A stretch of DNA of 64,000 bases, taken from an uncultured Clostridia bacterium. Its GTDB lineage: Bacteria > CAYTYR01 > UBA6262. How positions within the stretch are numbered: position 1 is the first letter of the stretch; the number at the start of each line of letters is the position of its first letter. The position numbers and the translations under genes are program-made. The stretch is from the NCBI GenBank assembly GCA_964441745.1, contig CAYTYR010000003.1:35348-99347 (forward strand), in the 5' to 3' direction. The notes beneath the pieces were generated by a model. That model did not search any database. It was not told the DNA's origin and saw nothing but the letters and a program-made list of their open reading frames with translations. Shown piece by piece: positions 1-64,000 of the stretch.

Positions 1-1269
1 TTTGGTATCAGTATCTTTATGATTGCGCAAGCTGATCTGCCAGGCAACTTCATAAACATTGTTAGATACCACTTTAAAATCTGTCTGTTTCCGTTCTCCG
101 ATCACGTCAAACGCTTCGCCCATTTTGATCTTGATGATCTCGTCTTTTGGCGTATGGTCAATGTTATCTTCGCCGATGAATTGCAGGTTGCCCCGGGGAT
201 CTGATTTATATACCCGGATAATGCCTTTGGGCAAAGGCATACCCAAGCGATTTTCTTTTTTGTTGTCAATATTGATATAGACGCCGACTTTTTGGTTGGA
301 AATTGGCTGGCCGTAGGAATTCCGGTAATAATACTCCGCCCCCCAGAAGATCAATTCTTTGCGGATCGGCACATTCGCTGCTTCCAGCAGGCTGATCTGC
401 TTAGTCTGGTTCTGTTTAATAGTGCTTTTCCGGTCCAGGGTATACAAATGGTACTCAAAAAAACTTTCTTCCTGGAAAGCGCTTTCCCTGGCCACTGCCC
501 CGGCCATACTCATGGCTTTATCATAACGCCTTTCCGGCTGCGCTACCCTGTTCACATCGCCGGCTACTAATTGGATACCCGCATCTTTATAGGTAGCCCC
601 GCTTTTGTTGTCAATAGTCACCCAGCCGCTCACATCCGCGGCATTATCATCCTTATTAAGTACAGTTACGTAATCAGCTTTCCAGTTTATGCCTCCGGTC
701 AGGTAAGTGACTTCCAGCTTCTGCGCCTTAAGCAGTTCATTTTCCAGCAGCCAGACCAGGGTCGGCTTGGCCATCAGGTTTTCCGGTATTTCCGGGTAGA
801 TTATCTGACCCGGAGAATAGGCGTAGATCTCATCACCGACTTGGAAAATTGGTCCATTATTTACGCTTAATAGTTTGGCATTATATACTTCCTCTTTTCC
901 GGTATACTGGTTCTTTTCCCTGATCCTGACCGTCTTGCCGACAAATTTTTCCATCAACTTTTCCGGACTGAGCAGGTCGTACTCATAATTTTGTTCCAAT
1001 ATATTCAGGCTCAAAGGATCAGTCAGAGACTTGATGTGTACCGTGGTAGGATTGATCTGGCTGGCCACATCCATGAACTTAAGTTCAGTGAGCCCTTTAG
1101 GCAGGCTGATGTTACGGGTATCTTTCACTAATCCCAGATTGGAATTATAAATAGTGATCGCCAGGCCTTCCTGATCACTGAGGGTGCTTTTAATTCCTTC
1201 CTCCTTGGCCCATAAAAAGCTTGGCGCCATCATTACCAGCAAAACAACAAGCCATACTTGCTTACGCAT
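1..1269 (-). CDS. secreted protein, 3' end cut by window edge (possibly DUF4139-like)
   Basis: rc ATG at 1267-1269 preceded by GGAGGAAG-like SD at 1271-1279; N-terminus MRKQVWLVVLLVMMAPSFLWA looks like a signal peptide; absent from ORF track, consistent with no in-frame stop before position 1; family assignment is from memory only. Confidence 0.5.
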   Translation of the reverse strand, partial: MRKQVWLVVLLVMMAPSFLWAKEEGIKSTLSDQEGLAITIYNSNLGLVKDTRNISLPKGLTELKFMDVASQINPTTVHIKSLTDPLSLNILEQNYEYDLLSPEKLMEKFVGKTVRIREKNQYTGKEEVYNAKLLSVNNGPIFQVGDEIYAYSPGQIIYPEIPENLMAKPTLVWLLENELLKAQKLEVTYLTGGINWKADYVTVLNKDDNAADVSGWVTIDNKSGATYKDAGIQLVAGDVNRVAQPERRYDKAMSMAGAVARESAFQEESFFEYHLYTLDRKSTIKQNQTKQISLLEAANVPIRKELIFWGAEYYYRNSYGQPISNQKVGVYINIDNKKENRLGMPLPKGIIRVYKSDPRGNLQFIGEDNIDHTPKDEIIKIKMGEAFDVIGERKQTDFKVVSNNVYEVAWQISLRNHKDTDTK

Positions 1270-1323
1270 ACTTCCTCCTTCGGTAAAAAACCTGAGATTA
1301 TCTAATAATAATTATAGTTCATT

Positions 1324-2061
1324 TTATTTAACTTGCAGCAAAAAGGGTACAGTCTTCATGGCTTTCTTTGTCCGATATTCCAGCCACAACTTATAAATCC
1401 CTTTTTTGGGAAAAGTTATTTTAAAATGAAGTTCTGGCCCATAAGCAGCCGCACCTTGTTCCTCAGATTGTTTTTGCAGATAAGTATCCTGATTAGCATT
1501 AATCGCTATCAGTTGCGCTCCCCGGCCAGCATAAGGCAGCAAAGTTTTTATTGGTCTGCCTGATTTTAATTCGGCAAAAATAAAAGTAAACATAATTTCT
1601 GTTTGTTCTTTTAATTCTTCCGGATTAGTGATAAAACAAATTACGGACCCGTCAGCAGTACGTTTTTCATTCTCCAGGCACATACTCACTGTCCCGAATT
1701 TATTGACCAGCTTGCCCACATCCAGCGGCACGATCTTGACGACCGGGACACTACCAGCAGGCTGGAAATAGAAATAGAGCAGATACCGGTCTTCCTCCGG
1801 GAAGATGATCTCTTGCTTAAAATCACCGGCCGCGTCCGCGACCGGGGCAAAATGATACATTATTTCCAGGTCCTTATCGACCATGACCAGATTCATCCTC
1901 TGTCCAGCTATTTCCTCCAGGTCCATCGCGCCGACATTGAAAACCAGCGGCACAGCCGTATTCAATACAGGCTTAGCCGGTTTTTCCTTAAAAGTTATTT
2001 CATAACCCCAGCTGGCATAGGCCAGACAAACTATAAATAATATACACCAGAAAGTTCTCAC
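1324..2061 (-). CDS. hypothetical secreted protein
   Basis: 245-aa ORF with hydrophobic N-terminus (MRTFWCILFIVCLAYASWG); no family recognised. Confidence 0.45.
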   Translation of the reverse strand: MRTFWCILFIVCLAYASWGYEITFKEKPAKPVLNTAVPLVFNVGAMDLEEIAGQRMNLVMVDKDLEIMYHFAPVADAAGDFKQEIIFPEEDRYLLYFYFQPAGSVPVVKIVPLDVGKLVNKFGTVSMCLENEKRTADGSVICFITNPEELKEQTEIMFTFIFAELKSGRPIKTLLPYAGRGAQLIAINANQDTYLQKQSEEQGAAAYGPELHFKITFPKKGIYKLWLEYRTKKAMKTVPFLLQVK

Positions 2062-2405
2062 GGTTTCTCCTTTAGCGGATACTGATGTTTAGTAACATAA
2101 GTGATCAATAAATCCATTTTAGTTTTCGGTAAGCTGGTGAACTTTAAACCAATGAAACAACCATGCTGATTACGGGTATAATGGGCTACTGAAGCATGGA
2201 CATCAGTGAGGATAATATCCTCACGCAGCATAATTTGCAGGAGCAATTTATCTACCTGGGGAAAAGGGAGAGCCGAATAAATTTTTGCCCCACCTTTGCT
2301 GATATCGACAATGACTCCTTCGCCAACCGGGGTAATTGACTCCAAGCCGAAAAATTTAACCGGAATAGCTGCCTGGTAACGTTGAATACGCGATTGTTCG
2401 GTCAT
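2058..2405 (-). CDS. PilZ domain protein (c-di-GMP binding)
   Basis: 115 aa; RxxxR-like segment followed by DISKGG motif (VIVDISKGGAKI), typical of PilZ; overlaps upstream gene by 4 nt. Confidence 0.65.
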   Translation of the reverse strand: MTEQSRIQRYQAAIPVKFFGLESITPVGEGVIVDISKGGAKIYSALPFPQVDKLLLQIMLREDIILTDVHASVAHYTRNQHGCFIGLKFTSLPKTKMDLLITYVTKHQYPLKEKP

Positions 2406-3160
2406 GGCTGATCCTTGGTTAAAGTCAACTCGACCAAAGCCTGAATGAATTTTACATAATTCTGGCCAACTTCCATAAAGAAGCCGGCTTTATTCCCTAC
2501 TCTTATTTTTCGCTGGCCCCAATCAACTATACCGCCAGACCAGTGCGGAGCCAAATCACTCATATAGCAGGCTGTATATCCTTTACCGAAACGGCCAGTC
2601 ACCAGGAGCGGGGATTCTTTCGCGGCCAGACTTATTTGCGGTAAATTAATTTTAAGGTTCCGTACGGCCAATAACATTTTACTACCCGGTTTGAGCACAA
2701 CCTTATTGTAGCCGCCAATTAAAGGCCCTTTTTTGAACTTTAAGTTTTTTACTTTTAAATCCCAGCCCCTTTTAGCCAGGATGATCCCCCCGGTACTGCA
2801 ATTGACCCGGTCATCATGCGCTAAACAACACACGGGCAAAGCTGCCGCTAATTTTGAACGATCATAATTACCGTCATAGCCATGGAAAGAACCCCAGCCG
2901 CCGATCATTAAAAATCCCGTACCCTTAGCTACGAGCCGTAGTATGCTTTTTTGCACTGTTGGGGAGATGCGGGCAGAGGGATAATCACTTAATATTACAA
3001 CATCATAGTGTTTATTAAACTGCCGATCCTTTAAAGACCGCTGGGAAGGGACATAGTCCAAGGTATATCCCAGGTGGGTGAGCACGCCATAAAGATAGCG
3101 TGCCGATTGCCTTAAATTGTCATCGCCGCAATAAAGGACGGAGATCTTATTTTTTTTCAT
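2402..3160 (-). CDS. class I glutamine amidotransferase-like (ThuA/DUF1355-like) protein
   Basis: 252 aa; general resemblance to GATase1-like fold proteins (DVVILSDYP, FLMIGGWGSF); family assignment weak. Confidence 0.4.
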   Translation of the reverse strand: MKKNKISVLYCGDDNLRQSARYLYGVLTHLGYTLDYVPSQRSLKDRQFNKHYDVVILSDYPSARISPTVQKSILRLVAKGTGFLMIGGWGSFHGYDGNYDRSKLAAALPVCCLAHDDRVNCSTGGIILAKRGWDLKVKNLKFKKGPLIGGYNKVVLKPGSKMLLAVRNLKINLPQISLAAKESPLLVTGRFGKGYTACYMSDLAPHWSGGIVDWGQRKIRVGNKAGFFMEVGQNYVKFIQALVELTLTKDQP

Positions 3161-3203
3161 TGGAGTTTTGGAAAAAGCATTTTATTAAGATTTTCACCTT
3201 AAC

Positions 3204-3233
3204 TTAAAACTCAACACTCAAAATTCAAAACTG
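3204..3233. repeat. REP-like intergenic palindromic element, copy 1 (AAAACTCAACAYTCAAAATTCAAAACTG)
   Basis: near-identical to 52666-52695; inverse-related to 55453-55475 and 52563-52578. Confidence 0.5.
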
Positions 3234-3241
3234 CATCTATG

Positions 3242-3628
3242 TTAGCCAATCAGTTTCTTAATTTGTTCCAGCAGGTCTTTGGATTCAAATGGTTTCTTGA
3301 TACAACTGGCCGCCCCCAGCTCCAGCGCCCGGTCACCCAGTTCCATCACGTGGCGGCTGGAAGCGGTAAAGAGAATGATCGGGATGTCTTTCAAAGCCGG
3401 GTCATTTTTAACCGCCTTGCACACCTGATAACCGTCTAGTTTTGGCATTTTCACATCCAGGAGGATCAGATCCGGATGCTCACTCCTGGTTTTAATTAAA
3501 GCCTCTTCCCCATCTCCGGCCAATATTACATTATACCCCAGGCTGATAATCCGCAGTCTGGTTAATTCGGCAATATCTTTTTCATCATCAACCAATAATA
3601 TCGTCTTGGCTTTTTTTTCTTCTATCAT
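3242..3628 (-). CDS. response regulator, stand-alone receiver (CheY-like) domain
   Basis: 128 aa; LLVDDE acidic pocket, phospho-acceptor D in LILLDVKMP, conserved T and K (FTAS, KKPF). Confidence 0.85.
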   Translation of the reverse strand: MIEEKKAKTILLVDDEKDIAELTRLRIISLGYNVILAGDGEEALIKTRSEHPDLILLDVKMPKLDGYQVCKAVKNDPALKDIPIILFTASSRHVMELGDRALELGAASCIKKPFESKDLLEQIKKLIG

Positions 3629-3639
3629 TTATTATCTCC

Positions 3640-6177
3640 TTAGCGGTCAAGCGCTCTTTCCCTGGCCAGAGCTATTAACTTTTCGTCGCTCTCACCATCA
3701 TCAGGGAAGAACACTTCCCCGGCGGCCAACTCTACATTTACTTCTTCTTTATCATAAAAATGCGTCTGGCCAGGTGTTAATTTGTGTAATTTCTCCGCAA
3801 ACTGCTTATAACCATTACCGTTATCTTTAACCATCACGATCACTGACCCATTATCCAGTTTGATCAGGCGGTCATCCCGCTGGATCTTCTCCTGCAATGA
3901 TTGGACAATGTCATCAGTTAATATCTTGCCCCAGGTCTGTCCATAACGGGTTATTATATGCTGGTAATTTTTGATCAAGACCAGCGAGATCACAAATTTT
4001 TCCTGGCGTTGTTTATATTCATCGGCAAACTGCCTGAAAATGTCCTTATATACTATATTTGGTTCAAAAACAGGCATAGTAAAGGAAAACATACTGCCCT
4101 TATTCAGATCGCTGGCTACGGTGATCTTGCCGCTATGCGCTTCCACGATTTGCCGGCAGATGGATAATCCCAATCCGGTTCCCTTAACCCCAGGCTTTAC
4201 TTCCCGGTCAACCTGCTCAAACTTTTCAAAGATCCGCTGCAAAGACTCCCGGGGGATACCTTTGCCGGTATCTTCGATGGCAAACTCGACCATTGAAGCA
4301 GTGGTACTGCGTTTGGCTTTAATGATAATCCTGCCGCCGCTATCAGTGAATTTGATACTGTTGCCAACCAGGTTAGTCAGTACTTGCAGCAACCGCGTTT
4401 CATCAGCATAGATAGTGGGGAGTCCTTCTTCTATGGAATATTCCAGAGCCAGCTTCTTGAGTTCTACCAGTGGCATCATCGTCGGGATAAAACCTTCGAT
4501 CAGCCGCTGGACCGGCTGTTCCCGTTTCACCATTTTCATTCTACCAGATTCCAGCTTGGCCAGATCCAGGATATCCTGGATCAAGGTTTCCAACCGTCCA
4601 ATATTTTTCTTGGCAATATTTAACACCCGCTCCTGCTCTGGTGAAATACTACCCGGCAAAACCCGGTCCATGATGAGGGAAACGCCCTCCTTGATCGCCG
4701 TCAGTGGCGTACGCAGTTCATGGCTGACGGTGGATACAAATTCATCTTTCATAATATCCAACCGCTCCAGCTTTTCATAAGCCTGACTTAACTCTTTATT
4801 CTTCTTATCCAGGTAGAGACGGACTTTCTCTAAATCCTGATTGCGTTCCTCTAATTCGCTTGTTCTCTCCCGCACTTTCCCTTCCAGTTTATTATAGAAA
4901 TTTTTCACATTGTCAGCCATCAGGTTGAATTGTTCCGCCAGATCCTGTAATTCATTGCCCGTATGAACCTGGATCCGATGCTCCAGGTTTCCCTGGCCAA
5001 TAATTTCCGAACCCCGGTGAAGCTCATAGACTGGCTTGAGAAAATCCCGGGCCAGGGAAACAGCAAAAAAAGGAATAAAAACGACAATAGCAATAATAAC
5101 AATGAGGAATCTGGTTTTAACTTCCTGCAATCCTTCTAAGACCGTGGTTTCCGGAATACTGACCAGGATGATCCAGCGATTAAATAGCAGGTTGGGGTCA
5201 ATTCCTATTTGCACTCCCCCGACATATCCATATTCTCTGGAGAAGGGGATCAAGCCGGAAGTAGCGAAAGGCGCTTCCTTCTGTTCTTCTTTCTTTTGCT
5301 CTTCATTTTCCTGGTTAAACGGATTACCACGTTTGACCTTTTGATAAACCTCATTGTCAGATAATCGTTCCTTCAGGAAGCGGGTAAAATGCATGCCATT
5401 GTCATATAACAACAGGCCACCTTCATCCAGGATAGTGACAAAAATATAACGCTTTTCGGCAATACTGCGCATGATCGTATAATGGGTGATCTCGCCAACC
5501 TTGCGCAAATCAATGATCCCGAAGATCACGCCGATCAATTTCTTGGTTTTCAGGTTCCTGACTGCCCGGCTGATCACTAATTCCGGCTGTTTATCCACTG
5601 CCCCGATGCCAGGCGCGGAAAAATAGATCCGGTCGTTATCCAGGGCCCCGACAAAATAATCCTGCGCGGAAAAATCCTGGCCTTGCCACAGGGCGGAGGT
5701 CAAAGCCAGCGGCTTGCCATTGGGAGCAATTAAGCCCAGCAGTTTATAGGACGATTCTTTTTGTTGGAATTCTTTCAGGTTGTTAATGACATCTTGCGTA
5801 ATATTATCAGCCCCGGCCGAAACCGGCTGGAAGACAGAATACATGTTGGAAAGATATTCTAATTCATTGATCCTTTTATTAAAAAAAGAACTGATATTAT
5901 TGCTCAGCGTATAAGAAGCGTTGGTCAAATAACCTTTGGCTTCCTTGACCAGCACATATTTGCTTAAATTATAGCCATAGACCGCGATCAAGATCGACGG
6001 GGCCAGGGAAGTGCTGAGGAAGAGAATTACAAAAACCGGGGTAAGCTTGATCTTGAATTTTTCCCAGAGGTGATATTTAGCCAGGAAATAATAAGGCAGT
6101 ATAAAGACCACGATCCCAAAAAAAAGAAACGAATAAGGTTCTATTAATCTAATAAAGTTTATTACCTGTGTCCTCAT
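3640..6177 (-). CDS. sensor histidine kinase (TM - Cache-like periplasmic domain - TM - HAMP - HisKA - HATPase_c) with extra C-terminal domain
   Basis: 845 aa; two hydrophobic segments, H-box STVSHELRTPLTAI, G-boxes DTGKGIP and GTGLGLSI; about 150 aa C-terminal extension of unknown type. Confidence 0.85.
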   Translation of the reverse strand: MRTQVINFIRLIEPYSFLFFGIVVFILPYYFLAKYHLWEKFKIKLTPVFVILFLSTSLAPSILIAVYGYNLSKYVLVKEAKGYLTNASYTLSNNISSFFNKRINELEYLSNMYSVFQPVSAGADNITQDVINNLKEFQQKESSYKLLGLIAPNGKPLALTSALWQGQDFSAQDYFVGALDNDRIYFSAPGIGAVDKQPELVISRAVRNLKTKKLIGVIFGIIDLRKVGEITHYTIMRSIAEKRYIFVTILDEGGLLLYDNGMHFTRFLKERLSDNEVYQKVKRGNPFNQENEEQKKEEQKEAPFATSGLIPFSREYGYVGGVQIGIDPNLLFNRWIILVSIPETTVLEGLQEVKTRFLIVIIAIVVFIPFFAVSLARDFLKPVYELHRGSEIIGQGNLEHRIQVHTGNELQDLAEQFNLMADNVKNFYNKLEGKVRERTSELEERNQDLEKVRLYLDKKNKELSQAYEKLERLDIMKDEFVSTVSHELRTPLTAIKEGVSLIMDRVLPGSISPEQERVLNIAKKNIGRLETLIQDILDLAKLESGRMKMVKREQPVQRLIEGFIPTMMPLVELKKLALEYSIEEGLPTIYADETRLLQVLTNLVGNSIKFTDSGGRIIIKAKRSTTASMVEFAIEDTGKGIPRESLQRIFEKFEQVDREVKPGVKGTGLGLSICRQIVEAHSGKITVASDLNKGSMFSFTMPVFEPNIVYKDIFRQFADEYKQRQEKFVISLVLIKNYQHIITRYGQTWGKILTDDIVQSLQEKIQRDDRLIKLDNGSVIVMVKDNGNGYKQFAEKLHKLTPGQTHFYDKEEVNVELAAGEVFFPDDGESDEKLIALARERALDR

Positions 6178-6192
6178 ATTTTATGATCTCAT

Positions 6193-6612
6193 TTATGCCG
6201 GGGTACTCTTATCCGGATTACTTTTGCCGTCATTCATATGTACGCGTCCATACAAAAAAGTGCTGATCGCTGTTGTTTTAAGCGGTTCCAGATTTAAAAA
6301 CTGCACCCCAGTGTTGAAAAAACCTTCTTTTTCACTGGGGACAACCCAGACCACCCGGACTTCAGAAGTGATCCTGGTCCGGTGCAGGCCGGGCAGGCTG
6401 AAAATAAAAATTGCTTTGCTGGCCATTTTCACCCGTTTGGGCAGCAGCACCATCATGCCCCGCTCTGAAAGATTAACTGCCTTGGTCAGTGTGCTATAGG
6501 CGCTGCCATCTTCCAGTGAAGCATTGATCACCTGGACTCCTTCTTCAAATTTTATACGCGTGCTTTGCCGGCGTTCCGGTTGTTTGAAATCGATCATGCT
6601 CTTCCCCTCCAT
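6193..6612 (-). CDS. PilZ domain protein
   Basis: 139 aa; RRQSTR followed by NLSERG (RxxxR and D/NxSxxG pattern). Confidence 0.55.
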   Translation of the reverse strand: MEGKSMIDFKQPERRQSTRIKFEEGVQVINASLEDGSAYSTLTKAVNLSERGMMVLLPKRVKMASKAIFIFSLPGLHRTRITSEVRVVWVVPSEKEGFFNTGVQFLNLEPLKTTAISTFLYGRVHMNDGKSNPDKSTPA

Positions 6613-6728
6613 ATTTTTACAAATACAGTTTGCTAGTTACCAGTTGCCAGCCAATACGAAAAACAGTTATGAGGTGTAAGTTTTGGAAGTAAGTTTGGTC
6701 TGAGGTCTATGGGTGTTAGGCTTTAAAC

Positions 6729-6792
6729 CACTAACTTTAGACTTACTTCCATACCTGCTTCTACAACTTTCACCCGATTACTATCGCTCGCT
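6729..6792. repeat. interspersed intergenic repeat of about 64 bp, copy A
   Basis: CCACTAACTTTAGACTTACTTCCATACCTGCTTCTACAACTTTCAC... closely matches 13324-13387 (by eye about 50 of 64 identical); also pairs with GGAAGTAAGT at 6686-6695 to form a hairpin. Confidence 0.55.
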
Positions 6793-6824
6793 AATTTTGC
6801 TGCTTTCCGGTTTTACTGGCTAAC

Positions 6825-8690
6825 TTATTTCACTGGTATACTAAAAGTAAATTTGGTACCTTTTCCCGTATCGCTATCAATAGCGATCGTACCGCCATGC
6901 ATTTCCACTAATTCTTTACAAATGAATAATCCTAAACCGCTGCCACCCCGGCCGGCGCTGAATTGCTGGAACCGGCCAAAGACTTTGCCTAAATTCTCCT
7001 TGGCTATACCTACACCGGTATCCTGGATAGTCACATAAATCTTGTTCTCCTCCGGCTGACTGTAGGTAGCCAAGGTAATCTGCCCTTCATCCGGGGTAAA
7101 TTTAATAGCATTACTGATGAGATTCATAATGATCTGGATGAATTTGTCATGGTCTACTTGCGTCTGGGGAATATTCCCAGGGATGGCTTTTAATTCCAGC
7201 TTTTTATTTTTAGCCCAGAGCTGGCTGGAATCAACAACTTTGAGCATTAATTCGTTAAGATCAGCCGGGGCTAACTTCAATTCCATCTTCCCGGATTCGA
7301 TCTTAGAAATGTCCAGCAAATCATTGATCAGTCTTTCCAGCCGGCTAATGCCTTCGCAAGCGTCTTTGAGAAAATCATCCTGATCGTGATTGAGCTCTCC
7401 GGCAATCTTATCCTTGACCATCAACACAGCTCCTTTGATCAAGGTTAAAGGAGAACGTAATTCATGCGAAACATGAGCTACGAATTTATCTTTCAACTGG
7501 TCTATTTCTTTTTGCTTGGTCACATCACTCAATACCGACACCGTACCAACGGTCATACCGCTGGTGTCTTCAATGATAGCGCTGGAGGCGCGCAGGATTT
7601 TCCTGGTATTTTCCTGCCCGTGCACCACTATTTCCTCTACTTTGTCTCCCTGGTCACCGGTACTGATCTCTTTACTGAACGAGGCTATTTGGTGTTCACT
7701 AATATTCTCGGAGATATGCTTACCGGCCACCTTGTCTTTGGGCTTACCCAGCAATTTCTCAGCAGCTTCATTAATAAAGAGCACCTTCCCCTCTTTGTCC
7801 ACTACGACTAGTCCATCGGATATACTACGCAGGATTCGCTCGGTTTTTTCCTTTTCCCGGACCAGTTTCTTTTTATCTTGGACTAACTCATTAACCGCTT
7901 CATGTACTTTTTGCTGCATCGTCTCGTCAAATTGCTTGGCTTTGGCTACCAGTTCTTTATATTCATCATAAGCGATCCTTTTCATCCGCCCGGCTTTTTT
8001 GACCACTGGTTCCATAGCACCGCCAAGTCCAGGTCCTAATCCCGGACCGAGACCAGGACCTAATCCAGGGCTTAACCCAGATCCAAAACCTGTTCCTGTC
8101 CCTATACCAGTTCCACTTTCCGAACCTGTACCGCTCCATGCGTCTATTCCAGCGCCGATGATAGCAGGCCTGTTCCGCCTCTTTGGTTTATCGCCAGCCG
8201 GGGTAGTAGTGACCCTCTCACCTTTTTTCACTTGGACAAAAGTACTTTGATTAACAATAATATGGGAGATATTCTTGTTTTTAAGTAATTGGTTTAGGCC
8301 GCCGTCCTTTACTGTTTTTTGCGGATCGCTCATGAACACTACAAATTCCTGCAATTCTGATTCAGGAACATTAGCCTCAATGGTCAAGCTTTCTACCATC
8401 AGGTGCTTCAAGGTCCCTTCCAGCAAGGCTGCGACTGGACCAGACTGTTCGGTCAGGTTGATATTTTCAATGATAATTTTCCCTTCGACGAAACCAATAG
8501 TAATTTCTTTGCGGCTGGTAAACAATTCTTGCAGTATGCCTTGCAGTTGCTTGAAGGAATCTTTGACAAAAGGATGATCAATAAAATACAGGCTGGTTTT
8601 GCGGATAGTAGAACCTAAAACCTTAGCGAGAGAGAGAAACCTGGCCAGGTCTTGCTCGCTGACTTGCGGCGTTTTATTTTCTTCAGCCAT
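6825..8690 (-). CDS. cytoplasmic sensor histidine kinase with PAS domain and Gly/Pro-rich linker
   Basis: 621 aa; H-box AHVSHELRSPLTLI, HATPase_c G-boxes (DTGVGI, GSGLGLFICK); PGLG repeats in linker; no clear TM segment. Confidence 0.85.
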   Translation of the reverse strand: MAEENKTPQVSEQDLARFLSLAKVLGSTIRKTSLYFIDHPFVKDSFKQLQGILQELFTSRKEITIGFVEGKIIIENINLTEQSGPVAALLEGTLKHLMVESLTIEANVPESELQEFVVFMSDPQKTVKDGGLNQLLKNKNISHIIVNQSTFVQVKKGERVTTTPAGDKPKRRNRPAIIGAGIDAWSGTGSESGTGIGTGTGFGSGLSPGLGPGLGPGLGPGLGGAMEPVVKKAGRMKRIAYDEYKELVAKAKQFDETMQQKVHEAVNELVQDKKKLVREKEKTERILRSISDGLVVVDKEGKVLFINEAAEKLLGKPKDKVAGKHISENISEHQIASFSKEISTGDQGDKVEEIVVHGQENTRKILRASSAIIEDTSGMTVGTVSVLSDVTKQKEIDQLKDKFVAHVSHELRSPLTLIKGAVLMVKDKIAGELNHDQDDFLKDACEGISRLERLINDLLDISKIESGKMELKLAPADLNELMLKVVDSSQLWAKNKKLELKAIPGNIPQTQVDHDKFIQIIMNLISNAIKFTPDEGQITLATYSQPEENKIYVTIQDTGVGIAKENLGKVFGRFQQFSAGRGGSGLGLFICKELVEMHGGTIAIDSDTGKGTKFTFSIPVK

Positions 8691-8723
8691 TAAGCACCTT
8701 CCTCACTTTTAACAATCCTATGC

Positions 8724-8760
8724 GTAATCGGTGTAATCTCTTTTAGAAATCTGGGTAATT
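8724..8760. promoter_or_regulatory. GTAATC direct-repeat element (same family as the Pho-region boxes) upstream of histidine kinase 6825-8690
   Basis: GCGTAATCGGTGTAATCTCTTTTAGAAATCTGGGTAATT closely matches 43830-43866 and 53515-53545. Confidence 0.35.
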
Positions 8761-8770
8761 ATCTTATATC

Positions 8771-9742
8771 TTAACCAAATCGCGCCCTGTTTTCAAGCAA
8801 AATCTCTGTCATTTCTTTGTATGTCGAACAGAGGTAAAGCTGATTGCGCAAATTTTTGGCTCCCGGGAAATCATGGACATACCATCCCAGGTGCTTGCGC
8901 ATTTCAATAATACCATGATCTCCTTTTTCTTCTTGCATTAATTGGGCTTGCTTTAAGATAGTCGGCACAATTTCACTGAACAGGGGTTTAGTATATTTCC
9001 CCTGTGCCAGAAACTCCCTGGCCTGAGTAAAGAGATATGGTTTCCCGAGCACGCCCCGGGCCAATCCCACCCCGTCACAGCAGGTTTGGGACAGGATCTC
9101 CTGAACTTGTTCAGGGGTATTTATATTGCCATTGGCCAGGACAATACCCTTAAACATTTTTTTAGCTTCCCTGATCAACTCTATATTTATCGCTCCGGAA
9201 AATTTTTGGGAAAAAGAACGGCCATGCACCATCAAGGCTTGCAACGGTATATTTTTTATGGCGTCCAGGAAAGCCAATACCGTCACCTCACCTACCTGAG
9301 TCCTGGTCTTAATAGATACAGGCAGGGTGGTATTTTCCCGGACCGCTGACAAGACTTCTCTGGCCAGCGTCAGGTTTTTCATTAAGTAACTGCCCGCCCC
9401 GGTTTTGATCACATCCTTGACCGGACAGCCAAAATTAATATCCAGGCCGGCTGGTTTCACCTGTTCAGTGATATATCTGGCAGCATAGGCAAAATGTTCC
9501 GGGTTCGCGCCGAAGACCTGGATGATGAGAGGTTGTTCCTGGGAGGTAAATTTAAATAATCGCTGGGTCTTGGGAGAATGATGGAACAAGCCAGTGACTG
9601 AAATCATTTCACTATAAACAACATCCGCACCCGCGGCCCGGCAAATCTGGCGGAATGAACTGTCAGTCACGCCAGCCATGGGGGCCAGGGCTAAGATCGG
9701 CTGCGGCAGATTATCCCAAGCAAATTCATTGATTTTTGTCAT
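8771..9742 (-). CDS. dus: tRNA-dihydrouridine synthase
   Basis: Dus family signature LAPMAGVTD and FMN-binding TIM-barrel segments; ORF track start at 9775 is a TTG, internal ATG at 9742 (MTKINEF) is more plausible. Confidence 0.85.
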   Translation of the reverse strand: MTKINEFAWDNLPQPILALAPMAGVTDSSFRQICRAAGADVVYSEMISVTGLFHHSPKTQRLFKFTSQEQPLIIQVFGANPEHFAYAARYITEQVKPAGLDINFGCPVKDVIKTGAGSYLMKNLTLAREVLSAVRENTTLPVSIKTRTQVGEVTVLAFLDAIKNIPLQALMVHGRSFSQKFSGAINIELIREAKKMFKGIVLANGNINTPEQVQEILSQTCCDGVGLARGVLGKPYLFTQAREFLAQGKYTKPLFSEIVPTILKQAQLMQEEKGDHGIIEMRKHLGWYVHDFPGAKNLRNQLYLCSTYKEMTEILLENRARFG

Positions 9743-9789
9743 AATTGTATTATATAATACCACAAAGTTCACCAAGGAGCAAACCGAAT

Positions 9790-12504
9790 ATGACTAACTC
9801 TAAATCTAATAAAAACCCAATCTGGCAGTTTACTGACGACCAGGGAACTTTTATTATGCCTAATCCGCAAGCTCTCTCGCGGCTCTATTTCCCGTTATGT
9901 AATGAACAAGGATTGATGGCGGCAATTACTCCGGACCTGCACGGCGATATTAAAACGGGACAGAATTCCTTTCTGCTGCAACCAGTCACTGAATTTGACC
10001 TGCATAATATTAAATCCAAACGTGATTTCTGGCTTTCTATTGAAGGAGACGGAGCTTTTTCCCTGGCGACACTGGGGCGGGAAGACACCCAGCTGGAAGC
10101 TGGATTCCTATACCAGAAAATAATCCGGAAAATAGCCAAGGTAAACCTGGAAACAGAGATCACCAGCTTGGTGCCTGTCTCCGGCGAACCGCTGGAATTA
10201 ATGCGGGTCACTATTAAGAATACCGGCCGCAAACAACTGGCGATCACTCCGACCTGCGCTATCCCCATCTATGGCCGGTCCGCGGAAAATTTACGCGATC
10301 ATCGTCAGGTTACTTCCTTATTACATCGTATCCTGGTCAGCCGCTCGGCTATTACCGTCACGCCCACCATGAGTTTTGATGAGCGGGGCCATACCTTAAA
10401 TAAGATCTCCTATATCGTGCAAGCCTGTACCGGCGCCGGCGGCTTACCGGTCGGGGCTTTCCCGACCGTAGAAGAATTTATCGGCGAGGGCGGAGACTTG
10501 ACTCATCCGGGCAGTATCCTGCGCCAGGTTCCCCCTACCGCCCAGAACGGCGCCACCAGGGCTGGTAAGGAAGCTATGGGCGCTCTGCAGTTTGCCCAGG
10601 CTATTCTTAAACCAGGCAAAGAGCTCTCCTATATAGTGATCATGGGTATTACCTCTGATCCCAAAGATACCAAGCGCTGGTTAAATAAATTCGGTTCGGC
10701 TGAAAAATTCTCTAAAGCTTTAACCGCCAACCAAATTTATTGGCGGGAGCGATTGGGACAGATCACCTTTAACACAGATAATGATAAATTCAATAATTGG
10801 ACTAAATGGGTCATGCTGCAGCCGATACTGCGGAAGATCTGCGGTAATTCCTTTCTGCCCGACCATGACTACGGCCGGGGCGGCAGGGGCTGGCGGGACT
10901 TATGGCAGGATTTACTGGCCTTGATCCTGATCCATCCGGGAGAAGCCAGGAGTTCCCTGATCAATAATTTCGCCGGCGTCAGGATCGATGGGTCCAATGC
11001 CACTATTATTGGCCATAAGCCTGGAGAATTCATCGCGGACCGCAATAATATTTCCAGGGTCTGGATGGATCATGGCGCCTGGCCTTACCTGACTTTAGAA
11101 TTGTACTTACATCAGACCGGGGATTTTGAAATTCTCCTGGAAGAAACTTCCTATTTCCGTGATCCGCAGCTAATGCGCGGTAAACACAAAGATCTTGACT
11201 GGACTCCCCAGCACGGCCTGCAGTTGAAAACTAAAAAAGGAGAGCTTTACTGGGGCAGTATTATTGAGCACATCCTGGTGCAGCACCTGGTACAGTTCTT
11301 TAACGTGGGAGAACATAATCATATCCGGCTGGAAGGCGCGGACTGGAATGACGGGCTGGATCTGGCCAGCGAACGCGGCGAGAGTGTAGCCTTTACCGCC
11401 TTATATGCCGGCAACATGTTGAAAATCGCTGATTTACTGGAAATTCTGGGCCAGCGCAAGCAGATCACTACCCTTTCTTTAGCGACTGAAATCCTGATCC
11501 TGCTGGATACCATCGGCGCTGCTGCCAATTATAATGTGATCAGCGAAAAACATAAAACCCTGGACCATTATTTTGCCGCTGTTACCCCAGCCCTCGGCGG
11601 CAAGAAAAAAGAAGTCCCCCTGACCGCCATCATCAAGGACCTGCGCGCTAAAGCAGAATGGCTGCGCAAACATATTAATGAAAATGAGTGGCTCACCATT
11701 AAGGGAGGAATAAATTTCTTTAATGGTTATTATAACAATGACGGCCAGCGCGTAGAAGGAGAACAGGCCAAAGGCCTGCGCATGACTTTGCCTGGACAAG
11801 TATTTCCTATTATGGGACAAGTAGCTAAAAACGAGCAAATTCCCCAGATCTTTGCGGCGATCAAGAAATATTTACAAGACAAAAACTCAGGCGGATTCCG
11901 TCTTAATACTAATTTCCATGAATTGCAGCTTAATCTCGGACGGGCTTTTTCATTTTCCTATGGCGACAAGGAAAACGGCGCTTTCTTTAATCACATGTGC
12001 ATCATGCTGGCTTATAGCCTCTATACCCGCGGCTTTGCCAGGGAGGGCTATGAAGTACTTAGTTCCATCTACCACATGGCTTCAGAAACCGCGCAAAGCA
12101 AGATCTATCCCGGGATCCCGGAATATTTTAACTCTGCCGGCCGGGGCATGTATCACTACCTGACTGGATCCGCCAGCTGGTTTATCGTGACCCTGTTGGA
12201 AGAAGTTTTTGGCGTCAAAGGATATTTTGGCGATCTCCTGCTTAATCCCAAATTCTCCTTAACCCAGATCAACGAATTAGGCCAGATCAGTGTGACCACT
12301 ACCTTTGCCGAAAGAAGAATTAAGGTGACCTATAACAATGCCCGGAACCTGGAATATAATAAATATTCTATCCAGGCCATCACTATTAATGGTGAAAAAT
12401 CAGATTTTAGGCTGATCGGCAAGGCCGCGGCCCTGATCTCCCGCCCGGCTTTGCTCAAGCGCGCTGCCAAAAAGGTTAACCTGATTGAAGTAACCCTGGA
12501 ATAG
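9790..12504 (+). CDS. large (alpha/alpha)6-type glycoside hydrolase/phosphorylase, GH94/GH65-like
   Basis: about 905 aa from ATG 9790 with AAGGAG SD at 9774-9779; EGADWNDGLD motif resembles catalytic segment of cellobiose-phosphorylase-like enzymes; family assignment from memory only. Confidence 0.5.
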   Translation: MTNSKSNKNPIWQFTDDQGTFIMPNPQALSRLYFPLCNEQGLMAAITPDLHGDIKTGQNSFLLQPVTEFDLHNIKSKRDFWLSIEGDGAFSLATLGREDTQLEAGFLYQKIIRKIAKVNLETEITSLVPVSGEPLELMRVTIKNTGRKQLAITPTCAIPIYGRSAENLRDHRQVTSLLHRILVSRSAITVTPTMSFDERGHTLNKISYIVQACTGAGGLPVGAFPTVEEFIGEGGDLTHPGSILRQVPPTAQNGATRAGKEAMGALQFAQAILKPGKELSYIVIMGITSDPKDTKRWLNKFGSAEKFSKALTANQIYWRERLGQITFNTDNDKFNNWTKWVMLQPILRKICGNSFLPDHDYGRGGRGWRDLWQDLLALILIHPGEARSSLINNFAGVRIDGSNATIIGHKPGEFIADRNNISRVWMDHGAWPYLTLELYLHQTGDFEILLEETSYFRDPQLMRGKHKDLDWTPQHGLQLKTKKGELYWGSIIEHILVQHLVQFFNVGEHNHIRLEGADWNDGLDLASERGESVAFTALYAGNMLKIADLLEILGQRKQITTLSLATEILILLDTIGAAANYNVISEKHKTLDHYFAAVTPALGGKKKEVPLTAIIKDLRAKAEWLRKHINENEWLTIKGGINFFNGYYNNDGQRVEGEQAKGLRMTLPGQVFPIMGQVAKNEQIPQIFAAIKKYLQDKNSGGFRLNTNFHELQLNLGRAFSFSYGDKENGAFFNHMCIMLAYSLYTRGFAREGYEVLSSIYHMASETAQSKIYPGIPEYFNSAGRGMYHYLTGSASWFIVTLLEEVFGVKGYFGDLLLNPKFSLTQINELGQISVTTTFAERRIKVTYNNARNLEYNKYSIQAITINGEKSDFRLIGKAAALISRPALLKRAAKKVNLIEVTLE

Positions 12505-12528
12505 CCTAAAAATACATATTAAAAATAA

Positions 12529-12563
12529 AAAGGAGCAGGATTTTCCCCTGCTCCTTTTTTATT
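12529..12563. terminator. bidirectional rho-independent terminator between convergent genes
   Basis: AGGAGCAGG-ATTTTCC-CCTGCTCCT hairpin followed by TTTTTTATT; A-run on the other side. Confidence 0.65.
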
Positions 12564-12634
12564 ATTTTACCATTTTCCACTTCCTGTCCCCCCTGCCAGT
12601 TATGCTTAGCAGAACTAGGGGGGATACCACTCTA

Positions 12635-13249
12635 TCACTGGGTGATTTGGTTTTCCGTTCTGATCTCTTTTCTTAGTTGTTTATTTTCCCGATGTTGCTC
12701 TTCCAGGTGTTCTTGTTTTTCCGTTCTTTGCTGCTGATTATAGGTTTTGATCGCTGCTACTTTCTGTTCCTGCGTCATATTCGGATCATTGGCGATCTTT
12801 TCAAAGAAAGCAACCTTGTCAGCATGTCTCTGTTCCCGGAAACTGACATTTTCCTGGTGCTGCTGCTCAAAGTTATTGATCAGTTCTGTCTTCTGGGCAT
12901 CAGTCAGTTTGTGATTATTTGCTAAGCGCTGTTGCAGGAATGCCATATTTTCTTCATGTTGTTTCTGGTTAAAAGCTTTATTTTCCTGTTTCTGCGTTTG
13001 CTTTTGCTCTTTGATCGCAGCTTTCTTCTGTTCCTTTGTTGCGCTGCCTAAACTCTCCCTTAATTCTTTATTTTCCTGGCGCTGTTCTTGCATATGCTCT
13101 TGTCTTTCAGTTCTCTGTTGCTGCCTGAATTGCCTGGTTTCCTGTCCCGTAGCTGAACCCTTGTTCAGCGCTTGCCCCTTATTTGCAGCCCCTAATATCA
13201 CCGGCAATAAAAATAACCCTGCCACCGTTAACAACATTACTTTTTTCAT
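12635..13249 (-). CDS. periplasmic Gln/Glu/Lys-rich protein with LTXXQ motifs (CpxP/Spy-like)
   Basis: 204 aa; signal peptide MKKVMLLTVAGLFLLPVILGAA; LTDAQK and MTQEQK motifs; internally repetitive. Confidence 0.4.
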   Translation of the reverse strand: MKKVMLLTVAGLFLLPVILGAANKGQALNKGSATGQETRQFRQQQRTERQEHMQEQRQENKELRESLGSATKEQKKAAIKEQKQTQKQENKAFNQKQHEENMAFLQQRLANNHKLTDAQKTELINNFEQQHQENVSFREQRHADKVAFFEKIANDPNMTQEQKVAAIKTYNQQQRTEKQEHLEEQHRENKQLRKEIRTENQITQ

Positions 13250-13323
13250 ACTGCACCTCCATTGATTTTACCTTCTACTTACATAGACGCCTGATTGACA
13301 AAAAGGATTACATCATGAAAAAC

Positions 13324-13387
13324 ACCACAAACTTTAGACCTACTTCCATACCTACCTCTACAACCTTCACCTATTACTATTGCTTCT
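13324..13387. repeat. interspersed intergenic repeat of about 64 bp, copy B
   Basis: CCACAAACTTTAGACCTACTTCCATACCTACCTCTACAACCTTCAC... matches 6729-6792; both copies sit just 3' of the stop of a minus-strand gene. Confidence 0.55.
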
Positions 13388-13390
13388 AGC

Positions 13391-14638
13391 TTATTTAGGA
13401 GCTTTCCAGTTCCTGATTATTTCTGCCAGCGTCTGATAGCTTGGTTTTTCAGAAAAATCAGCACGGATCAGGCCAAAATAATCTACGCCACTGCCAAAAT
13501 GATCCTGCGTATCGCGGAAAAACGCCCAGAATACTTTATCGATCTGCTCATCTTCAATAAAATCCGTGTAAATCTGTTTGACCCAGATCGCCTGTTGCTG
13601 TTCGTCAGGATTTTTGCCATTCCACCATTGTTTTACCGTCGAATTTTTAGGAACTCCCGGGCATCCCATTTCCGTCACCCAAATCCTTTTTTTACCATCT
13701 TTACTCCTGACCATGATCTTTTTAACCTGGGTAATGACGCTTTGCGCCGACTTCACGGGAGCAGGCCGCAGAGGAGAGATCAGGACATGGACATTGACGA
13801 TATCAAAATAATCCCGGCCGCCGTTCTTATAGATCCATTCTATTTTATAAGCCTCAGCCAACCCACCCATGAGGATCTTGCAGCTGGGGTCTTCTCTCTT
13901 GGCTGCCTGGTAGACGTCTTTCAGCAGAGAGGTATAGCGCACCAGCATATCTTGCGGCCGCCAGTAGGTCCGGGAATCAGGCTCATTCCAGACTTCCCAG
14001 TACTTTACCTTATTTTTATAACGCTTGATCACCGCGGTGGCGAAATTAACAAAGAATTTATTTTCGCGCGGTGCCGAACACCAGAGGTAATCCGGTCCTT
14101 CTGCCGCCCATCCTGAACAATAGGAAAAAATGCCTAAAACGCGGATATTATTTTCACTCAGCAGGTTAACAATGCGGTCATAGCGGCTGAAATCCCATTT
14201 ACCCTCTAATTCTTCGATATCGCTCCAGCCAAAATCCATCCGCACATAAGTGATCCCGGCTTTTTTCAGAGCCGCTGCCGCTTGATCCAGGTTTTCTCCT
14301 TTAAAGGAAAAATTGTTCCATTTATGGTCCCAGTTCAGGAAAGCCAGCGCAGCAAAAGGGTTATAACCGGTTTCCCGCCAATCATACGGTGAGGGATCGT
14401 ATTGGTTGAGGATACCGTCTTGATCATAATCAGTACTGACTGGGTCAAAGGTGATCTTGTTATCTTGCGCTGATTGTAAGATTGCTTTTAATTCATTTTC
14501 AGCGGGGATAGAAGCATCATTCCGGGCATGCCAGACTGCTGAATTTTTAGAAAAATCAGGTAATGGATACTCAACCTCGTTGAATTTGAATCCGCACAGG
14601 ACGATTAAGCTTAACAAGCAGAGCACCGATCTTGGCAT
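13391..14638 (-). CDS. secreted glycoside hydrolase, clan GH-A TIM barrel (GH5/GH39-like)
   Basis: 415 aa; signal peptide; WEVWNEPD (acid/base Glu) and VTEMG (nucleophile Glu) motifs. Confidence 0.6.
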   Translation of the reverse strand: MPRSVLCLLSLIVLCGFKFNEVEYPLPDFSKNSAVWHARNDASIPAENELKAILQSAQDNKITFDPVSTDYDQDGILNQYDPSPYDWRETGYNPFAALAFLNWDHKWNNFSFKGENLDQAAAALKKAGITYVRMDFGWSDIEELEGKWDFSRYDRIVNLLSENNIRVLGIFSYCSGWAAEGPDYLWCSAPRENKFFVNFATAVIKRYKNKVKYWEVWNEPDSRTYWRPQDMLVRYTSLLKDVYQAAKREDPSCKILMGGLAEAYKIEWIYKNGGRDYFDIVNVHVLISPLRPAPVKSAQSVITQVKKIMVRSKDGKKRIWVTEMGCPGVPKNSTVKQWWNGKNPDEQQQAIWVKQIYTDFIEDEQIDKVFWAFFRDTQDHFGSGVDYFGLIRADFSEKPSYQTLAEIIRNWKAPK

Positions 14639-14716
14639 CGTCTCTCTCCTTATAAGTGATGATATTGATCATAACTATATTACCATAAATCCTGAATTTT
14701 AAGAATACCTAAAGAT

Positions 14717-14747
14717 AAACCCTGCATTATATTATAATGCAGGGTTT
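14717..14747 (-). terminator. hairpin 3' of the RRM gene (candidate terminator)
   Basis: perfect inverted repeat AAACCCTGCATTATA / TATAATGCAGGGTTT; U-rich tract on minus strand is weak. Confidence 0.45.
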
Positions 14748-14810
14748 AGTTGTTATTATTATTTATCTCAAGCGCTTACCCTTCGACTTCGCTCAGGGTT
14801 GCTGGCGCAA

Positions 14811-15158
14811 TTACCATCTCTTCCCGCCGCCACCGCCGCCGTAGCCGCCTCTGCCGCCGCCACCGCCGTAGCCGCCTCTGCCGCCACCACCATGTCTTCC
14901 ACCGCCGCCGCCTTCAGTCTTGGGGCGAGCTTCGTTGACATTCAGGTTCCGGCCTTTCAAGTCCTTGCCGTTCAAACCGGCAATAGCTGCCGTGCCTTCT
15001 TCTTTAGTCGGCATTTCTACAAAACCAAATCCTCTTGATTCACCGCTGAATTTATCCTTGATTATGGCGGCAGTAGCTACCTGCCCATAAGCAGCAAAGG
15101 CTTGTTTGAGATCCTCTTCAGTTACATCTCTTGACAGGTTCCCTACGTAAATGTTCAT
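14811..15158 (-). CDS. RRM-type RNA-binding protein with Gly-rich tail
   Basis: 115 aa; RNP2 IYVGNL and RNP1 RGFGFVEM; C-terminal GGGGRGGYGGG tail encoded by a 30-bp tandem duplication. Confidence 0.85.
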   Translation of the reverse strand: MNIYVGNLSRDVTEEDLKQAFAAYGQVATAAIIKDKFSGESRGFGFVEMPTKEEGTAAIAGLNGKDLKGRNLNVNEARPKTEGGGGGRHGGGGRGGYGGGGGRGGYGGGGGGKRW

Positions 15159-15267
15159 TCTTACTCCTTTTCTTTCGATTTACCCCGTTAGAAAACTTTT
15201 CTAACCGGGTTTACTTGCTTATATTTTATTCTAAACCTCTAGTCTGTAAATTGCAAGCAAAATAATA

Positions 15268-17856
15268 TTATTTTTCACCGGCTCCGGCAAAAAGGACAAC
15301 CTGCTGGGAGACAATGTCAGCCATCAGCCTGGCTTTTAAAGGCTGCATATCTACAATTTTAACTATGTCCCTGTATTTTTTATATTCCGGCGCAAGCTGT
15401 TCCAGCATATTTGGCAGCTTTTTTAATAAGATGCGGTCAAAGATCACGGCCTTCTGCTCGGTATAGATAGCCAGGTAGAATATTCCGGTTTCTACCAGGT
15501 CCTGAAAGAAATGTGATCCAAAAGATATCTCCGGAACTACGTTAGCACTGACAAAAGACAGTTCTCCCAGTACCGTCATATTATTTATCTCTGAGAAAGA
15601 TACTGGTACTCCGAGAGACGGGGTGGTCGTACCCCAACGGCCCGGGCCAAGCAACATGACCGCCATCTTATCCCTATCTTCGATCTGCCGGTTGATCACT
15701 CCGATAAGCCTGGCGATATCGTATTTCTCGGTTTGGGACAGGGCATCGTACTTTTCCGGTTGTACATAGATGATCCGGTGGATATCCTGGGACGTATTGC
15801 CGCCTACAAAAGAACCCTGGACCGCGAGGATAATATTTTCTTTCTTAATATCCTTAGGGATAACAACTTTCCGGCCTATCCCTCTGCTCTGGTGGGGACG
15901 GCATTGCAGTAAATTGATCTGGAATCCGGTTTTATCCTTAAAATTGACGGTAAATTCGATATCTACCGGGTACTGGTACGCTGCTTCCAGGAGTTTCAGG
16001 ATCTGGTGCATCGTATGCACGAACGCTGTATCTTTCAACAGTTCATCAAAGGTGATCAACCAGGCTTGCCGGTCTTCCTGGCCCATTTCCCGCAAGCGGA
16101 GCAGCGCTTCTTCATCTGGTTCAGCGATATGCGCCAGGTTGAGATCCGCGTCTTCGGTCAATACTTCATTGATCGACTTGGTTTGCAGGGTATTTTCCAC
16201 TACATTGATCAGATCGATCTCATGCTGGGAAAAGCGCTGGGCATTCTTCATCCCCTGGTATGGTTTCAATAATGGGGCATCTAAGGCAACGATACGCGGA
16301 TAATCTCCTTCTACCCGGTTCACAGCCCTGGTTCCGAGCCCGAAGACCAGGCGTAACATGCCTGCCTGAGGGTCCATTTCCTTTTTCCAGATATAGGTAT
16401 TATAGGAAATGCCTACTCCGGCTACATCAGGGAAGAAATACTTCTGATGATAGGAGCCGGAAACCCGCTGTACCAGGAGAGCCATCTGCTCATCCTGCTG
16501 GTCCAGTCCCCGTTGCAAACGATAGGTTAAAGCATCCACATTCATGGTACTGGCATATACTTGCTTCACGGTATCCAGGAAATGCTTGTATCGTTCCTCA
16601 GGAGTACCCTGATTAGCGCAAAAAATACTTTCGTATTTACCGGCAAACGCGTTCCCATAGGCATCTTCCAGCAAGCTGCTGGAACGGACAATAAACGGCG
16701 ACTGGCCAAAATATTCGATCATCGAATGGAATTGCTCTTTTATTTCTTCGTTAAAATCACCGGTCAGGAATAATTCCCGTAACTGGGCCGCGGCTGGGAA
16801 ATAACCTTCCTTGGTTTTTTGCTCCATGCGTTTTTTCCACCAGCCGTTTTGGACGATATAGGTGTAAAACACGTCTGAACCGATGTAATAGGAATCATGC
16901 GGTTCCAATTTTTTTTGCCAGGTATGGTCATTATTCGCCAGGACCTTTCTGGCCAACAGCATGCCTACGGCTTTGCCGCCGATGAAACCGGTACCGATCA
17001 ACCGGGACTTGATGCTGACCAGGTCTTCGAGCCGGAAATTCTTTCTAGTTAATTCTAAAATGCGTTCATCCCTGGCCATCATGATCTTCAGCAGGCGGTC
17101 GATCATTTCTGCCTGTTCTTTTTTCCTGGTTTCAGCGCCGATCAATTCCTCAGCCCGTAAAAATAACAGGTCCCAGTAATCCAGGTTCCGCCGGGCGCTT
17201 TTCGCGCCCTGGGTCCCCAGGAAAGAAAATAGTTTAGCCACATCCACGCTGTTGGTTAAGGGCGTGAATTGCTCGCCTTTCTGGACATGCGGCAGGAACA
17301 TGGTCGGGGAATAGCGGTTCCACACCTTGATCGGATGCACAAAATATTTATCCTCGTATTTATAGACATCGATCAACAGCTGGGTGATCTCCCGGATCCT
17401 GGCTACGGTACGGAAAGAATGTTTGTTGCGGATAATGCCGAAATAGGCGATAGTATTTAAAATAAATAAATAGGGGCAGGTGATCTTAAAAAAATTGCCG
17501 ATCATCAGGTCTGTCGCCCAGGCGCTCAGGAGCTCGGAAAGGCAGTCAAAGACATAATAGACCCCTTCTCCCTCTTCCCCGATGATCTTATTAAGTTGTG
17601 TAGAAAAAGATTCAAAACCGCTATAGGCATCCAGTTTATATGTAACTATGTGTTTCCCGGCCGGGAGCAGTGGTTTATGCTTGGCAAAACGGATATAGAC
17701 CACTCTTTTATGGTCTTTGATGGCCTGCTGTACAAAAGGAGTGACAAAATGCTGGTAGTCTTCGATCGTATCTACCTGCCAGACCACATTATCGCCAAGC
17801 TGTAACCCGGTGACCAGCTTATCTAAACCCCGCAATCCAGTCGTTATCCCACTCAT
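15268..17856 (-). CDS. PEP/pyruvate-binding (PPDK_N-like) domain protein with degenerate KaiC/RecA-like N-terminus
   Basis: 862 aa; GGKAVGM and RSSSLLEDAYGNAFAGKYES resemble PEP synthase / pyruvate phosphate dikinase nucleotide-binding domain; sits 28 nt downstream of res. Confidence 0.55.
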   Translation of the reverse strand: MSGITTGLRGLDKLVTGLQLGDNVVWQVDTIEDYQHFVTPFVQQAIKDHKRVVYIRFAKHKPLLPAGKHIVTYKLDAYSGFESFSTQLNKIIGEEGEGVYYVFDCLSELLSAWATDLMIGNFFKITCPYLFILNTIAYFGIIRNKHSFRTVARIREITQLLIDVYKYEDKYFVHPIKVWNRYSPTMFLPHVQKGEQFTPLTNSVDVAKLFSFLGTQGAKSARRNLDYWDLLFLRAEELIGAETRKKEQAEMIDRLLKIMMARDERILELTRKNFRLEDLVSIKSRLIGTGFIGGKAVGMLLARKVLANNDHTWQKKLEPHDSYYIGSDVFYTYIVQNGWWKKRMEQKTKEGYFPAAAQLRELFLTGDFNEEIKEQFHSMIEYFGQSPFIVRSSSLLEDAYGNAFAGKYESIFCANQGTPEERYKHFLDTVKQVYASTMNVDALTYRLQRGLDQQDEQMALLVQRVSGSYHQKYFFPDVAGVGISYNTYIWKKEMDPQAGMLRLVFGLGTRAVNRVEGDYPRIVALDAPLLKPYQGMKNAQRFSQHEIDLINVVENTLQTKSINEVLTEDADLNLAHIAEPDEEALLRLREMGQEDRQAWLITFDELLKDTAFVHTMHQILKLLEAAYQYPVDIEFTVNFKDKTGFQINLLQCRPHQSRGIGRKVVIPKDIKKENIILAVQGSFVGGNTSQDIHRIIYVQPEKYDALSQTEKYDIARLIGVINRQIEDRDKMAVMLLGPGRWGTTTPSLGVPVSFSEINNMTVLGELSFVSANVVPEISFGSHFFQDLVETGIFYLAIYTEQKAVIFDRILLKKLPNMLEQLAPEYKKYRDIVKIVDMQPLKARLMADIVSQQVVLFAGAGEK

Positions 17857-17884
17857 TTTTACTGCTCCAACCTTATAAGTATCT

Positions 17885-20535
17885 CTACAATAAATCTTCC
17901 ACTTTAGTCACCACTTTATACTCAACATCCTTAAATTCCTTAAAATGGGCTTCCCCGCACTTGATCTTCATTCTCTCTTCCGGATATAATTCATTCATTT
18001 CCCGGGTTGATTTCGTCTCCGCCACGAAATACAGCTTCTTCTCCCCTTTAAAGATCAAGGCCCAATCGGGGTTATAACTGCCCAAGGGCGTCTTTATCTT
18101 GAACCAGGCAGGGAGTTTTATGTAGAACTCAACATTATCGTTAGTCTCGCAATCACTGGCGAACCGTTTTTCCGGTTCGCTCATTGAATCTATAGAAATA
18201 TAATTAGCTATAGTTTTATCCTGCTTTGATACTTGATAGAGATTCTTTCTATATGCCTCCACCTCATTGTCTTCGAATAATCTCATCTCATATTCAATAC
18301 CATTGATCTTTTCATATTTTATCCCATCCACAATCATTTCGGCTAAGACATTCTTTATCTCCGCTGTCGCCATATCCATGAACATTTGAGGATTTCTCAA
18401 GATATCAACCAGCCGGCCAGAGCCTTTCAATATCCGCAAGATCGTTGATCGGGTTAATTCGGTTCTCGATTGTATATATCCCAGCACATCCGGGACATCA
18501 AACAAAGGATTTTCAACCTGAGTTATTCCCACACCCTTCTGCACTCCGGTTAATCCTTCTCTGACGACCTGCATTCCCGTTTTAACATACTTAATGATCG
18601 GCTTGCGCACCGCAGGCATATTCTTTATCTCTTTGACCGACGCTTCTATAAGCTTTTCAGTATCGAAATCAATATTATAAGTTGTTTTATGTTTTATTTT
18701 GTCCCATAGCTCCTTAAACTTCTCATCAAACTGGTAATTTTTTCTTAACCGCACTTTCACCCTTTCGTTCTTATTTCTTATCCTCTCCTTGAATTCGACT
18801 CCGCAATCCTCTTCCATTTCTTTCTGTAACTCTGCAGCGAATTCCTCGTAACTTTCATTGGCAATAACCGTCAACCTGTTAGTGTTCTTATCCTGGATCC
18901 TGTCGCCTTGCTGATCCACGCAAAGCCGCAATCCCCTGCCAATTTCCTGCCTCTTTTTCATCTCGGATCTCGTCTCGTTCAGAGTGCATATCTGGAAGAC
19001 ATTGGGGCTATCCCAGCCTTCTCTTAAAGCAGAATGACTGAATATAAATCTTAGAGGATTATTAATATCGAGAAGTCGTTCTTTATCCTTCATTATCAAC
19101 CTGTATGTATCATCATCTGCCAGGGTTTCCCTGGATTCAGAAGAATCTTTAAAGATCCCTTTTTTGTCCTGCGCGAAATAGCCGTTATGAACGACTTCAG
19201 ATTGAAAAGGGATAACTCCCTGATATTCTTTTTTCCCCGCTATTTCCTTGAATATTTCTTCAAACCAGAGGGCAAATTTTCCTTTCGCAGGGTTCCCCGC
19301 CTCATCATAACTGCGGTAGTTGGCTACCCTGTCTATAAAGATAAGCGAAAGGACTTTTATTCCTTTTTCTTTATATTTTTTCTCTTTCTGGAAGTGTTCT
19401 TCCACAGTCTTCCTGATCTGGACCTTCATAACTTCATCCAGCAGGCCGCCCCTCTGCTCTCCAACCGCCAGTATCTCTCCATTGGAGAGCTCAACCTTGC
19501 CTTCCCCCACGTCTATGGCATTAATAATATATCCTTCCCGGTAAAGCTCTCTTTTATTTGATTTTTCATACAAGTCATCTCCAACCTCAACATTCACTGT
19601 TTTCCTGATTATTCCATTCTCGCCAAGGGTATCCAAGCTTATTTTTGCCAGAGTCTTTGTTTTCTTGGCCTTAATATCTTCAACCTTCAGAAAAGCCTGA
19701 TTACTGCTATTCTCGGCAAAAATTGAATCAACTTCTATCTGTTTGACTAATCCCAGATCATAAGCTTTGACAGGATTAAGGCTGTAAACAAGGTTATACA
19801 GATTTGCGTGAGTAGCAGAATAGCGGAGAGTGCAGGCAGGATTCAGATTATCTATGGCCTTTTTCCTTATTTCCGTTTCCATGTTCTGAGGTTCATCAAC
19901 AATGACTATGGGATTCGTCGCCTGTATGAATTCTATCGGTTTCTTCCCGGTTAGTTTATCATTAAACTTATTAATAACATTCACGTCCTTGGCAAATGAA
20001 TCAATATTGATGACCAATATCTGAATGTTATTGTTTAGAGCGAAATTCCTTAAAAGGGATATTTTCCCCGGATCATACACGTTGAATGTCGCCGGTTGTT
20101 TCTCATACAAAGACTGGAAATGGTCATGGGTTATCTCAAGGTTCTTAATAACTCCTTCTCTTATGGCGATGCTGGGGACTACGATTATAAACTTTTTGAA
20201 TCCATAGCGTTTATTAAGCTCATATATGGTCCGCAAATATACATAAGTCTTTCCTGTACCTGTCTCCATTTCCACTGAGAAATTAAGACCTTGCAGGTAT
20301 TCCGCTTCTTTGAGCCCATTTTTCCGCTGAATTGCCTGAAGATTTGCTAATATTTGCGCTTCTTCCAAAACTATCCCATTTCCAACACCGTTTTCAGACA
20401 GCATATAGCCGCTATTGGGAGACAAAGAAAATTCATAATCGCTCTTATTTAAAGGCTGCCCCTCGAACAGGTCAACTATGGAGTTAATAGCGTCTATCTG
20501 ATACTGCTGGTTTGGATCAAAATGGAGTTTCATTA
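17885..20535 (-). CDS. res: Type III restriction enzyme, Res subunit (helicase-nuclease)
   Basis: Walker A METGTGKTYVY, motif II VIVDEPQNM, C-terminal nuclease region; real start is ATG at 20533-20535 (MKLHFDPNQQYQ) with AAGGA SD, not the upstream in-frame start at 20668. Confidence 0.9.
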
Positions 20536-20543
20536 TTATCCTT

Positions 20544-21275
20544 CTATTTAAACATCCGCAGATAATCTTTCTGTGTTTCCCTGACCATACGGGCAATAAG
20601 ATCAACAAAATCCCGATCGTTTCCGTCTCGCGCTGTTTCCAAAGAAGCGATATATTCCTGCCTGACAATGGGCGGGATTATGGTTATAACATAACCTTCC
20701 TGCATTAAAATAGTGTTCATCAGCAGCCGCGCCACTCTGCCGTTACCATCCAGGAAAGGATGAATAAAAACAAATTCTTTATGAGCCAATGCCGCGAACT
20801 CCACCGGGTGTTTTTGCCGGCGCAGTCTGCCTAATTTTGGCGGCAATCGTTTCATCAACACTGGTAATTCCGCCGGTAAGGGCAAGGGATACTTGGAACC
20901 TGTAATAATAGCTCTTACCTTCCGATACTCACCGGCATTTTCCCGATCTATTCGATAATAGAAAAGCCGGTGCAAATCTTTTATCCCGCGTTCGGTTACG
21001 GTTTTTTTCCTGGCCAGTTCATACATAAAGTCATAGGCTTCGCTATGCCCGGCTGCTTCGTAATGATCTCTTAATGGTTTACCGCCAATGGTAATACCGT
21101 CTTCAATAACCACCTTAGTCTCAGATTCTGTTAAGGAATTACCTTCAAGAGCGTTACTGGCATAGGTTAACCCTATGCGGAAATATTCTTTTGTTTGCTC
21201 TAACAAATGCTTATCCAAAGGCCGGCGCTTGTTTATCTCTGCCTGTAATTTATCTATTTCCTGATAAATAGTCAT
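20544..21275 (-). CDS. fic: Fic family protein
   Basis: 243 aa; canonical Fic motif HPFLDGNGRVARLL; AAGGAG SD 7 nt upstream; stop is 9 nt before the res ATG. Confidence 0.85.
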   Translation of the reverse strand: MTIYQEIDKLQAEINKRRPLDKHLLEQTKEYFRIGLTYASNALEGNSLTESETKVVIEDGITIGGKPLRDHYEAAGHSEAYDFMYELARKKTVTERGIKDLHRLFYYRIDRENAGEYRKVRAIITGSKYPLPLPAELPVLMKRLPPKLGRLRRQKHPVEFAALAHKEFVFIHPFLDGNGRVARLLMNTILMQEGYVITIIPPIVRQEYIASLETARDGNDRDFVDLIARMVRETQKDYLRMFK

Positions 21276-21288
21276 TACTTAGCTCCTT

Positions 21289-21336
21289 TCAAAGCTCTAT
21301 CTGATACTGCTGGTTTGGGTCAAAATGGAGTTTCAT
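21289..21336 (-). repeat. R2: duplicated copy of res 5' end forming a 15-codon mini-ORF (MKLHFDPNQQYQIEL)
   Basis: ATGAAACTCCATTTTGACCCAAACCAGCAGTATCAGATAG matches the real res start (20497-20535) with one mismatch by eye, then diverges into the Fic RBS. Confidence 0.7.
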
Positions 21337-21369
21337 TATTTATTTCTCCAACTATTTCCAATATTCTTA

Positions 21370-21398
21370 TTGACATCATGGCGCCAATGCTGTAATAT
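21370..21398 (+). promoter_or_regulatory. consensus-like sigma70 promoter (TTGACA-17 bp-TAATAT)
   Basis: TTGACA at 21370-21375, 17-bp spacer, TAATAT at 21393-21398, in a 400-bp noncoding gap and pointing antisense to the RM operon. Confidence 0.5.
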
Positions 21399-21404
21399 TA
21401 TATT

Positions 21405-21550
21405 AGGCAATAATGCTAATAATTTTGGATCGGGGTGTCCCCGGTCGGTATTAATGAGCGGTAAGTCCGTTGTGAATTGTTCCAAGTGTTCCCTTCCATA
21501 GGTTGGCTATAGCTTGGACGCAACAAGTTCACAGGGCGCGCTCATTTTTT
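21405..21550 (+). ncRNA. candidate structured small RNA of about 145 nt, antisense to the Type III RM operon
   Basis: downstream of the promoter; local hairpin GATCGGGG-TGT-CCCCGGTC (21427-21446); long-range pairing AATGAGCG (21452-21459) with CGCTCATT (21538-21545) followed by T-run 21545-21550; only coding potential is a 15-aa ORF without SD. Confidence 0.35.
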
Positions 21551-21672
21551 ATTTTATGGCAATTTTGCCTTCATTACCCTTCCCATCACATGACCATCAC
21601 ATAAGATTTGCTTTATTTATCAACACATTTTGCCATTTAACAAATTCACACAAACTTACAATCACATAAACC

Positions 21673-23130
21673 TTAAGACCATATTGGTATATACTTAGCA
21701 TACTTTCTCGATTTATTCTCTGGATCAAAATCTTTAATTAATCTTGCTTTGATGGTATCAGCTATTATTCTTGAAACTATTGAGTAATTCTTTTCATCTA
21801 TTTTAAATCTTTCTCTTAGAGACTGATTGGTCATGTTACTATTTGAGACATATTTTAAGCAACAATGTTGATAACATGCTCTTATTTTATCATCTTTATC
21901 CATCTGCTTTAGAGTTTTATAAGAATACATAATAACCTTCAGAAAATTATCTCCCTCAATGAATTTCGGCGCAGGTAATTGATACTCCTCTACTTTATCA
22001 ATAACTTTATCAATACCGCTCCCTCTTTCTTCACAAATACCTGCCCTCCGCATAAAAGAAGCAACTTTCTCATTTCTTGACTGAGGATGATGGTCAATAA
22101 ACCTTAAAGTGCTAATTAACGGCTTTCCCGGATTAGTAATTTCAATTCTATCGTTAAATATTTCAATCATAGGCCCAGTGCCAATTTCATTAAAATCCTG
22201 ATGGATTAATGCATTGGCTACTAATTCTCTTATTGCTATTTCAGGATACATTTTTACTTCTTTTCTAAATGCTCTTCCTATTTCTTCATTTGCTTGCAAG
22301 TTATCATTAATATAATCAATTAATCCCTCAAATCCATTGGCATATCCTTTAGCCCCAATTTGTTCTTTTTTTGTATGTAATCTGTCATTACCCTTATATA
22401 TAATAACCCTGATTGCCTTCCTATTTAATCTTTCAAAATACGAAAGATTATTGGCTATCAAAATAGTGCCCAAATTAGTAATACTATGGCTATTTATTTC
22501 TTTAAGAATAAATCTTTCTCCTTCTAAATGTTTTAAAATAGCACTTTTATCAGCGGGTAAATTCGACTTCAATATCCTAAAATAACCTGGATAATCTAAT
22601 AATTCAAGTATTTTATCTTCATCCAATTCTTTCGCGGCTATGTCTTTTTCAAAACTATACGCTAGTGTTTTATTCCATATTTTTCTCGCTTTTTCTGGCA
22701 AGTCCTTTAATTTCTTTTTATAACTGCCAACTCTAATATACTCTGCCCCTTTAAAACCTACTGGCGTATTATGAGTAGCATTGATTTCAAACATTACAAC
22801 AGGAACCCCTTCATACTCAAATTCATTAATTCTGAAATCAATTCTCGGACTTAGCAATCTAATTAACCAATTTTCTAATTCCTCATTACCGTTTTTTGTT
22901 TGGCTAGGCTTAAAATCTGTACCAACTACTTTATGGGTCTGATCTTCAATGCCAAAAACAAAATATCCATAGCTTCTATTATGTAAGCAAGCTGAATTAG
23001 ATAAAGCAGATATATACTCCCCAATTTCATCAAGTGAGCAACTTAAATTTTGCTTGAATTCCACCCACTCTGTTTCCTTTGGCAGCATTATAAGTTCTTT
23101 TAATTTATTCTTAAGATCATCTGTGTTCAT
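21673..23130 (-). CDS. AlbA_2 (Schlafen-like) plus HATPase_c_4 domain protein, putative nucleic-acid-binding ATPase/regulator
   Basis: 485 aa; N-terminal ETEWVEFKQ...FVFGIEDQTHKVVG resembles AlbA_2; C-terminal ALIHQDF...IEIFNDRIEITNPG resembles HATPase_c_4; start overlaps R1 mini-ORF stop (ATGA). Confidence 0.65.
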   Translation of the reverse strand: MNTDDLKNKLKELIMLPKETEWVEFKQNLSCSLDEIGEYISALSNSACLHNRSYGYFVFGIEDQTHKVVGTDFKPSQTKNGNEELENWLIRLLSPRIDFRINEFEYEGVPVVMFEINATHNTPVGFKGAEYIRVGSYKKKLKDLPEKARKIWNKTLAYSFEKDIAAKELDEDKILELLDYPGYFRILKSNLPADKSAILKHLEGERFILKEINSHSITNLGTILIANNLSYFERLNRKAIRVIIYKGNDRLHTKKEQIGAKGYANGFEGLIDYINDNLQANEEIGRAFRKEVKMYPEIAIRELVANALIHQDFNEIGTGPMIEIFNDRIEITNPGKPLISTLRFIDHHPQSRNEKVASFMRRAGICEERGSGIDKVIDKVEEYQLPAPKFIEGDNFLKVIMYSYKTLKQMDKDDKIRACYQHCCLKYVSNSNMTNQSLRERFKIDEKNYSIVSRIIADTIKARLIKDFDPENKSRKYAKYIPIWS

Positions 23131-23180
23131 TTTATTTCCTTTGATAGATATCGCTGGTTCGGATCAAAATGGAGCTTCAT
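23127..23180 (-). repeat. R1: diverged copy of res 5' end forming a 17-codon mini-ORF (MKLHFDPNQRYLSKEIK)
   Basis: ATGAAGCTCCATTTTGATCCGAACCAGCGATATCTATC resembles res start; its TGA overlaps the ATG of the 485-aa ORF. Confidence 0.65.
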
Positions 23181-23200
23181 GAAGCAGCCATATATTTTCC

Positions 23201-25084
23201 TTATATGGTTCTGAATTCTATTCCTGCGTCTTTCATTTGCAGGACGGTATTTGTTTTAAGCTTGTCATTGCCGGCAAATAAGGAATCCAGGCACAGGCAT
23301 TTGGCAGGCTTTTGTTTGACTATTTCCTTGATCAGCTTGCTGTTTACCTCAGATAGAATAACAACCATTTCGCCGTTATTTACCGTATAAATCGGCGCAC
23401 CGTCTATTTTTTCTTCTTTCGCGACCGTATTCAGGCCGTAACCGGTTTTCAGAAGTATTTCCCATAGCATATTGGTTTGTTTTGCCTTAGGTTTAACCGG
23501 ATACTCAAAAGCATCCATCTGCTTCTTAAGTTCAGCTTCCTCTGTTATGACATCATTTCGCCAAATCTTAAAATTGGATAGCTTCAGCTTATATACTTTG
23601 AATCCCAGGTCTATTTCTTTAGGCCGCTCTTCCTTGCCTATCTGTTTAATTGCTCTGCGAATTCTTTCTTTGGCGATATCTGCTATGGTTTTATACCCGG
23701 CCTTATAAGCTTCTGTTTCTGCTTCAGTTTTTTCCGGAAGCTGGACGCAGATAAACTTTCTATTCCCCCCATCTTCCTTGTTTAAATCTAAAACAGCATG
23801 AGCAATAGTTCCGGACCCAGCAAAAAAATCAAGAATAATATCATCAGATTCAATACCGGTTATTAATTCTATTAGTTTTTTCATTAATCTTACAGGTTTA
23901 GGTGTATCAAAATACGATTCACCATTAAAAATTTCTTTAATCTCTCGTTTTGACTCCTGATTATCTCCAACTATATCTCTTGTCCATAGAGTTATGGGAG
24001 TAACTGAAGTTTTTACCTCTGATAAAAATCTTTTTTGTCTCGGAATATTGTCTCCATACTCTCCAAACCATATACGATTATCTTTTAGAAGCTCACTAAA
24101 TTTTCTCTCACTAACAACCCAACATCTTCCTTTTGTCGGAAAAACTTTCCTTCCGCTTGGTAAAATTATGGGATATAGTTTTTCCTTGATTTCTGGCCCC
24201 ACCGTTAAATCACCTGATGACCAAGGGCCTCTTAAATCATTATCAGGATTATGATATCTTGAATTAGTTTCTTCTGTTCTTTTTAACCCCAGCACACCTA
24301 GTTTTTCTACATTTTTTGCATAAACTAAAATATAATCATGACTCGTTGAAAATGTGGTTTTTAAATTAATGGGCGAAAATGCTTTCTCCCAAATTATACT
24401 TGCCACAAAATTCTCTTCTCCGAATATCTCATTCATTAACAGCCTGAGATTATGGACTTCATTGTCATCTATGGAAACAAAAATAACTCCGTCTTCACAG
24501 AGCAGATTTCTGGCGAGGAACAGTCTTGGATACATCATGGAAAGCCAATTGGAATGGAAATGGCCATTTTCTTTGTTATTTTTTCTAAATAGCCCTTCCT
24601 TCAACAGATAGCCTTCTTCGTCCTTTTCCCCTATTCTTTTCAGATAGTCTTCTTTGGACTCGGAAAACCGGTCAGGATAGATAAAATTGTCATTGCCGGT
24701 ATTGTAGGGCGGATCGATATAGATCATCTTGATCTTGCCATAGTAGGCTTTCTGCAGGACTTTCAAGACTTCGAGGTTTTCCCCTTCAATGAATACATTG
24801 CCTGTTTTATCAAAATTGACGGATTCTTCAGGGCAAGGAGCCAATGTAGCAGTTGTAGGAGTTTGCAGGACCTTAAAAGCTTCGGACTTACCGGCCCAAT
24901 TAAGGACATATCGCTCATTCTCCAGGGATAGCTCTTCACCTAAAGTAAGCTTGAGCTTCTCCTGATCTATTTTCCCTTCGCTGAATACCTCTGGAAAAAG
25001 TTCTTTTAGTTTCTTTACTTTATCCTTTTTCACATCTACCGATTTTCCATCCATTCCTGTCTCCTCTATTACAAACTTATTCAA
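23201..25084 (-). CDS. mod: Type III R-M Mod subunit, N6-adenine DNA methyltransferase
   Basis: 627 aa; DPPY motif in MIYIDPPYNTG; AdoMet-binding DFFAGSGT; overlaps upstream Fic gene by 8 nt. Confidence 0.9.
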   Translation of the reverse strand: MNKFVIEETGMDGKSVDVKKDKVKKLKELFPEVFSEGKIDQEKLKLTLGEELSLENERYVLNWAGKSEAFKVLQTPTTATLAPCPEESVNFDKTGNVFIEGENLEVLKVLQKAYYGKIKMIYIDPPYNTGNDNFIYPDRFSESKEDYLKRIGEKDEEGYLLKEGLFRKNNKENGHFHSNWLSMMYPRLFLARNLLCEDGVIFVSIDDNEVHNLRLLMNEIFGEENFVASIIWEKAFSPINLKTTFSTSHDYILVYAKNVEKLGVLGLKRTEETNSRYHNPDNDLRGPWSSGDLTVGPEIKEKLYPIILPSGRKVFPTKGRCWVVSERKFSELLKDNRIWFGEYGDNIPRQKRFLSEVKTSVTPITLWTRDIVGDNQESKREIKEIFNGESYFDTPKPVRLMKKLIELITGIESDDIILDFFAGSGTIAHAVLDLNKEDGGNRKFICVQLPEKTEAETEAYKAGYKTIADIAKERIRRAIKQIGKEERPKEIDLGFKVYKLKLSNFKIWRNDVITEEAELKKQMDAFEYPVKPKAKQTNMLWEILLKTGYGLNTVAKEEKIDGAPIYTVNNGEMVVILSEVNSKLIKEIVKQKPAKCLCLDSLFAGNDKLKTNTVLQMKDAGIEFRTI

Positions 25085-26198
25085 AAAGTTTCACATAACC
25101 TTGATAAGCATATACTCGGTTTCTCCTTTGCCCCGTTAATTCTTTTAAAATATCTAATTTAAGCAGTTTTTTAGTCAAGACAATAGCATTGGGATTGGCT
25201 AATCCTGTTATTTGTTCAATATCTTTTATTCTTACCAAGGGCTTTTTATATAATGCGTTAAGCAAAACCATAGCTTTTTCTGAGCGGCCCATGCTTACCA
25301 CTTTCTCTATATCCCTCTGCCTCAGCTTATGGATTTTTCTGGCAGTTTCTACCGCTCTCTCGGCAGTGTCGATTACTCCTGATAGGAAAAATATAAGCCA
25401 TCCTTCAAGATCATCTTTCTCCCGAGCGGTATCAAGCTTATCATAGTAATCTTGCCTGAAACGCTTAAAAAACTCTGATATACACAAAAGTGGTTTATGG
25501 AGAATCTTCTGCTGGCATAAATAAAAAGTAATGAGCAATCTCCCAATTCTGCCGTTTCCATCCAGAAAAGGATGTATCGTTTCAAACTGGTAATGTATTA
25601 ATCCAATTTTAATAAGTACTGGCAAAGGCGCCACATCATGTATAAAACTCTCTAAATTTCCCATTAAGGCTAATACTTCATGCGCTGGGGGTGGAACAAA
25701 AGAGGCGTTTTGCAAAGTCACTCCCCCTATCCAATTCTGGGAGGTTCGAAATTCACCCGGATATTTTCCTTCTCCTCTGACTCCTTTTAGGAGAATGGCA
25801 TGTATTTCTTTAATGAGCCGCAAGGAAAGAGGAAGTGTTTCAAGGCGTTCCAGCCCGTAATCCATAGCTTTTATATAATTCAATATTTCTTCAACATCTT
25901 TATGTATTTCAAAATCTTCCAATTTTGCTTCTGCTTTGAGAACATCAGAAAAAGTAGCTTTGGTGCCTTCTATTTGACTGGAAAGAGCCGCCTCCTTCTT
26001 TATATACATAAAAATAAAGAAATTAACATCTGGCAATACATCAGCAATCCCATCCAATCGACCTAAAGCCAGATCCGCTTTCGAAAGAAGATCCTGCAAT
26101 AAATAATCTTGCTTAATATTAAAAGGCAAGCGGTTAGGTATAAAAGCCTTATATTGCAAATCTCCTTTTAACTGATTAACATAATTCCCTGTTCTCAT
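25077..26198 (-). CDS. fic: Fic family protein with C-terminal winged-helix-like domain
   Basis: 373 aa; Fic motif HPFLDGNGRIGRLL; first gene of the RM operon. Confidence 0.85.
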   Translation of the reverse strand: MRTGNYVNQLKGDLQYKAFIPNRLPFNIKQDYLLQDLLSKADLALGRLDGIADVLPDVNFFIFMYIKKEAALSSQIEGTKATFSDVLKAEAKLEDFEIHKDVEEILNYIKAMDYGLERLETLPLSLRLIKEIHAILLKGVRGEGKYPGEFRTSQNWIGGVTLQNASFVPPPAHEVLALMGNLESFIHDVAPLPVLIKIGLIHYQFETIHPFLDGNGRIGRLLITFYLCQQKILHKPLLCISEFFKRFRQDYYDKLDTAREKDDLEGWLIFFLSGVIDTAERAVETARKIHKLRQRDIEKVVSMGRSEKAMVLLNALYKKPLVRIKDIEQITGLANPNAIVLTKKLLKLDILKELTGQRRNRVYAYQGYVKLFE

Positions 26199-26204
26199 AA
26201 CACC

Positions 26205-26335
26205 TCAACCGTAGATAAGATTTTTAATAACTACGATATCATTATAATTCGTAGATAGTAATTTGTCAAGTTTTTTTAATCGTAGATTAGACTAAAATTA
26301 TCTATGATAATTATTAATATCATAGATTATAGCTA
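26205..26335 (-). promoter_or_regulatory. promoter/operator region of the Fic-mod operon with iterated YRTAGATW repeats
   Basis: at least six copies in both orientations (CGTAGATAAG, CTACGATATC, CGTAGATAGT, CGTAGATTAG, TATCTATGATA, CATAGATTAT) within about 130 bp. Confidence 0.45.
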
Positions 26336-26388
26336 AGTATTATCATATATTGGCATGTAAGTTAGTAGGTAGTGAAGCAAGGGGAAAA

Positions 26389-27066
26389 TTACTTGTTTTT
26401 GCCTTTACAGGCTTTTACGCAGATACCGCAGATGGCTTGTGATACATACTTTTGTTTTTGGAATTCTTTTAAAGCCGCGCAGCAGGCCTGATGGTCGAAA
26501 TCCTGCGATTTTTCCCTGATCGCTTTGGCGGGACACACCGCGATACAGGCGCGGCAGTCAGCGCAATCAGCAGCCAATGCTTTGTCCACAGCTAACGGCA
26601 TATCGGTTAAGATAGTCACCAGCCTTAACTGGGCGCCATAAGATAATGTGACCAGCAGATTATTGCGGCCGATCCAGCCTAATCCTCCCGCCACCGCAAT
26701 TTTTTTATGAGACAAGTGCCCTTTCTGATTTTGCCAGTCGATTACTTGCGAAGCCGGTATAGGCATGGCTTTGTATCCCTGCTCCTGGATCAAAGCCGCC
26801 AGTTTCAGCGCTGATTGGTCCAGGAAATTATTGACCTGCCGGTAATGGTTAAAATAAAGCGGGGTGGGACGGTCACTGATCTCTGCCAAAACCTGGCTCT
26901 GCAAGGGGAAGCCCAGGGTAATGCCATAATTTAAGTCTTTAATCACTTCCGGCGGAAAAAGAAACTCTGCCTTCAGGGTACCAATATCAGCTACGCCGAA
27001 GAGACGAAAACCAAGGCCCAGGGCCTGGTCTTTGAGCTGGTCATATTGTTCTTTTGGCTGCCCCAT
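26389..27066 (-). CDS. 4Fe-4S protein, epoxyqueuosine reductase (QueG)-like, short form
   Basis: 225 aa; GGLGWIGRNNLL and CADCRACIAVCP motifs recall QueG; shorter than canonical QueG. Confidence 0.5.
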   Translation of the reverse strand: MGQPKEQYDQLKDQALGLGFRLFGVADIGTLKAEFLFPPEVIKDLNYGITLGFPLQSQVLAEISDRPTPLYFNHYRQVNNFLDQSALKLAALIQEQGYKAMPIPASQVIDWQNQKGHLSHKKIAVAGGLGWIGRNNLLVTLSYGAQLRLVTILTDMPLAVDKALAADCADCRACIAVCPAKAIREKSQDFDHQACCAALKEFQKQKYVSQAICGICVKACKGKNK

Positions 27067-27529
27067 GATTCAACTCCGTTTCAAAATATTTTTTTAAAGC
27101 CGCCAGTAATCGTAGTTCCTTTTCTTTCTTTATTTTTTCCCAGGAACTCTGCGGCGCTATTTCCTTACCGTTATTATTATAGAAACTGCCTTCGATCACT
27201 ACTTTTGTGCCTTTTTCCAGGCCCATGAAAATCAGGGTATAATGTAACCCGTAAACATTATATCCAGAAGCATCATTATCACCACCGGAAATTTCCATAA
27301 TACCTTTATCACTATCCAGATTGATCAGGCGGTAATCATATTTATTAGTGAATCGCATCACTGCCCGCCAGCTCTCTTCTACGGACAAGCTGGTAATGTA
27401 CTCAACAGCCTCTTGATCCTGAAAAACGGCTGGTACCTTTCCCGTAGCGCAGCCCGCGGCCAGGACCAGCATGAGAATAATAAAATGGAGAGTTACCAGT
27501 TTCAAGTTACGAGTTTTATGATTTGGCAT
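27041..27529 (-). CDS. hypothetical lipoprotein
   Basis: 162 aa; signal peptide with lipobox LAAGC. Confidence 0.5.
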
Positions 27530-29381
27530 TTTTATTCCGGTGTAAGTATATCATCAAGATCGAAATGGCGGCTGGAGTGATACCCGATATGCGCGCGGCC
27601 TGACCGACCGAAGCCGGCCGGAAAGAACTCAACTTTTCCCGTACTTCCCGGGATAAAGCTAAAATGGCCTGGTAGTTAAAATCTGCCGGGATCTTCAGCC
27701 TTTCGACTTTCTTGAATTTTTCTATTTCCCGGGCTTGCCGTTCCATGAATCCGGCATACTTGATCTCTATTTCGATTTCCTGGATCTCCGCCTCGCTTAA
27801 AGCCTGTCCAGAGGGAGACAATTCAGCTATCTGTTTATATGATAGTTCATTTCGTTTTAGCAATAAAGATAATTTAGCCGGATTTTTTATCGCCGGGCTG
27901 TGCCAGAGCGCCAAGCTGTGGTTAGCTTTAGCCGGGGCGATCCTGGTTTTATTCAGCCGTTGTAATTCTGCCGTAATATGCTCTTTCTTGATTAAAAAAA
28001 GCTGGTGTTCTTTCTCACCCACTAATCCCAGCTGGTGGCCAAACTCCCGTAAACGCAGGTCCACATTGTCTTCGCGCAGGACCAACCGGTATTCGGCGCG
28101 GGAGGTGAACATCCGATACGGTTCCGCAGTCCCCTTGGTCACCAGGTCATCAATCAGCACACCGATATAGGCCTGGCTGCGGTCCAGGATAAACGGCGGC
28201 CGGCCTTGCACTTTTAAAGCGGCATTGATACCAGCCATCAAACCCTGCGCGGCGGCTTCTTCATAACCAGTAGTGGCATTGATCTGGCCGGCCAAATACA
28301 GGCCAGGCACTTTTTTCGTTTCCAGGGTTAGCTGTAATTCGGTCGGGTCCACATAATCATATTCTATGCCATATCCCGGATGCAGGATCTTTACTTCCTC
28401 TAATCCAGGGATCGTATGCAAAAATTTTTCCTGCACATCCACCGGCAAACTGGTAGAAACGCCATTGGGATAATATTCATCCGTATCCAGCCCTTCAGGT
28501 TCCAGAAAAATCTGGTGTCTTTCTTTATCCGGAAAACGCTTCAGCTTATCTTCTATAGACGGGCAGTAACGGACTCCGGTTCCCTTGATCACACCGGTAT
28601 AGAGTGGAGACCGGTCAAGATTAGCCAGGATTATTTTGTGGGTTTCCTCATTAGTGTAGGTTAAATAGCACGGGACTTGTGGCAAGAGCGGTTTTTTGGT
28701 AGACAGGGAAAACGGTCGTGGCGGGTCATCGCCAGGCTGTATTTTAGTCTTGGAAAAATCTATGGTTTTTTTATCCAGCCGCGCGCAGGTACCGGTTTTC
28801 AAGCGGCCGGTCTGCAAACCCAGCTGGCGTAAAGATTCAGTCAAGCCAAGGGCTGGCTGTTCATTGATCCTGCCGCCAGGAAAATGTTCCAAACCTATAT
28901 GGATAAGTCCGTTTAAGAAAGTGCCCGGGGTCAGGATCACTGTTTTACTGGTGATAGTTTCTCCCTGGCCAGTCTTGAGGCCGCTGACCTGGCCATTTTC
29001 AGTCAATACTTCCGCTGCTGCCCCCGGCTTGACTTCCAGGTTCGCCTGCCGCTGTACAGCTTCTTTCATATATGTATTATAGCGGTATTTGTCAACCTGG
29101 GCTCGCGTCGACCATACGGCCGGGCCTTTAGAACGGTTCAACACCCGGAACTGGATCCCGCAGGCATCAGTGGCTTTGCCCATTTCGCCGCCAAGAGCAT
29201 CCACTTCTTTGACCAGCTGTCCCTTAGCCAGGCCGCCAACCGCCGGATTACAGCTCATGACTCCTATTTTTTCTGTGTCCATAGTGAGCAAAAGCGTCCG
29301 GCAGCCCATCCGGCTGGCTGCCAGCGCTGCCTCGATCCCGGCATGCCCGGCACCAACTACTATTACATCATAATTTTTCAT
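27516..29381 (-). CDS. mnmG: tRNA uridine 5-carboxymethylaminomethyl modification enzyme MnmG (GidA)
   Basis: 621 aa; FAD-binding [16 protein letters not shown] and conserved MnmG segments throughout. Confidence 0.9.
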
Positions 29382-29436
29382 AAAAAGCTTAACTCCTGAG
29401 TTAAAAGAAAAAATGCACTTTCAAAACGCAAAATAT

Positions 29437-29757
29437 TTATTTAAATCGCTTTAATTTCTCTAAAATGCCAGGGCTAATTTCAGCCTTTGAAATAAGGCCA
29501 TCGGCGATGGCCGGCGCGACAATCATATCAGTATACCCGTTTGTATAGAAACTCCATAAATCGCGTGCGATCCCGTTATGAAATTTATGAATAAAATCAC
29601 TAAGCTCAAACGCGGTTATCTTGTTTTCCTTCCATTGCTTAAATTTATCTTCAAGCGATTTCAAGGCCTTGGACAGATCGCGCTCATAAGCTAATCCGGC
29701 AAGTCTGCGCAATTCTTTTCTTTCAGATTTTGTGAAGCAGTCTTTATTCACAGTCAT
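29437..29757 (-). CDS. hypothetical protein, last gene of the SNF2-SWIM operon
   Basis: 106-aa ORF co-directional and closely spaced with SWIM gene; no family recognised. Confidence 0.4.
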   Translation of the reverse strand: MTVNKDCFTKSERKELRRLAGLAYERDLSKALKSLEDKFKQWKENKITAFELSDFIHKFHNGIARDLWSFYTNGYTDMIVAPAIADGLISKAEISPGILEKLKRFK

Positions 29758-29852
29758 TTCGCCGCCTCGCTCTATAACCTTACCATCCCGCTTTCAAGCT
29801 TTCCAACGCTATTTTTTTATCAGTAATTAATTTTAAAATAAAAATACTCTTT

Positions 29853-30641
29853 TTATTTTTTCTTTTTTCTTTTCATTAACCGAGGGGTCCTGCCTGAACC
29901 GGCTTTTTCATCAAGCTCGATACCGAACATTTCGACTGCGTCCAAATCAGCAATCACCCGCCCGGTCTTTTTATCCGCTTTCTTCAGCATCTTCTTTGAT
30001 TTATCCCGCAAAGCTTCCGTAATCAGATCATCCATTTCGGTTTTACGCAGTAAGAAAAATAGCTTGGGATCATCATCCAATTTTACTCCCACCCCATAAA
30101 GCGTGGCCGCTACATGCTTGCACATACTTGCCCAGTCCGGGCAACTGCAGCTAAACTTAATCTCTTTAGGCGCCGGAAACAACCCCTTCCCTTTGGCGGT
30201 AAACAATTCCATAAGATCCTGGGGAAACCGGCCTTCAATAAGCTCTTGTAAAGATTCGATTTTCCCGGCGCATTTTTTCTTAATATCGTGCCAGGCTTCT
30301 TTGTTCAACGGATTTATTTTTACCGCTACTTTATAAGGATGCGGGCTGGTACCCTGCACCACTGCCGTTACTTCGCCCGGGTTTATTTTAAAATCCAAAA
30401 CAAAACCGTTTCTAACGTAACTGCGGCCCCGGCCGATCCGGTTTGAATAATCCGCATACTTTTCCAGGTTTGCATTCCAGGCTTTGCCCCACCAGGTATG
30501 GGCCAGTTTGTTCCCCTTTAAAATCAAAGGGTTGATCTGAGGATTTTTCTTCTTTAGCTGCGCTAATTTCCGCTGCGCCTTCGCGCATTTTTCTCCAACC
30601 GAAACATACCGGGGAAATCCTGAATAACCATAGTATCCCAT
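29853..30641 (-). CDS. SWIM zinc-finger protein
   Basis: 262 aa; CxC...CxH signature CSCPDWASMCKHV; 23 nt downstream of SNF2 helicase. Confidence 0.8.
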   Translation of the reverse strand: MGYYGYSGFPRYVSVGEKCAKAQRKLAQLKKKNPQINPLILKGNKLAHTWWGKAWNANLEKYADYSNRIGRGRSYVRNGFVLDFKINPGEVTAVVQGTSPHPYKVAVKINPLNKEAWHDIKKKCAGKIESLQELIEGRFPQDLMELFTAKGKGLFPAPKEIKFSCSCPDWASMCKHVAATLYGVGVKLDDDPKLFFLLRKTEMDDLITEALRDKSKKMLKKADKKTGRVIADLDAVEMFGIELDEKAGSGRTPRLMKRKKKK

Positions 30642-30664
30642 AAGCTTATCCTCCTGAAATTATT

Positions 30665-33340
30665 TTACAGCGACAGGGTAAACAGGTTCATTAATTTATC
30701 ATTGTTCATTTCGGTTATCCAGGCCTCGTTTGAGCTTTGGATGATTTCGTTTGACAAGTGTGTTTTTTCCTCAAGCATGGCGTCAATCTTTTCTTCCAGT
30801 GTGCCTCTGGTGATAAACTTATGCACCAGAACATTTTTTTTCTGGCCTATCCGGAAGGCTCGATCGGTGGCCTGGTTTTCCACTGCCGGATTCCACCACC
30901 GGTCAAAATGAATAACCTGGCTTGCCGCGGTCAGATTTAAACCGACTCCCCCGGCCTTAAGCGATAATACCATAAAAGGAACATATTCATGACTTTGAAA
31001 CTTTTCTACGATTTCCCGGCGTTTTTTAACCGGCGTACCGCCGTGGAGGACCAAACCCTGATGCTTAAAGATTGTTTCCAGATATTCCTTGAGCGGTCCG
31101 GTAATTTCCTTGAATTGCGTAAATACTAAAACCTTCTCTCTTTTTTCATAAATTGTTTCACAAATTTCGCGCAACCGCTGAAATTTGCCGCTGTCCGGTT
31201 CGCCATATTCATTCCTGCCCAAATATTGATCCGGATGATTGCAAAGCTGTTTAAACTTCATCAACGAAGCCAGAATCAGTCCTTTGCGCTTAATCCCCCC
31301 GGGTTCCTCTTCCAGCGCGGCTTTTAGTTCCGCCACAAGATTACCGTAAAGAACAACTTGTTTTTTGCTTAAATCCGCGTAAGTTTTCATCTCGACTTTC
31401 TCCGGCAGATCGGAAATAACAGACTTATCGGTTTTCAATCTTCTTAAAAGAAACGGCGCCGTAATTTTCTTCAGCCTGGCGTAACCGCCTGGATGGTCTT
31501 TTAATTCCTTAGAAAAATCGGAAAATTCTTTGCTGCTGCCGAGCATCCCGGGATTTAAAAAATCAAATAACGACCAAAGATCGCCTAAATTGTTTTCAAT
31601 CGGCGTGCCGGTCATAATTATTCTATTGTTGGCCTGCAAATTTTTAACTGCTTTGGTTTGTTTTGTGCCGGGATTTTTAATGGCTTGCGCTTCATCTAAA
31701 ATAACATAATTCCATTTGCGCGCTTTAAGCCAATCATACCTTTTGATTAAAGCATAAGTTGTTATAATAAGATCGTATTTGCCGCTAAAATCCTTGTCCC
31801 GACCGGCCTCGCCGCTATTTTTCTCAAACGAAGGATGAGCGATATAATACCTAATCTCCGGCGAAAATCGGCCTATTTCGCTAATCCAGTTAGAAATCAG
31901 GGAAGCGGGTATGATCAGCAGGCTGGCCGGATTTTGCCTGCTTGTTTTCAGCGTATTTAAGAAAGCCAACAGTTGTATTGTTTTCCCCAGCCCCATATCG
32001 TCGGCCAGACAGGCGCCAAACTGCAAAGAATGCAGGAAATAAAGCCAGTTCAACCCTTTCTGCTGGTACGGCCGAAGTTCTGCCAGAAAGTTTTTGGCGG
32101 GAGTGATTGAATCAATCAGCTCAGGTTTGCGCAGTTTTTCCACCACCCCTTTAAGCCATTCCCCGTTGGAAATACCGGCAGTCTCTCCATCGCTAACCCC
32201 CAGTTCTTTTTGTAAATTAAGCTGCAGATACATGGCCTCTTTTAAAGTTAAAGCGCCTTGTTCCATCAATTGTTGCGCTTTTTTATAGGCTTCCAGAGTT
32301 TTTTCGAGTTTTTCCGGGTCCACCTCCACCCATTTCCCCTTAATAAACGCCAGCCCGGCTGATTCATTTAAAAGTTTTCTTGCCTCCTCTTCCGACAGCT
32401 CGCTGTCGCCGCATAAAAGTTGTGTATTAAAATCAAGCAGCGAATCCTGGCCGAGAAACGACGGCGCTATATTGCCGATCCTGATATCCAGCTTTAGAAC
32501 ACTTGTTCTGTTCTTCCACCAGTTGGGAATCCGGCAAAGTATGCCGGATTTTTCATAGAGAGGAATTTCCTTTAAAATATCATAGGCGTCTTTGGCCGAC
32601 AAGGCCAGCGGATGAAATATTTCCCCGTTTTCAATAAGCCCGGCAATGATCCGGCTGTCTTTGGCGGCTAAATAAACAGTGGCCAAAAGTTCCAGCAGTT
32701 TTTTGTTGTTTTTGCCGTATTCGGTTAAGGCATACTTTAAGGGAATATGCTTGGCTTTCCCCTGCTCGTTTAAGCCGGTAGAATAGGTGGCTAAAAAAGC
32801 AAAAGGAAACTCCTCTTTTTTACTTTCCACCAAATGAAAATAAACCCGTCCGGCCAGATGAACATCAGCGCTGAAAGTTTTAATAAAATCAGCAACGGAG
32901 CCTCTATAAGTTTTCACTTTATGGCTAAAGGTAAGGTTTAGCTTTGACCAAATATCTTTCAGAAAAGACGGGTTTACATACTCTGCCCCAACCATAAATG
33001 GCCGCCGGGACAGAAAATCGTCAATCTCGTCAGTCGTTAAAACAAGCTCTACCCGCTCGCGCAAACCCTCAAGATCGGGTGTTTGCGCTAATTTTTTTAC
33101 ATACCTCTCCCCTAACTTTCTAAAAAATTCCAAACTTGCCGCTAACGGCACGGCTTGATTGCAAAATCCCAGCAACAGGAGAAAAGAGCCAAAGTCTTCC
33201 CGGTAGCTTTTGTATAATTCATTTTGCAGCAATTCCTGATCCTTGTTTAGCGGCTCTGCCCTGTCCTGCCATTCCAGTTCAATACTCTGACCCGGTAAAC
33301 AAACAACTGTTAATTCTTTATTCATTTTCTTTTTCCTCAT
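30665..33340 (-). CDS. SNF2-family helicase/ATPase
   Basis: 891 aa; motif I LADDMGLGKT, motif II DEAQAIKN, SNF2 block GTPIENNLGDLWSLFDF, C-terminal helicase domain. Confidence 0.85.
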   Translation of the reverse strand: MRKKKMNKELTVVCLPGQSIELEWQDRAEPLNKDQELLQNELYKSYREDFGSFLLLLGFCNQAVPLAASLEFFRKLGERYVKKLAQTPDLEGLRERVELVLTTDEIDDFLSRRPFMVGAEYVNPSFLKDIWSKLNLTFSHKVKTYRGSVADFIKTFSADVHLAGRVYFHLVESKKEEFPFAFLATYSTGLNEQGKAKHIPLKYALTEYGKNNKKLLELLATVYLAAKDSRIIAGLIENGEIFHPLALSAKDAYDILKEIPLYEKSGILCRIPNWWKNRTSVLKLDIRIGNIAPSFLGQDSLLDFNTQLLCGDSELSEEEARKLLNESAGLAFIKGKWVEVDPEKLEKTLEAYKKAQQLMEQGALTLKEAMYLQLNLQKELGVSDGETAGISNGEWLKGVVEKLRKPELIDSITPAKNFLAELRPYQQKGLNWLYFLHSLQFGACLADDMGLGKTIQLLAFLNTLKTSRQNPASLLIIPASLISNWISEIGRFSPEIRYYIAHPSFEKNSGEAGRDKDFSGKYDLIITTYALIKRYDWLKARKWNYVILDEAQAIKNPGTKQTKAVKNLQANNRIIMTGTPIENNLGDLWSLFDFLNPGMLGSSKEFSDFSKELKDHPGGYARLKKITAPFLLRRLKTDKSVISDLPEKVEMKTYADLSKKQVVLYGNLVAELKAALEEEPGGIKRKGLILASLMKFKQLCNHPDQYLGRNEYGEPDSGKFQRLREICETIYEKREKVLVFTQFKEITGPLKEYLETIFKHQGLVLHGGTPVKKRREIVEKFQSHEYVPFMVLSLKAGGVGLNLTAASQVIHFDRWWNPAVENQATDRAFRIGQKKNVLVHKFITRGTLEEKIDAMLEEKTHLSNEIIQSSNEAWITEMNNDKLMNLFTLSL

Positions 33341-33456
33341 ATTTGATCTGTTCCATGTTGTTTATTCATATCCGGACACCAGCGTGGACCCAGCATGACC
33401 TATATATCCACATATTCTCAACCGATTCTCAACCGCGTAGGTTGAGGATTGGTTAT

Positions 33457-34602
33457 TCAAACTTCACCTGCATTGCTTACTATCTTGAAATCAACCCCCA
33501 GTTCTTCAAAATGTTTTTTCCCGCAGTGAACTTTATCCGCTTCGTCCGGGCGCAATTTGGCAAGGTCGGCAAATGCCTTTGTTTCCCTTACCAAATACAA
33601 CGTTTGATCACCCTGCTTAACGATTGCCCAATCCGGATTATATGTCCCCAGCGGCGTGGTTACCTTAAACCAGTCCGGCAGCTTAACAAATAATTTAATA
33701 TCCTCACGGCTATCTAAGGCCTGCGCAAAGCGGCGCTCAACGTCAGAATCAAACTCAACCGCATCATAGACCGATTTACCAACGTCCACCTAGAACAGAA
33801 GCCACCTCGATACATTTGACCAACCGCATATCGTATGCTTTGACCGGATCCAACTTATATAGAAGGTTATACGGATTCACATGCGTAGCGGAATAACGAA
33901 GCGTACATAAAGGATTTAATGTTTCGATCGCTTCCTTGGCTTTGTCGGTGTTGTCAACGCTCTGCGGCTCATCGATAATCACAATCGGATGCGTCGCTTG
34001 AATAAACTCGATCGGCTTACGCCCGGAAAAACGATCGTTTTCCCTATGGATAACATTACTCTTCTTCTCATCATCCTTGTCCTCAAGCGTCTTGATTACT
34101 CGTAGCAAACTGCCGTACCTGACTGACCTTCTTGGAATCATACACAAAATAATCGAACGCCACGTTATTGTATAAATGTAAAAAGTGGTCGCGCGTAATA
34201 TCAATGTTTTTGAGAACACCCTCCCGGATAGCAACACTGGGAACAACGATAACAAATTTCTTAAAGCCGTATTTCTTGTTCAGCTCGAAAATAGATCGCA
34301 AATAAACATACGTCTTGCCGGTGCCGGTTTCCATTTCCACAGAAAAATGCCTCCCCTGCAAGACGCCAACCTTCTCAATCTCGTCTTTCTCCTGAATCTT
34401 CCAAACGTTATCCAGAAGCTTCTCATTATCCAGCACAAGGCTATTTCCAACGCCCAACTCTCGAAGCTCAAGAAGCCCGTAAGCTGTAGTAAAACTAACC
34501 TCAAAGTCCGCTCCCGGTCAAAGGCTGGCCGTCAAATACGCTGACCACAGCATTAACGGCATTAAGTTGATATTGTTGATTGGGGTCAAATTTTAATTTC
34601 AT
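33457..34602 (-). pseudogene. res: decayed Type III res gene (frameshifts plus large internal deletion)
   Basis: three ORF fragments in different frames match res 17885-20535: N-terminus MKLKFDPNQQYQL then stop after 33 codons, Walker A METGTGKTYVY fragment, DEPQ fragment, C-terminal nuclease fragment; about 1.1 kb versus 2.65 kb for the intact gene. Confidence 0.8.
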
Positions 34603-35591
34603 TTCTTCTTTCTTCCATTCCCAATCTGTTTAACAATTTTGTCAAAATCACTAATATAATCCTTACCTCTCTCTTTTCTGTAAATTTCGAATTCTTCTCC
34701 GGCCTTTTGAGCGGCTTGTTCGGCGCTTATGCTTCCGGCGTCAGCAAGAAGTTTCCGCTCGCTTAATTTCAAAAATTGATCCAGTTTTTCCACCCAATCC
34801 GCCATCTTCATCAGCCTGCCATTGGTTGCCTGCAATTCCGCAAAATCAAGATACATTGATACAATCAGATTAAGCTGGTTTAGCTCTTTTTCAGAAAGAT
34901 AGTTTTTCGCGATTTTAACATCTTGCGAAGTAATATAATTACCTTTAAAACTGGTAAGCCCCATTAATGGTTTTTGACTATCCGCGCGTTTTACTACAAT
35001 TTCCGCCGCGGTATGGCCGTGAACCGCGTAATGCATTTTATTCTGCACAGTAGCGAAAAACTCTTTAGTAAGATTATCGTCTTTGCGGTAATCAACGCTG
35101 GTAGCGTAAATATCGGTAACTTTCTGGTAAAAATTGCGCTCACTGCTTCGAATATCGCGAATACGCTGCAATAGTTCCTGAAAATACCGCGCTTTCTGCC
35201 CGCCCTGTTTTAATCGCTCATCGTCCAATGTAAACCCCTTGACGATATACTCTTTCAGGCGCTGAGTCGCCCAAATTCTAAATTGCGTTCCGCGAACCGA
35301 CTTGACCCTATACCCAACCGAAATAATGACATCTAAATTATAGCAATTTGTCGGTTTGGTAGAAAATTCGGAATTCCCGAATTTTCTCATCGTCTCCCCC
35401 TTCATAAGCTCTTTTTCTTCATAAATATTTTTTATGTGTTCATTGATTGTGGATTTTGATTTTTCAAACAACTCGGACATCTGATCCTGCGTAAGCCAAA
35501 CGGTTTCATCTTCTATCTTTACCTGAAGCCTTGCCTGCCCGTCTTCAGTTTCGTAAATGGTTATTTTTGCATCCTCAACAGGTTTTTTCAT
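34599..35591 (-). CDS. rhuM: RhuM-family protein inserted between mod and res of the decayed RM locus
   Basis: 330 aa; IYETEDGQARLQVKIEDETVWLTQDQMSELF and SVGYRVKSVRGTQFRIWATQRLKEYIVKGF are characteristic RhuM blocks; stop overlaps res2 ATG (ATGA). Confidence 0.75.
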   Translation of the reverse strand: MKKPVEDAKITIYETEDGQARLQVKIEDETVWLTQDQMSELFEKSKSTINEHIKNIYEEKELMKGETMRKFGNSEFSTKPTNCYNLDVIISVGYRVKSVRGTQFRIWATQRLKEYIVKGFTLDDERLKQGGQKARYFQELLQRIRDIRSSERNFYQKVTDIYATSVDYRKDDNLTKEFFATVQNKMHYAVHGHTAAEIVVKRADSQKPLMGLTSFKGNYITSQDVKIAKNYLSEKELNQLNLIVSMYLDFAELQATNGRLMKMADWVEKLDQFLKLSERKLLADAGSISAEQAAQKAGEEFEIYRKERGKDYISDFDKIVKQIGNGRKKK

Positions 35592-35641
35592 TAATAATCC
35601 CCTCTTTCTCTAACCCAACAGCTAAAGAATTACCGGCATTT

Positions 35642-37563
35642 CTACACCGTCCTAAAATCCTCGACGCCTTTTGATTTCATAATCTGAACAGCATTTGTTT
35701 TCAGCTGATCATTACCGGCAAAACCCTGATCCAAACAAATAACCCTACTGGGCGTTTTTTCAGCCATGGCTTTGATAACTTCTTTGGTCAATTCTTTCTC
35801 CAAACAAATCAGCATCAGCCCACCCTCGATGGAATAAATCGTCTTCCCGGCCATAATGGCTTTTTCGATCTTAGTCGTTAACTCAAATCCCGCCTTTAAG
35901 AGCAGTTCAAAAAGAATGTCCTCTTGCGAACTCTTAGGATTAATATGATCTACATGCATTACAAGTTGCTTCTCAACTATCTCTTTCTGCGCGTCAATAT
36001 CTCCTTCCCAAACCTTAAAAGTAGATTTGGCCAATTTGAAAACCTTAAACCCGAGAGCATTATTACTTAGCAAACTCACCTGAGATCCCGGCTCTTGTAA
36101 AGTTTTAATAATTTTCCTTAGACGCTCTTTACCAATATCGGCTATCGTCTTGAAATCATCTTTTCTGTTTTATCATCGAGAAGCTCTGGGAGTTGTATAC
36201 ATATAAATTTTCTTCCGATGTTATCCTGACGGTTCATTTCAAGAACGGCATGCCCAGTCGTTGCAGATCCAGCAAAGAAATCCAACACATAATCATCTTT
36301 ACCTACGCCCGAGATCGACATCAAATGAGCGATTAATTCAAAAGGCTTAGAAAAAGGAAAATCTATTCCAATTTTAATCAACGCCTTAGATCCGCACGAA
36401 TTTGTAAAAGATTTGTTATCAAACAAGGTATTAGGACGCAACCCCTTTTCTAGTCGCTCATTCAAATAAAGTTTTGTGTATACGTTCCAATTCGCTTGCT
36501 TCCCTTTTTGATCTAACAACGGCGACGTTTTGGTTTTCTTAAAAACAACTCGATTATCTGAAAGGTTCTTTTTGAACGTTTCTTCTGTCCATCTAAATAC
36601 TTTTCCGGCCGGGGGAATCACCTTTGTCCCATCCTGACATTCAATGTAATACCTTTGATTCGGACGCAAGTCTAAACTCGGCATGTATAGCGAAACTTCG
36701 TTGTACTTACCTCTCTTATCTTCGAATTTAAAAAGGCTGACATAATCTTCGTCCGCTTGCGCAGACCGATCAGTGAATTCAGGAAGACTGGATATATGTT
36801 TTGCATACGATAAAATATAATCACACGATGGTGAAAAGTGCGTCCCCTTGTTTGAGGTTAACTTGGACACTCGAGTTACAACATCCAATGCGTTCTCCTC
36901 GCCAAATATTTCATCGCACATTTTTCTTAAATGTGAAAACTCTCCATCGCCAATGCTAATAAAGATTATTCCATCTTCGCGTAATAAATTTCTCGCTAAA
37001 TACAACCGTGGATACATCATATTGAGCCATTTAGTATGGAAACGGCCACTATCTTCTGTATTGGTCGAAAAACGCCTCCCCTCATCATCCATCTGCCCTG
37101 TGTATTTCAAATATGTTTCCAAATTCTCAGCGTAATCGTCAGGATAAATAAAATCACTTCCGGTATTGTATGGCGGATCGATGTAGATCATCTTTATCTT
37201 GCCATAATACGATTTCTGCAAAAGCTTTAAAACCTCAAGGTTATCGCCTTCAATAAACAAATTCTCTGTTGTATCAAAGTTAATAGATTCATCTTTAACC
37301 GGAACAAGCGTTGCAACGCTCGGAGCCTGAATATTCTTGAAACAATCCGCTTTTCCCGGCCAATTCATCCCAAAACGTTCTCGACCAACGTCTGTATTTT
37401 CACCAATTACCACCCGTAATTTATCAATATCTATTTTTAGCCCTTCTGTGAAAACCTCGGGAAACGCCTGCTTTAATTGCCGTAATTTATCTTCCGGGAT
37501 ATTCATGGATTTCAAATCAGCTTTTTTAACTTCCGACATACTATTTTCTCCTTTTAAGATCAA
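35642..37563 (-). pseudogene. mod: Type III mod methyltransferase disrupted by a frameshift
   Basis: N-terminal ORF 36142-37563 (IYIDPPYNTG, DFFAGSATTG) and C-terminal ORF 35642-36079 both align to mod 23201-25084; frame breaks near 36140-36150 at an A-rich tract. Confidence 0.75.
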
Positions 37564-38323
37564 ACCACTTCCCAGCGAATCATAAATAGTGTTTCTTCGT
37601 TAATCCGGGGCTTTAATTTCTTTTCAATCTCATCTATAAGACCGTCCTTTTTATTTTCGATCACTTTAGCTTCCTGCTCATATGCCCGCCACGCGGCATC
37701 CCGCTTGGTTTCGAGTTGACGACGATCTTTCTCCAGCTTGAGTTTCTCCGGTAAATTGGACGCAAGCCGCGACCGCTTCCTTAATTGCGTTTGCAATCTT
37801 GCTTGATGGTTTATAAACATTGCGAAGACGGTGCGCCTCATCGATCACAATTAAATCCCATTGTATCTTTTTGATATAAACATCCATCTTCCGGGCAAAC
37901 TGATACGAACAGATAACAACCTTCCCCTGTTCAAAAGGATTCAAATTACCTTTTTTGATTTCCTGATTAAAATGACGCATTCTCAAGAATAGCGGACGAG
38001 AGAAAAAACTTATCAAGCAATTCCTGATTCCACTGTTTCCTAAGATTGGATGGAACAATAATGAGAATCTTTCGTTTGCGCTCAGCCCACTTCTGGGAAA
38101 TAACCAAGCCAGCCTCAATCGTTTTTCCCAAACCAACCTCATCAGCAAGAATTGCCCCTTTGGACAATGGCGACCGAAAAGCAAACAATGCGGCTTCTAC
38201 CTGATGAGGATTAAGATCAACCTGTGCGTCCGCTAAAGACGCGGCAAGCTTCTGGATGCTGTCTGATGCGCTCCGCTTGGTTAATTCATAAGCAAAATAT
38301 TTAGCGTGATATTCTGTTAACAT
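37560..38323 (-). pseudogene. remnant of a second SNF2/DEAD-like helicase gene
   Basis: three overlapping ORFs in different frames carry helicase motif I (ADEVGLGKT) and motif II (DEAHRLRN); far too short for a helicase. Confidence 0.55.
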
Positions 38324-38482
38324 TTATTCTTCCTGGAGGCTATAATACCCTTTTAATGTCGCCGCCTGATTACAAGCGCAACCCCTCCTTCCAATCGCGC
38401 GTATCCCTTACGGAACAGGCCGAATTTCAGCAAAATCTTGAGGGCAAGGTCAATTGCGCTGGCAGGACATTCTCTCCTTGAC

Positions 38483-38516
38483 AAAAAAACCCCATTACTG
38501 GGGTAAAATTCTTTTT
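38483..38516. terminator. rho-independent terminator 3' of the GAF-ANTAR gene
   Basis: CCCCATTACTGGGG hairpin flanked by A-run (minus-strand U-run) and CTTTTT on plus. Confidence 0.6.
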
Positions 38517-38542
38517 AGATCAAGGAGATATTCTGCATAATG

Positions 38543-39778
38543 TCACTTATTCATCTCCGCGGTCAAGAGGATAGCTTCAGCTATCTGTTTCATGCTCTTG
38601 CGGGTATTCATGCTTTGCTGCTGGATTATTTTAAAGGCCTCAGCTTCATTCATCGTGTATTTTTGCATGAGGACCCCCTTGGCTTTTTCCACTACTTTCC
38701 TGGTTTCCAGCGCCTCTTCCATTTCTGCGGCTTTATCGAACAATTTGGTGTTTTCTATGGAAATAGCTGCCTGGTTAGCAACCGATTGCAATACTTTGAT
38801 CTCTTCTTCACTAAAAGAATGTTCATGGGCAGTGTAGCTGTTAATCACCCCGATCACCTTATCTTTGATCATCATCGGGACAGAAAGCATACTAATAATG
38901 CCTTCCTTGCGGGCGACTTCCGGGTATTTATAGGCTGGTTCCCGGGTGACATTCAATACCATCACCGGCTTCTTTTCTTTCACTGCCTGACCGCTGACGC
39001 TTTCTCCCACCTTTAAATTTGGTTTTTTAATATAATCAGGGCTCAGGGATTGGGTGGCTTTGATCTCCAGCTCTTGCTTCTGGTCATCCAGCAGCATAAT
39101 TGAACATATTTTTGAGTTCATCATTTCCGCGGTCATAGTGACTACCAACTGCAGGATCTCCTGCAAATATCTCCCCGAAACGATAGTGGTAGAGATCCTG
39201 GAAATCGTATCCAGGCGCCGTGATTTTTTGCTGGATTCTATATCTAACCTGGCTTTTTCGATGGCTGATCCGACCTGGGTTCCGATCACTTCCATTAATT
39301 TCTTATCCCGGTCCGAATAGCGGTGGGCTTGGCGATGCCGTATGTTTACCACCCCAATAACTTCATTCTTGGCTATAATCGGCACAGCCAGGATCGCCTG
39401 AAACTTATCTTCCGGTAATCCCTGGAAAAACTTGTAACGCTGGTCTTTCATGGCGTCTTTATTAATCGCGACAATTTTTTTCTGCTTAGCCGCCGTACCC
39501 GCAATACCCTCACCAATATTGAGCCGCACCAAGCCGACAGTCTTAGGATGCAGGGGTTTCGCGGCCCGCAGGACCAAGTGTTCTTTGGCTTCATCAAAAA
39601 GGAATAGATGACAGGCATCGCTTTTGGTTATGGCCGCAGCTACTTCCAGGATCTTGCCTAGTAATTCATCGAGATTGGTGATACTGGAAATAACCTCGCT
39701 GATCCGGTAAAGGACCGCGGCTTCTTCTTTTTTCTCTTTCAGCTGTTTTTGCAGTTCTTTAATAGTAGTTTTAGTCAT
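38543..39778 (-). CDS. GAF-GAF-ANTAR regulator (RNA-binding antiterminator-type output)
   Basis: 411 aa; two GAF-like modules and a C-terminal ANTAR-like helix segment (LETRKVVEKAKGVLMQKYTMNEAEAFKII). Confidence 0.7.
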   Translation of the reverse strand: MTKTTIKELQKQLKEKKEEAAVLYRISEVISSITNLDELLGKILEVAAAITKSDACHLFLFDEAKEHLVLRAAKPLHPKTVGLVRLNIGEGIAGTAAKQKKIVAINKDAMKDQRYKFFQGLPEDKFQAILAVPIIAKNEVIGVVNIRHRQAHRYSDRDKKLMEVIGTQVGSAIEKARLDIESSKKSRRLDTISRISTTIVSGRYLQEILQLVVTMTAEMMNSKICSIMLLDDQKQELEIKATQSLSPDYIKKPNLKVGESVSGQAVKEKKPVMVLNVTREPAYKYPEVARKEGIISMLSVPMMIKDKVIGVINSYTAHEHSFSEEEIKVLQSVANQAAISIENTKLFDKAAEMEEALETRKVVEKAKGVLMQKYTMNEAEAFKIIQQQSMNTRKSMKQIAEAILLTAEMNK

Positions 39779-39906
39779 ATTATTATTATATCATAACTGC
39801 CGACCATAGTAAATGCCAAAATATTATTTAACTTACCTTTTACCTAAGCGTAATATGCCCTTATTATACATTCGTTATACTTATTGTAATAAAAAAGGAG
39901 AAAATT

Positions 39907-40614
39907 ATGAAAAACAAAGCAGATTTACACATCCATACTTACTACAGTGACGGGCTGGACAGTCCCGAACAAGTGGTCAGGACAGCTTCGATCAAAGAAC
40001 TGGCCGTCATCGCGATCTGTGACCATAACCGCATCAAAGGCGCCCAAAAAGCGCAGAATTTCGCCCAGAGTCATACCTATATGGGAGTAGAAGTAATCAT
40101 TGGGGAAGAGATCACTACTTTGAACGGTCATATTCTTGGCTTATTCCTGCATGAACGTATTAAGCCTGGCTTAAGCGCTGAAGAGACCATCGAAAAGATC
40201 CATGCCCAAGACGGGTTGGCCATATTACCGCACCCTTTCCATTTTTATATAGGTAAAAAACGGGGCAATGTCTCTGCCGGCAAGCTTATCGACACTTTAA
40301 AAATAGACGGGATTGAAGTTATCTGTAACTCCAGTATAGCCAGCTGGTGGGCCAATATGAAAGCTGCCTTGAAGAATGCCTCCAGTATGCATACGGCCAT
40401 TGGCTCAAGTGACGCCCATGATTCCCATTTTATCGGGCACGGGTATACCTTGTTCCCAGGGAAAACCGCGGCGGAGCTGCGCACAGCTATAGAAAATAAA
40501 AAATGCACCGCCCACTATCATTTCTGGTCTTTAAAAGATCTTTGGCGGTCGCTGCACACTGGCTTGCAGAATTTAGCCAGGTATTATTTTAATTCCGGCA
40601 TAGAGACAGAATAA
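39907..40614 (+). CDS. PHP-domain metal-dependent phosphoesterase
   Basis: 235 aa; N-terminal DLHIHTYYSDG and later CDHN, HPF histidine motifs; AAGGAG SD. Confidence 0.75.
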   Translation: MKNKADLHIHTYYSDGLDSPEQVVRTASIKELAVIAICDHNRIKGAQKAQNFAQSHTYMGVEVIIGEEITTLNGHILGLFLHERIKPGLSAEETIEKIHAQDGLAILPHPFHFYIGKKRGNVSAGKLIDTLKIDGIEVICNSSIASWWANMKAALKNASSMHTAIGSSDAHDSHFIGHGYTLFPGKTAAELRTAIENKKCTAHYHFWSLKDLWRSLHTGLQNLARYYFNSGIETE

Positions 40615-40684
40615 AACATTGCAATTAACTATTAGCTTTGATAAAATAAACCCATAATCTAGCCGGATATTAAGAAGGAATTAC

Positions 40685-41380
40685 ATGGCTAAAGAAAAAA
40701 TACTAATTGTGGAAGATGAAAAAGATATTGTAGAATTATTACAATACAACCTGGAAAAAGAAAACTTCAAGATCCAATCCGCCAGTAACGGCCAAAGAGC
40801 GCTCGATCTGGTACGAAAAAACCATCCTGACCTGGTCCTCCTGGACCTGATGCTGCCGGAAATAGACGGTCTGGAAGTATGCCGCATCCTGAAAAAAGAC
40901 TCTAAGACCAGCCATATACCGATCATCATGCTGACCGCTAAATCATCCGAAAGCGACAAAATTGTCGGACTTGAACTCGGAGCTGATGATTATATTACTA
41001 AACCCTTCAGTATGAAAGAGCTCATCGCCCGTATAAGGGCACTGCTGCGTCGACTCAATCCGGAGAACAAACAAGCGGAAGTTATAAAGATCGGTGACGT
41101 TTTCATAGATTTCAGTAAGTATTTGGTAACCCAGAAGAGCAAGCAAGTAGATCTAACCACCAAAGAATTTGAACTGCTCAAAGCCCTGATCAATGCCCGT
41201 GGCCGGGCCATATCCCGTGATTCTTTACTGGAAAATGTCTGGGGCTACGAACATTCCCTGGAGATTACCACCCGCACTGTGGATGTGCACATCCGCTACC
41301 TGCGCAAAAAATTAAAAAGCCTCGCTGACCGTATTATTACCATCAAAAATGTCGGCTATCGTTTAGAACTGGAAGGCTGA
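40685..41380 (+). CDS. phoB: OmpR/PhoB-family two-component response regulator
   Basis: 231 aa; receiver (DLVLLDLMLP) plus winged-helix output (TRTVDVHIRYLRKKL); adjacent to PhoR-like kinase and pst operons; gene name by context. Confidence 0.8.
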   Translation: MAKEKILIVEDEKDIVELLQYNLEKENFKIQSASNGQRALDLVRKNHPDLVLLDLMLPEIDGLEVCRILKKDSKTSHIPIIMLTAKSSESDKIVGLELGADDYITKPFSMKELIARIRALLRRLNPENKQAEVIKIGDVFIDFSKYLVTQKSKQVDLTTKEFELLKALINARGRAISRDSLLENVWGYEHSLEITTRTVDVHIRYLRKKLKSLADRIITIKNVGYRLELEG

Positions 41381-41385
41381 TCTCC

Positions 41386-43152
41386 ATGCAGATCAATCTT
41401 TCCACCAAACTTATCCTTAATTACCTTCTCTTAGTAGCGCTGGTTTTCTCGTGTACTACTTTTATTATCCTGCATAAATTAAATTATGAATCAAAAGTCC
41501 AGCTCGAAAACGAACTGGTAACAAAAGCGCAGTTAATTTCCGAATTTATCCCCGCGCCGATCATTAAACAGAAAAACACAAACCAGATCCAGCCCCTGGT
41601 CATGATCGCTAAACAAAAGGCCCAAGCCCGGATCACTATCATCGCCAAAGACGGCCAGGTACTGGGTGACTCTGAATCCGATCCCGGGGTCATGGAAAAC
41701 CACCGTACCCGCCCGGAAGTAATAGATGCGTTGCAGGGCAAAACAGGAGTCAGCACCCGCTATAGCTATACCCTGCAAAAAAACATGCTCTATATCGCGC
41801 TGCCAGTCAAAGCTATCCGGGGAGAAATCAGCGGGATCATCAGGGTCGCTTTGCCCATCACCACGGTTAATACTTTGACCGTCAATATCTTGCCAAATCT
41901 CTGGATCGGCATTATCGTAGCCCTGGTCTTGACTATTATCCTGGGATATGTCTCTGCTTATGTCATTACTAAACCGATCCGCCAGATCAATGACCTGACC
42001 CAGCAGGGGATCAAAGGCAATTGGTCCCAGAAAATACCAGTCAGCGCCCAGGATGAAATAGGGAGTTTGGCCAGGTCATTAAATCTCTTGTTCCGGCAGG
42101 TCCAGGAGAATATGGAAGCTATTAGAAATGAACAAAACAAGATCACGGCCATAATTTCCAGCATGAGTGAGGGAGTGATCGCCTGTGCTACAGACAGCCG
42201 GATCTTATTAATCAATAAATCCATCGAGAATATTTTTAGTGTGGCCGCGGCGGATTGCCAGGGCAAGATGCTGTTGGAAGCAATACGTAATAATGAGCTG
42301 GATGAAATATTAAATCTGACCCTGCAATCCGGACAGGCGCAACAAAGTGAATTGTCAATTCTTGTGCCCATACAAAAGATCTTCCAGATATATGCCAGTC
42401 CGCTTAAAAAAGAAGACCAGACCATCGGAGCCGTCCTGGTCATGCATGATATCACCGAATTGAAACATTTGGAAAATGTGCGCAAAGAATTCATTTCCAA
42501 TGTTTCCCATGAATTAAAAACTCCTCTGACCTCTATTAAAGGTTTTATCGAAACCCTGCTGGACGGCGCCTTGGAAGATAAAAATAATAGCCGGCGTTTC
42601 CTGACTATTATCCAGGATCATGCCGACCGGCTGGGCAAGCTCATTAATGGTATCCTGGAATTATCCAAACTGGAATCCAAGGAAATAAAATTGGATATCA
42701 AACCAGCAGCCCTGCCAGAGCTCATTAGGAAAACAGTAGAAACCTTTACCCCGCAACTAGTTAAGAGCAAAGTTACCTGCTCGGTAGATATTAAGGAAAC
42801 TCTTCCCCTAGTCCAGGCAGACCAGGATAAAATTGCCCAGGTACTGATCAACCTGCTGGACAATGCCATTAAATTCAATAAAGAGAATGGCAGTATCACC
42901 GTAACTGCCGCAATCCAGGATGATTCTATTAAAATAAGCATCAGCGACACCGGCCTGGGCATCCCGGAAAAAGATCTGCCCCGCATTTTTGAAAGATTTT
43001 ACCGCGTAGACAAAGCCCGCTCCCGCGACCTGGGAGGAAGTGGACTGGGATTATCTATAGTAAAGCATATAATCGAAGCCCATCAGGGCCAGGTCGGCGT
43101 AGAAAGCATCGAAGGAAACGGCTCCACTTTCTGGTTCACCCTGCCTAGGTAA
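41386..43152 (+). CDS. phoR: PhoR-like sensor histidine kinase
   Basis: 588 aa; two TM segments, PAS-like region, H-box SNVSHELKTPLTSI, G-boxes DTGLGIP and GSGLGLSIVK. Confidence 0.8.
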   Translation: MQINLSTKLILNYLLLVALVFSCTTFIILHKLNYESKVQLENELVTKAQLISEFIPAPIIKQKNTNQIQPLVMIAKQKAQARITIIAKDGQVLGDSESDPGVMENHRTRPEVIDALQGKTGVSTRYSYTLQKNMLYIALPVKAIRGEISGIIRVALPITTVNTLTVNILPNLWIGIIVALVLTIILGYVSAYVITKPIRQINDLTQQGIKGNWSQKIPVSAQDEIGSLARSLNLLFRQVQENMEAIRNEQNKITAIISSMSEGVIACATDSRILLINKSIENIFSVAAADCQGKMLLEAIRNNELDEILNLTLQSGQAQQSELSILVPIQKIFQIYASPLKKEDQTIGAVLVMHDITELKHLENVRKEFISNVSHELKTPLTSIKGFIETLLDGALEDKNNSRRFLTIIQDHADRLGKLINGILELSKLESKEIKLDIKPAALPELIRKTVETFTPQLVKSKVTCSVDIKETLPLVQADQDKIAQVLINLLDNAIKFNKENGSITVTAAIQDDSIKISISDTGLGIPEKDLPRIFERFYRVDKARSRDLGGSGLGLSIVKHIIEAHQGQVGVESIEGNGSTFWFTLPR

Positions 43153-43180
43153 CCCGGCAAAATCAAAATTTTAAACTTGC

Positions 43181-43219
43181 AACCCCTGTTTACTACAATA
43201 AACAGGGGTTTTCCGTTTT
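43181..43219 (+). terminator. rho-independent terminator after phoR
   Basis: CCCCTGTTTA-CTACAA-TAAACAGGGG hairpin followed by TTTTCCGTTTT. Confidence 0.65.
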
Positions 43220-43325
43220 ACGCAGATTTTACTTATTGCTAATTCATTCTTATTCCCTATCCTTTATATTTATCCCAGATAAAACAGCAGAGGAGGAAAT
43301 CCCGGGAGGCCCGGGATAAGAACTT

Positions 43326-43712
43326 ATGAACAAGAAGATCATTTTAATCGTTGAGGACGACCTGCCTATTATTGAATTGCTTACCTACAACCTGAACAAA
43401 GAAGGATTCAATGTCATTGCCCTGCCCAACGGGGAGACAGTGTTGGAGCTGGCCGGTAAGGTCAAGCCTGACCTGATCATCCTGGACCTGATGATGCCGG
43501 GACTAAATGGCCATGAAATCCTGTATCTGCTTAAACGCAATATGCAGTTATACCAAATCCCGGTCATTATTATCAGCGCTTTGATCAATAAAGATGTCAT
43601 TAACAAATCTTTTGAACTAAAAGCGGCAGAGTATGTCGCCAAGCCTTTTAATGTCGGTGAATTGATTAAAATAGTGCGCCGGGTACTGTCCCAGGAAGCG
43701 GTTGCGGTTTAA
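43326..43712 (+). CDS. stand-alone response regulator receiver domain
   Basis: 128 aa; IVEDD, DLIILDLMMP, conserved K in AKPF. Confidence 0.8.
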   Translation: MNKKIILIVEDDLPIIELLTYNLNKEGFNVIALPNGETVLELAGKVKPDLIILDLMMPGLNGHEILYLLKRNMQLYQIPVIIISALINKDVINKSFELKAAEYVAKPFNVGELIKIVRRVLSQEAVAV

Positions 43713-43829
43713 CTTACATTTTACTTGATATTCATTTCACCCTAACATCCTTTATTTATAATTAACTCATACATAATGCAACTATGCCTCACGAACAACC
43801 TAAAAAAGGAGGTGTCCAGTAAATGTTCA

Positions 43830-43866
43830 TTTTGTAATCGTTTTTAGAAATCTGTGTAATCATTTT
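43830..43866. promoter_or_regulatory. GTAATC direct-repeat element upstream of porin gene (candidate Pho box)
   Basis: TTTTGTAATCGTTTTTAGAAATCTGTGTAATCATTTT; two TGTAATC units 22 bp apart; reverse complement of the pstS-upstream motif. Confidence 0.4.
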
Positions 43867-43882
43867 AATAAAGGAGGAAGAC

Positions 43883-44950
43883 ATGTTGAAAGCCGTAAAA
43901 ACAGCAGTTGTTTGTATGTTACTGTTAAACTTGAGCCAAATAGCCTTTGCCGCTGCCGGAGATTGGACCTTTAGTGGAACCAACTGGTTAAGGACACGGG
44001 TAATAAGCAAGGACCTGCAAGGTCCGCTGAAGGATACTGATAAAACTACTGATTCCGGATTTTCGGTAGATCGGGGTTATGTCCGGTACGCCTACCAGTT
44101 CACTGATACGATCAAAGGACAATGGACGGCGGATTTCTTTTCCGCTAAGACCGGTGATTTCAAGGATGGCGCCGGGATTAAGCTTAAAGAAAGCTATGTG
44201 GACCTGCCGATAGGGATCCCGGAAGGAAAATTGACATTCGGTTTACAGAAGAACTATCTCGGCTTGATCTATGATTATGATTACCGTATTATCGAGAAGG
44301 AATTTATAGACCGGAATGGTATTGATGCTTCAGCAGACAATGGCCTGGTGCTGAACGGCTACTTCCCCATGGGCTATGGCGCTTATGCTGTCGGATTATA
44401 TAATGGTGAGGGGTATAAGAAAGCCCTTAGTCCTGATGTCAATACCGAGTTGGCTGTGGTGGCTGATGCCAGGTTTATTCTTATTCCCGGCTTGACAGTG
44501 GGCGCCAGCTATAAGCGCGACTTGCAGGGAACTGTAGCCGCCACCGGCAACAATGCTTATAATACCAATAACCTGATGGTCGGCATGATCCGCGCCGCGT
44601 ACGGACAATTTGATCTGTGGGGCGAATACATTGACCAAAAGATCGATACTTACAGCACGACTACTAACACCTTCACGGATATTAAAAAGAAAGGCTTCTC
44701 CCTTATGCCCTCGTACCAGGTCAATGCCGACTGGACTATCCTGGCCAGGTACGATAGCTGGGATCCTAACGCCGATTCTACTAATGATAAAGTCAATACG
44801 ATAATAGCCGGTGTAAATTATGCTATAACCAAAGGCGTTTTACTGCAATTGAATTACCAAAAAGATGATCCGGAAAACAGCGCCACCGCTTCAACAACTC
44901 AATACCTGGCGCAGTTAGCCTGGAGTTTTTCGAGAGTGTTTGTACAATAG
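43883..44950 (+). CDS. putative outer-membrane beta-barrel porin (Pho-regulon associated)
   Basis: 355 aa; signal peptide ending AFAAAG; alternating Tyr/Gly-rich beta-strand-like composition; GGAGGAAG SD. Confidence 0.5.
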   Translation: MLKAVKTAVVCMLLLNLSQIAFAAAGDWTFSGTNWLRTRVISKDLQGPLKDTDKTTDSGFSVDRGYVRYAYQFTDTIKGQWTADFFSAKTGDFKDGAGIKLKESYVDLPIGIPEGKLTFGLQKNYLGLIYDYDYRIIEKEFIDRNGIDASADNGLVLNGYFPMGYGAYAVGLYNGEGYKKALSPDVNTELAVVADARFILIPGLTVGASYKRDLQGTVAATGNNAYNTNNLMVGMIRAAYGQFDLWGEYIDQKIDTYSTTTNTFTDIKKKGFSLMPSYQVNADWTILARYDSWDPNADSTNDKVNTIIAGVNYAITKGVLLQLNYQKDDPENSATASTTQYLAQLAWSFSRVFVQ

Positions 44951-44954
44951 AGAC

Positions 44955-44989
44955 GATTACACAGATTAGAAAGAAAGATTACACAGATT
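44955..44989 (+). promoter_or_regulatory. tandem GATTACACAGATT boxes upstream of pstS (candidate Pho box/operator)
   Basis: two identical 13-mers at 44955-44967 and 44977-44989, 22 bp centre to centre, ending 16 nt before the pstS ATG. Confidence 0.45.
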
Positions 44990-45004
44990 AAAAAGGAGAC
45001 GACG

Positions 45005-45820
45005 ATGAAAAAAGTAGTAAAAGCAATATGTATGCTAAGCATCTTAAGTTTGATCGCCGGCAATGTACTGGCGGGGCAGAAATTGACCATGAGCGGCTCC
45101 ACTACGGTTCTGCCGATCGCCCAGAAAGCGGCAGAAGAATTTATGAATGCCCATCCTGACGTGGATATCAGTGTCAGGGGCGGCGGTTCCGGCGTTGGCG
45201 TCGCGGCAATTATTGACGGCACTGTAGATATTGGCAATTCTTCCCGCGCCGCTAAAGCCAAGGAGATCGCCACCGCCAGGGGCAAAGGGGTTAATCTATC
45301 CGGTACGATAATCGCCAAAGACGGTATCTGTATCATAGTTAATAAAGCTAACAGTATCAGCAGTATCTCCCTGGAGACGGCAAAAAAGATCTATACCGGC
45401 GAGATCAGTAAATGGAGCGAAGCCGGGGGCAGCGGCAGTACGATCGTAGTTATTTCACGGGATACGGCCAGCGGCACTTTTGAGGTTTTTAATGAAAAAG
45501 TGCTCAAAGGCAGCAAAGTAAGGGAAGACGCCATGATGCTGGCTTCCAACCAGGCCATCTTAACCTCTGTGTCCACTACCCCAGGAGCTGTCGGGTACAT
45601 TGGATTAGGTTATGTCACGGATGAAGTCAAATCCCTGGTGGTCAATGGGGTCACGGCAACGAAGGAAACCGTGATCAGCGGCAAATATCCGGTAAGCCGT
45701 CCATTATATATGTATACTAATGCCGCGCCTAAGGGCCTGGCTAAGCAATTCCTGGATTATATACTCAGCCCTACGGGACAGAAACTAGTAGAAGAAGTAG
45801 GATTTATCGCAGTAAAGTAA
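45005..45820 (+). CDS. pstS: phosphate ABC transporter substrate-binding protein PstS
   Basis: 271 aa; signal peptide; GSTTV and SRDTASGT phosphate-binding motifs; AAGGAG SD. Confidence 0.9.
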   Translation: MKKVVKAICMLSILSLIAGNVLAGQKLTMSGSTTVLPIAQKAAEEFMNAHPDVDISVRGGGSGVGVAAIIDGTVDIGNSSRAAKAKEIATARGKGVNLSGTIIAKDGICIIVNKANSISSISLETAKKIYTGEISKWSEAGGSGSTIVVISRDTASGTFEVFNEKVLKGSKVREDAMMLASNQAILTSVSTTPGAVGYIGLGYVTDEVKSLVVNGVTATKETVISGKYPVSRPLYMYTNAAPKGLAKQFLDYILSPTGQKLVEEVGFIAVK

Positions 45821-45843
45821 GAACGCCATCGTTCTTACACCCC

Positions 45844-45896
45844 GGCTAAAGGCGTCAGGGATTCACCTCCCCACGCCTTTAGCCAATCGTTTTTAT
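45844..45896 (+). terminator. intercistronic hairpin/attenuator between pstS and pstC
   Basis: GGCTAAAGGCGT ... ACGCCTTTAGCC 12-bp stem followed by AATCGTTTTTATT. Confidence 0.55.
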
Positions 45897-45911
45897 TAAA
45901 AGGATCAAATA

Positions 45912-46796
45912 ATGGCTAGTAACAAGAAAATTAGAGAACTAATACTTGAATGGCTTTTTCTTTTCTTTGCTTTCCTATCCAATATTTTATTAGTCGGTAT
46001 TATCATCATACTTTTTAAGGAAAGCTTACCCCTATTCAAGGAAATTAAAGTCCTGGATTTCCTGCTGGGCCGGCACTGGTATCCCACTTATGACCCGCCG
46101 GAATTCGGCATCCTGCCGCTGATACTCGGGTCACTATGGGTAACTATCGGTTCTTTACTGGTGGCAGTACCGCTGGGACTGGGCGCGGCTATGTATATAT
46201 CTGAGATCGCTTCAACTAACTTAAAAGAAATACTGAAACCGGCGGTAGAGGTGTTGGCCGGTATTCCCTCCGTCGTACTGGGATTTTTCGGTATGGTCGT
46301 GATCGCCCCTTTCCTGCAGAATGTTTTCAAGCTGCCTACCGGGCTCAATGCTTTGAATGCCTCTATTTTGCTGGGAATTATGGCTATCCCCACTATCACC
46401 AGCATTTCCGAAGATTGTATTTCCGCGGTACCGCGCGGATTCAAAGAAGCTTCATACGCTTTGGGCGCCAACCGCTGGGAGACTATGATCAAGGTCACTG
46501 TCCCGGCGGCTTTTTCCGGCATCAGTTCAGCGGTCATTTTGGGCATGGGACGCGCGATAGGCGAGACCATGACCGTGCTGATGGTCGCCGGCGGCGCGGC
46601 TATTATTCCGCATTCATTCCTGCAGCCGGTGCGGACCATGACCGCTACCATAGCCGCGGAAATGGGCGAAACCGCTATCGGCAGTGAACATTATTTTGCT
46701 CTGTTTGGTATCGCGGTAGTGCTTTTTATCCTGACCCTTATTTTTAATATCATCGCGGACCTGGTCGCCCAACGCTTCAGGAAAAGGATCGTCTAG
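45912..46796 (+). CDS. pstC: phosphate ABC transporter permease PstC
   Basis: 294 aa, multi-TM; permease signature region around ASYALGA. Confidence 0.9.
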   Translation: MASNKKIRELILEWLFLFFAFLSNILLVGIIIILFKESLPLFKEIKVLDFLLGRHWYPTYDPPEFGILPLILGSLWVTIGSLLVAVPLGLGAAMYISEIASTNLKEILKPAVEVLAGIPSVVLGFFGMVVIAPFLQNVFKLPTGLNALNASILLGIMAIPTITSISEDCISAVPRGFKEASYALGANRWETMIKVTVPAAFSGISSAVILGMGRAIGETMTVLMVAGGAAIIPHSFLQPVRTMTATIAAEMGETAIGSEHYFALFGIAVVLFILTLIFNIIADLVAQRFRKRIV

Positions 46797-47668
46797 TGCT
46801 GAATATAAGTAATCGTAAATGGCGTGAGTTCAAACAACAAATAGGTTTTATGGCCGTGCGCCTGGCCGCACTAATAATCTTCATTATCCTGGGTATTTTG
46901 CTCTACTTCATATTCAGTCGCGGCATTACCGTGATCAGTTGGGACTTCCTGACCAAGATGCCGGAGAAAGGTATGACGGCCGGAGGCATATTCCCGGCCA
47001 TATTGGGTACTTTTTATCTTACTATGGGAGCCATACTGTTCGCCCTGCCACTGGGTATATTGGCGGCTATTTATATGACTGAATATGCCACTCAGGGGAA
47101 GATCATCCGTATTATCCGTATTGGTATCAGCAACCTGGCCAGCGTGCCTTCAATTGTTTTCGGGTTATTTGGTTTGGCGCTTTTCGTTAATTACCTGAAG
47201 TTCGGCGTTTCCATTCTTTCCGGAAGCTTGACCCTGGGGATCATGATCCTGCCGGTAATAATCAGGGCCAGTGAGGAAGCTTTATTGTTAGTGCCTCAAG
47301 GTTTCCGTGAAGCATCCCTGGCTTTGGGCGCGACCAAGTGGCAGACTATCTATAAGATCGTATTGCCTAATGCCAGCGGCGGGATCATTACCGGGGCTAT
47401 ACTCGGTGTCGGCCGGGTAGCCGGGGAAACAGCGCCTATTCTATTCACTGCGGCAACTTTTTATATCCGGAAATTGCCTGATTCCATTTTCAGCGAGGTC
47501 ATGGCCCTGCCCTATCATATCTATGCTTTAATGACCGAAGGCAGTCATCCTAAAGAACAAAAAGCCATCGCTTATGGCGCTTCCTTAGTGCTTATTATTA
47601 TGGTCCTGGGGATCAACCTGTTAGCGATTTTTATCCGTAACCATTACAGGAGGAAAAAGAAATGGTAA
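46796..47668 (+). CDS. pstA: phosphate ABC transporter permease PstA
   Basis: 290 aa, multi-TM; GTG start overlapping pstC stop; [13 protein letters not shown] signature. Confidence 0.9.
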
Positions 47669-48438
47669 GTAGTATCGGGAACACCAATCTGCGCATGGAA
47701 GTAAAAAACCTTAATTTTTATTATGGCCGGAACCTGGCTTTAAAAAATATCAATATGGGAATAGAAAATAACAAGGTGACCGCAGTGATCGGTCCGTCTG
47801 GCTGCGGCAAATCCACTTTTATCAGGATCTTGAACCGGATGAATGATATAATCATTGGCAGCCGGGTGGAAGGCGAGATCCTGCTGGACAGGGAAAATAT
47901 CTATGATCCCCGCATGGATGTGGTGGAGATACGCCGCAAGATCGGCATGGTGTTCCAGAAATCAAATCCTTTTCCCAAATCCATTTTTGATAATATTGCT
48001 TATGGCCTGCGGATCAATGGCCTGAGTAATAAAACAGAAATAACCGATCGGGTGGAAATGAGCCTGAAAAATTCCGCTCTCTGGGAAGAAGTACAGGACC
48101 GCTTGGATGATAATGCTTTTGAACTGTCAGGCGGGCAGCAGCAAAGATTATGCATTGCCCGGGCTTTGGCCATCGAACCGGAAGTGATCTTGTTCGATGA
48201 GCCTTGTTCCGCTTTGGACCCTATCTCCACTGCCAAGATCGAGGAATTGATCAACCAGCTGAAAGAAAAATATACTATTGCTATTGTCACCCATAATATG
48301 CAGCAAGCGGCGCGTATTTCTGATTATACCGGGTTCTTTCTGCTGGGGGAGTTAATCGAATTCGATAAAACGGAAAAAATATTCACCAATCCGGCTCGGA
48401 AGCAGACTGAGGATTATATCACCGGCAGATTTGGATAA
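47662..48438 (+). CDS. pstB: phosphate ABC transporter ATP-binding protein PstB
   Basis: Walker [13 protein letters not shown] signature LSGGQQQRL, Walker B ILFDEP; AGGAGG SD. Confidence 0.9.
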
Positions 48439-48478
48439 ATCCCTTGAAACAGAGCAAGGTTTTTGCTATACTAAGTCC

Positions 48479-49270
48479 ATGCAAAAACCAATGCTCGTCT
48501 TTTTTTTATGTCTGCTGGTCATTACTAGTTGTGCCCGTAACGAACAACAGAAAGGTATCACTGTCGCGGGATCGACCAGTGTCCAGCCTTTTGCTGACAA
48601 ATGGGCAGAAGTATATATGGAGGAACACCCTGACCGCGTGGTTAATGTCCAGGGAGGTGGATCCAGCGCCGGGATCCAGGCAGCAAAGAGCGGAGCGGCG
48701 AATATCGGTACTTCTTCCCGTGAACTAAAGACAGATGAAAAAGACTTAAATGAAATTGTTGTAGCCCGTGATGGATTGGCAGTAATAGTACATCCTGCCA
48801 ATCAAGTTAATAACCTGTCCATGGTGCAGTTGAAAGACATCTTTGCCGGAACCATCCTGAATTGGAAAGAAGTGGGTGGTATTGACCGGCCGATCACAGT
48901 GGTTACACGCGAGGAAGGCTCTGGAACCCGTGGCGCTTTCCAGGATATGGTCATGGGGAAAACCCGTATTTGCAAATGGGCTATTGTTCAGGATTCTAAT
49001 GGAGCGGTCAGGGAAATCATCTCTGGCGACCCCCATGCCATGGGGTATATATCTTTAGGCTTGGTGAATGATAAAGTAAAAGCTTTAAAATTAGATAACA
49101 TTACTGCTACTGACGAAAATATAATTACTAAGAGATATAAACTGGTTCGTCCTTTCTTGTTTGTCACCAAAGGACAACCAACCGGACAGGTCAAGGATTT
49201 TATAACCTTTGCGCTTTCCCAGGAAGGCCAGAGCCTCGTAGAAAAGGAAGGTCTTATTCCAGCCAAATGA
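48479..49270 (+). CDS. pstS: second phosphate-binding protein PstS (lipoprotein form)
   Basis: ATG at 48479 gives lipoprotein signal MQKPMLVFFLCLLVITSC; GSTSV and TREEGSGT motifs; ORF-track start 48431 is a TTG. Confidence 0.85.
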   Translation: MQKPMLVFFLCLLVITSCARNEQQKGITVAGSTSVQPFADKWAEVYMEEHPDRVVNVQGGGSSAGIQAAKSGAANIGTSSRELKTDEKDLNEIVVARDGLAVIVHPANQVNNLSMVQLKDIFAGTILNWKEVGGIDRPITVVTREEGSGTRGAFQDMVMGKTRICKWAIVQDSNGAVREIISGDPHAMGYISLGLVNDKVKALKLDNITATDENIITKRYKLVRPFLFVTKGQPTGQVKDFITFALSQEGQSLVEKEGLIPAK

Positions 49271-50130
49271 ACAGGATTGAAAGAAACGAAAAACTCATAG
49301 AGCTGGCTTTACTCGTCTTAGCTTTCTCCGCTGTTTCCATATTGGTGGTGATCACTCTCTTTATTTTCAAAGAGGGCACTCCCATTATGTTCAAATATGG
49401 GTTTAAAAATTTTCTTTTAGGCACAGATTGGTATCCTACGGAACATAGTTTTGGCCTTTTATCGATGATCATTGGATCGATCATGGTGACTATCGGCTCG
49501 CTCTTTATCGGGATACCTTTTGGCCTGGCTTGCGCGATCTTCCTGACTGAATTTTCCACTAAGCGTCTCCGCCAGATCATTAAACCTATTATCGAGCTAT
49601 TAGCTGGAATACCTTCAGTGGTGTACGGTTTTATGGGAGTCATCATCCTGGTGCCTTTTATTCGCGAAAAATTCGGCGGACCAGGGTTCTCGGTATTGGC
49701 TGCATCCATTATTCTGGGTATCATGATCTTACCCACTATCATTAGTATTTCCATAGATTCTTTGCAGGCGGTACCGCGGAGCTATCGCGAAGGCTCGATC
49801 GCCTTGGGCGCCACTAAATGGCAAACCACCAAAATGGTTACCCTGCCGGCAGCCAAATCTGGTATTATCGCCAGTATCATTCTGGGTATGGGCCGGGCTA
49901 TCGGGGAAACCATGGCCACCATTATGATCGCCGGTAACGCGGTCATGATCCCTCACTCTATTTTAGATCCAGTCCGGACTTTAACCTCTAATATAGCCTT
50001 GGAAATGGGCTATGCCAGCGGTGAACATCGCCAGGCTTTGTTTGCTACTGGTGTTATATTATTCATTATTATCATGGTCTTAAATACAATTGCCAATGCC
50101 ACTTCCGCCAAGGGAAAGGCAGCTAAGTAA
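49267..50130 (+). CDS. pstC: phosphate ABC transporter permease PstC, second copy
   Basis: 287 aa multi-TM paralogue of 45912-46796; ATGA overlap with pstS2 stop. Confidence 0.9.
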   Translation: MNRIERNEKLIELALLVLAFSAVSILVVITLFIFKEGTPIMFKYGFKNFLLGTDWYPTEHSFGLLSMIIGSIMVTIGSLFIGIPFGLACAIFLTEFSTKRLRQIIKPIIELLAGIPSVVYGFMGVIILVPFIREKFGGPGFSVLAASIILGIMILPTIISISIDSLQAVPRSYREGSIALGATKWQTTKMVTLPAAKSGIIASIILGMGRAIGETMATIMIAGNAVMIPHSILDPVRTLTSNIALEMGYASGEHRQALFATGVILFIIIMVLNTIANATSAKGKAAK

Positions 50131-50966
50131 TGTATATCAATCCTAAACTTGAACAAAAAATGGTACAATCAATCCTCTGGCTTTTTACCCTTATTACTAT
50201 ATTCATACTTTTTTTCATTATTTTTTATATTCTGCGTAAAGGCCTGCCGGTATTAAACTATACTTTTTTAACAACCAATCCCATGGATATGGGGAAAAGC
50301 GGCGGTATCTATTCTACGATCATCGGCACCATAGCCCTGACTATCGGGGCACTTATTGTAGCCACTCCCCTAGGAGTGGGAACAGCCATTTATCTTAATG
50401 AATATACCAGGGAAAGCAAGATGACCAAGGTTATCCGCTTTGGTTCTGAGTGTCTGGCAGGTATTCCCTCAATTATCTTTGGGTTGTTCGGCTTTATTTT
50501 ATTTGTAACTAAATTAAAAATGGGTTGGTCCATATTGAGCGGCAGCCTGACCATGGCTTTCATGCTCCTGCCGACTATCATCAGGACCAGTGAAGAAGCG
50601 CTAAAGTCTGTACCATATAATTACCGGGAAGTAAGTTATTCCCTGGGTGGCACCAAATGGCAAACAGTCACTAAAGTGGTTTTCCCTTCCGCTCTACCCG
50701 GAATATTGACCGGTATCATCTTGAGTATTGGCCGAAGCGTTGGTGAAACAGCGGCTACTATTTTTACGGCTGGCAGCGCTTTGCGTATGCCAACTTCTAT
50801 CTTTTCATCCTCACGGACTATGGCGGTACATTTTTATATCCTGGCCCGTGAAGGGATCTCCATGCCCAACGCTTATGGCACAGCTGCTGTATTGATCATT
50901 ACTATTTTATTTATTAACATTATTTCGTACAGGCTGATGCATCAATTCATGAAGAAGTATTCATAA
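50130..50966 (+). CDS. pstA: phosphate ABC transporter permease PstA, second copy
   Basis: 278 aa multi-TM paralogue of 46796-47668. Confidence 0.9.
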   Translation: MYINPKLEQKMVQSILWLFTLITIFILFFIIFYILRKGLPVLNYTFLTTNPMDMGKSGGIYSTIIGTIALTIGALIVATPLGVGTAIYLNEYTRESKMTKVIRFGSECLAGIPSIIFGLFGFILFVTKLKMGWSILSGSLTMAFMLLPTIIRTSEEALKSVPYNYREVSYSLGGTKWQTVTKVVFPSALPGILTGIILSIGRSVGETAATIFTAGSALRMPTSIFSSSRTMAVHFYILAREGISMPNAYGTAAVLIITILFINIISYRLMHQFMKKYS

Positions 50967-50992
50967 GGATTTAGCACCAGACAGGACACCTA

Positions 50993-51751
50993 ATGGCAAA
51001 CATTACTATCAAAGCAAATAATTTCAGCCACTATTTCGGCGCTAACCAAACGCTGAAAAATATAAATCTGGATGTTTACCAAAATGAGATATTGGGCATC
51101 ATCGGCCCTGCCGGCAGCGGCAAATCCACTTTCCTGCGGGCGCTTAACCGGCTCAATGACCTGACCCCGAAATCACGGATAGAAGGATCACTATATATTG
51201 ACGGCCAGGATATCTATACGCCGGAAACGAGCGTGATCGAACTGCGGCGTAAATTAGGCATGGTCTTTGCCACACCGGTACCCCTGCCCCGCTCAATTTA
51301 CGAAAACGTGGCTTTCGGGCCTAGAATGGCCGGATTAGCTGGTAAAAACCATTTAAAAGAACTAGTTACTGATTGTTTGATTAAATCAACCTTATATGAA
51401 GAAGTCAAAGACCGGCTTGATTCCAGCGGCCAAAAACTTTCCGGTGGGCAGCAGCAGCGGCTGTGTATCGCCCGCATCCTGGCCTTGAAGCCTGAATTCA
51501 TCCTACTGGATGAACCGTGTTCGGGATTGGACCCGATTTCAACCATGAAGATCGAGGAATCACTGCGCAATCTAAAAAAGGATTATACTATTATCCTGGT
51601 AACCAATAACACCAAGCAGGCCGCCCGGGTAGCCGACCGGACGGCTTTTTTCCTGAGCGGAGAGCTGATCGAAGTCGGACCGACAGACAAGATCTTCACC
51701 ACTCCGGCCGACCAGCGGACCAATGATTATATATCGGGAAGGTTCGGATAG
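50993..51751 (+). CDS. pstB: phosphate ABC transporter ATP-binding protein PstB, second copy
   Basis: Walker A GPAGSGKST, signature LSGGQQQRL, Walker B ILLDEP. Confidence 0.9.
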   Translation: MANITIKANNFSHYFGANQTLKNINLDVYQNEILGIIGPAGSGKSTFLRALNRLNDLTPKSRIEGSLYIDGQDIYTPETSVIELRRKLGMVFATPVPLPRSIYENVAFGPRMAGLAGKNHLKELVTDCLIKSTLYEEVKDRLDSSGQKLSGGQQQRLCIARILALKPEFILLDEPCSGLDPISTMKIEESLRNLKKDYTIILVTNNTKQAARVADRTAFFLSGELIEVGPTDKIFTTPADQRTNDYISGRFG

Positions 51752-51757
51752 AAAGAC

Positions 51758-51791
51758 GATTACATAGATTAAAATGCAGATTACACAGATT
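51758..51791 (+). promoter_or_regulatory. tandem GATTACA(C/T)AGATT boxes upstream of third pstB
   Basis: GATTACATAGATT at 51758-51770 and GATTACACAGATT at 51779-51791, 21 bp apart. Confidence 0.45.
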
Positions 51792-51805
51792 TTTTAAAGG
51801 TGTCT

Positions 51806-52558
51806 ATGAGTATAATAGAAGTAAATAATTTATCATTATTTTACGGTAATTTTCAGGCGTTGAAAAATATTAACCTGAATATTGAAAAACAGAAGATCAC
51901 GGCTTTAATTGGGCCTTCCGGCTGCGGCAAATCCACCTTCCTGAGATGCCTCAATCGGATGAATGACCTGATTGAAGACGTACGCATAACCGGATCAGTG
52001 AAAATAGCGGATAATGACATTTATCATAACGGATACGATTTATTAGCCTTACGTAAGAATGTCGGCATGGTCTTCCAAAGACCAAACCCTTTTCCCTTAA
52101 GCATTTATGACAATGTCGTTTATGGTTTGAGGGTACATGGTATTCTGGACAATAAAATAATGGAAGAAAAATTGCAATGGAGCTTGGAATCAGTGCACCT
52201 CTGGGATGAGGTAAAAGACAAACTTGATACTAATGCTCTCGCTCTTTCCGGTGAACAGCAGCAGCGGCTCTGTATTGCCCGGCTGGCGGTAGTGGAACCG
52301 AAAGTCCTGCTGATGGATGAACCTTGTTCGGCATTAGACCCTATATCCACCGCAAAAATTGAAGATTTGATGTATGAACTTAAAAAGCAATATACGATAA
52401 TTATCGTAACGCACAATATGCAGCAGGCCGCCAGGGTATCTGAATATACCGGATACTTTTTATTAGGGGACTTGGTAGAGTTTGGTGAAACCACCCAGAT
52501 CTTTACCAGTCCGAAAGATAGCAGGACAGAAGATTATCTGACGGGAAGATTTGGCTAA
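51806..52558 (+). CDS. pstB: phosphate ABC transporter ATP-binding protein PstB, third copy
   Basis: Walker [10 protein letters not shown]; signature reads LSGEQQQRL (Gly to Glu in the second Gly); ATG at 51806, ORF-track start 51800 is GTG. Confidence 0.85.
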
Positions 52559-52562
52559 TAGT

Positions 52563-52695
52563 AAAACAATTTTGAGTTATAAGTTTTAAGTTTTGAGTTT
52601 AGGTGAATTTCTTTACCATAATTAATAATTCTCCGCCTTTAAGCTTGGCGGATCCGCCTCTGGCGGAAAAACTCAACATTCAAAATTCAAAACTG
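52563..52695. repeat. REP/MITE-like palindromic element between pstB3 and phoU
   Basis: left arm AAAACAATTTTGAGTT..., two internal CCGCC/GGCGG hairpins (52631-52667), right arm AAAACTCAACATTCAAAATTCAAAACTG; arms are inverse-related and match 3204-3233 and 55453-55475. Confidence 0.5.
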
Positions 52696-52717
52696 TATTA
52701 AATTTTAGGAGGAAACA

Positions 52718-53389
52718 ATGCAGCGACATTTTGACGAAGAATTAGCAGACCTGAGCAAAGAAGTTTTGCGTATGGGCAGTTTAACTGAAGAATCAATTTA
52801 TAAATCAATTGAGGCTCTTAAAGCTCTCAGTGCCGAACAAGCTAAACAGGTGATCATAGAAGATAAAAAAATAGATGAAATGGAATTAGCGATAGACGAA
52901 AAATGCCTCGATTTGTTGGCTTTAAATCAGCCCATGGCTATTGACCTGCGCTTCATTACCATGACGATGAAGATCTGCACGGACCTGGAACGCATCGCTG
53001 ATCTGGCTGTGGATATTGCCCAGCGGTGCCTGGAAATAGCAGGCAAACCCCAGCTTAAACCACTGATTGATATTCCCAAATTAGCTACCCTGGCTCAAAG
53101 CATGGTCAAGGAAGCGATCGATGCGTTTGTACATAAGGATGTAGAGCTGGCTAAAAAAGTCATTTTACGCGATCCGGAAGCTGATAACCTGCGTAATTTG
53201 GTCCAGTCTGAGTTGATCAAGGATTATATTGCCAAAGACCCAACGACTGCGCCAAGGGCTGTACCCCTACTGCTGGTAGCGCGCCATTTAGAAAGAATCT
53301 GCGACCATACTACGAATATCGCTGAAGATGTCATCTATATGGTTGAGGGAAAAATAGTGAAACACCATTTGGAAGCATTAGGATCATAA
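52718..53389 (+). CDS. phoU: phosphate signalling complex protein PhoU
   Basis: 223 aa; two-repeat PhoU architecture with DLERIADLAVDIA and LERICDHTTNIAED segments; GGAGG SD. Confidence 0.85.
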   Translation: MQRHFDEELADLSKEVLRMGSLTEESIYKSIEALKALSAEQAKQVIIEDKKIDEMELAIDEKCLDLLALNQPMAIDLRFITMTMKICTDLERIADLAVDIAQRCLEIAGKPQLKPLIDIPKLATLAQSMVKEAIDAFVHKDVELAKKVILRDPEADNLRNLVQSELIKDYIAKDPTTAPRAVPLLLVARHLERICDHTTNIAEDVIYMVEGKIVKHHLEALGS

Positions 53390-53447
53390 CACTTATTATT
53401 TATTAACCTATTTACAGCAAGCCTGAATTCTGCTACACTACTAAAGT

Positions 53448-53544
53448 GATTACACCGATTTCTAAAAAAGATTACCCCGATTAAAAAAACAAGTTCTAAT
53501 CATCTTGCTCTATCAGTGTAATCTCATTTCTAATCTGTGTAATC
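53448..53544. promoter_or_regulatory. cluster of four GATTAC/GTAATC boxes in palindromic arrangement
   Basis: GATTACACCGATT (53448-53460), GATTACCCCGATT (53470-53482), then TGTAATC at 53517-53523 and 53538-53544; upstream of gene 53566. Confidence 0.4.
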
Positions 53545-53565
53545 GTATTACAAGGAGGCAGGAAC

Positions 53566-53985
53566 GTGAAAAATGTAGCCAAATGGCTGTTGGCAGGGAT
53601 AGTGGTAGCTGCTGTTTCCTATTTTATCAATGCCCTCTTTACCATTCTCTTTAAGAATTTCTATGCCCAAACACCTGCGTTGATCAAACCCTTAAGTAAT
53701 GTCTGGATGGTCCAAACCCTGCTGGGTAACTTTTCCAGCGGGCTTATCTACGCCTTAATGTTTACAGTCTTGCAGCATGGTATTCCTGGCAAGGGGATCA
53801 CTAAAGGATTTTTTCTGGGGTTATTGCTGTGGGCTATTACTGTTCCGCCGCTCTTGATCACCTATAATACCAATATCGATATCAAACTTATTCTCTCGTG
53901 GCTGTTAACCGGGCTTATTGCTACCCCGCTCGCTTGCATCGCGGTTGTTATTATCTATGAAAAGGTCACTGATCGGGAGAAGTAA
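53566..53985 (+). CDS. hypothetical integral membrane protein
   Basis: 139 aa, about four hydrophobic helices; GTG start with AGGAGG SD 7 nt upstream. Confidence 0.5.
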   Translation: MKNVAKWLLAGIVVAAVSYFINALFTILFKNFYAQTPALIKPLSNVWMVQTLLGNFSSGLIYALMFTVLQHGIPGKGITKGFFLGLLLWAITVPPLLITYNTNIDIKLILSWLLTGLIATPLACIAVVIIYEKVTDREK

Positions 53986-53993
53986 CCACCTAA

Positions 53994-54917
53994 TTAATCT
54001 TGTTTCGATAAAGCTATCATTCTATCAATAGCCAGTTTCGCTTTACTGCGGACTGGCTCTTCTACTTTCACTGGGTAGATCATATCCCGCAAGGACCAAT
54101 AGATATTTTCCAAGGTGACCAATTTCATATTGGAGCAGGCAGCTTGCGTATTGGCAGGATAAAACTGCTTATCCGGATTTTCCTTTTTCAGTCTGTGCAG
54201 CATACCAACTTCTGTACCGACAATAAATTCTTTTTCTTCTTTCTCCCTGGCATAAGCGCTCATACTGCCTGTTGACAGTACGGCATTAGCTAACATGGTT
54301 ACATCGCTCCGGCATTCCGGATGGGCCATGACCAGCGCCTCCGGGTATTTCCTCTTCATTTTAAGAATATCATCGCTGGTAATGCGAACATGAGTTGGGC
54401 AATAACCTTCCCAAATTATAAATTTCTTACCCGGCACTTTCAGCTGTGTATAGCTGCCTAAATATTTATCAGGGATAAAGATGATCTCATCAGCAGCAGT
54501 TAAGGAATTGACTACTTTCAGGGCATTAGAACTGGTACAGCAAATGTCACTTTCGGCTTTTACCGCGGCAGTTGAGTTAACATAGCAAACAACTTTAGCC
54601 TGGGGATGCTGTCTTTTCAGCTCCCGCACATTTTCAGCATTGATCATACTGGCCATGGGACAACCGGCTTCATGATCCGGTATTAACACAGTTTTTTGGG
54701 GAGAAATAATAGCCGCAGTTTCAGCCATAAAAAACACTCCGCAAAAAACAATTATCTTGGCCTGTGTTTCGCTGGCCTTCAGGCTCAGTTCCAGGGAGTC
54801 ACCGACAAAATCAGCTACTTCCTGCACTTCCGGCAGTTGATAGTTATGTGCCAGTATCACCGCATTTTTTTTCTTAGCCATATCCTTTATTTCATTTAAC
54901 AATCTGGATATATCCAT
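53994..54917 (-). CDS. nadA: quinolinate synthase NadA
   Basis: 307 aa; NadA blocks ILAHNYQ, cysteine ligands in CPMA / CYVNS / CPT context. Confidence 0.85.
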   Translation of the reverse strand: MDISRLLNEIKDMAKKKNAVILAHNYQLPEVQEVADFVGDSLELSLKASETQAKIIVFCGVFFMAETAAIISPQKTVLIPDHEAGCPMASMINAENVRELKRQHPQAKVVCYVNSTAAVKAESDICCTSSNALKVVNSLTAADEIIFIPDKYLGSYTQLKVPGKKFIIWEGYCPTHVRITSDDILKMKRKYPEALVMAHPECRSDVTMLANAVLSTGSMSAYAREKEEKEFIVGTEVGMLHRLKKENPDKQFYPANTQAACSNMKLVTLENIYWSLRDMIYPVKVEEPVRSKAKLAIDRMIALSKQD

Positions 54918-55208
54918 TATTCCCTCAAAGTTGAAAAATCCTTGTTAGCCCCGTTTTACGGGACTAACAAGGTGAACCTGAAGCCCGCAAGAGATACTAT
55001 CTCCCGCGAGCTATCTTCGTTTCCCGCCGCAGCAATGAGCTACTGGACGCAGAAAATACTTTCTGGAAACTCTTGCTCTCATGATAATCACCACCCTCCC
55101 CTAAAACAAATTCGAAATTCGAATAGCGAAATTCTAAACTCTATTGTTTGCGCATTTTATTTATTTGAACTTGTTTAGTATTTCGGATTTAGAGTTTCGT
55201 ATTTGTTC

Positions 55209-55436
55209 TTAATTTACTGCTTCCACTTTTTTCACTTCCGGGACATCTTCCTTCAGGATCCGCTCAATGCCATTCTTTAAGGTCATCGTAGCCATGGGAC
55301 AGCCCAGGCAGGCGCCAAGTAATTTCACTTTTACCACTCCTGTCTTTTCATCGATATCTACCAACTCTACACTGCCGCCATCCGCTCCCAGCATTTTGGC
55401 GACCTTGGCCAAGCTTTTTAACACTTTTTCCTTCAT
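55209..55436 (-). CDS. NifU-like (Nfu) Fe-S cluster carrier domain protein
   Basis: 75 aa; GACLGCP CxxC motif typical of Nfu/NifU C-terminal domain. Confidence 0.75.
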   Translation of the reverse strand: MKEKVLKSLAKVAKMLGADGGSVELVDIDEKTGVVKVKLLGACLGCPMATMTLKNGIERILKEDVPEVKKVEAVN

Positions 55437-55452
55437 GTATAACCCCCTATTT

Positions 55453-55475
55453 AAAACAATTTTGAGTTTTGAATT
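55453..55475. repeat. REP-like element copy (AAAACAATTTTGAGTTTTGAATT)
   Basis: reverse complement closely resembles the 3204-3233 and 52666-52695 motif. Confidence 0.45.
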
Positions 55476-55530
55476 AAGGTTAAAACTTAATTATTAAATG
55501 CTTCTATCAAAACTCGTGACTCGCGACTTG

Positions 55531-56703
55531 CTACTTTTTTTTGTATAATGGTGACATTTCCCTGAGTTTTTTAACAATTCTTGGCAATGCTTCTAATAAA
55601 TATTCAACATCTTCATCAGTATTAAGACGGCCCAGGCTGAAACGAAGACTGCTATGCGCCACTTCCGGGCTTACTCCCAGCGCTTTGATCACATGGGAAG
55701 GCTCTAGTGAGCTGCTGGAACAAGCTGAACCAGTTGAAGCAGCGATCCCCTCCAGGTCCAGGTTAATCAACATTGATTCACCTTCTATATATTTTATAGT
55801 CACATTAACATTGTTTGGCAGCCGTTTAGTAGGATGACCGTTTAATTCTGATTCATCGATCTTTTCCAAAATTCCTTTGATCAGCTTGTCACGCAAGATA
55901 GTCACGTGCTGGTGGCGTTCCTGTTTTTCCTGTATCGCCATTTCTACTGCTTTGCCAAATCCTACTATACCGGGGACATTTTCAGTAGACGCGCGACGCC
56001 TTCTTTCCTGTTCCCCCCCATGCAGAAACGGCAGGATGCGCACGCCTTTCCTGATATACAGTAAGCCCACTCCTTTAGGACCGTATAATTTATGCGCGCT
56101 GGCGCTGAGCAGATCAATATTAAGTTTCTCTACATCCAGGTCCAGGCTGCCAAAGGTCTGTACAGCATCGGTATGAAAATAAATCCCTTTCTCCCTGGCT
56201 ACTTTCCCGATGCCGGCGATCGGTTCAATCGTGCCGACCTCGTTATTAGCGTGCATTACGGAGATTAAGATAGTCTGCGGCGTAATTGCTTTAATAATTG
56301 CTTCCAGATCCACCAGACCATATTTATCAACCGGTATATAGGTAACCTTGGCGCCGCGGTGTTTTTCCAGGAACTTACAAGTTTCCAAGACTGCATGATG
56401 TTCGATAGTCGTAGTAATAATATGATTGCCCTTCTTAGCATTAGCCTCAAAGACACCGATTAAGGCGAAATTATCTGCCTCTGTGCCACCACTGGTGAAA
56501 ACAATCTCCTCACTCTTGGCATTAATATATTTAGCGATCAAATCCCGAGCCTGGGTGACAGCAGCCTGCGCTTCCTGGCCAAAAGTATGAAGACTGGACG
56601 GATTACCGTAAACCGTGTCAAAATAGGGCTGTATCGCCTTAATTACTTCCGGATGCACCGGAGTAGTCGCGGCATAATCAAAATAACGTCGTTTAACATC
56701 CAT
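55531..56703 (-). CDS. iscS: cysteine desulfurase (NifS/IscS family)
   Basis: 390 aa; PLP-lysine context SASAHKLYGPKGVG and active-site Cys loop ASTGSACSS. Confidence 0.85.
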   Translation of the reverse strand: MDVKRRYFDYAATTPVHPEVIKAIQPYFDTVYGNPSSLHTFGQEAQAAVTQARDLIAKYINAKSEEIVFTSGGTEADNFALIGVFEANAKKGNHIITTTIEHHAVLETCKFLEKHRGAKVTYIPVDKYGLVDLEAIIKAITPQTILISVMHANNEVGTIEPIAGIGKVAREKGIYFHTDAVQTFGSLDLDVEKLNIDLLSASAHKLYGPKGVGLLYIRKGVRILPFLHGGEQERRRRASTENVPGIVGFGKAVEMAIQEKQERHQHVTILRDKLIKGILEKIDESELNGHPTKRLPNNVNVTIKYIEGESMLINLDLEGIAASTGSACSSSSLEPSHVIKALGVSPEVAHSSLRFSLGRLNTDEDVEYLLEALPRIVKKLREMSPLYKKK

Positions 56704-56864
56704 AGTTTCACCTCATATACCCAATTTTTGCCTTAGAACGTGAGCACCGAGACGAGAGAGGCTAAGCGCTTTTCGAAGTAAAAATTTGAAAGCATACTCA
56801 CAGCAGTATGGTTGAGAATTTTTACACAGAAAAGAGCTAGCATCTTTCGTCGAATGCCACGAGC

Positions 56865-57281
56865 CTAAGGTAAATTTTGGGTTAAATCATGCAAAGTTCG
56901 TTCGTTCAATACTTTATTTACTGCTTCCTGTAATTCCACCCAAACCGGCCTGGTCAGGCATTCCTTGATCTTACTGCAGCACTTATCCCTGGATTGCTTA
57001 GTACAAGAGATCAGCTGGATCGGGCCTTCCACCGCTTTCACGATATCCAATATCTTGATCATTTTTGGATCTTTTTTCAAGACAAATCCGCCCTTGGCGC
57101 CTCTGGTACTTTCTACTAATCCATTCCTTCTCAGTTTAACCAGCAGTTGCTGCAAATAAAATTTCGGAATATGTTGTTTCTGATAAATCTCTTGGGCTGA
57201 TACCGGGGCCTGGCCATAACTCTGGCCCAGCTCTACCATAGCTAATAATCCATAGCGGCAACGGGTTGATATCTTCAGCAT
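56865..57281 (-). CDS. Rrf2-family transcriptional regulator (IscR-like)
   Basis: 138 aa; N-terminal wHTH (RYGLLAMVEL) and three Cys in C...CC pattern. Confidence 0.8.
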   Translation of the reverse strand: MLKISTRCRYGLLAMVELGQSYGQAPVSAQEIYQKQHIPKFYLQQLLVKLRRNGLVESTRGAKGGFVLKKDPKMIKILDIVKAVEGPIQLISCTKQSRDKCCSKIKECLTRPVWVELQEAVNKVLNERTLHDLTQNLP

Positions 57282-57346
57282 TTCTTTTTATCCCTCTTGT
57301 CACAGTATACTATATATGACTTATTTTGTCAAGTATTAAATAAAAA

Positions 57347-57799
57347 CTAAAGATAGTACATTTTCAGCTCGTGAGAGCGGCGTTTCTCTTTAGCTTTCTT
57401 ACACAAGTAAGCAAAGGTAGTTTTATCAACAATCCCTTCGGTCATGATCCGTACTTTATCCCAAATTGGCCGGAATACACAGTGAGATTCTTCAGTACAC
57501 TTCTTATAGCAACTCTTACTTACACAGGTAATAGGAGAGATCGGCCCTTCCATGAACCTGATAATTTCACCTATCCTGATCTTTTTTGGTTCTTTGGCCA
57601 GATAGTACCCGCCTTTTGCTCCCCTTTGGCTGTTGACATATCCTGGTCCTTTTAAAGACAGCAGTATTTGCTCTAGATACTTTAAGGGGATATCCTGCCG
57701 CCGAGCGATATCCTGGATCTTGACCAAGCCTTGGTCATAATGCAGGGCCAAGTCCAGAATTGCTTTTAAGGCATAATCACCGCGAAAAGATATTTTCAT
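57347..57799 (-). CDS. Rrf2-family transcriptional regulator (second copy, adjacent to cysK)
   Basis: 150 aa; wHTH (DYALKAILDLA...AKGGYYL) with Cys residues. Confidence 0.8.
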   Translation of the reverse strand: MKISFRGDYALKAILDLALHYDQGLVKIQDIARRQDIPLKYLEQILLSLKGPGYVNSQRGAKGGYYLAKEPKKIRIGEIIRFMEGPISPITCVSKSCYKKCTEESHCVFRPIWDKVRIMTEGIVDKTTFAYLCKKAKEKRRSHELKMYYL

Positions 57800-57805
57800 C
57801 GTCCC

Positions 57806-58726
57806 TCACCACACACTTAAGTAACGTTCTCCAGTGTCACATAAAATAGTAACCACTGTTTTATCTTTTCCCAATTGTTCAGCTACCTGCAACGCCGCAA
57901 AAACATTAGCGCCAGAGGAAATGCCGGCCAATAGTCCTTCTTCCCGGGCCAGCCGTGAAGCAGTAGCAAAAGCATCTTCATCCTGTACTTTGATTATTTC
58001 ATCAATAATTTTCCGGTTCAGGACTCCCGGTACAAACCCGGCGCCAATACCTTGTATTTTATGCGGACCCGGCTGCCCGCCTGACAAAACAGGACTATTA
58101 GCCGGTTCTACTGCTATTACCCTGATTTTTCTGGCAATATCTTTCTTTAAAGCTTCACCTACGCCAGTTAGCGTCCCTCCGGTACCGACAGCAGCCACAA
58201 AAGCATCAATATTACCTTTAGTTTGGGCTATGATCTCCTGAGCAGTAGTCAAACGGTGAATCTCCGGATTGGCCTGATTATTAAACTGCATCGGCATATA
58301 ATAATCAGAATGGGCTTCTGCTATTTCTTTGGCTTTTCTTACTGCCCCGCCCATACCTTCTGCTCCTGGAGTTAATAAAAACTCGGCGCCATACGCAGTC
58401 AGGAGTTTACGACGCTCTATACTCATAGTTTCCGGCATAGCCAGTATTAACTTATATCCCTTGACCGCGGCGACCAAAGCCAGACCGATACCCGTATTAC
58501 CGCTAGTAGGTTCGATAATAGTCCCGCCTGGTTTCAGCCAGCCTTTTTTCTCTGCTTCCTCGATCATCGCCAGGCAGATCCGGTCCTTAACACTGCCTCC
58601 GGGATTGAAATATTCCACTTTAACTAGCACTTTAGCATCGTCTGACCCGGTAAGCTTGTTAAGTTGTACTAATGGAGTATCCCCGATCAGCCCCAGGACA
58701 TTTTTTGCGATTTCCGGTTTACCCAT
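57806..58726 (-). CDS. cysK: cysteine synthase A (O-acetylserine sulfhydrylase)
   Basis: 306 aa; PLP lysine in [19 protein letters not shown], Gly-rich GTGGT loop. Confidence 0.9.
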
Positions 58727-58789
58727 AATAACTCCTTCGGAGTAAATTCTAAATCCGAATATCTAAATCCTAATCTGTGAAATCGTTTT

Positions 58790-59203
58790 TTAATCAAATC
58801 TAATTTCCATTGCTTTGACGGGACAAACTTTGACACACATTTCACAGGCGATACAATGGTTGCTATTAAAAGTAACCTGTCGCGTTTTCTTATCCAGTAC
58901 TAAGGCCGGCGTTGGGCATACTGAAATACATAAACCACACTGGGTGCAGCGCTCTTCATTTTTGCTGATATTTTGGCCTAATTGTTCAATAGTCACTCCC
59001 GCTTTGGTCAGAAATTCTATACCCTTATTATAGTTTTCTTTCTGGCCTTTTAACTCCAGGGACATGATCCCTTCCTCGGAAGGAGTAACCTGGGCTTTAA
59101 GAATATTAAATTGCAGGTTATAATCCTTTACCAGATGATAAACAAATGGTTTCTCCACCAAATTTTTCGGAAATCTTAATACTACTCTTCTACAAATAGC
59201 CAT
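58790..59203 (-). CDS. NIL-domain plus 2x[4Fe-4S] ferredoxin protein
   Basis: 137 aa; two CxxCxxCxxxCP motifs (CTQCGLCISVCP, CIACEMCVKVCP) after an N-terminal NIL-like domain. Confidence 0.7.
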   Translation of the reverse strand: MAICRRVVLRFPKNLVEKPFVYHLVKDYNLQFNILKAQVTPSEEGIMSLELKGQKENYNKGIEFLTKAGVTIEQLGQNISKNEERCTQCGLCISVCPTPALVLDKKTRQVTFNSNHCIACEMCVKVCPVKAMEIRFD

Positions 59204-59250
59204 ATATCCTCCTTACCGGGGGTTGACTACACAGATTATAATATATCTTA

Positions 59251-60483
59251 TTAAATTGTCGGGGCAACTGGTCTTTCTTTTAAGAGTTTAGCCGCGACCC
59301 CATTATCTGGGCCAGGCAGGTTTTGCACTGGCTTGGCTAATTCAAAACTTCCTTTTTTGATCCATTCCTTTAACGTTGCCGCAATCTCCCTGGCCACTGA
59401 ATAGCTGGAAATCGGCGCCGTAGGGATTTTTTTGCCCTGTACCTCTATCTCTCCGCTAAACAATTGGGCATAGTTGACTTCCCCAAGACTTCCCCCTACA
59501 TTATTAGGATAATTCTTGCCATAATCAATAACTTGACACCAGAGATCCTGGTTTTTAACAGCTGTATATTGGCAAATCTCCTCATTCAGGATGGGTATAG
59601 GAACCCCAATGCCAACGGTCATAGTTGAACCATAGCCTAGAAAAGAACTCCCTCGTAAATATTTTGCGCTCATCTGTTTCAGGTCACCAATCACTGAAAG
59701 TGTCCCGGCGCCAGCCTGCGGCACGCCATTTTCTTTACGTTTTACAGATGGATTATGTTGAGTGCCATTCCAGGCTACATAACCAATTCCACCACCCAAG
59801 AAAATCCTGGTGCCAATACCTATCGTCTTGTAAAGTGGATCATTTAGTAATGGAGATAACTGCGCCGCACTGCAAAAATTGGCATTACCAAGATTTGGTT
59901 GCAAAACTCCCATATAGGTATAAATAATCTTATCCGTCAGGTTCACGGCGCAATTATAGTTCTGATAAGCATTGCGCGGGCTGAACAGAATAGCCTCGTT
60001 TATATCTCCAAGATTAATAAGAGTCTCCAACTTCTTCCGCGGATAGCAATCAGTCCCATAAGCGGTAGCCCTGAGCACCAGGTCCTTGCCACTTACCAAG
60101 TCTTCGATCACATGTCCGCCGCCATAGCTGAATTCACCAGGGAAAACTTTATTGCGGGGATCATCATCAGGAGTAGCGGTAGCTCCCAAATACACATCTA
60201 CCGCAGCCAAACCAGTATATACTGGCACTTCGTTTAAATAAGCATGCCCGCCTCCTAATTTAATACGCGGCGTAGAATGCCCAAAATTTAAAAAAGTACC
60301 GCTGGAACACATTGGCCCAAAAGTTCCGGTAGTGACCACATCCACTTCATAGGCAGCCTTTTTTAAACCCTTTTCCGCGACAATGTCGATTATTTCTTCA
60401 GCCGTCACTACTACTGCCTGCCCTTTTTTGATCTTTTCATTTATTTCTTCATAAGTCTTAGCCATAGCCCGAACTCCTTCCAA
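59251..60483 (-). CDS. DUF39 (COG1900) protein, putative sulfide-dependent homocysteine biosynthesis enzyme
   Basis: 410 aa; length and genomic pairing with NIL-ferredoxin fit the methanogen-type homocysteine biosynthesis pair; family assignment from memory. Confidence 0.6.
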   Translation of the reverse strand: MEGVRAMAKTYEEINEKIKKGQAVVVTAEEIIDIVAEKGLKKAAYEVDVVTTGTFGPMCSSGTFLNFGHSTPRIKLGGGHAYLNEVPVYTGLAAVDVYLGATATPDDDPRNKVFPGEFSYGGGHVIEDLVSGKDLVLRATAYGTDCYPRKKLETLINLGDINEAILFSPRNAYQNYNCAVNLTDKIIYTYMGVLQPNLGNANFCSAAQLSPLLNDPLYKTIGIGTRIFLGGGIGYVAWNGTQHNPSVKRKENGVPQAGAGTLSVIGDLKQMSAKYLRGSSFLGYGSTMTVGIGVPIPILNEEICQYTAVKNQDLWCQVIDYGKNYPNNVGGSLGEVNYAQLFSGEIEVQGKKIPTAPISSYSVAREIAATLKEWIKKGSFELAKPVQNLPGPDNGVAAKLLKERPVAPTI

Positions 60484-60586
60484 CTAAGTAATATTATATA
60501 ATCTCTATCTAATAAGTAGACAATATCACAAATAACTAACCCTGTCAAGCTGAATTTAACAGGGTTATGTTTAGCCGGCCTATTAT

Positions 60587-62086
60587 TTATTTCGTGCAGT
60601 GCACATCACAGATGTCATCCGGATTGACCGGAGAGGGTTTGCCGATCTTTTTATAATAATCATCGATCGCCGATTTCAGAGCCTGTTCCGCCAGGACCGA
60701 ACAATGCATCTTGACTGGCGGCAAGCCGCCCAAGGCTTCAGCGACCGCCTTATTGGAGATGACCAGCGCTTCGGGAATGGTTTTCCCCTTCACCATATCC
60801 GTGACCATCGAGCTGGTGGCAATCGCTGCCCCGCAATTGTGAACGGCAAAGCCTTTAACTAAATATGTATTTGGTTCAGAAGCAACCTGAAAATTATAAA
60901 CTTTTCCGCTGTAATCCAAGGTTTCAATTTTACGAATCGGCACTAAAAATTTTCGACCGTTAAAATGAACAAAACGATGATTTCTTTCCATTTTAAAAGA
61001 TACTAAATATTGCTCCGAATCTTTGAGTTTTCTGCCTTCAATTACACAGTTTGTTTTATAAATCTTCCTGATTGAACTAAAATTCCCACCCCTGGCTAAT
61101 ATTTCCTGGAGTTGAACAGCCAATAATTTCGACGTAGTTATCATCCTGTAAGTGTCGCTATTGTGAGTTCTTCTCTTATAGCTATCACCGTCACCAAGAA
61201 GGTATTTCTCTACTAGATGCCACTGCTTTTCAAAAGGCAAAGTAATGATCTCTTCCGCGAGTTTCTTATGGCATGCTAATTTTCCGCAATACTTGACTAA
61301 AAAGGAAACCAACTTCCTAGAGCAAATATATACTTCCGTTACATTATCTCTTGTTCTGGATTTCGCTTCCTTGCCGCAGAACTGACCCAATAGGTCTTTT
61401 GTTTCCCGGATCAGATCTGTTTCATTTTTATTGAACGCAAAAGCAACCGCGTTTCCTTTTGCTATGATATATCCTTCAGATAAATAATATCCCATAAGTT
61501 TCATTATGTCTACCGTAAAGAAAGGATTATCCTTAACTGTTTTGTTCACCGTAAATAATAGATAATCTCCAACTTTTAATTGATCTGCCCTGATAAAATC
61601 GGGATCGGTTCCAAGCAGCTCCTTTTTCCCCATCCGCAGCCAATCGCATTTCGGGCCAGATTTCCTGGCTCCTTTTACCTTTGTTCTTTGCAAGCATAAC
61701 ACCGGGTGATTCGGAGTTACGGCAAAAGCATTGTAAGGAGATACAAAGGGTTCGATGCAGCAGATTTTCCCGCAAAAATCCCGTGTATAAGTTTCCGCGA
61801 CTTCGGTCTGTTCGCCATTGCTGTTGATCACTGTTGCTCTCTTGGCGATATCGGGGACTCGCACCCAATCGCCTACACCGGCTACGACTTCCTCATTTGC
61901 CGGAAGACAACCAAAAGTCTTAAATTTGGCATCAGTGATAATACCATCTTTTACCTTTATATATAGCTCCATAATATCACCGCAGATCGCGTTACCCACA
62001 TGGCCGATGCCATCAGGGTTTTCCATTTCCCCGACATTGTGAGGATTACGGAAATGCTCCATTACTTTTTCACTATACTGACTCAT
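60587..62086 (-). CDS. iscU: Fe-S cluster scaffold IscU interrupted by an in-frame intein
   Basis: N-extein GNAICGDIMELYIKV...DAKFKTFG and C-extein CGAAIATSSMV...LPPVKMHCSVLAEQA together make a normal IscU; 358 aa inserted between. Confidence 0.8.
   Translation of the reverse strand: MSQYSEKVMEHFRNPHNVGEMENPDGIGHVGNAICGDIMELYIKVKDGIITDAKFKTFGCLPANEEVVAGVGDWVRVPDIAKRATVINSNGEQTEVAETYTRDFCGKICCIEPFVSPYNAFAVTPNHPVLCLQRTKVKGARKSGPKCDWLRMGKKELLGTDPDFIRADQLKVGDYLLFTVNKTVKDNPFFTVDIMKLMGYYLSEGYIIAKGNAVAFAFNKNETDLIRETKDLLGQFCGKEAKSRTRDNVTEVYICSRKLVSFLVKYCGKLACHKKLAEEIITLPFEKQWHLVEKYLLGDGDSYKRRTHNSDTYRMITTSKLLAVQLQEILARGGNFSSIRKIYKTNCVIEGRKLKDSEQYLVSFKMERNHRFVHFNGRKFLVPIRKIETLDYSGKVYNFQVASEPNTYLVKGFAVHNCGAAIATSSMVTDMVKGKTIPEALVISNKAVAEALGGLPPVKMHCSVLAEQALKSAIDDYYKKIGKPSPVNPDDICDVHCTK
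60836..61909 (-). mobile_element. intein with LAGLIDADG-type homing endonuclease domain, inserted in iscU
   Basis: starts with Cys directly after FKTFG, ends with His-Asn directly before the conserved extein Cys; internal LMGYYLSEGY and YLLGDGDSY blocks resemble LAGLIDADG motifs. Confidence 0.75.
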
Positions 62087-63185
62087 TTTTCCCCTCTGCT
62101 TTTTCTAATGGTATGGTGAAATAGAAGGTACTGCCCTTGCCCACTGTACTTTCTACCCACACCTTGCCTTGGTGATTTTCAATAATGTTTTTGACCAGGG
62201 TCAAACCCAATCCCAGTGATCCGCTTCTGAATTCAAAGGTCCCGGATGAATGCTGGTCATCAGATTTTATTTCATAAAAACTTTCAAAAATATTTTCAAA
62301 TTCATTTTCCGGGATCCCGATGCCGGTGTCGGCGATCTCAGCCTGGATCTTATCCGGGAACGTTTTGGTCCTGATCGTGATCTTTCCTTCATCTGGCGTG
62401 AATTTAATCGCGTTCATGATCAGGTTAGTCAAGACCTGGTTCATTTCCCGCCGGTTAAACTTAGCCAACGGTAAATTAGGGTCAAGCTCTAAGGCCAGCG
62501 CTTGTTTGCGCTTCTGCGCAAAAATCTCCATATCACCGTAAACCTCTTTGACCATATTATTTAAGTTGGCGTCATCCTTTTTTTCCAGTTTATCTTTTTG
62601 TTCAGTTTTAACCATATCCAGGATATTATCAATAGTTTGCAGGTAGCGATTGATAATTTCCTTGGCTTTGCCGCATTTTTGCTTAAATTCTTCTTCTTTG
62701 TTCTTGAACATACCCAGCTCAAAGAGGCTGATATACCCGTTAAGCACAGTTAAAGGGGTACGAAACTCATGGGAGGCTACGGAAATAAATTTAGACTTCA
62801 TTTTTTCTTTTTTTATCAGGTCCTGATGGGCTTTTTCCAAAGCGGCTTTGCCCCTATTTTCCAGCTGGACCAGGATATTGACTGTTAAGCCGATGATAAT
62901 AAAAATAATAAGCTGCAAAATATTATCTATCAGCCAGCTGGTCCCTAATTGCGCTGGCGGCGGCCAAATCCTTAACATGTAAAAAAAACTGCTGATAAAG
63001 GCTGCCGCGGTCACTCCGATCGGCCCCAGCTTAAAAGCGGCAAAAATGACCGGAATGTAATATAACTTACTGAAAACACTATCTAAAAAAATATTATCCT
63101 TAGGACTAAAGAAATGAAAAAATGCGATAATCGCTATAAAAATGAATAAGACGAAAAAATCAATGGTTACTTTTTTGTTTTTCAT
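62073..63185 (-). CDS. membrane-bound sensor histidine kinase
   Basis: 370 aa; N-terminal TM helices, H-box SVASHEFRTPLTVL, G-boxes DTGIGIP and GSLGLGLTL; overlaps iscU start by 14 nt. Confidence 0.8.
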   Translation of the reverse strand: MKNKKVTIDFFVLFIFIAIIAFFHFFSPKDNIFLDSVFSKLYYIPVIFAAFKLGPIGVTAAAFISSFFYMLRIWPPPAQLGTSWLIDNILQLIIFIIIGLTVNILVQLENRGKAALEKAHQDLIKKEKMKSKFISVASHEFRTPLTVLNGYISLFELGMFKNKEEEFKQKCGKAKEIINRYLQTIDNILDMVKTEQKDKLEKKDDANLNNMVKEVYGDMEIFAQKRKQALALELDPNLPLAKFNRREMNQVLTNLIMNAIKFTPDEGKITIRTKTFPDKIQAEIADTGIGIPENEFENIFESFYEIKSDDQHSSGTFEFRSGSLGLGLTLVKNIIENHQGKVWVESTVGKGSTFYFTIPLEKAEGKNESV

Positions 63186-63966
63186 CGATCACCTCGGTTA
63201 ATCGGGCAAATTCAGTAAGGCTGAGGGTCTCAGCCCGCCGGCGGGATTCTATGCCTGCTTCTTTCAGGCCTTGTTCAAGCAGATCCGCGGCCAGGCCATA
63301 GTTGTGTTTCAAGCTATTCAGGATAGTCTTTCGTCTCTGGGCAAAGGCGGCTTTGACCACTTTCTTGAAGGTGACACTGTTAGATACTCTTTCCCTTGGC
63401 TGCGATAAAAAATCTATTTTAATAACCGCGGAATCGACTTTAGGGACAGGACTAAAACAATAAGCCGGCGCCAGACGGATAATTTGAACTTCAGCGTAAA
63501 ATTGCAGCATGATCGAAATAACGCCATATTCCTTGCCGCCGGGGGCGGCTGCCAAACGCTCGGCTACTTCTTTTTGCACCATAATAATGGCTTGGCTAAA
63601 TTGCGGATTGGCCAAGTGCCAATCAAGTAACTGGAAAATGATCGGGGAGGTAATATAATATGGAACATTAGCTGTGACCTTGAACGGCATATTCATTAAT
63701 TCTGCCGGCAGTTGATAACTCATAATATCCTGGTGCAAGATCACCACATTAGGATATGGTTTTAAGCTTATCCGCAACTCTTGTATTAACCCCGGATCGA
63801 TCTCGACAGCGATCAATCGCTCCACCTGCGGGGCAATCAACCTGGTCAACACTCCCCGGCCAGGGCCAATCTCTATCACCCGGTCATTTCTGGTCAAAGA
63901 AGATGCTGTTATTATATCCAAAGCTACTTGCTGGTCAGTAAGAAATACTTGTCCCCATTTTTTCAC
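63160..63966 (-). CDS. rsmA: 16S rRNA (adenine1518/1519-N6)-dimethyltransferase RsmA/KsgA
   Basis: 268 aa; KKWGQVFL N-terminal motif, AdoMet motif VIEIGPGRGVLT, catalytic NVPYYI; ORF starts near window end. Confidence 0.85.
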   Translation of the reverse strand: MKKWGQVFLTDQQVALDIITASSLTRNDRVIEIGPGRGVLTRLIAPQVERLIAVEIDPGLIQELRISLKPYPNVVILHQDIMSYQLPAELMNMPFKVTANVPYYITSPIIFQLLDWHLANPQFSQAIIMVQKEVAERLAAAPGGKEYGVISIMLQFYAEVQIIRLAPAYCFSPVPKVDSAVIKIDFLSQPRERVSNSVTFKKVVKAAFAQRRKTILNSLKHNYGLAADLLEQGLKEAGIESRRRAETLSLTEFARLTEVIDEKQKSNH

Positions 63967-64000
63967 TTATCACCAAATCGGCAGGCTTTGGCCGCTACTT

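Follow-up and report, generated by a model that had tools for sequence, protein, structure and literature searches.

Two closely similar intergenic stretches lie within the window (the whole 64,000-nt stretch of DNA analysed here). Positions 6727-6774 and 13324-13371 agree at 43 of 48 positions (90%) in a gapless alignment, and the similarity runs on to about 6790 and 13387, respectively, across a 2-nt indel. Each stretch follows the stop codon of a minus-strand gene, which encodes a PAS/HisKA/HATPase_c histidine kinase in the case of copy A and a weakly glycoside-hydrolase-like protein in the case of copy B (Table 1). The original prediction held that such conservation is too high for chance, and this is borne out: a degenerate 47-mer drawn from both copies has exactly these two matches in the window, and 100 dinucleotide-preserving shuffles contain none. 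Its placement of the repeat simply 3' of a gene captures the upstream stop codons, but both copies also lie directly upstream of another minus-strand gene, encoding a PilZ-domain protein at A and a 204-aa protein at B, and are therefore intercistronic. The unit size of 64 bp has to be revised, as these 64 bp comprise the left arm and a bit of the outer layer of an imperfect palindrome of about 104-120 nt, here termed family 1 (consensus GGTGAAGGTTGTAGAAGTAGGTATGGAAGTAGGTCTAAAGTTTGTGGTTTAGAGCCTAACACCCATAGACCTCAGACCAAACTTACTTCCAAAACTTACACC). Neither this palindromic nature nor the relation to a gene-bearing hairpin cassette, described below, had been noticed.

Table 1. Family-1 and family-2 repeats and the genes adjoining the two window copies (positions refer to the window unless another locus is named)
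Feature	Position	Strand	Evidence or remark
Copy A, full-length family-1 core, imperfect palindrome of ~104 nt	6672-6775	-	nhmmer profile match 6663-6782, 124 bits
Copy A left arm (5', GT-rich in sense)	6727-6775	-	Part covered by the original prediction, whose 6729-6792 also takes in 6776-6792 of the outer layer
Copy A right arm (3', AC-rich in sense), partial inverted copy of left arm	6672-6715	-	Hairpin fold; reverse-strand nhmmer match over the same interval
Outer layer, 5' side, degenerate family-2 units (CAGTAAAA.CG..AAGCAG type)	6776-6824	-	Comparison with L029, L030, L036 and L013
Outer layer, 3' side (CATAACTGTTTTTCGTATTGGCTGGCAACTGGTAAC...), family 2	6620-6671	-	In L030 and L036, the orthologous site has a family-2 palindrome whose 3' part is homologous
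Copy B, half copy: family-1 left arm and short outer-layer piece (AGCAATAGTAATA)	13324-13387	-	nhmmer match 13324-13376, profile positions 8-60 only
Gene upstream of copy A, PAS/HisKA/HATPase_c histidine kinase	6825-8690	-	
Gene downstream of copy A, PilZ-domain protein	6193-6612	-	
Gene upstream of copy B, 415-aa glycoside-hydrolase-like protein	13391-14638	-	Weak matches
Gene downstream of copy B, 204-aa protein, signal-peptide-like N-terminus	12635-13249	-	No family match
Family 2, L029	3854-3990		
Family 2, L030	3798-3990		
Family 2, L036	~990-1130		
Family 2, L010	2599-2740, 7874-7905		
Family 2, L013	2468-2499, 3156-3207		
Family 2, L005	5929-5964		
Family 2, L012	1630-1688		

Copy A reads GGGTGAAAGTTGTAGAAGCAGGTATGGAAGTAAGTCTAAAG ... 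loop ... CAGACCAAACTTACTTCCAAAACTTACACCT on the minus strand and aligns with 12 other full-length copies. In the predicted fold of its 212-nt spacer, the two sides of the outer layer also pair with each other, and the minus strand forms a single long hairpin (-57.7 kcal/mol versus -42.9 for shuffled sequences; z = -3.7). Copy A is a complete hairpin that sits inside an older repeat belonging to a second family. Copy B lacks the right arm and any stable fold (z = +1.7 versus shuffled) and is a decayed, probably inert half. Structure prediction, proposed earlier as a check, yields a strong hairpin for copy A and none for copy B. The genes flanking copy A show two further details. At 6825-6840 of the window, the kinase ends four codons before the end of its orthologs (PVK* versus PVKPVSQ*) via a CCA-to-TAA change, and the old gene end (GTTAGCCAGTAA) is still recognisable 3' of the new stop codon, within 6776-6824. 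The true start of the PilZ gene is probably the ATG at 6600, giving 135 aa, because all orthologous sequences are 135 aa long.

A scan of the GTDB species-representative genomes for 19 specified bases of the repeat returned 13 loci. Twelve of these are true and occur in three related MAGs (STB_132, STB_115, and Elusimicrobia bacterium UBA6262); the thirteenth, in a Lachnospiraceae MAG, was rejected as a chance 20-mer. A family-1 profile, built from nine full copies and searched over the fetched loci (designated by L numbers) and the window, added copies at L007 1548-1664, L009 5570-5689, and L010 6601-6718 as well as several partial ones, and found no family-1 site in the window beyond A and B. 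The metagenome scan contributed one new copy (L018), the remaining hits being mostly chance 20-mers and near-duplicates of STB_132 loci. Searches of viral contigs, INPHARED phages, and PLSDB plasmids gave no family-1 match, and a phage or plasmid origin was rejected. As copies are found only in the window, the three related MAGs, and one metagenome contig, family 1 is confined to a narrow lineage. The collections searched do not include the window's own genome: no record carries its PilZ protein as an exact sequence, and three probe stretches from the window match none of the fetched loci. A search for further copies was proposed with the original prediction, and such copies are dispersed in related genomes, though only two sites lie within the window. 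When orthologous and duplicate loci are merged, the window, the three Elusimicrobia-like MAGs, and the metagenome contig provide 17 independent sites. Copies tend to cluster: both window copies fall within 6.6 kb, L010 has three in a 2.5-kb interval, and dxs in L007 is flanked by a pair. We considered that site B of the window might be the ortholog of the L005/L012 site and rejected this; the neighbouring genes both encode 415 aa, but the proteins are unrelated.

All family-1 copies are intergenic. A typical copy lies between co-directional genes, from a few to about 45 nt past a stop codon and about 11-25 nt ahead of the next start codon; at several sites the stop codon of the upstream gene falls inside the element. 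With the orientation of the element defined by the arm bearing AGGTATGGAAGTA, it runs in the direction of the upstream gene at 15 of the 17 independent sites (binomial p = 0.002). The neighbours are functionally unrelated to one another and include kinase/PilZ, glycosidase/lipoprotein, dxs, EF-P, and Wza/Wzz genes. Orthologous copies from two species (L004 1560-1760 and L009 5540-5740, the latter designated L009b) occupy a 5' UTR; a near-consensus TTGACA-17-TATAT promoter directly precedes them, and the product of the gene downstream starts MPELRKD. The earlier suggestion of a 3' UTR element accordingly holds insofar as copies follow stop codons, but most occupy operon spacers and one lies in a 5' UTR.

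Base pairing is conserved across the family. Among 40 pairs in 13 full-length copies, 82% of cells are paired, versus 31-53% when the partners are slid by 1-3 columns, and 16 pairs are altered on both sides, a count reached by none of 500 shuffles. In L008, for example, GAAG/CTTC is replaced by GAGG/CCTC. The sense and antisense strands fold equally well across the family (mean difference 0.3 kcal/mol), so the structure may matter at the DNA level only. A strand-specific RNA structure was rejected on the equal folding of both strands, which also made a G:U asymmetry test uninformative.

We also compared the two window copies with signals expected of an RNA gene. Consensus scans associated no promoter or terminator with either copy; the sole terminator-like match near copy B is on the opposite strand, inside the upstream gene, and no U-tract directly follows the hairpin. 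Rfam 15 gave no gathering-score match at either copy when searched with the window and, also at permissive E-values, with both spacers. The best sub-threshold match was to a miRNA-precursor model and reflects hairpin shape only, and membership in a known RNA family was rejected. The idea of a small-RNA gene family is therefore unsupported on three counts, namely the absence of an associated promoter or terminator at the window copies, the absence of an Rfam family, and a fold of copy B that is no better than shuffled. Family 1 is probably neither a dedicated regulator nor an sRNA gene.

To follow the repeat between relatives, syntenic loci for site A were collected via PilZ orthologs having 92% to 64% identity to that of the window. 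The window itself carries family 2 and a complete family-1 core. The closest loci (L027/L028, PilZ 92%) retain a 55-nt, family-2-like remnant, while L036 (89%) carries family 2 and a family-1 core missing its central ~60 nt. The site is empty, with a spacer of 17-20 nt, in L037 (84%), the P0008 contig (83%), and L031 (64%). L030 (79%) contains a different palindrome, composed of 16-nt family-2 units (CAGTAAAAGCGAAGAG) without a family-1 core, and L029 (77%) likewise contains family 2 only. As these states do not follow the order of PilZ identity, their explanation requires several gains and losses. The spacer at site B measures 19 nt in the closest relative (L027) and 141 nt in the window, where it starts with the half copy; the flanking genes of L027 are about 83% identical to the window at the nucleotide level. 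Elsewhere, L012 is an internally deleted version of its ortholog L005, and family 1 as a whole occurs as full, half, and internally deleted copies. Because the orthologous sites of relatives are empty, decayed, or otherwise filled, the comparison of these sequences indicates that family-1 repeats are gained and lost. The earlier notion of a small mobile repeat is strengthened by the 17 independent sites and by close relatives whose orthologous sites are empty, internally deleted, or hold another repeat.

No clear target-site duplication is seen at the family-1 copies, and the filled and empty versions of site B (~83% nucleotide identity) are too diverged to define junctions. The flanks are often TAATA-like; this motif, a near-palindrome, may be part of the outer stem. 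L029 and L036 are both found in GCA_028716025.1, which accordingly contains two diverged kinase-PilZ loci (PilZ 77% and 89%) differing in repeat content. This suggests that GCA_028716025.1 is a mixed bin or includes two co-assembled strains.

Family 2 is also a dispersed repeat, in which the 16-nt units form tandem and inverted arrays and thereby long palindromes of their own (Table 1). The family-1 core occupies the centre of family-2 arrays at site A (in the window and L036) and at the unrelated locus L013, while in L002 a family-2 extension is present only on the right side of the family-1 core. Since family 2 is itself dispersed and flanks the family-1 core at unrelated loci, these structures represent nested repeat mosaics.

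One family-1 locus contains a gene. In L010 (STB_132), left-arm and right-arm halves of family 1 lie 440 nt apart between Wza-like and Wzz-like genes, and the left arm is followed by an ORF of 133 aa and then by the right arm. The encoded protein belongs to PF05635, '23S rRNA-intervening sequence protein' (E = 9e-17), also matches TIGR02436, 'four helix bundle protein', and shows a weak match to the Xanthomonas S23p structure 2gsc. Together with a leader of about 25 nt, the ORF occupies the exact position of the loop in ORF-less copies. The arms form an inverted repeat of 47 nt with 81% identity, and the RNA of the whole cassette (561 nt) is predicted to fold (z = -6.9) with about 40 pairs in its terminal stem, including an uninterrupted run of 25. 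A second genome (L032/L033) contains the same cassette at the orthologous site, with family-1 arms of similar length (~46-47 nt across both cassettes) and a protein 90% identical. The cassette with family-1 arms is thus represented by one independent locus in two genomes.

Inverted repeats likewise enclose each of the other PF05635/TIGR02436 genes that we examined (n = 5), the 5' arm being GT-rich and the 3' arm AC-rich. These genes include a second member of the family in L010 (arms of 38 nt, 79%), L035 (21 nt, 90%), L034 (weaker arms, 14 nt), and L038 (38 nt, 82%, with a further 16/16 segment directly next to the start and stop codons). The proteins of L038 and L034 are 81% identical, the closest pair in the set, and their arms are recognisably homologous, while their genomic contexts are unrelated. 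As arms and proteins are both alike in unrelated contexts, arms and ORF appear to travel as one unit. The cassettes examined have no reverse transcriptase or template/variable repeats beside them.

The right arm of the second L010 cassette (905-952) lies inside the N-terminal coding region of the downstream ORF, and a 19-mer from this arm recurs at 6281-6299, near the start of the Wza-like gene. Either the arms of this cassette can be absorbed into signal-peptide coding sequence or its inverted repeat is partly coincidental. Among the fetched loci, there are no convincing ORF-less copies of these arms, the 19-mer being a single match inside a coding region.

The closest parallels to the cassette are the intervening sequences of 23S rRNA genes in Salmonella, Leptospira, Coxiella, and Xanthomonas. 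In Coxiella, a 28-bp terminal stem encloses the S23p ORF and the intervening sequence is excised by RNase III; the origin and mobility of intervening sequences and the role of their ORF have been described as unclear, and a mobile-element hypothesis has been proposed for the origin (PMC4990558). Family 1 and its cassette share with these elements long terminal inverted repeats that pair into a stem of tens of base pairs, a loop that is either short (in the ORF-less forms of ~100 nt) or contains a four-helix-bundle ORF of ~120-135 aa from the same protein family, sense insertion in a transcribed region, patchy distribution, and proneness to decay. Unlike intervening sequences, family-1 copies lie between protein-coding genes or in a 5' UTR rather than in a 23S rRNA helix; the window contains no rRNA, and all family-1 copies found are outside 23S rRNA genes. 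Family 1 also differs in being multi-copy, with half and deleted derivatives, and in having no sequence similarity to the described intervening sequences (Rfam gave no such match). RNase III excision is known for intervening sequences, whereas for family 1 it is the stem geometry that is compatible with such processing.

PF05635 proteins are related to Avd of diversity-generating retroelements (PMC10053308). The cassette protein falls into the same four-helix-bundle superfamily and has a weak NF033474 match, far below the Avd family cut-off, but the cassettes differ from these retroelements in lacking an adjoining reverse transcriptase or template/variable repeats.

The ORF-less copies, in turn, resemble MITEs such as Correia/NEMIS of Neisseria and RUP of Streptococcus, which are small, non-coding, bounded by inverted repeats, and dispersed between genes. 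Likenesses extend to frequent co-transcription with neighbouring genes, presence or absence between relatives, and an apparent gene-bearing parent with the same ends. Transcripts of Correia elements are cut by RNase III. In contrast to MITEs, the sole gene-bearing relative of family 1 encodes a PF05635/TIGR02436 four-helix-bundle protein and no recognised transposase, family-1 copies have no demonstrable target-site duplication, and the hairpin spans the full element, in place of short terminal repeats that enclose unique DNA.

The REP/REPIN/BIME elements of proteobacteria are similar in being extragenic palindromes that occur as inverted doublets (as in copy A) and singlets (as in copy B), are concentrated after stop codons inside operons, and form mosaics with other short repeats (here family 2). 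However, the arms of family 1 are about twice as long (~45-50 nt) and unrelated in sequence, the host phylum is another one, and no RAYT is encoded among the few ORFs scanned around family-1 copies. The link to a four-helix-bundle gene has no REP counterpart.

These observations indicate that the two window stretches are copies of a lineage-specific, dispersed, hairpin-forming DNA repeat that behaves like a non-autonomous mobile element; we infer its movement from presence and absence between relatives. The probable identity of family 1 is a non-autonomous, MITE-like derivative of an intervening-sequence-type hairpin cassette. It would have arisen from an ORF-bearing cassette through loss of the ORF and then multiplied by itself, as a MITE does in relation to its parent. 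The direction of this derivation, rather than the gain of an ORF by a pre-existing hairpin, is what we infer from analogy and from the co-variation of arms and protein in a different type of cassette. As almost every copy shares the direction of the surrounding operon, the copies are presumably transcribed as part of its mRNA, in which they would fold into a long double-stranded stem. By analogy with the 23S rRNA intervening sequences, this stem would be cut by RNase III, which is the most likely fate of family-1 transcripts. Such a cut would separate two cistrons while abolishing neither, so insertions in spacers may be tolerated. The orientation bias could be inherited from ORF-bearing parents that depend on the sense strand, or it could reflect strand-specific insertion or selection.

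The same bias could instead point to an RNA function at the level of the host. Family 1 would then be a host-recruited cis-acting RNA element, the hairpin being kept in operon spacers for the benefit of the flanking genes. It might serve as an intercistronic processing or stability determinant, modulate translation from a position ~20 nt ahead of the following ribosome-binding site, or act as an element of the 5' UTR. REP hairpins, for instance, protect upstream mRNA. The strength of the sense-strand preference (15 of 17 sites), the compensatory changes that conserve pairing, the regular placement just ahead of the next start codon, and the persistence of some copies at orthologous sites across species (L004/L009b, L005/L012, and window A/L036) would all be expected of such an element. 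We nevertheless consider it unlikely, given that folding is as good on the antisense strand, that halved or internally deleted copies are frequent, and that copy B is unstructured. Moreover, the closest relative lacks family 1 at both window sites, and spacers of 17-20 nt evidently suffice. A dedicated cis-regulatory role is disfavoured in particular by the unrelated functions of the flanking genes, together with a closest relative that has no repeat at B and only a family-2-like remnant at A.

Also quite unlikely in our estimation is that family 1 is a REPIN or an ordinary MITE moved by a RAYT (Y1 transposase) or an IS transposase encoded elsewhere, with the four-helix-bundle gene a passenger in the loop. 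Doublet hairpins alongside singlets, a position between genes, local clusters of copies, and mosaics in which a second family is nested with the first agree with this proposal, and the orientation bias would be expected if insertion is strand-specific relative to replication. IS200/IS605-type enzymes insert strand-specifically with respect to replication. However, no transposase or other known mobility gene is present beside any copy among the few flanking ORFs scanned, and arms of ~45-50 nt are longer than classical REPs. The other examined genes of the protein family have bracketing repeats of their own, and arms track protein similarity across unrelated contexts; as each examined four-helix-bundle gene carries its own co-varying arms, the passenger idea is hard to sustain.

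A family of tiny protein-coding genes is highly improbable: a minus-strand frame of 16-20 codons (VKVVEAGMEVSLKLVV in copy A, VKVVEVGMEVGLKFVVFFMM in copy B) is open in both window copies, contrary to the original statement that there is no ORF, and two of the five substitutions in the shared part are synonymous, but a suitably spaced Shine-Dalgarno sequence is missing, the GTG start falls in the outer stem, whose sequence is different in other subfamilies (L005, L006, L007), the end of the frame differs from copy to copy, and conservation tracks base-paired columns rather than codon positions. Because of the missing ribosome-binding site and the unconserved start, we do not consider the frame to be coding.

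Returning to family 1 as a derivative of a hairpin cassette, a broader and more tentative possibility is that hairpin-enclosed, Avd-like four-helix-bundle genes constitute a widespread class of mobile cassettes. Members of this class would insert in the sense orientation into operon spacers and rRNA helices, carry their arms between genomes, and spawn ORF-less, MITE-like families. The protein could be a mobility or maintenance factor, and RNase III cleavage could make the insertion harmless. If this hypothesis is correct, it would provide a natural history for the rRNA intervening sequences and the S23p ORF. We found no description, in open-access text, of cassettes of this kind in operon spacers, nor of repeat families without an ORF that derive from such cassettes.

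A new palindromic family in an uncultured lineage is modest by itself, and its value is increased by the link to a gene-bearing hairpin cassette. This lineage combines the ORF-bearing cassette with an amplified form that lacks the ORF, with half and deleted derivatives, and with orthologous sites in both the filled and the empty state. It therefore constitutes a concrete system in which to study how cassettes move, if their protein is required, and if processing by RNase III neutralises insertion into operons. Family-1 copies also mark places where operon mRNAs are likely structured or processed.

Several other repeats and features were identified in the window. A full-length match to the Rfam DUF3800-V RNA is located at 21451-21548 on the plus strand (71.5 bits; gathering score 37.4). 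Near it are repeated gene 5' ends at 20493, 21296, 23140, and 34562 as well as paralogous repeats of 140-166 nt at 20118/34183 and 24690/37154, which suggest duplicated gene modules. Intergenic motifs of the TGTAATC...GATTACA type occur in direct and inverted orientation at 8725-8766, 43833-43870, 44955-45008, and 53439-53544, and may represent a shared operator or a further family of small repeats. Copies of an A/C-rich repeat of 31 nt (AAAACTCAACACTCAAAATTCAAAACTG), 94% identical, lie about 49 kb apart and are accompanied by an inverted partial copy (3201-3236, 52568-52592, and 52668-52698). Finally, a GCC-rich tandem repeat with a 9-nt period is located at 14826-14879, inside the minus-strand ORF 14811-15158; at the position corresponding to this ORF, the syntenic locus L027 contains a 117-aa RRM_1 gene.

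Follow-up and report, generated by a model that had tools for sequence, protein, structure and literature searches.

Organization of the operon

The genes described here lie on the minus strand of the window, i.e., the whole 64,000-nt stretch of DNA that was analysed; features are on this strand unless stated otherwise. First come the operator repeats and a promoter of consensus sequence, then a 373-aa Fic gene (Fic373), mod, an AlbA_2/HATPase_c_4 gene, a 243-aa Fic gene (Fic243) and res. A first-pass annotation had proposed this gene order, and the gene sizes and domains, which were all borne out by Pfam, NCBIfam and PADLOC profile matches. Alignments showed that homologues match end to end and a motif check found all operon genes intact, with no inactivation of catalytic motifs. 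The two cargo genes between mod and res give domain matches, are intact, read in the same direction as the RM genes and lie close to their neighbours, and the Type III operon around them is intact as well. The operon was probably acquired horizontally, its GC content being lower than that of the flanks (0.377 vs 0.46).

The Type III methyltransferase Mod (617 aa, 23201..25054; N6_N4_Mtase; PADLOC MTase_III, 5.8e-216) carries DPPY (residue 114) ahead of FAGSG (residue 411). Its start is most likely ATG 25054, which has a GAGGAG site upstream and agrees with the profile start and with an independent gene call (617 aa); a start at TTG 25084, on which the 8-nt Fic/Mod overlap depends, was rejected. 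Res (882 aa, 17885..20533; ResIII and RE_endonuc; PADLOC REase_III, 2.7e-301) is composed of an SF2 helicase and a C-terminal PD-(D/E)xK endonuclease, with the motifs GTGKT, DEPQ, QxxGRGxR and PD...ExK present. A 927-aa res ORF turned out to be over-extended, the real start being ATG 20533, 10 nt past the Fic243 stop. As for the tight junctions claimed at first pass, the close packing and an ATGA overlap at the AlbA_2 gene stood, but the 8-nt Fic/Mod overlap is an effect of ORF calling, since from the most likely Mod start the two genes are separated by a 22-nt gap.

The operator array (26208..26327) consists of two palindromes, ATCTAYGAT-N10-ATCRTAGAT, at 26300-26327 and 26229-26256, and two half-sites at 26279-26287 and 26208-26216. 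Allowing up to one mismatch, ATCTAYGAT occurs six times in this interval vs 13 times across the other ~64 kb. The repeats noticed in the first reading are thus real, clustered upstream of Fic373 around a sigma-70 promoter, TTGACA-17-TATAAT, that matches the consensus at 12/12 positions (26269-26241; -35 at 26269-26264, -10 at 26246-26241) and whose -10 box is straddled by the second palindrome. Between the operon genes no strong terminators and no minus-strand promoters were predicted, and a single polycistronic transcript for the whole operon is plausible from the sequence; an internal promoter-like site at 25178-25149 (9/12 consensus) could act as an independent mod promoter.

[quoted passage not shown] It matched PADLOC SoFic with 397.6 bits (1.5e-119) and its residues 41-370 align to the SoFic entries 3EQX, 3ZCN and 9TCL of the PDB. 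The Fic motif HPFLDGNGRIGR is found at residue 209 and SSQIEG at residue 73, and in both Fic proteins of the operon the HPFLDGNGRxxR and inhibitory SxxxEG motifs are present. Dimers of the SoFic-type wHTH bind the promoter of their own gene, at most 100 bp from the ATG, and the target of SoFic is EF-Tu, whose AMPylation blocks translation (bioRxiv 10.64898/2026.07.09.737422). Anti-phage activity has been reported for SoFic, and according to published work wild-type Sofic is toxic. By analogy, Fic373 likely regulates its own operon and serves as a defence effector of the toxin type.

Cargo 1 (485 aa, 21673..23130) was identified by domain profile matches as a Schlafen-type AlbA_2 + HATPase_c_4 protein. 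Its family is widespread, with members embedded in RM systems or lying beside them, also in Type I operons of the form hsdM-hsdS-[AlbA_2]-hsdR. Cargo 2, Fic243 (20544..21275), is a class II Fic protein with a FICD-like core (PADLOC PDC-S04, 3e-29); both SoFic and PDC-S04 are listed in PADLOC as defence systems or candidates. At 78-82% identity, the closest homologues of Fic243 stand alone in other places, beside an IS200-type transposase, RhuM plus a transposase, or housekeeping genes, and the DNA homology to these relatives is confined to the ORF. Given such solitary relatives in housekeeping or IS contexts, Fic243 need not be a defence gene.

The "400-bp noncoding gap" previously noted between the two cargo genes is not empty. 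Its 397 nt hold, besides a copy of the res start described below, a DUF3800-V structured RNA (Rfam RF02964) on the plus strand at 21451..21548, matched over its full length with 71.5 bits vs a gathering score of 37.4. The RNA runs antisense to the operon genes and converges with the AlbA_2 gene; a promoter-like TTGACA-17-TAATAT lies at 21370-21398 (plus strand), and a U-run comes after the outer stem of the RNA. Missed in the first reading, this antisense sRNA gene with its near-consensus promoter separates the AlbA_2 gene from Fic243. A search of the window for DUF3800 genes found none; a canonical DUF3800 gene/RNA pair was found on a phage contig (L090).

The window contains a second, decayed Type III locus (33475..37518) with mod2, RhuM and res2. 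Here mod2 is frameshifted near 36163 and res2 is a pseudogene, with frameshifts and aa 273-777 missing, and the RhuM gene between them (35591..34599) is intact and joined by an ATGA overlap to the res2 ATG at 34602.

Copies of the res start and the mod-res junction in related loci

The first ~40 nt of res are present three times in the operon, a stub copy spanning ~35-41 nt of the res start being found ahead of each cargo gene. Stub 1 (23127..23180; nhmmer 20.6 bits) is a 17-codon ORF encoding MKLHFDPNQRYLSKEIK and fills the 70-nt interval from mod to the AlbA_2 gene. Over 45 nt it shares 73% identity (33/45) with the actual start of res, and its TGA stop overlaps the AlbA_2 ATG (ATGA). This coupling may be unimportant, because the stub has a poor Shine-Dalgarno sequence and the AlbA_2 gene has its own AAGGA. 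Stub 2 (21289..21336; nhmmer 31.5 bits), a 15-codon ORF encoding MKLHFDPNQQYQIEL, matches the real res 5' end at 44/45 nt and is separated from the Fic243 ATG by 13 nt that include AAGGAG.

Independent stubs were found in other genomes (loci L002, L005 and L016), and in metagenomes 12 of the 74 informative occurrences of the res-5' pattern were stubs of at most 50 aa. In six loci (L099, L127, L137, L149, L177 and L189) the stub stop overlaps the next ATG. An MNT-HEPN block plus 60 nt of res 5' sequence occurs in both L142 and L177 at 90% identity; in L142 it runs on into res, and in L177 it is followed by a RhuM-Fic gene. Several res-5' copies also stand in series in L142, resembling a cassette array. 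The stub breakpoints vary from about nt 17 to 42, with ~60 also seen and about 100 in L005, and about 35 of 39 cargo-bearing loci have no stub. Scar-leaving recombination would therefore be one route of entry, not necessarily the main one.

Within the Res clade, cargo of 600 nt or more lies at the mod-res junction in 38 of 67 genomic loci, and the canonical cargo-free junction was found in 26/67; the first-pass view of mod followed directly by res as the canonical Type III layout thus fails for this clade. Cargo ORFs are co-directional in 71 of 77 cases (92%), and comprise HEC-01A/B, PDC-S02, NsnA, PDC-M11A, Ppl-like and HerA-like proteins and further AlbA_2/HATPase_c_4 proteins, much of this cargo belonging to experimentally validated or candidate defence families. 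The same architecture recurs with different cargo across phyla. In the locus L053 the order is SoFic-like-mod-cargo-res, preceded by an inverted-repeat array that differs from the one here. Operons headed by a SoFic-type gene with operators are found in two distant phyla.

Proposed origin and regulation of the operon

Payne et al. (2024; bioRxiv 10.1101/2024.01.29.577857) described the "embedding" of defence genes, which is documented for Type I RM, BREX, DISARM and Hma. The operon is a case of this known phenomenon, here in a Type III system, to which it adds recombination scars, a likely SoFic-type autoregulator and an orphan structured RNA. The earlier reading of a composite defence module holds for the intact, co-directional cargo and its PADLOC families; it does not hold in taking plain mod-res as the norm, and the general arrangement, embedding, was already described. 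It is also overstated in calling the AlbA_2/HATPase protein a sensor and in joining the components into one composite machine, since they may be independent embedded systems. The res stubs are a probable physical trace of how the embedded genes entered.

With moderate confidence, we favour an account in which an intact Type III operon was acquired, cargo was inserted by recombination, and SoFic-type control serves a layered defence, the mod-res junction of a widespread Res clade being a site where accessory genes, mostly of defence type, have settled repeatedly. Cargo would enter by recombination in the highly conserved res 5' end, through Campbell-style integration of a circular [cargo + res5'] unit or a double crossover with stub and res as homology arms; the incoming DNA would bring a new res start and leave the old one behind as a scar. 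The 45 nt available are close to the lower limit for RecA-dependent recombination. The stubs may then act as short leader ORFs that hand ribosomes to the cargo, by ATGA overlap or 13-nt spacing, making the operon a chain of coupled cistrons under one strong promoter. This promoter would be repressed, by analogy with SoFic/CccR, by SoFic-type dimers with the winged-helix on the two ATCTAYGAT palindromes, and since the winged-helix domain would bind both of them, Fic373 could be the controller protein of the whole operon. Convergent DUF3800-V transcription may damp Fic243-res expression downstream. We infer that the operon genes are co-transcribed and function in defence: Mod/Res would provide the first line by restricting unmethylated DNA, with the auto-inhibited Fic AMPylases as co-regulated second-line or abortive effectors, as PrrC backs up EcoprrI, and the AlbA_2 protein might act likewise.

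Possible, but in our judgment doubtful, is that the Fic genes, the AlbA_2 gene and the sRNA are selfish hitch-hikers in a "genomic sink", independent and perhaps addictive mobile genes that pile up between mod and res only because insertions are tolerated there and travel with the RM unit as it spreads, without cooperation, an option raised by Payne et al. themselves (bioRxiv 10.1101/2024.01.29.577857). The solitary relatives of Fic243, the occurrence of the AlbA_2 family outside RM operons too, the toxicity of wild-type Sofic, the DUF3800-V RNA without its partner gene and the intact RhuM between decaying mod2 and res2 are all consistent with it, but the 92% co-directional cargo, the translationally coupled junctions, the defence families among the cargo and the occurrence in two distant phyla of operons that begin with operators and a SoFic-type gene speak against it. 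That the SoFic-type Fic and the HTH-bearing AlbA_2/HATPase_c_4 protein are mainly RM regulators, analogues of C proteins that time Res and not effectors, appears unlikely: both Fic proteins retain full catalytic and inhibitory helix motifs, SoFic has an enzymatic target and reported anti-phage activity, 26/67 related loci are cargo-free and a Fic gene lies upstream of mod in only 3 of the 80 fetched loci. This would nevertheless suit operators that overlap the only strong promoter, the binding of SoFic to its own promoter, the deposition of 3EQX as "Fic domain containing transcriptional regulator" and the JGI label of the AlbA_2 family, "predicted HTH transcriptional regulator". We consider it very improbable that res 5' is the attachment site of an integron-like system in which a dedicated recombinase moves [cargo + res5'] in and out. 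The serial stub-cargo-stub arrays in the window and L142, the MNT-HEPN + res5' block in two contexts and a tyrosine recombinase 240 nt downstream of a lone stub in L189 would fit such a system; against it, breakpoints differ by locus (nt ~17, ~30, ~41, ~60 and ~100), most cargo has no stub, and no recombinase or transposase was found in or beside the window operon or among the sampled cargo ORFs of genomic loci.

Comparison with known systems

The RNA shares with the DUF3800-V motif (RF02964; Weinberg et al., 2017, PMC5737381) the convergent geometry seen on the phage contig, but its neighbour is the AlbA_2/HATPase_c_4 gene and not DUF3800. Fic373 resembles Shewanella oneidensis SoFic (3EQX, 3ZCN) over its full length, in the class II inhibitory helix, Fic motif and C-terminal wHTH, and in the inverted repeats of its own promoter region; it differs in heading a Type III RM operon, where SoFic stands alone, and in reaching only 163 bits, far under the NCBIfam SoFic equivalog cut-off of 550. 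A 47-aa AS1-type antitoxin ORF is absent downstream of Fic373 because mod follows after 22 nt. Integron cassette arrays likewise hold promoter-proximal, co-directional, promoterless cassettes split by a recurring short sequence, but here no integrase or attC-like structure is present, junctions fall at different positions, and what recurs is coding sequence from the 5' end of res.

C proteins are ~80-aa HTH proteins that control RM systems. In common with such systems, the operon has a small palindromic operator pair over the RM promoter and a putative DNA-binding protein as first gene; the putative controller is, however, a 373-aa Fic enzyme with a wHTH. General family scans of the operon proteins (Pfam, NCBIfam, PADLOC) found nothing further.

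The PrrC anticodon nuclease inside the EcoprrI Type IC RM locus and TgvAB inside the Type I RM of Vibrio cholerae VPI-2 are also latent toxins or second restriction activities encoded in an RM operon as a backup layer, a role that is putative here; the putative effectors are instead Fic AMPylases and an AlbA_2 protein, linked to Mod/Res by gene position. A parallel in architecture is found in the embedded defence systems of the "guilt-by-embedding" study (Payne, Hughes, Fineran and Jackson, 2024; bioRxiv 10.1101/2024.01.29.577857), in which extra genes of the same orientation are nested in multi-gene defence operons and the cargo families overlap with those seen here (HEC-01, PDC-S02, PDC-S04, PDC-M11, GmrSD-like), the differences being the Type III RM host, the insertion at the res start and the res-5' stubs left as a trace.

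Gene content of the Type III operon

The operon holds five intact genes on the minus strand, from 26340 to 17885: a SoFic-type Fic protein of 373 aa (Fic373, 26198..25077), Mod (617 aa, ATG 25054), an AlbA_2/HATPase_c_4 protein of 485 aa (23130..21673), a FICD-like class II Fic protein of 243 aa (Fic243, 21275..20544) and Res (ATG 20533..17885). The intactness of the cargo genes, i.e., those between mod and res, and their Fic, AlbA_2 and HATPase_c_4 domains, claimed in the first-pass annotation, were borne out by HMM matches, all catalytic signatures being present. Both Fic proteins carry the class II inhibitory motif SxxxEG along with HPFLDGNGRxxR, and full-length homologue alignments were obtained for Res, the AlbA_2 protein and Fic243. 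Two gene starts were revised. The 8-nt overlap proposed for the Fic373 gene and mod rested on a TTG at 25084, whereas the ATG at 25054 is preceded by GAGGAG, fits the start of the MTase_III profile and coincides with an independent gene call (617 aa), so that the real spacing is 22 nt. Likewise, the 927-aa res ORF was over-extended, as the Res profiles begin at its residue 46, corresponding to ATG 20533, 10 nt from the Fic243 stop. The GC content of the operon (0.377, and only 0.313 in the AlbA_2 gene) is low compared to the flanks (~0.46), which fits a horizontal acquisition. The identical locus was found only in one NCBI contig and one Logan assembly (run SRR13007709).

Mod has the features of the beta-class N6/N4 methyltransferase of a Type III system: DPPY (residue 114) comes before FAGSG (residue 411), i.e., motif IV before motif I (FxGxG), and the protein matched Pfam N6_N4_Mtase (5e-37) and PADLOC MTase_III (717 bits, 5.8e-216). 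Res, the gene of which follows mod in the same direction, shows the motifs GTGKT, DEPQ, QEIGRGLR and PDW...ETK of an SF2 helicase with a C-terminal PD-(D/E)xK endonuclease, as in Type III restriction subunits, and matched ResIII, RE_endonuc and PADLOC REase_III (1000 bits, 2.7e-301). It scored below the cut-off of the NCBIfam equivalog PRK15483 (323 vs 564), suggesting that this Res clade is distant from the enterobacterial enzymes. In Type III systems, ATP-dependent cleavage needs two inversely oriented unmethylated sites, and Mod hemimethylates. Phylogenetic incongruence between Mod and Res, considered as a sign of junction swapping, was uninformative, with Mod 50–57% identical to all relatives.

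The AlbA_2 and Fic243 genes are flanked by mod and res and share their strand, the arrangement that characterizes embedding, in which defence genes are nested inside another defence operon (Payne et al., 2024, bioRxiv 10.1101/2024.01.29.577857). The AlbA_2 protein had only weak PADLOC matches (PDC-S50, 5.6e-07); its orthologues are 62–69% identical across phyla, and one of them is nested as hsdM-hsdS-[AlbA_2]-hsdR in Jettenia, while others lie in defence or mobile islands. Fic243 joins the two elements that define PDC-S04, an embedded context and an HMM match, the latter, judged by E-value, to five PDC-S04 models (3e-29 to 2e-11). Its closest relatives (78–82% identity) occur as solitary genes in unrelated surroundings, and no conserved cassette flanks were found around it, the DNA homology to these relatives running from ATG to stop only. 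A putative role in anti-phage protection is suggested by similarity at the HMM level, to SoFic for Fic373 and to PDC-S04 for Fic243.

Copies of the res 5′ end and cargo at the mod-res junction

The segment of res from -6 to +39 is present three times in direct orientation on the minus strand, and all three copies were recovered by a profile of res 5′ ends. With the real res start (20493–20537) as reference, the copy at 21296–21340 is identical at 44/45 positions and that at 23140–23184, located 20 nt after the mod stop, at 33/45. Both copies open short ORFs, hereafter stubs. The ORF of the mod-proximal one (stub 1), MKLHFDPNQRYLSKEIK, terminates with a TGA that overlaps the AlbA_2 ATG; that of the other (stub 2), MKLHFDPNQQYQIEL, terminates 13 nt before the Fic243 ATG, with AAGGAG within those 13 nt. 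Each cargo gene stands behind a truncated res start and the complete res start follows the last one, indicating more than a simple insertion of the cargo into the spacer between two genes.

The same profile also matched at 34602, in a decayed Type III locus on the minus strand (33475–37518). Its mod2 is frameshifted near 36163, and res2 is a pseudogene with frameshifts, lacking aa 273–777 and left as fragments of aa 1–31, 31–168, 182–272 and 778–876. Between them lies an intact RhuM-family gene (35591..34599), the stop of which overlaps the res2 ATG. The genome therefore has two related Type III loci, one intact and one decaying, with cargo at the same junction in both. Just upstream of the second locus there is a 168-aa SNF2/ResIII fragment (37678–38184, minus strand) and just downstream a full 891-aa SNF2 + DUF3670 helicase (30665–33340, minus strand); a duplicated SNF2 gene, or a site beside it, may have been the insertion target of the locus.

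The comparison with related mod-res loci put forward in the first-pass annotation was carried out by scanning the Res alignment against GTDB species genomes, which gave 80 loci from many phyla, 67 of them with both mod and res placeable. The canonical mod-res junction (0–62 nt) occurred in 26/67 loci, and 38/67 had an insert of 0.6–5.5 kb at the same junction as here. Cargo ORFs of at least 100 aa were co-directional in 71 of 77 cases, the first one typically starting 0–20 nt past mod and the last one typically stopping a few nt from the res ATG or overlapping it. The cargo between mod and res is diverse and turns over. It comprises AAA_21 and DUF4276 genes, i.e., HEC-01A/B (eight AAA_21 genes, six as pairs), a ~870-aa ABC-type ATPase (Ppl-like) with a ~390-aa AlbA_2/HATPase_c_4 protein (five loci), YhcG/DUF1016 (PDC-S02), NsnA/GmrSD_N, PIN+EVE (PDC-M11A), HerA-like, Macro, KilA-N and Bro-N proteins, an Eco57I-like methyltransferase and several ORFs without family assignment.

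Stubs were also found in other loci. Independent res 5′ stubs lie directly before a different AlbA_2 gene (L002) and directly upstream of cargo (L005), and in a third locus (L016) the AlbA_2 stop overlaps the ATG of a stub, followed by two more cargo genes. A metagenome scan with a degenerate res 5′ DNA pattern returned 101 contigs. The pattern is followed by 700 nt or more of sequence in 74 occurrences, of which 57 lead on into res and 12 are stubs no longer than 50 codons. The stub stop overlaps the next ATG in six contigs, the gene behind it encoding a NYN protein, a RhuM-Fic fusion (four contigs) or one other protein. The metagenome contig VAPE01019237.1 (L142, 200–4200) holds an array of cassettes set apart by res 5′ copies, in which a Fic gene (389 aa) is followed by two stubs (2790 and 3325–3368), MNT-HEPN and res (4103). 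This contig and L177 share, at 90% identity, the MNT-HEPN block together with the start of res; the homology ends at res nt 60, after which L177 has a RhuM-Fic gene.

Several further observations concern these contigs. A block near 211–584 of L142 is 92% identical to L127, through the start of a stub. A recurrent ORF of 29–30 codons, with the Res N-terminus MKLHFDPNQ.YQ..A.K.IV and ...NLNYNQRP before its stop, is present in L117, L118, L127, L137, L149 and L177. Four of these contigs were checked (L127, L137, L149, L177), and in all four the TGA of this ORF overlaps the ATG of the next gene. The gene after the stub in L177 is a RhuM-Fic fusion of 332 aa according to Pfam, with which L149, L127 and L137 align at 88–89%. 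In L127 the 12 kb upstream of the stub contain no mod, which suggests that stub and cargo travel together. In L134 and L171 an in-frame fusion joins the res 5′ end (26–41 codons) to a 3′ fragment of mod (Mod aa ~506/540–617), which looks like a recombination junction between tandem or different mod-res units. A lone 18-codon stub in L189 (10565–12059), with mod and res both absent nearby, is flanked on one side by a recA-like gene and a 98-aa ORF and on the other by a XerC/D-type tyrosine recombinase; it may be a scar left by an RM unit that has since been lost. Finally, L105 (Res aa 1–278, to the contig end) and L115 (full, aa 1–881) have an in-frame stop after codon 151, which reflects a nonsense mutation or, alternatively, stop-codon reassignment in the source organism, and in L110 (12726–13100) a large internal deletion of res joins aa 1–48 to aa 837–881.

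The SoFic-type protein and an antisense RNA

Fic373 (Pfam Fic_N and Fic; PADLOC SoFic 1.5e-119) contains the Fic motif HxFx(D/E)GNGRxxR as HPFLDGNGRIGR at residue 209 and, in the same chain, the inhibitory helix motif (S/T)xxxE(G/N) as SSQIEG at residue 73. Its residues 41–370 align to 3EQX residues 38–359 (phmmer, E 2e-34), and it covers positions 5–358 of the 361 of the PADLOC SoFic profile, so similarity is full-length and includes the C-terminal winged-helix domain. Its score against the curated SoFic equivalog NCBIfam NF046030 is below the cut-off (163 bits vs 550). By alignment and score, Fic373 belongs to the SoFic family but is no equivalog of the Shewanella enzyme. SoFic itself, a class II Fic protein with a C-terminal wHTH, binds as a dimer to its own promoter, no more than 100 bp from the start codon, and blocks translation by AMPylating EF-Tu (bioRxiv 10.64898/2026.07.09.737422). 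Wild-type EcSofic is toxic, and the class II Fic "Sofic" was reported as anti-phage (PMC12249575). A small antitoxin of the AS1 type 3′ of the Fic373 gene was considered and has no room, mod being only 22 nt downstream.

The operator repeats described earlier upstream of the Fic373 gene were confirmed, with six ATCTAYGAT sites in a stretch of 120 bp that form two palindromes, ATCTAYGAT-N10-ATCRTAGAT, plus two half-sites. They overlap the only strong promoter of the operon, a perfect TTGACA-17-TATAAT, the -10 box of which is straddled by one of the palindromes. This arrangement, together with the full-length SoFic alignment, suggests by analogy with SoFic that Fic373 is likely the repressor of the whole operon. 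In a Saccharibacteria locus with the order SoFic-like-mod-cargo-res (L053), a different inverted-repeat array lies upstream, as predicted by co-evolution of regulator and operator.

Fic genes are a recurrent feature around Type III loci of this clade. A SoFic-like gene lies between mod and a res stub in L100 (4486–8230), directly before a res stub in L122 and directly upstream of mod in L053 (5110–6306), the three being 34–42% identical to Fic373. A weaker Fic-domain match was observed just upstream of mod in L057.

The 397-nt gap between the AlbA_2 and Fic243 genes had been taken as simply noncoding; it contains a full-length DUF3800-V RNA (RF02964) at 21451–21548 on the plus strand (71.5 bits vs a gathering threshold of 37.4, model positions 1–96 of 96), the sole Rfam match in the window. 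The MFE fold gives nested stems in line with the consensus structure (z = -2.6), a U-run follows the outer stem, and a promoter-like TTGACA-17-TAATAT lies on the same strand at 21370–21398. The RNA lies antisense to the operon, in convergent orientation with respect to the AlbA_2 gene. Direct repeats were observed at 21580–21669, between the stop of that gene and the 3′ end of the RNA, with a TTATGTGAT(T/G)GT-like motif and a 25-nt repeat pair that is 72% identical.

The DUF3800-V motif was described without a known function (Weinberg et al., 2017, PMC5737381). In a phage contig (L090) the canonical pair is found, with the RNA convergent with a DUF3800 gene. In that contig, from IMG/VR, gene and RNA (1833–6731) are inserted moron-like between the terminase large subunit, which carries a Hint (intein-like) domain, and a Mu-type portal. 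Pfam found no DUF3800 domain (PF12686) in the neighbours AlbA_2 protein and Fic243, and neither tblastn with the L090 DUF3800 protein nor six-frame reading, a weak test, revealed a DUF3800 gene, whole or residual, in the gap or elsewhere in the window. A conserved partnership of the RNA with the AlbA_2/HATPase_c_4 gene was rejected, there being no Rfam match to the RNA beside four orthologues (L082, L084–L086) or in eight Type III loci with AlbA_2 cargo, and no match by sequence or motif in the other fetched loci. With no DUF3800 gene found in the window and the RNA absent beside the AlbA_2 orthologues and from the other Type III loci, the copy in the window is an orphan.

Proposed origin and relation to known systems

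No minus-strand promoter or convincing terminator was predicted between the operon genes, which fits a single transcript running through the antisense sRNA gene, and we infer that the operon is transcribed as one unit. In the working that we propose, Fic373 would repress the whole operon through the palindromic operators, Mod and Res would be the first line of defence, and the auto-inhibited Fic enzymes, possibly with the AlbA_2 protein, would be effectors held as a co-regulated backup, on the model of PrrC/EcoprrI and TgvAB.

As for the origin, the cargo probably entered via recombination in the res 5′ end, with a new res start supplied by the incoming DNA. The two near-identical res 5′ copies are spaced 803 nt apart, which fits a small circle having integrated in Campbell fashion or, alternatively, a double crossover in which stub and res would have been the homology arms. 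The stub breakpoints vary (about nt 17, 30, 41, 60 and 100), which speaks against the action of a precise site-specific recombinase and favours recombination, homology-guided or illegitimate, in the most conserved stretch of res; since they differ between loci, a precise att-like site in res was ruled out. A broader proposal, which we hold tentatively and consider rather unlikely, is that the first ~40–60 nt of res act as a recombinase-independent docking sequence, at which defence cassettes, travelling as units of cargo plus res 5′ end, would insert by short-homology recombination into the res start of any related Type III operon, regenerate res, stack, and possibly be lost between stubs. If this were true, Type III operons would be integron-like collectors of defence genes, and the stubs would be recycled as leader ORFs for translational coupling.

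The operon differs from an integron, which has an IntI tyrosine recombinase, attI and attC-bounded cassettes, given that no recombinase was found in or beside it in the window and that the junction positions in the res 5′ end vary. Its nested arrangement, which the first-pass annotation had considered an unusual composite, stands as observed and is already described as embedding, with 96.7% co-orientation of the embedded genes and with the significance and origin left to be explored (Payne et al., 2024, bioRxiv 10.1101/2024.01.29.577857); the Type III host and the stubs are newly noted. In the literature searched we found no description of mod-cargo-res embedding in Type III systems or of res 5′ stubs. 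New here are the Type III host system, the probable recombination scars, which we infer to be reused as leader ORFs, a Fic-type putative controller heading the operon, and the orphan DUF3800-V RNA inside it, which gives a new context to an RNA class without known function. A SoFic-type protein and operators at the head of an RM operon suggest that a Fic enzyme can double as a restriction controller. The stubs, as sequence-level scars at insertion points, suggest a simple homology-based route for embedding. Guilt-by-embedding is extended to Type III RM, and this Res clade, with cargo in more than half of its loci and many ORFs without family assignment, is a ready source of new defence candidates.

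Follow-up and report, generated by a model that had tools for sequence, protein, structure and literature searches.

How did the genes that lie between mod and res in a Type III restriction-modification (R-M) operon come to be there, and what are the copies of the res start that precede each of them? The question is raised by a 64,000 nt stretch of DNA from an uncultured Clostridia bacterium (here called the window). Embedded accessory defence genes, among them PrrC, RloC, Fic/DOC, and RhuM, are known in R-M operons (PMC3710099). The cargo in the window belongs to the same classes (SoFic, a PDC-S04-type Fic, a PDC-S05-type RhuM, and AlbA_2 ATPases), but the literature names which genes embed, mostly in Type I loci, and the window operon is of Type III. 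A limited full-text literature search found no account of Type III operons in which every embedded gene is flanked by res 5′ stubs; this is not proof of absence.

Organization of the Type III Operon

The protein genes of the operon (locus 1) all lie on the minus strand, and the order is SoFic, mod, R1, a Schlafen/AlbA_2 ATPase gene, R2, Fic, and res, where R1 and R2 are the copies of the res start. The first gene of the operon (25077..26198) encodes a 373 aa SoFic-type protein (Pfam Fic_N and Fic; PADLOC SoFic, 397.6 bits, full length), and ahead of it a reading of the sequence reveals a putative strong sigma-70-like promoter (26269-26241; TTGACA-17-TATAAT, with ATCTACGA repeats). The mod gene (23201..25054) encodes a 617 aa N6/N4 DNA methyltransferase of the Type III family (Pfam N6_N4_Mtase PF01555, E = 3.8e-37; PADLOC MTase_III, 716 bits, full length). 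The res gene (17885..20533) encodes an 882 aa protein with an SF2 helicase (Pfam ResIII and DEAD) and a C-terminal endonuclease domain (Pfam RE_endonuc; PADLOC REase_III, 1000.7 bits). The two genes are on the same strand and in the same order, but 2.67 kb of cargo lies between them.

The first cargo gene (21673..23130) encodes a 485 aa protein with Schlafen AlbA_2 and HATPase_c_4 domains (Pfam). Its GC content in the composition profile is 0.29–0.33, compared with 0.38–0.45 in its flanks, and homologues with 61–69% identity are found elsewhere as stand-alone genes. The second (20544..21275) encodes a 243 aa Fic/DOC protein (Pfam Fic; PADLOC candidate PDC-S04, 100 bits), of which homologues with 78–82% identity are found in non-R-M contexts. 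The databases searched yielded no parental or near-identical allele of the locus: the closest Res has 70% identity, the closest Fic 82%, and the closest AlbA_2 protein 69%. A scan of the 20 largest minus-strand ORFs between 15268 and 39778 revealed no integrase or recombinase.

On the opposite strand there is also a DUF3800-V small RNA gene (21451..21548; Rfam RF02964), which scores 71.5 bits against a gathering score of 37.4 and matches model positions 1–96 of 96. It has a promoter-like site at 21370-21398 on the plus strand (promoter scan), and its 3′ end is a hairpin followed by a T-run. The DUF3800-V motif was defined by the neighbourhood of a DUF3800-domain gene (PMC5737381), and none was found among 20 ORFs scanned around the RNA. 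The original prediction held that the repeats delimit each cargo cassette; there is indeed a stub ahead of each cargo gene, but the interval between R1 and R2 also holds this small RNA gene.

The Start of res Is Repeated ahead of Each Cargo Gene

The res gene begins with the 41 nt sequence ATGAAACTCCATTTTGATCCAAACCAGCAGTATCAGATAGA at 20493-20533. The original prediction had placed the start at 20497-20535; the repeat is there, but the ATG is at 20533 rather than 20535. A second copy, within R2 (21289..21336), lies at 21296-21336 and differs by one mismatch, and 100 shuffles gave 0 matches. When the comparison was extended by repeat search to 45 nt (21296-21340 versus 20493-20537), 44 positions were identical, including 4 nt (AATA) 5′ of the ATG, in agreement with the single mismatch that had been counted. 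R1 (23127..23180) is, as had been described, a more diverged copy: its res-homologous core (23147-23180) is a 34 nt match with 4 mismatches, and the sequences diverge beyond it. A codon-degenerate 27-mer matches at four places only, each on the minus strand (ATGs at 20533, 21336, 23180, and 34602), against a shuffle expectation of 0.00. A separate, independent Logan assembly made from this sample agrees at every base from 20982 to 23511, an interval that has R1 and R2 inside it. Nucleotide matching and shuffles thus exclude chance and bear out the claim that the res start region is repeated: the copies are derived from res.

The site at 34602 belongs to a second, decayed Type III locus (locus 2; 33457..37563, minus strand), which was delineated by Pfam and by three-frame translation of the remains of its res gene. 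Its mod is split (36142-37563 and 35642-36079; Pfam, with tblastn identifying a 145 aa ORF as the Mod C terminus), a rhuM gene follows (34599-35591; PADLOC PDC-S05), and its res is fragmented, from the ATG at 34602 down to 33457. That ATG overlaps the rhuM stop codon (ATGA), and the sequence encodes MKLKFDPNQQYQL, so the shared N terminus and the overlap are as had been noted. This copy, however, is the genuine start of the decayed res and not an extra stub, and no stub precedes rhuM. Remnants of the decaying gene are spread from end to end and include the C-terminal endonuclease domain.

The Stubs Encode Putative Leader ORFs

Both copies encode mini-ORFs, as had been predicted. The R1 ORF encodes MKLHFDPNQRYLSKEIK, and its TGA overlaps the ATG of the 485 aa gene. 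The R2 ORF encodes MKLHFDPNQQYQIEL, and its stop codon is followed by an AAGGAG Shine-Dalgarno (SD) sequence, with the Fic ATG 13 nt after the stop. The ATG of R1 has no SD of its own, and the SD of R2 is 11 nt away. R1 is preceded by a predicted micro-ORF (MAAS and a stop; 23177..23191, minus strand) that has an AAGGAA SD 6 nt upstream and a TGA that overlaps the R1 ATG, forming an ATGA relay. The leader and junction regions fold no better than shuffled sequences (z between −0.4 and +0.2).

Ten short stubs that we tabulated form mini-ORFs of 11–17 codons. Wherever the cargo start could be placed, the stop codon of the mini-ORF either overlaps it (ATGA) or lies up to about 30 nt upstream. The start codon is ATG in 13 of 17 tabulated copies; two copies use TTG, and the stub in L096 has ACG. 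The start codon is thus generally kept and the stop lies at or just upstream of the next start, a geometry that makes translational coupling plausible. We suggest that the mini-ORFs probably act as leaders that hand ribosomes on to the cargo. Stop/start-coupled operons share the ATGA overlaps seen at MAAS/R1, R1/AlbA_2, and rhuM/res of locus 2. Compared with leader (upstream) ORFs elsewhere, the putative leader in the window is a fragment of a neighbouring gene and not a purpose-built regulatory peptide.

Stubs Recur in Related Loci, but Most Cargo Loci Lack Them

We surveyed 120 genome loci bearing this res start, 74 of which have a Type III mod upstream. In 23 of these 74, mod and res are directly adjacent, and in the other 51 there is cargo between them. 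Stubs were detected by nucleotide scan or with a profile of Res N termini. Same-strand res 5′ stubs are present in about 11–13 of the 51 cargo-bearing loci, and the rest (about 40) have no detectable stub; in these, the first cargo ATG lies directly at the mod stop. Overall, same-strand stubs occur in at least 13 loci besides the window, in many phyla (L008, L016, L035, L042/L077, L044/L107, L045 [=L007], L061 [3 copies], L078, L096, L106, and L116 among them). The repeat therefore recurs as the original prediction anticipated, but cargo genes without a res-start copy, which the prediction itself had set against its proposal, are the majority. As about 40 of 51 cargo loci are stubless, stubs are unnecessary for most cargo exchange, and any function they have is dispensable.

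All stubs lie 5′ of res and on its strand, and a search for opposite-strand stubs gave no significant match. Homology between stub and res begins at the ATG, to within 4 nt for most stubs, and ends after 11, 17, 22, 25, 25, 28, 32, 33, 34, 41, 44, 79, or 111 nt. Overall, stub lengths run from 11 to about 130 nt with no fixed end point, the longest being those of L016 (about 79–100 nt), L106 (111 nt), and L107/L044 (about 100–130 nt). No internal or 3′ res fragment was found between the stub and the intact res in 11 loci. It had been proposed that cargo was inserted exactly at the mod/res junction through the res 5′ end; each copy does mark a join within the first tens of bases of res, but the point at which it ends varies.

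In L042, the stub allele (MILHFDPNRQYQID...) differs from the adjacent res, which starts MKLKFDPNQDF, a mismatch that fits replacement by a foreign res rather than simple local duplication. Between R2 and res, only 1 of 45 positions differs, and the match includes 4 nt upstream of the ATG; a recent local duplication explains this no less well than allele replacement does. In 22 of the 23 cargo-free loci, the distance from the mod stop to the res ATG is −4 to +12 nt, which leaves essentially no neutral space for insertion. The Res N terminus MKLHFDPNQ is conserved across phyla, yet it ranks only 271 of 871 windows for conservation; with other stretches of the protein better conserved, it is no obvious recombination hot spot. 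In four loci (L005, L014, L101, and L098), res is reduced to a 5′ stub with unrelated genes behind it; these are simple scars of deletion.

An Allelic Series in Elusimicrobia

A set of Elusimicrobia alleles occupies one chromosomal slot, in which res is followed by CinA, LigT, RuvX, and YceG. Ahead of res, L137 has DarT/Macro; L138 (=L061) has stub-YhcG, stub-BroN, and a 13 nt stub; and L139 (=L025) has stub-AlbA_2. Among L137, L138, L139, and L045, nucleotide identity of 85–89% resumes 1–8 nt upstream of the res ATG, except in the comparison of L139 with L045, where it resumes 36 nt upstream. In the two pairs in which both loci include the mod stop (L138/L139 and L139/L045), identity is lost at that stop. 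A block consisting of a stub, a 23 nt linker, and AlbA_2 is common to L139 and L045, where it lies behind different upstream genes, and the same stub and linker are also found ahead of YhcG in L138 and L045. L045 can be read as an L138-type array onto which an L139-type cassette was stacked, with the joint at a res-start sequence. That stub-plus-cargo units are common to different contexts fits a role for stubs as recombination homology. The gene lists of L137–L141 contain no integrase or recombinase.

A Proposed Origin for the Stubs

We consider it reasonably probable that R1 and R2 are scars of successive cargo insertion beside res by ordinary recombination, which later provided portable homology and, probably, coupling leader ORFs. 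The stubs would have been left behind as cargo modules inserted one after another immediately upstream of res. An incoming segment carrying cargo and res would pair with the resident res, which serves as the homologous anchor, and an illegitimate joint would attach its other end within that gene, a few tens of bases from the start; equivalently, a small circle carrying cargo and a res start could integrate by a single crossover. Neither version calls for a dedicated recombinase. Joins that broke mod, or the stop of the gene preceding res, would be lost, and long truncated Res fragments would presumably be selected against, so that only short 5′ stubs survive. The bias toward short stubs is explained here by assumed selection only.

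Each stub would then be a movable stretch of 30–45 bp homologous to any res start. Through such stretches, general recombination could stack arrays from different alleles, move stub-plus-cargo units, and precisely delete cargo; in the window, recombination between R2 and res would remove Fic with the loss of 803 bp, and recombination between R1 and res would remove all cargo with the loss of 2647 bp. With the res start codon kept and the reading frame ending at the cargo ATG or slightly ahead of it, the cargo could be reached by termination-reinitiation, and this leader role would mimic the tight mod-res coupling of cargo-free operons.

Homology-facilitated illegitimate recombination, acting by sequential displacement, is the route put forward for T6SS effector-immunity clusters and Rhs/CDI orphan modules, and in such arrays scarless ordinary homologous replacement is the commoner outcome (PMC5361080). 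The arrays of Vibrio cholerae T6SS and of Rhs/CDI share with the window an anchor gene on one side, entry of modules next to it, scars of displaced genes, and growing arrays. A conserved anchor beside a variable array, with a homology break at the anchor edge, is what we find in L137, L138, L139, and L045, and truncated remains of displaced genes lie between modules in the window and at least 13 other loci. The window is, however, a mirror image of those systems: its anchor, res, is downstream, and its scars are the 5′ starts of genes rather than their 3′ ends. These scars retain a start codon, and each cargo gene has one of them in front of it as a putative leader ORF. The T6SS and Rhs/CDI systems are also toxin loci, whereas the window holds an R-M operon.

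Alternative Explanations

The stubs might be neutral recombination or deletion scars, with no meaningful cassette exchange and no effect on translation. Such scars would account for the stubless majority of cargo loci, the scatter of stub lengths, the four plain deletion scars, the lost ATG in L096 and the two TTG starts, and the lack of an RNA structure signal in leader regions. They would not lead us to expect an ATG in 13 of 17 copies, in-frame stops consistently at or near the cargo start, an ATGA relay ahead of R1, or an identical stub and linker with different cargo and contexts in a series where one array resembles a stacked recombinant. On balance we regard neutrality as unlikely, although it deserves to be taken seriously.

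We find it improbable that each stub is all that deletion has left of a complete upstream res copy, whether that copy arose by tandem duplication or belonged to a second R-M system. The window does hold a second Type III locus with a decaying res, and the stubs of L016, L106, and L107/L044 are longer. Random loss, however, would not spare precisely the 5′ end every time and erase the rest, the 11 loci contain no internal or 3′ remnant, and the decaying res of locus 2 keeps pieces along its whole length.

The original prediction likened the repeats to a cassette-exchange site, and one rival reading is a dedicated, integron-like, site-specific system with the res start as its attachment site. 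Integron cassettes (attI/attC, IntI) resemble the window in being promoter-less, ORF-sized units in one orientation, bounded by repeats and served by an upstream promoter; direct repeats bound each cargo in the window and in L061/L138, the units are tightly packed, and the same stub and linker precede different cargo. But the window repeat is the start of a neighbouring gene, and we found neither an adjacent tyrosine-recombinase integrase (in the minus-strand ORFs scanned or the L137–L141 gene lists) nor a conserved, foldable attC-like site with a fixed crossover point: homology ends anywhere between 11 and about 130 nt, and no hairpin signal was detected. Because most cargo loci are stubless, stub lengths vary, and no recombinase is linked among the genes scanned, we conclude that there is no dedicated or defined cassette site, and we hold a site-specific system to be very improbable.

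Finally, although conservation of MKLHFDPNQ across phyla gives unrelated res genes similar first codons, chance, convergence, or assembly artefact is refuted by 44/45 nt identity covering synonymous sites and 4 non-coding bases, the absence of matches in shuffles, the lack of any res body attached to the stubs, and the identical independent assembly.

Successive insertion beside res by ordinary recombination remains the origin that we favour for the stubs, which may be re-used to stack, swap, or lose defence genes and to pass ribosomes on to them.

A Type III Operon with Two Cargo Genes

By sequence criteria, the operon, which lies on the minus strand, is a Type III R-M system. It begins with a SoFic-type gene encoding a Fic_N+Fic protein (25077-26198; found by domain search, with a full-length match to the SoFic defence model), which is followed by mod (23201-25054; MTase_III, 716 bits). 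Two cargo genes separate mod from res (17885-20533; REase_III, 1000.7 bits), one encoding a 485 aa Schlafen AlbA_2/HATPase_c_4 protein (21673-23130; domain search) and the other a 243 aa Fic protein (20544-21275; PADLOC candidate PDC-S04). Each is preceded by a short copy, or stub, of the 5' end of res: R1 (23127-23180) lies between mod and the AlbA_2 gene, and R2 (21289-21336) lies between the gap that holds a small RNA and the Fic gene, both on the minus strand. The GC content of the AlbA_2 gene (0.29-0.33 in a composition profile, versus 0.38-0.45 for its neighbours) indicates that this gene is foreign.

A near-consensus promoter (TTGACA-17-TATAAT, 26269-26241, minus strand) is present 5' of the SoFic-type gene, and four or five ATCTACGA/TCATAGAT repeats around it (26216-26330, minus strand) are operator-like in appearance; the whole SoFic-mod-cargo-res operon may be autoregulated. 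At the other end, the gene for an 862 aa PPDK_N (ATP-grasp-like) protein (15268-17856, minus strand), for which there was no PADLOC match, begins 28 nt past the res stop. In a comparison locus from another genome (L012, 1877-2305), res is shortened to about 110 aa and a PPDK_N-like gene of weak similarity comes after it, a hint that such a gene may be a recurrent partner downstream of res. Outside the R-M operon, a repeat search found at least six in-register copies of a 9 nt tandem repeat (GCCGCCNNN; 14826-14897, plus strand).

The small RNA is a full-length match to the DUF3800-V motif (21451-21548, plus strand; Rfam RF02964, 71.5 bits; gathering score, 37.4) and sits in the 336 nt gap between the AlbA_2 gene and R2. 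With its predicted promoter (TTGACA-17-TAATAT) and terminator hairpin it spans 21370-21548 on the plus strand, convergent to the AlbA_2 gene, and the promoter end is 34 nt from the R2 ATG. Wherever transcription of the operon reads through into Fic and res, the predicted transcript would be antisense to it. A scan of 20 ORFs around the operon found no DUF3800 gene, and none of 13 stub-bearing or related loci gave an Rfam match to this RNA. We rejected the idea that the RNA travels with this AlbA_2 family, as there was no Rfam match beside the homologues in three comparison loci (L128, L130, and L131). A literature search found no later paper on the function of the DUF3800 motifs (motifs from PMC5737381).

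A second Type III locus (30665-37563, minus strand) lies 11 kb from the first on the same strand and is in decay. Its mod is split into ORFs of 473 and 145 aa, and rhuM (PDC-S05) precedes a broken res, of which about 1.15 kb is left as four ORFs in four frames that contain only N-terminal helicase and C-terminal endonuclease pieces. An intact SNF2 helicase gene follows this res and matches the ZorD and DpdE models (432 and 391 bits).

The Start of res Recurs within the Window

The original prediction identified copies of the res start, and these were confirmed. A 41 nt sequence from the res start was found once more with one mismatch, shuffled sequences gave no matches, and a codon-degenerate 27-mer located four sites, all on the minus strand, where the expected number was 0.00. 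The true res ATG is at 20533, rather than at 20535 as had been predicted. The copy in the second locus does form the predicted ATGA overlap with rhuM, but it is the genuine start of the decayed res and not a stub that delimits cargo; no stub was found 5' of rhuM in that locus.

The region that includes R1 and R2 is identical in an independent assembly of the same sample. R2 differs from res at one position in 45 nt, and the match takes in four bases 5' of the ATG. Such near-identity, which extends to noncoding bases, suggests that R2 may be a recent local duplication. R1 matches res over 34 nt with four mismatches and diverges beyond; it may have formed earlier or derive from a different res allele. 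An increase in stub decay with distance from res is seen in the window (R1 88%, R2 98%) but is unclear in the three-stub locus L061, and we dropped it as evidence.

Both stubs encode the predicted short peptides. The R1 ORF, which encodes MKLHFDPNQRYLSKEIK, ends in a TGA that overlaps the AlbA_2 ATG. The R2 ORF encodes MKLHFDPNQQYQIEL and is followed by AAGGAG and then by the Fic ATG. Between mod and R1 lies a further micro-ORF with a good SD sequence (AAGGAA), ATGGCTGCTTCATGA (MAAS and a stop; 23177-23191, minus strand). The R1 ATG is overlapped by the TGA of this micro-ORF, which creates a relay of overlapping stop and start codons running from mod through MAAS and R1 to AlbA_2. No RNA structure was found in the leader regions, where folding was no better than that of shuffled sequence.

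Cargo Is Common and Stubs Recur in Other Genomes

A degenerate res-start scan of one genome per species returned at least 120 loci, and a Type III mod lies upstream on the same strand in 74 of those listed. Among these listed loci, mod and res are directly adjacent in 23 of the 74, with a distance from mod stop to res ATG of -4 to +12 nt in 22 pairs and a 112 nt spacer in the remaining one. The other listed loci (51/74) carry cargo between the two genes. Cargo in the slot is thus the rule for this res family, and the interval between mod and res is hypervariable across this widespread Type III family.

Each locus was then searched with its own res start for further copies. Among the loci listed, every such copy lies upstream of res and on its strand, and none is on the opposite strand. 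A Res N-terminus profile adds stubs that are unlike the neighbouring res allele (e.g., L042, L077, and L044). In all, stubs upstream of res were found in L008, L016, L035, L042/L077, L044/L107, L045 (=L007), L061 (which has three copies), L078, L096, L106, and L116, from taxa that include Elusimicrobia, Gammaproteobacteria, Bacteroidota, Scalindua, Saccharibacteria, Neomarinimicrobiota, and others. The cargo that follows them encodes AlbA_2 ATPases, Fic, YhcG/DUF1016 nucleases, Bro-N, DUF1828, an AAA_14/DUF4143 ATPase, HicAB, and RhuM, gene classes that are already known as embedded in R-M operons (PMC3710099). Apparent 16 nt stubs in L004 and L070 (LKLQFEG...) were rejected, because they are internal to an AlbA_2/HATPase_c_4 protein and score under the opposite-strand null.

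The stub pattern is real and recurrent, but the stub is dispensable in most loci. Among the loci listed, about 40 of the 51 with cargo have no stub, and their first cargo gene begins right at the mod stop. Cargo without flanking res-start copies in related genomes was a refuting condition of the original prediction, and by this test the stub cannot be a required insertion site. A small sample picked without regard to the res start (L137-L141) contains cargo in four of five loci and stubs in two of those four.

The closest relatives found by protein search are at most 70% identical for Res, 82% for Fic, and 69% for the AlbA_2 protein, and the sole identical match comes from the same sample. A strict 28-mer scan of metagenome contigs returned six loci with Res proteins 54%-70% identical, three with cargo and none with a stub, and so no allele of the window locus was found. 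Viral contigs gave no matches to the degenerate res-start pattern.

The closest homologues of the 243 aa Fic protein (78%-82% identical; L132, 139-1580, and L136, 7001-7735) provide further settings for this gene. It is found beside an IS200/IS605-type Y1 transposase gene, after RhuM fragments, and, in another genome, inside an ispDF-cysS cluster between ispF and the hexapeptide-transferase/cysS genes. Outside R-M loci too, the Fic gene appears to travel as a single-gene passenger. We rejected the idea that a copy of the start of the downstream neighbour always accompanies it, as the closest homologues lack such a repeat.

A three-gene set was also seen to recur (L061/L138, 317-4028; L078, 1144-4849; L033, 957-1625). 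It consists of genes for an Eco57I/MmeI-like methylase of about 1014 aa, a conserved protein of about 222 aa that matches no Pfam family, and a Res-like helicase-nuclease, and the stop of the 222 aa gene overlaps the res start or a res stub (ATGA).

Anatomy of the Stubs

Stub homology begins at the ATG (at most 4 nt off in most) and ends after 11, 17, 22, 25, 25, 28, 32, 33, 34, 41, 44, 79, or 111 nt. Stubs comprise the 5' end of res only: no internal or 3' res fragment was found between stub and intact res in 11 loci, which speaks against an upstream res copy that was once complete and decayed slowly. Among 17 copies tabulated, the start codon is ATG in 13 and TTG in three, and it is lost in one. 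Ten short stubs that we tabulated give ORFs of 11-17 codons, and, where the cargo start could be placed, the stub-ORF stop lies between an ATGA overlap and about 30 nt before the cargo ATG. In some loci, all that is left of res is a 5' stub with unrelated genes behind it, a simple scar of deletion.

An Allelic Series in Elusimicrobia

The closest Res relatives (70% identical, with none closer found) include three Elusimicrobia contigs in which the same genes (CinA, LigT, deacetylase, RuvX, and YceG) follow res. These shared housekeeping genes indicate that L137, L138, and L139 are alleles of one chromosomal slot. In order up to res, L137 contains mod, a 174 aa gene, DarT/Macro, and res, with no stub. 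L138 (=L061) contains a 1014 aa methylase, a 224 aa gene, a stub, YhcG, a second stub, Bro-N, a 13 nt stub, and res. L139 (=L025) contains mod, a 212 aa gene, a gene fragment, a stub, AlbA_2, and res. Nucleotide identity between the alleles (85%-89% in res) returns 1-8 nt before the res ATG, and it ends at the mod stop in both pairs in which each allele includes it.

A block consisting of the stub, a 23 nt linker, and AlbA_2 is common to L139 and L045, although the upstream genes differ, and an identical stub and linker also precede YhcG in L138 and L045. L045 reads as an L139-type AlbA_2 cassette and its 3' flank, joined at the res-start sequence to an L138-type YhcG/Bro-N array, and as having been hit later by a small repeated element. 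This stacking and the shared stub blocks are the best evidence that res-start homology may act in cassette stacking or exchange.

The repeated element of L045 is MITE-like, with a 98 nt core at 99% identity and about four copies (7198-7247, 7684-7780, 8189-8286, and 8565-8612), and it truncated the YhcG and Bro-N cargo genes. In two cases it directly borders a res-start stub, at an identical position (...GGTAGG|TTGAACC), and it may target the res-start sequence. An 81 nt fragment common to L139 (3244-3324) and L137 (912-992) encodes the C terminus of a protein (...GLAKVKIDQFVN.IIDQTINRILK and a stop); the stop overlaps the res stub in L139 (ATGA), and DarT comes directly after it in L137. The fragment is another scar, left by a previous occupant of the slot.

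A Model for Insertion beside res

An active res without mod is dangerous. Given this danger and the near-overlap of the two genes, an insert between mod and res survives only if both gene ends are intact. We infer that "cargo + res" segments most probably entered while anchored by homology in res, and that the other end was joined just inside the resident res by illegitimate recombination; integration, by one crossover, of a circle that bears a res start would be equivalent. Either route would leave a 5' stub. Once formed, a stub would provide 30-45 bp of homology through which cassettes could be stacked, exchanged, or precisely lost, and its position would suit a leader ORF that couples cargo to upstream translation. 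Insertion of this kind would account for the observed 5'-only stubs in direct orientation, with homology from the ATG and scattered end points; it would also account for the stubs unlike the neighbouring allele and for the edges of variation at the mod stop and the res ATG.

Conservation did not support the res start as a recombination hot spot, since other stretches of res are more conserved (rank 271 of 871 windows). The interpretation of the repeats as a cassette-exchange site found partial support in the shared stub blocks and the stacked array of L045, but integron-type tests failed and most cargo loci are stub-free. A scan of the 20 largest minus-strand ORFs between 15268 and 39778 revealed no recombinase. 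In a more general reading, res-start stubs would be a recombinase-free "adapter" that makes the pre-res interval a self-organising cassette array. Cargo that had ever stood before a res gene would keep a res start at one end, and host recombination could capture, stack, exchange, or precisely excise it at any other res start; each stub would also be a leader ORF that joins the new cargo to the translational coupling of the operon. We regard this as improbable; if it were true, the conserved first 30-45 bases of a gene would give rise to integron-like diversification of defence genes.

The arrangement works in part as an integron array does, but no integrase was found among the ORFs scanned, and there is neither a folded site nor a fixed crossover. 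The closest known systems are homology-anchored displacement arrays. Sequential displacement was proposed for T6SS effector-immunity arrays and Rhs/CDI orphans, in which plain, scar-free homologous replacement is the commoner outcome (PMC5361080). The arrangement in the window is the mirror image of these arrays, and here, in contrast, every scar is a putative leader that bears a start codon. A limited full-text literature search found no description of res-start stubs in R-M operons.

The question at stake is how embedded genes enter and leave without wrecking a tightly coupled, potentially lethal mod-res pair. A recurring minority of arrays probably records, in their res 5' stubs, successive insertions beside res, and any functional role of the stubs is putative. 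If stubs do serve both as homology that travels with cargo and as coupling leaders, they would provide a simple mechanism for modular turnover of defence genes, and searches for further embedded defence genes could use them as a sequence signature. Even as mere scars, they would still mark the order and origin of acquisitions.

Follow-up and report, generated by a model that had tools for sequence, protein, structure and literature searches.

A probably orphaned DUF3800-V RNA gene lying antisense within a type III restriction-modification and Fic island of an uncultured Clostridia bacterium

Within a type III restriction-modification (RM) operon of an uncultured Clostridia bacterium, the gap between two minus strand genes carries a promoter-like sequence and a potentially structured noncoding stretch on the plus strand. 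What does this stretch encode, and does it act on the genes around it? An earlier note on this DNA had described the gap, a TTGACA-17-TAATAT promoter, a GGGG/CCCC hairpin, a closing stem, a T-run and a 15-codon ORF, all of which we found where it had placed them. It read them as a candidate antisense small RNA that might regulate res or Fic, act as a type I or III antitoxin-like RNA, or mark the promoter of a lost gene. Here, the window denotes the whole 64,000-nt stretch of DNA that was analyzed, and all positions refer to it.

The RNA gene and its transcription unit

21276-21672: intergenic gap between the Fic gene (20544-21275, minus strand) and the AlbA_2/HATPase_c_4 gene (21673-23130, minus strand)
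21370-21375, plus strand: -35 hexamer TTGACA of the RNA promoter, with TTGACA or a near match at the equivalent site in almost all related loci
21393-21398, plus strand: -10 hexamer TAATAT, after a 17-nt spacer
21405-21450, plus strand: window-specific 5' leader of about 46 nt (about 50 extra nt between promoter and RNA), outside the Rfam model
21451-21548, plus strand: DUF3800-V RNA core (Rfam RF02964), 71.5 bits, model positions 1-96 of 96
21539-21555, plus strand: 3' arm of the closing stem P1 (21539-21546, pairing with 21453-21460) and T-run, together forming a predicted intrinsic terminator

The stretch at 21451-21548 is almost certainly an intact DUF3800-V RNA gene. An Rfam covariance-model search matched it to RF02964 with a score of 71.5 bits, well above the gathering score (37.4), which places it in the family, with E-values of 7e-16 for the 1.4 kb searched and 3e-14 for the whole window, where it was the sole Rfam match. 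A model built from metagenomic relatives only and without the window (R2) gave the window RNA 106.4 bits, the top score among all 34 RNA-selected loci (33 others and the window). The 15 relatives tested were all matched by RF02964 (52-78 bits), as were three extra solo copies (40-53 bits). The RNA family is thus already known, and what is atypical is the context of this copy.

The core fold is a rod of four stacked helices (P1-P4) with the invariant internal loops GGUAAG.CC, GUGUUCCC, GGC.A.AGC and GGC.CGCU. The folding z-score is -4.2, and none of 200 shuffles reached as good a fold. The opposite, antisense strand likewise folds stably (z -3.6), and the strand of the RNA is fixed by U-G pairs, including an invariant pair at columns 39-66. 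Across 33 sequences 89.6% of cells were paired, 15 pairs showed changes on both sides, and the covariation score reached 0.415, whereas shuffles scored 0.20 and slid controls no more than 0.13. The window RNA forms 26 of the 28 consensus pairs; the two unformed pairs are U-U in P4, at positions that are unpaired in 32/33 and 12/33 sequences, and wherever it differs from loci L050 and L069 in P2 and P3, pairing is maintained. The RNA is single-copy in all aligned loci, no tandem repeats were found in 21200-21750, and cultured plasmids and phages gave no match to it. The 15-codon ORF lies inside the RNA, from ATG 21454 to TAG 21501, and is not a coding gene since its ATG is not conserved (GTG, TCG, AAG or CAG at that site in other loci).

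In a promoter scan TTGACA-17-TAATAT (21370-21398, plus strand) showed 10/12 matches, which taken alone is at chance level, as 2 kb contained 4 promoter-like sites where shuffles led to an expectation of 8.2. Most loci examined, though, have a near-consensus sigma-70 promoter of the TTGACA type at a near-fixed position, and the hexamers, whose lack of conservation in related loci the earlier note had named as a refutation, are conserved there. The -10 hexamer ends 7-8 nt before the sequence AGCGG in 30 of 43 unique loci and 10-13 nt before it in another 8; in the window this distance is 58 nt, the largest seen. Transcription is predicted to start near 21405 on the plus strand. Downstream, the closing stem is followed by a T-run of the form T6-A-T4 (21545-21550 and 21552-21555), and a T-run 3' of P1 is found in nearly all 33 aligned sequences. 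Judged by these sequence features, which include both a promoter of its own and a Rho-independent terminator as in stand-alone sRNA genes, the RNA gene is predicted to be transcribed as a unit of its own, from the sigma-70 promoter to the terminator formed by P1 and the U-run. The earlier reading as a structured antisense small RNA gene with predicted promoter and intrinsic terminator is supported by the RF02964 match and the covariation, and the checks it had proposed, namely Rfam search, folding and stem conservation, gave 71.5 bits, z -4.2 and covarying stems.

Because the promoter is displaced, the window RNA would carry the extra leader of about 46 nt. This contains a small hairpin (21406-21417) and the GGGG/CCCC hairpin GGAUCGGGG-UGU-CCCCGGUC (21428-21446, plus strand), and folds at -16.6 kcal/mol (z -2.6). 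The leader is absent from the other loci examined, and BLAST homology to relatives begins only at 21443-21449. The possibility that its hairpin is a repeated element was rejected, as it is unique in the window and without a match in the fetched loci.

The host island

17847-26401: inserted island of 8.55 kb with SoFic, type III mod, AlbA_2/HATPase_c_4, the RNA (antisense), Fic and type III res
20544-21275, minus strand: Fic-domain gene, 243 aa (PADLOC PDC-S04 / SoFic-like, Pfam)
21673-23130, minus strand: AlbA_2 and HATPase_c_4 gene, 485 aa (Pfam), ending 124 nt from the RNA 3' end
26241-26269, minus strand: perfect TTGACA-17-TATAAT promoter upstream of the island's first gene

The type III RM/Fic island has been acquired horizontally. 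It is absent from two related genomes (MnmG 89% identical), in which the Fer4_16-like and PPDK_N genes are adjacent. The nearest homologue of the AlbA_2 protein (69% identical) lies in another island with a different context, and the Fic homologues, 78-82% identical, stand alone in unrelated surroundings. Operon transcripts that would cross the RNA gene in antisense likely start from the promoter at 26241-26269, and a scan of the 21276-21672 gap found neither a promoter nor a terminator on the minus strand. CGTAGAT repeats and a palindrome flank this promoter.

For the RNA as a regulator of res or Fic, nothing specific was found. The window RNA overlaps no coding sequence, and a read-through transcript of the operon, if made, would be antisense to it in the spacer alone; no homologue of the window's neighbor genes was found beside the RNA in any of the 32 other loci, and the partner of the family is a DUF3800 gene.

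The DUF3800 cassette in related loci

The normal setting of the RNA is one half of a compact two-gene cassette with a convergent DUF3800 gene. ORFs of about 215 aa that are convergent with the RNA in relatives are assigned to Pfam DUF3800 (PF12686). Such a gene adjoins the RNA in 24 of 30 evaluable RNA-selected loci (the window is not among these 30), and the RNA is present and convergent at 78/78 evaluable protein-selected metagenome loci. In most RNA-selected loci, and at all 78 evaluable protein-selected ones, the DUF3800 gene stops 5-19 nt beyond the RNA 3' end, which leaves no room for a separate terminator, so that DUF3800 mRNA must enter the RNA gene antisense. The proteins have invariant D-E...D...H...QxxD residues (catalytic-type) and C-termini ending in YLP, and the fold of DUF3800 proteins is RNase H-like according to the literature. 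No match to the DUF3800 protein was found in PADLOC, NCBIfam or solved structures.

Cassettes occur in varied contexts, including type I and III RM genes, IS200, an HTH/M78 pair and one viral contig; the latter (L001) was the only viral contig with the cassette, and a protein-pattern scan of viral contigs gave no close relative. Beside intact cassettes there are extra solo RNA copies, of which some are decaying (20-55 bits with model R1, 40-41 bits with Rfam). Two further candidates were rejected. A conserved ATGGCA after the terminator had suggested the start of a plus strand gene; its reverse complement encodes the YLP-stop with which the convergent DUF3800 gene ends. The ORFs of about 500 aa that flank cassettes elsewhere, considered as AlbA_2 homologues in a three-gene module, are not homologous to it.

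Loss of the DUF3800 gene in the window

21554-21574, minus strand: probable remnant of the deleted DUF3800 3' end, TTG CCA TAA (Leu-Pro-stop), at the site of the relatives' YLP-stop

The adjacent DUF3800 gene, which stands behind the family name and is not required by the model, is missing here. Pfam detected no DUF3800 at 6.8-39.8 kb of the window, and neither did tblastn, a family HMM or a search for the DE motif across the full 64 kb. Homology to relatives extends to 21562, and to 21574 with locus L125. As evidence of a remnant this is modest, because the homology is short and the same bases also belong to the terminator tail, and alignments of 21556-21672 to eight relatives, searched for any further remnant, were no better than shuffles. 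No intact cassette was seen among the island's relatives, as model R2 finds no RNA at the AlbA_2 or Fic homologue loci. Taken together, the window RNA has very probably been orphaned of its DUF3800 partner within the RM island, although a DUF3800 gene may lie on the remainder of the 121,858-bp contig or in another part of the genome. The earlier idea of a promoter left over from a lost gene does not hold in that form, because the promoter is predicted to drive the RNA itself; a gene was nevertheless lost, namely the DUF3800 partner. The deletion may be of recent date, and with the promoter displaced the 5' end of the RNA would be altered.

The window is not the only locus of this kind. The RNA is intact and DUF3800 defective or gone in 7 of 31 evaluable RNA-selected loci (window included), a set that was retrieved by exact pattern and is therefore biased toward intact RNAs. 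The defects comprise a frameshift (L038), nonsense mutations (L042, L071), a 5' truncation (L057) and deletions (L075, L091 and the window). The reverse, an intact DUF3800 gene without the RNA, was seen in 0 of 78 loci (Fisher p = 9e-5 against 7/31), an asymmetry that is partly expected from target size, given a gene of 645 nt and an RNA unit of about 100-130 nt (P(0 of 78) = 0.03-0.06).

Possible functions of the orphan RNA

On balance we favor the explanation that the window RNA is the orphaned partner RNA of a DUF3800 cassette and is probably antitoxin-like. The antitoxin-like mechanism itself, which we propose by analogy, is more tentative, with somewhat less speaking for it than for the explanation as a whole. 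In the cassette, an abundant and constitutive structured RNA would bind the DUF3800 nuclease and keep it in check, in the manner of a type III antitoxin. Antisense pairing may add to this restraint, since transcription of DUF3800 must continue into the RNA gene. Deletion of the toxin-like DUF3800 gene would have left the window copy behind as an orphan antitoxin-like RNA, either as a recent relic or retained to neutralize DUF3800 proteins that are encoded elsewhere in the genome or arrive on mobile elements. Among the functions offered in the earlier note, the type III antitoxin-like RNA thus comes closest by family context, while the hydrophobic toxin peptide that a type I antitoxin would have as partner is absent.

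The antitoxin-like reading draws on the asymmetric decay of RNA and protein gene, the near-consensus promoter and the varied contexts of the cassettes, together with what is known of DUF3800 genes and of type III systems. Against it speak the part of the asymmetry that target size explains, the retrieval of the RNA-selected set by exact pattern and the lack of a PADLOC or NCBIfam match to the protein. In type III systems, related toxins are accompanied by different antitoxin RNAs. Eleven unrelated RNA structures accompany DUF3800 genes, and Weinberg et al. (2017, PMC5737381), who called these motifs 'curious', gave no functional hypothesis. Our literature search found no function assigned to any DUF3800 RNA. 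DUF3800 itself has been described as the effector module of type VII retrons and as an accessory of Cas12a2/a3 and Cas13 loci (PMC7736814, PMC10910872, PMC13594972, bioRxiv 10.64898/2026.08.25.746378).

The RNA might instead belong to an active DUF3800 ribonucleoprotein as an obligatory subunit, guide, scaffold or substrate, in which case the window copy would be a functionless relic of a decayed cassette. The strict co-occurrence at 78/78 loci would fit such a role, as would the invariant internal loops, which resemble protein-contact sites, and the decay of some of the solo copies beside intact cassettes; the decay asymmetry, moreover, fits target size alone. There is also precedent, since HEARO and IS605-orfB-I, Weinberg motifs beside nuclease genes, proved to be guide RNAs. 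Both are listed in PMC11701678. However, the DUF3800-V RNA spans P1 to terminator with variation only in covarying stems and has no variable guide-like segment, it differs from omega-RNAs in lying on the strand opposite the protein gene and in having a strong promoter of its own, and the protein has merely about 215 aa. The window RNA, furthermore, is undegraded and has the top R2 score. We regard this alternative as rather unlikely.

A bolder form of the antitoxin-like reading is a little less likely again. It holds that the DUF3800-V RNA and DUF3800 form an unrecognized RNA-antitoxin/nuclease-toxin (abortive-infection-like) module and that the window RNA is kept by selection, as an orphan antitoxin against DUF3800 nucleases brought in by mobile elements or as a co-opted roadblock or antisense RNA delaying res relative to mod. 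The RNA of such a module would be single-copy, rod-shaped and convergent, with its own consensus promoter.

We consider it improbable that the RNA acts mainly as a type I-like antisense RNA, by base pairing or transcriptional collision with the convergent transcript, which in the window could lower Fic and res relative to mod. Its target would be the 3' end of the DUF3800 mRNA in the cassette and, in the window, the AlbA_2-Fic spacer of a read-through mod-AlbA_2-Fic-res transcript. Convergent antitoxin sRNAs with overlapping 3' ends are known from RatA/txpA and SR4/bsrG. The 5-19 nt between DUF3800 stop and RNA 3' end, the consensus operon promoter at 26269-26241, the gap scanned without minus strand promoter or terminator and the stable fold of the antisense strand (z -3.6) are all compatible with such an arrangement. 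Perfect pairing in cis, however, has no need of covarying stems and invariant loops, and the window RNA lies outside any coding sequence. Pairing in trans with the DUF3800 start region was rejected, as cognate duplexes (-32.0 kcal/mol) were no better than non-cognate ones (-31.7 kcal/mol). Since no other locus has neighbors related to those in the window, an influence on res or Fic, if there is one, would be a side effect.

Chance resemblance or a small protein-coding gene (the 15-codon ORF) has practically no probability left: promoter-like hexamers are indeed no more frequent than in shuffles, but the Rfam E-value of 7e-16, the covariation, the conserved promoter and terminator, the unconserved ATG and the R2 score of 106.4 bits refute it.

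Under the favored explanation, an orphaned and probably antitoxin-like partner RNA, the window locus together with L091 and L075 would represent natural partial knock-outs in which promoter, RNA and terminator are intact and the protein gene is removed. The cassette anatomy and the solo RNAs turn a 'function unknown' into a testable proposal, namely toxicity of DUF3800 and its rescue by the RNA, including in trans. For annotation, it is relevant that a strong convergent sRNA gene can occur inside an RM operon, where it could affect how the restriction subunit is expressed.

Comparison with known systems

In type III toxin-antitoxin systems (ToxI/ToxN, CptIN, TenpIN) a structured RNA neutralizes an adjacent nuclease, and these systems are small mobile modules found in defense islands and phages. 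The proposed logic of the DUF3800 cassette, an RNA set against a neighboring nuclease with different RNAs for related proteins, is shared with them. However, the DUF3800-V RNA has no tandem direct-repeat array, and it is convergent with its own promoter, whereas type III RNAs lie upstream on the same strand. The partners differ as well, being ToxN/AbiQ/CptN/TenpN-type endoribonucleases in one case and an RNase H-like DUF3800 protein in the other, and the window RNA has as neighbors Fic and AlbA_2/HATPase_c_4 genes on the opposite strand. The DUF3800-V RNA is therefore not a member of this class.

With type I systems such as RatA/txpA and SR4/bsrG the canonical cassette has in common the convergent arrangement, the strong sRNA promoter and, to judge from the 5-19-nt spacing, probably overlapping 3' ends. 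The partner is a small hydrophobic peptide in type I systems and a 215-aa enzyme-like DUF3800 protein here, the DUF3800-V RNA is covarying, and the window is without a partner gene.

Type VII retrons, which consist of reverse transcriptase, ncRNA and DUF3800 (Mestre et al. 2020, PMC7736814), likewise couple DUF3800 to a dedicated structured ncRNA, within a module of the defense type. The DUF3800-V RNA differs in having a terminator and no msr/msd layout. No reverse transcriptase was found in the ORFs scanned at 6.8-39.8 kb of the window, and RVT is not among the families listed for cassette neighborhoods (the best 25 of 125). The omega-RNAs of IscB and TnpB (HEARO, IS605-orfB-I) offer a precedent, as Weinberg motifs that adjoin an RNase H-fold nuclease gene and proved to be RNA partners of that nuclease. 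They are encoded on the nuclease strand, reach into the 3' end of its gene and include a variable guide, whereas the DUF3800-V RNA is convergent and shows no variable single-stranded extension in the 33 aligned members, the 5' leader being unique to the window RNA.

Compared with RF02964 itself, the window copy differs in having no DUF3800 gene within 64 kb, an extra leader and an antisense position in a type III RM/Fic operon; with a full-length match, the same four-helix rod, the invariant loops and the 3' intrinsic terminator, it is a member of the DUF3800-V family.

A DUF3800-V RNA gene within the restriction-modification operon

The gap between the Fic and AlbA_2/HATPase_c_4 genes contains a stand-alone structured small RNA gene of a family elsewhere linked with a DUF3800 gene in convergent orientation. 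Positions 21451-21548 on the plus strand matched the DUF3800-V RNA (RF02964) over the full model length with 71.5 bits (gathering score 37.4, E = 7e-16), the sole match to Rfam 15 both in the gap and across the whole window. Eleven DUF3800 RNA motifs of differing structures have been described, all near DUF3800 genes and several with terminators (Weinberg et al. 2017, PMC5737381); in the literature we searched, no function was assigned to them after 2017. The feature is real but represents no novel class of RNA; rather, it adds an atypical member to a known family of orphan function, being solo, 5′-extended and embedded in a restriction-modification (RM) system.

Features in and around the RNA gene (window coordinates)
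20544-21275, minus strand: Fic gene, 243 aa
21276-21672: gap holding the RNA gene
21370-21375, plus strand: -35 box, TTGACA
21393-21398, plus strand: -10 box, TAATAT, after a 17-nt spacer
21428-21446, plus strand: hairpin GGAUCGGGG-UGU-CCCCGGUC
21453-21460 paired with 21539-21546, plus strand: closing stem (P1) of a long rod
21454 (ATG) to 21501 (TAG), plus strand: 15-codon ORF
21545-21555, plus strand: T-run, T6-A-T4
21673-23130, minus strand: AlbA_2/HATPase_c_4 gene, 485 aa

An earlier note had proposed an antisense small RNA here, and it described the promoter, GGGG/CCCC hairpin, closing stem and T-run accurately. The covariance-model search it suggested led to RF02964; folding of 21405-21552 gave -51.5 kcal/mol (z = -4.2, equalled by none of 200 shuffles), and relatives showed both the promoter (at a near-fixed place in most of 43 unique loci) and covarying stems (alignment of 33 sequences). 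A promoter scan counted 10 of 12 consensus matches. The GGGG/CCCC hairpin and the bases preceding it fall outside the RF02964 model, and the 15-codon ORF was rejected as its ATG is not kept among related RNAs. A perfect TATAAT on the minus strand (21397-21402) overlaps the RNA's own -10 box; no -35 could be recognised for it by reading the sequence, and it is possibly a weak Fic-res promoter or merely an AT-rich chance occurrence.

The window RNA is pristine. Its RF02964 score is mid-range among those of 15 relatives tested (52-78 bits), and with R2, a covariance model trained on metagenomic RNAs alone with the window left out, it scored 106.4 bits, the top of 34 RNA-selected loci (range 70.7-106.4). 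All differences from its nearest relatives (L050, L069) in helices P2 and P3 preserve pairing.

Conserved structure and cassette anatomy

Searching with a pattern of invariant bases (GTGTTCCC..GGCNNNAGC..GCNCGCT) hit 119 stretches of species-representative genomes along with a single viral contig. About 33 matches, marked by a 5′ AGCGGTAAG, were true RNAs, the remainder being chance matches in high-GC genomes. True RNAs came mostly from MAGs named Omnitrophota, others from those named Aminicenantes, Planctomycetes, Elusimicrobia, Smithella, Firestonebacteria and Goldiibacteriota. An alignment of 33 RNAs including the window supports four helices (89.6% paired cells), with changes on both sides in 15 of 28 base pairs and a covariation score of 0.415, compared with 0.20 in shuffles (0/500 reach 0.415) and at most 0.13 with slid partners. 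Invariant U-G pairs in this alignment fix the strand of the RNA.

In relatives the RNA is preceded by TTGACA, about 17 nt and TATAcT. Of 43 unique loci, 30 have 7-8 nt between the end of the -10 box and AGCGG and another 8 have 10-13 nt, so the transcript would start at the base of P1; P1 plus a T-run terminator forms its 3′ end. An ORF of about 215 aa runs convergent to the RNA; it ends ...KYEK.D.EW..VFK.KV.YD.VYLP*, has its stop codon 5-19 nt past the RNA and belongs to Pfam DUF3800 (E down to 1.6e-13). Residues D7, E8, D134, H167, Q177 and D180 are invariant in these proteins, in agreement with the published DE and QxxD motifs of the RNase H-like DUF3800 domain (PMC7736814, PMC10910872). 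Conversely, among 80 metagenome loci picked by protein alone (58-90% identity), the RNA was present, convergent and right after the DUF3800 stop in all 78 with downstream sequence, the other two stopping at contig edges. Neighbourhoods vary (HsdM/N6_Mtase, ResIII and HTH_3 in four loci each, IS200 transposase in three, furthermore SWI2/SNF2, YgjP, Peptidase_M78 and a phage terminase), and at the RNA loci compared no neighbour was homologous to those in the window. The unit is thus a small portable cassette of RNA plus DUF3800.

The viral cassette (L001 4187-4937, IMG/VR UViG_3300024054_000540) directly follows a phage terminase large subunit containing a Hint (intein) domain, and its DUF3800 protein is only 44% identical to other family members. 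In L124, whose cassette protein is the most similar to the L019 query (90% identity), a tRNA gene (696-782) precedes the DUF3800 gene by about 300 nt, possibly an integration hotspot.

Apparent loss of the partner gene

Pfam detected no DUF3800 among window ORFs at 6.8-39.8 kb, nor did tblastn queries with 19 family members, a family HMM run over the six-frame open frames, or the DE motif reveal any in the 64 kb. Nucleotide homology to relatives is confined to 21449-21562, reaching 21574 with L125, and covers the RNA plus TTG-CCA-TAA (Leu-Pro-stop, minus strand), where relatives end ...YLP*; past this point, alignments were no better than shuffles. The partner gene thus seems to have been deleted nearly to its stop codon, for which the short remnant is modest evidence. 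The roughly 98 nt from there to the AlbA_2 stop (21575-21672) showed no similarity to any fetched locus and no Rfam match above gathering score. In the window, 58 nt separate the promoter from AGCGG, more than at any other locus examined; the 5′ leader thereby predicted, about 46 nt long, would fold into its own hairpin, leaving the core fold undisturbed. The hairpin sequence occurs once in the window and is absent from other loci.

Seven of 31 evaluable RNA-selected loci combine an intact RNA and promoter with a defective or missing DUF3800 gene, at R2 scores in the normal range (80-106 bits).

RNA loci with a defective or missing DUF3800 gene
L038: frameshift
L042: premature stop near codon 23
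L071: premature stop at the catalytic Gln
L057: lacks its first 68 codons
L075: reduced to the last 21 codons, which are joined to another ORF
L091: gene gone
Window: gene gone

The reverse, an intact DUF3800 gene without RNA, occurred in 0 of 78 (Fisher p = 9e-5), a comparison in which the 5-6 times smaller size of the RNA as a mutational target would by itself give P(0/78) of about 0.03-0.06 and the RNA-selected set was ascertained through exact conserved bases. The L091 island carries predicted HsdS-, AAA-ATPase-, HNH- and HTH/ImmA-like genes, assigned by sequence reading rather than Pfam. In L075 a 94-aa ORF (1793-2077, RNA-oriented coordinates) beside the intact RNA joins an unrelated 70-residue N-terminus in frame to the DUF3800 remainder, an outcome much like that in the window. 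Extra solo RNA copies, without a DUF3800 gene of their own, also occur beside intact cassettes (0.3-2 kb away in L193, L130/L131 and L178/L191). Of the two in L193 (1759-1857 and 3666-3764) the extra one, at 73 bits, is as good as the cognate; those in L130/L131 (4025-4126, 55 bits), L178/L191 (4677-4778, 46 bits) and L195 (21 bits) look partly decayed.

Genomic setting

In relatives L208 and L210 (GCA_028712895.1) the Fer4_16-like and PPDK_N genes are adjacent, whereas in the window 8.55 kb (17847-26401) are inserted between them, encoding SoFic, type III mod, AlbA_2/HATPase_c_4, the DUF3800-V RNA, Fic and type III res. MnmG (27516-29381) is 87-89% identical in relatives (89% in these two). 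Upstream of SoFic, the island's first gene, lies a perfect TTGACA-17-TATAAT promoter (26269-26241, minus strand), surrounded by three repeats of CGTAGAT(A/T), which start at 26210, 26250 and 26281, and by a 13-nt palindrome (26297-26330); together (26207-26351) these might form an operator-like arrangement for the island operon. Because of this promoter, and since a scan of 21276-21672 found no minus-strand promoter or terminator, the RNA gene probably faces operon transcription head-on. The res ORF as mechanically listed (TTG 20668) shares 125 nt with Fic (20533-20668), probably an artefact of ORF listing, as on an identical Logan contig the called res gene (882 aa) begins 11 nt past the Fic stop codon. 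Two Logan contigs (SRR13007705, SRR13007709) carry the window sequence, one 100% identical across the gap and the other with the same R2 score for the RNA, which is uninformative on divergence.

Compared with L208 and L210, the window has another inserted stretch of about 9.2 kb (29382-38544), which resembles a broken type III-like RM system, the second in the window. It encodes a SWIM protein, an SNF2+DUF3670 helicase and the following:
33457-33789: lone RE_endonuc fragment, 110 aa
34599-35591: RhuM
36142-37563: N6_N4 methylase
37678-38323: two short SNF2/ResIII N-terminal fragments

Potential function and comparison with known systems

Tentatively, and with somewhat less than even confidence, we read the RNA as a neutralising, antitoxin-like partner that would hold a potentially harmful RNase H-like DUF3800 nuclease in check; the window copy would then be an orphan antitoxin-like RNA. 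This is suggested by the near-consensus promoter, the obligate linkage to the DUF3800 gene, the portability of the cassette in defence, RM and phage contexts, and the asymmetric decay, which has hit the protein gene and spared the RNA. It is also suggested by what DUF3800 does elsewhere, serving type VII retrons as effector and Cas12a2/a3 and Cas13 loci as accessory (PMC7736814, PMC10910872, PMC13594972, bioRxiv 10.64898/2026.08.25.746378), and by the many unrelated RNA structures serving this single protein family (PMC5737381). Unlikely, to our mind, is a required cofactor or scaffold, of which the well-preserved window copy would be a relic. Chiefly antisense control or transcriptional interference, acting in the window on the Fic-res half of the operon as the earlier note had it, appears improbable; no sign of co-evolved pairing was seen when the RNA was tested against the DUF3800 start region. 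As the DUF3800 stop lies inside the terminator tail of the RNA, its mRNA must run antisense into the RNA gene, and besides an antitoxin-like action an additional RNA-RNA layer of control is therefore possible. The main value of the window locus is that of a natural 'RNA-only' allele, which together with the cassette anatomy opens the function of DUF3800 RNAs to experiment.

The proposed action is like that of type III antitoxins, but the window RNA has no tandem repeats and does not lie upstream on its partner's strand, and its family is partnered by a protein other than the ToxN-type toxins. Type I systems pair their RNA with a small hydrophobic peptide, which the DUF3800 protein is not; in the window the RNA overlaps no coding sequence, at most the spacer of a putative read-through operon transcript. 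It also differs from retron ncRNAs, no reverse transcriptase domain having turned up among ORFs at 6.8-39.8 kb, and from omega-RNAs, since the 33 aligned members show no variable guide-like segment and the family's partner gene lies on the opposite strand. Although it stands without the eponymous DUF3800 gene association, by score and structure it belongs to RF02964.
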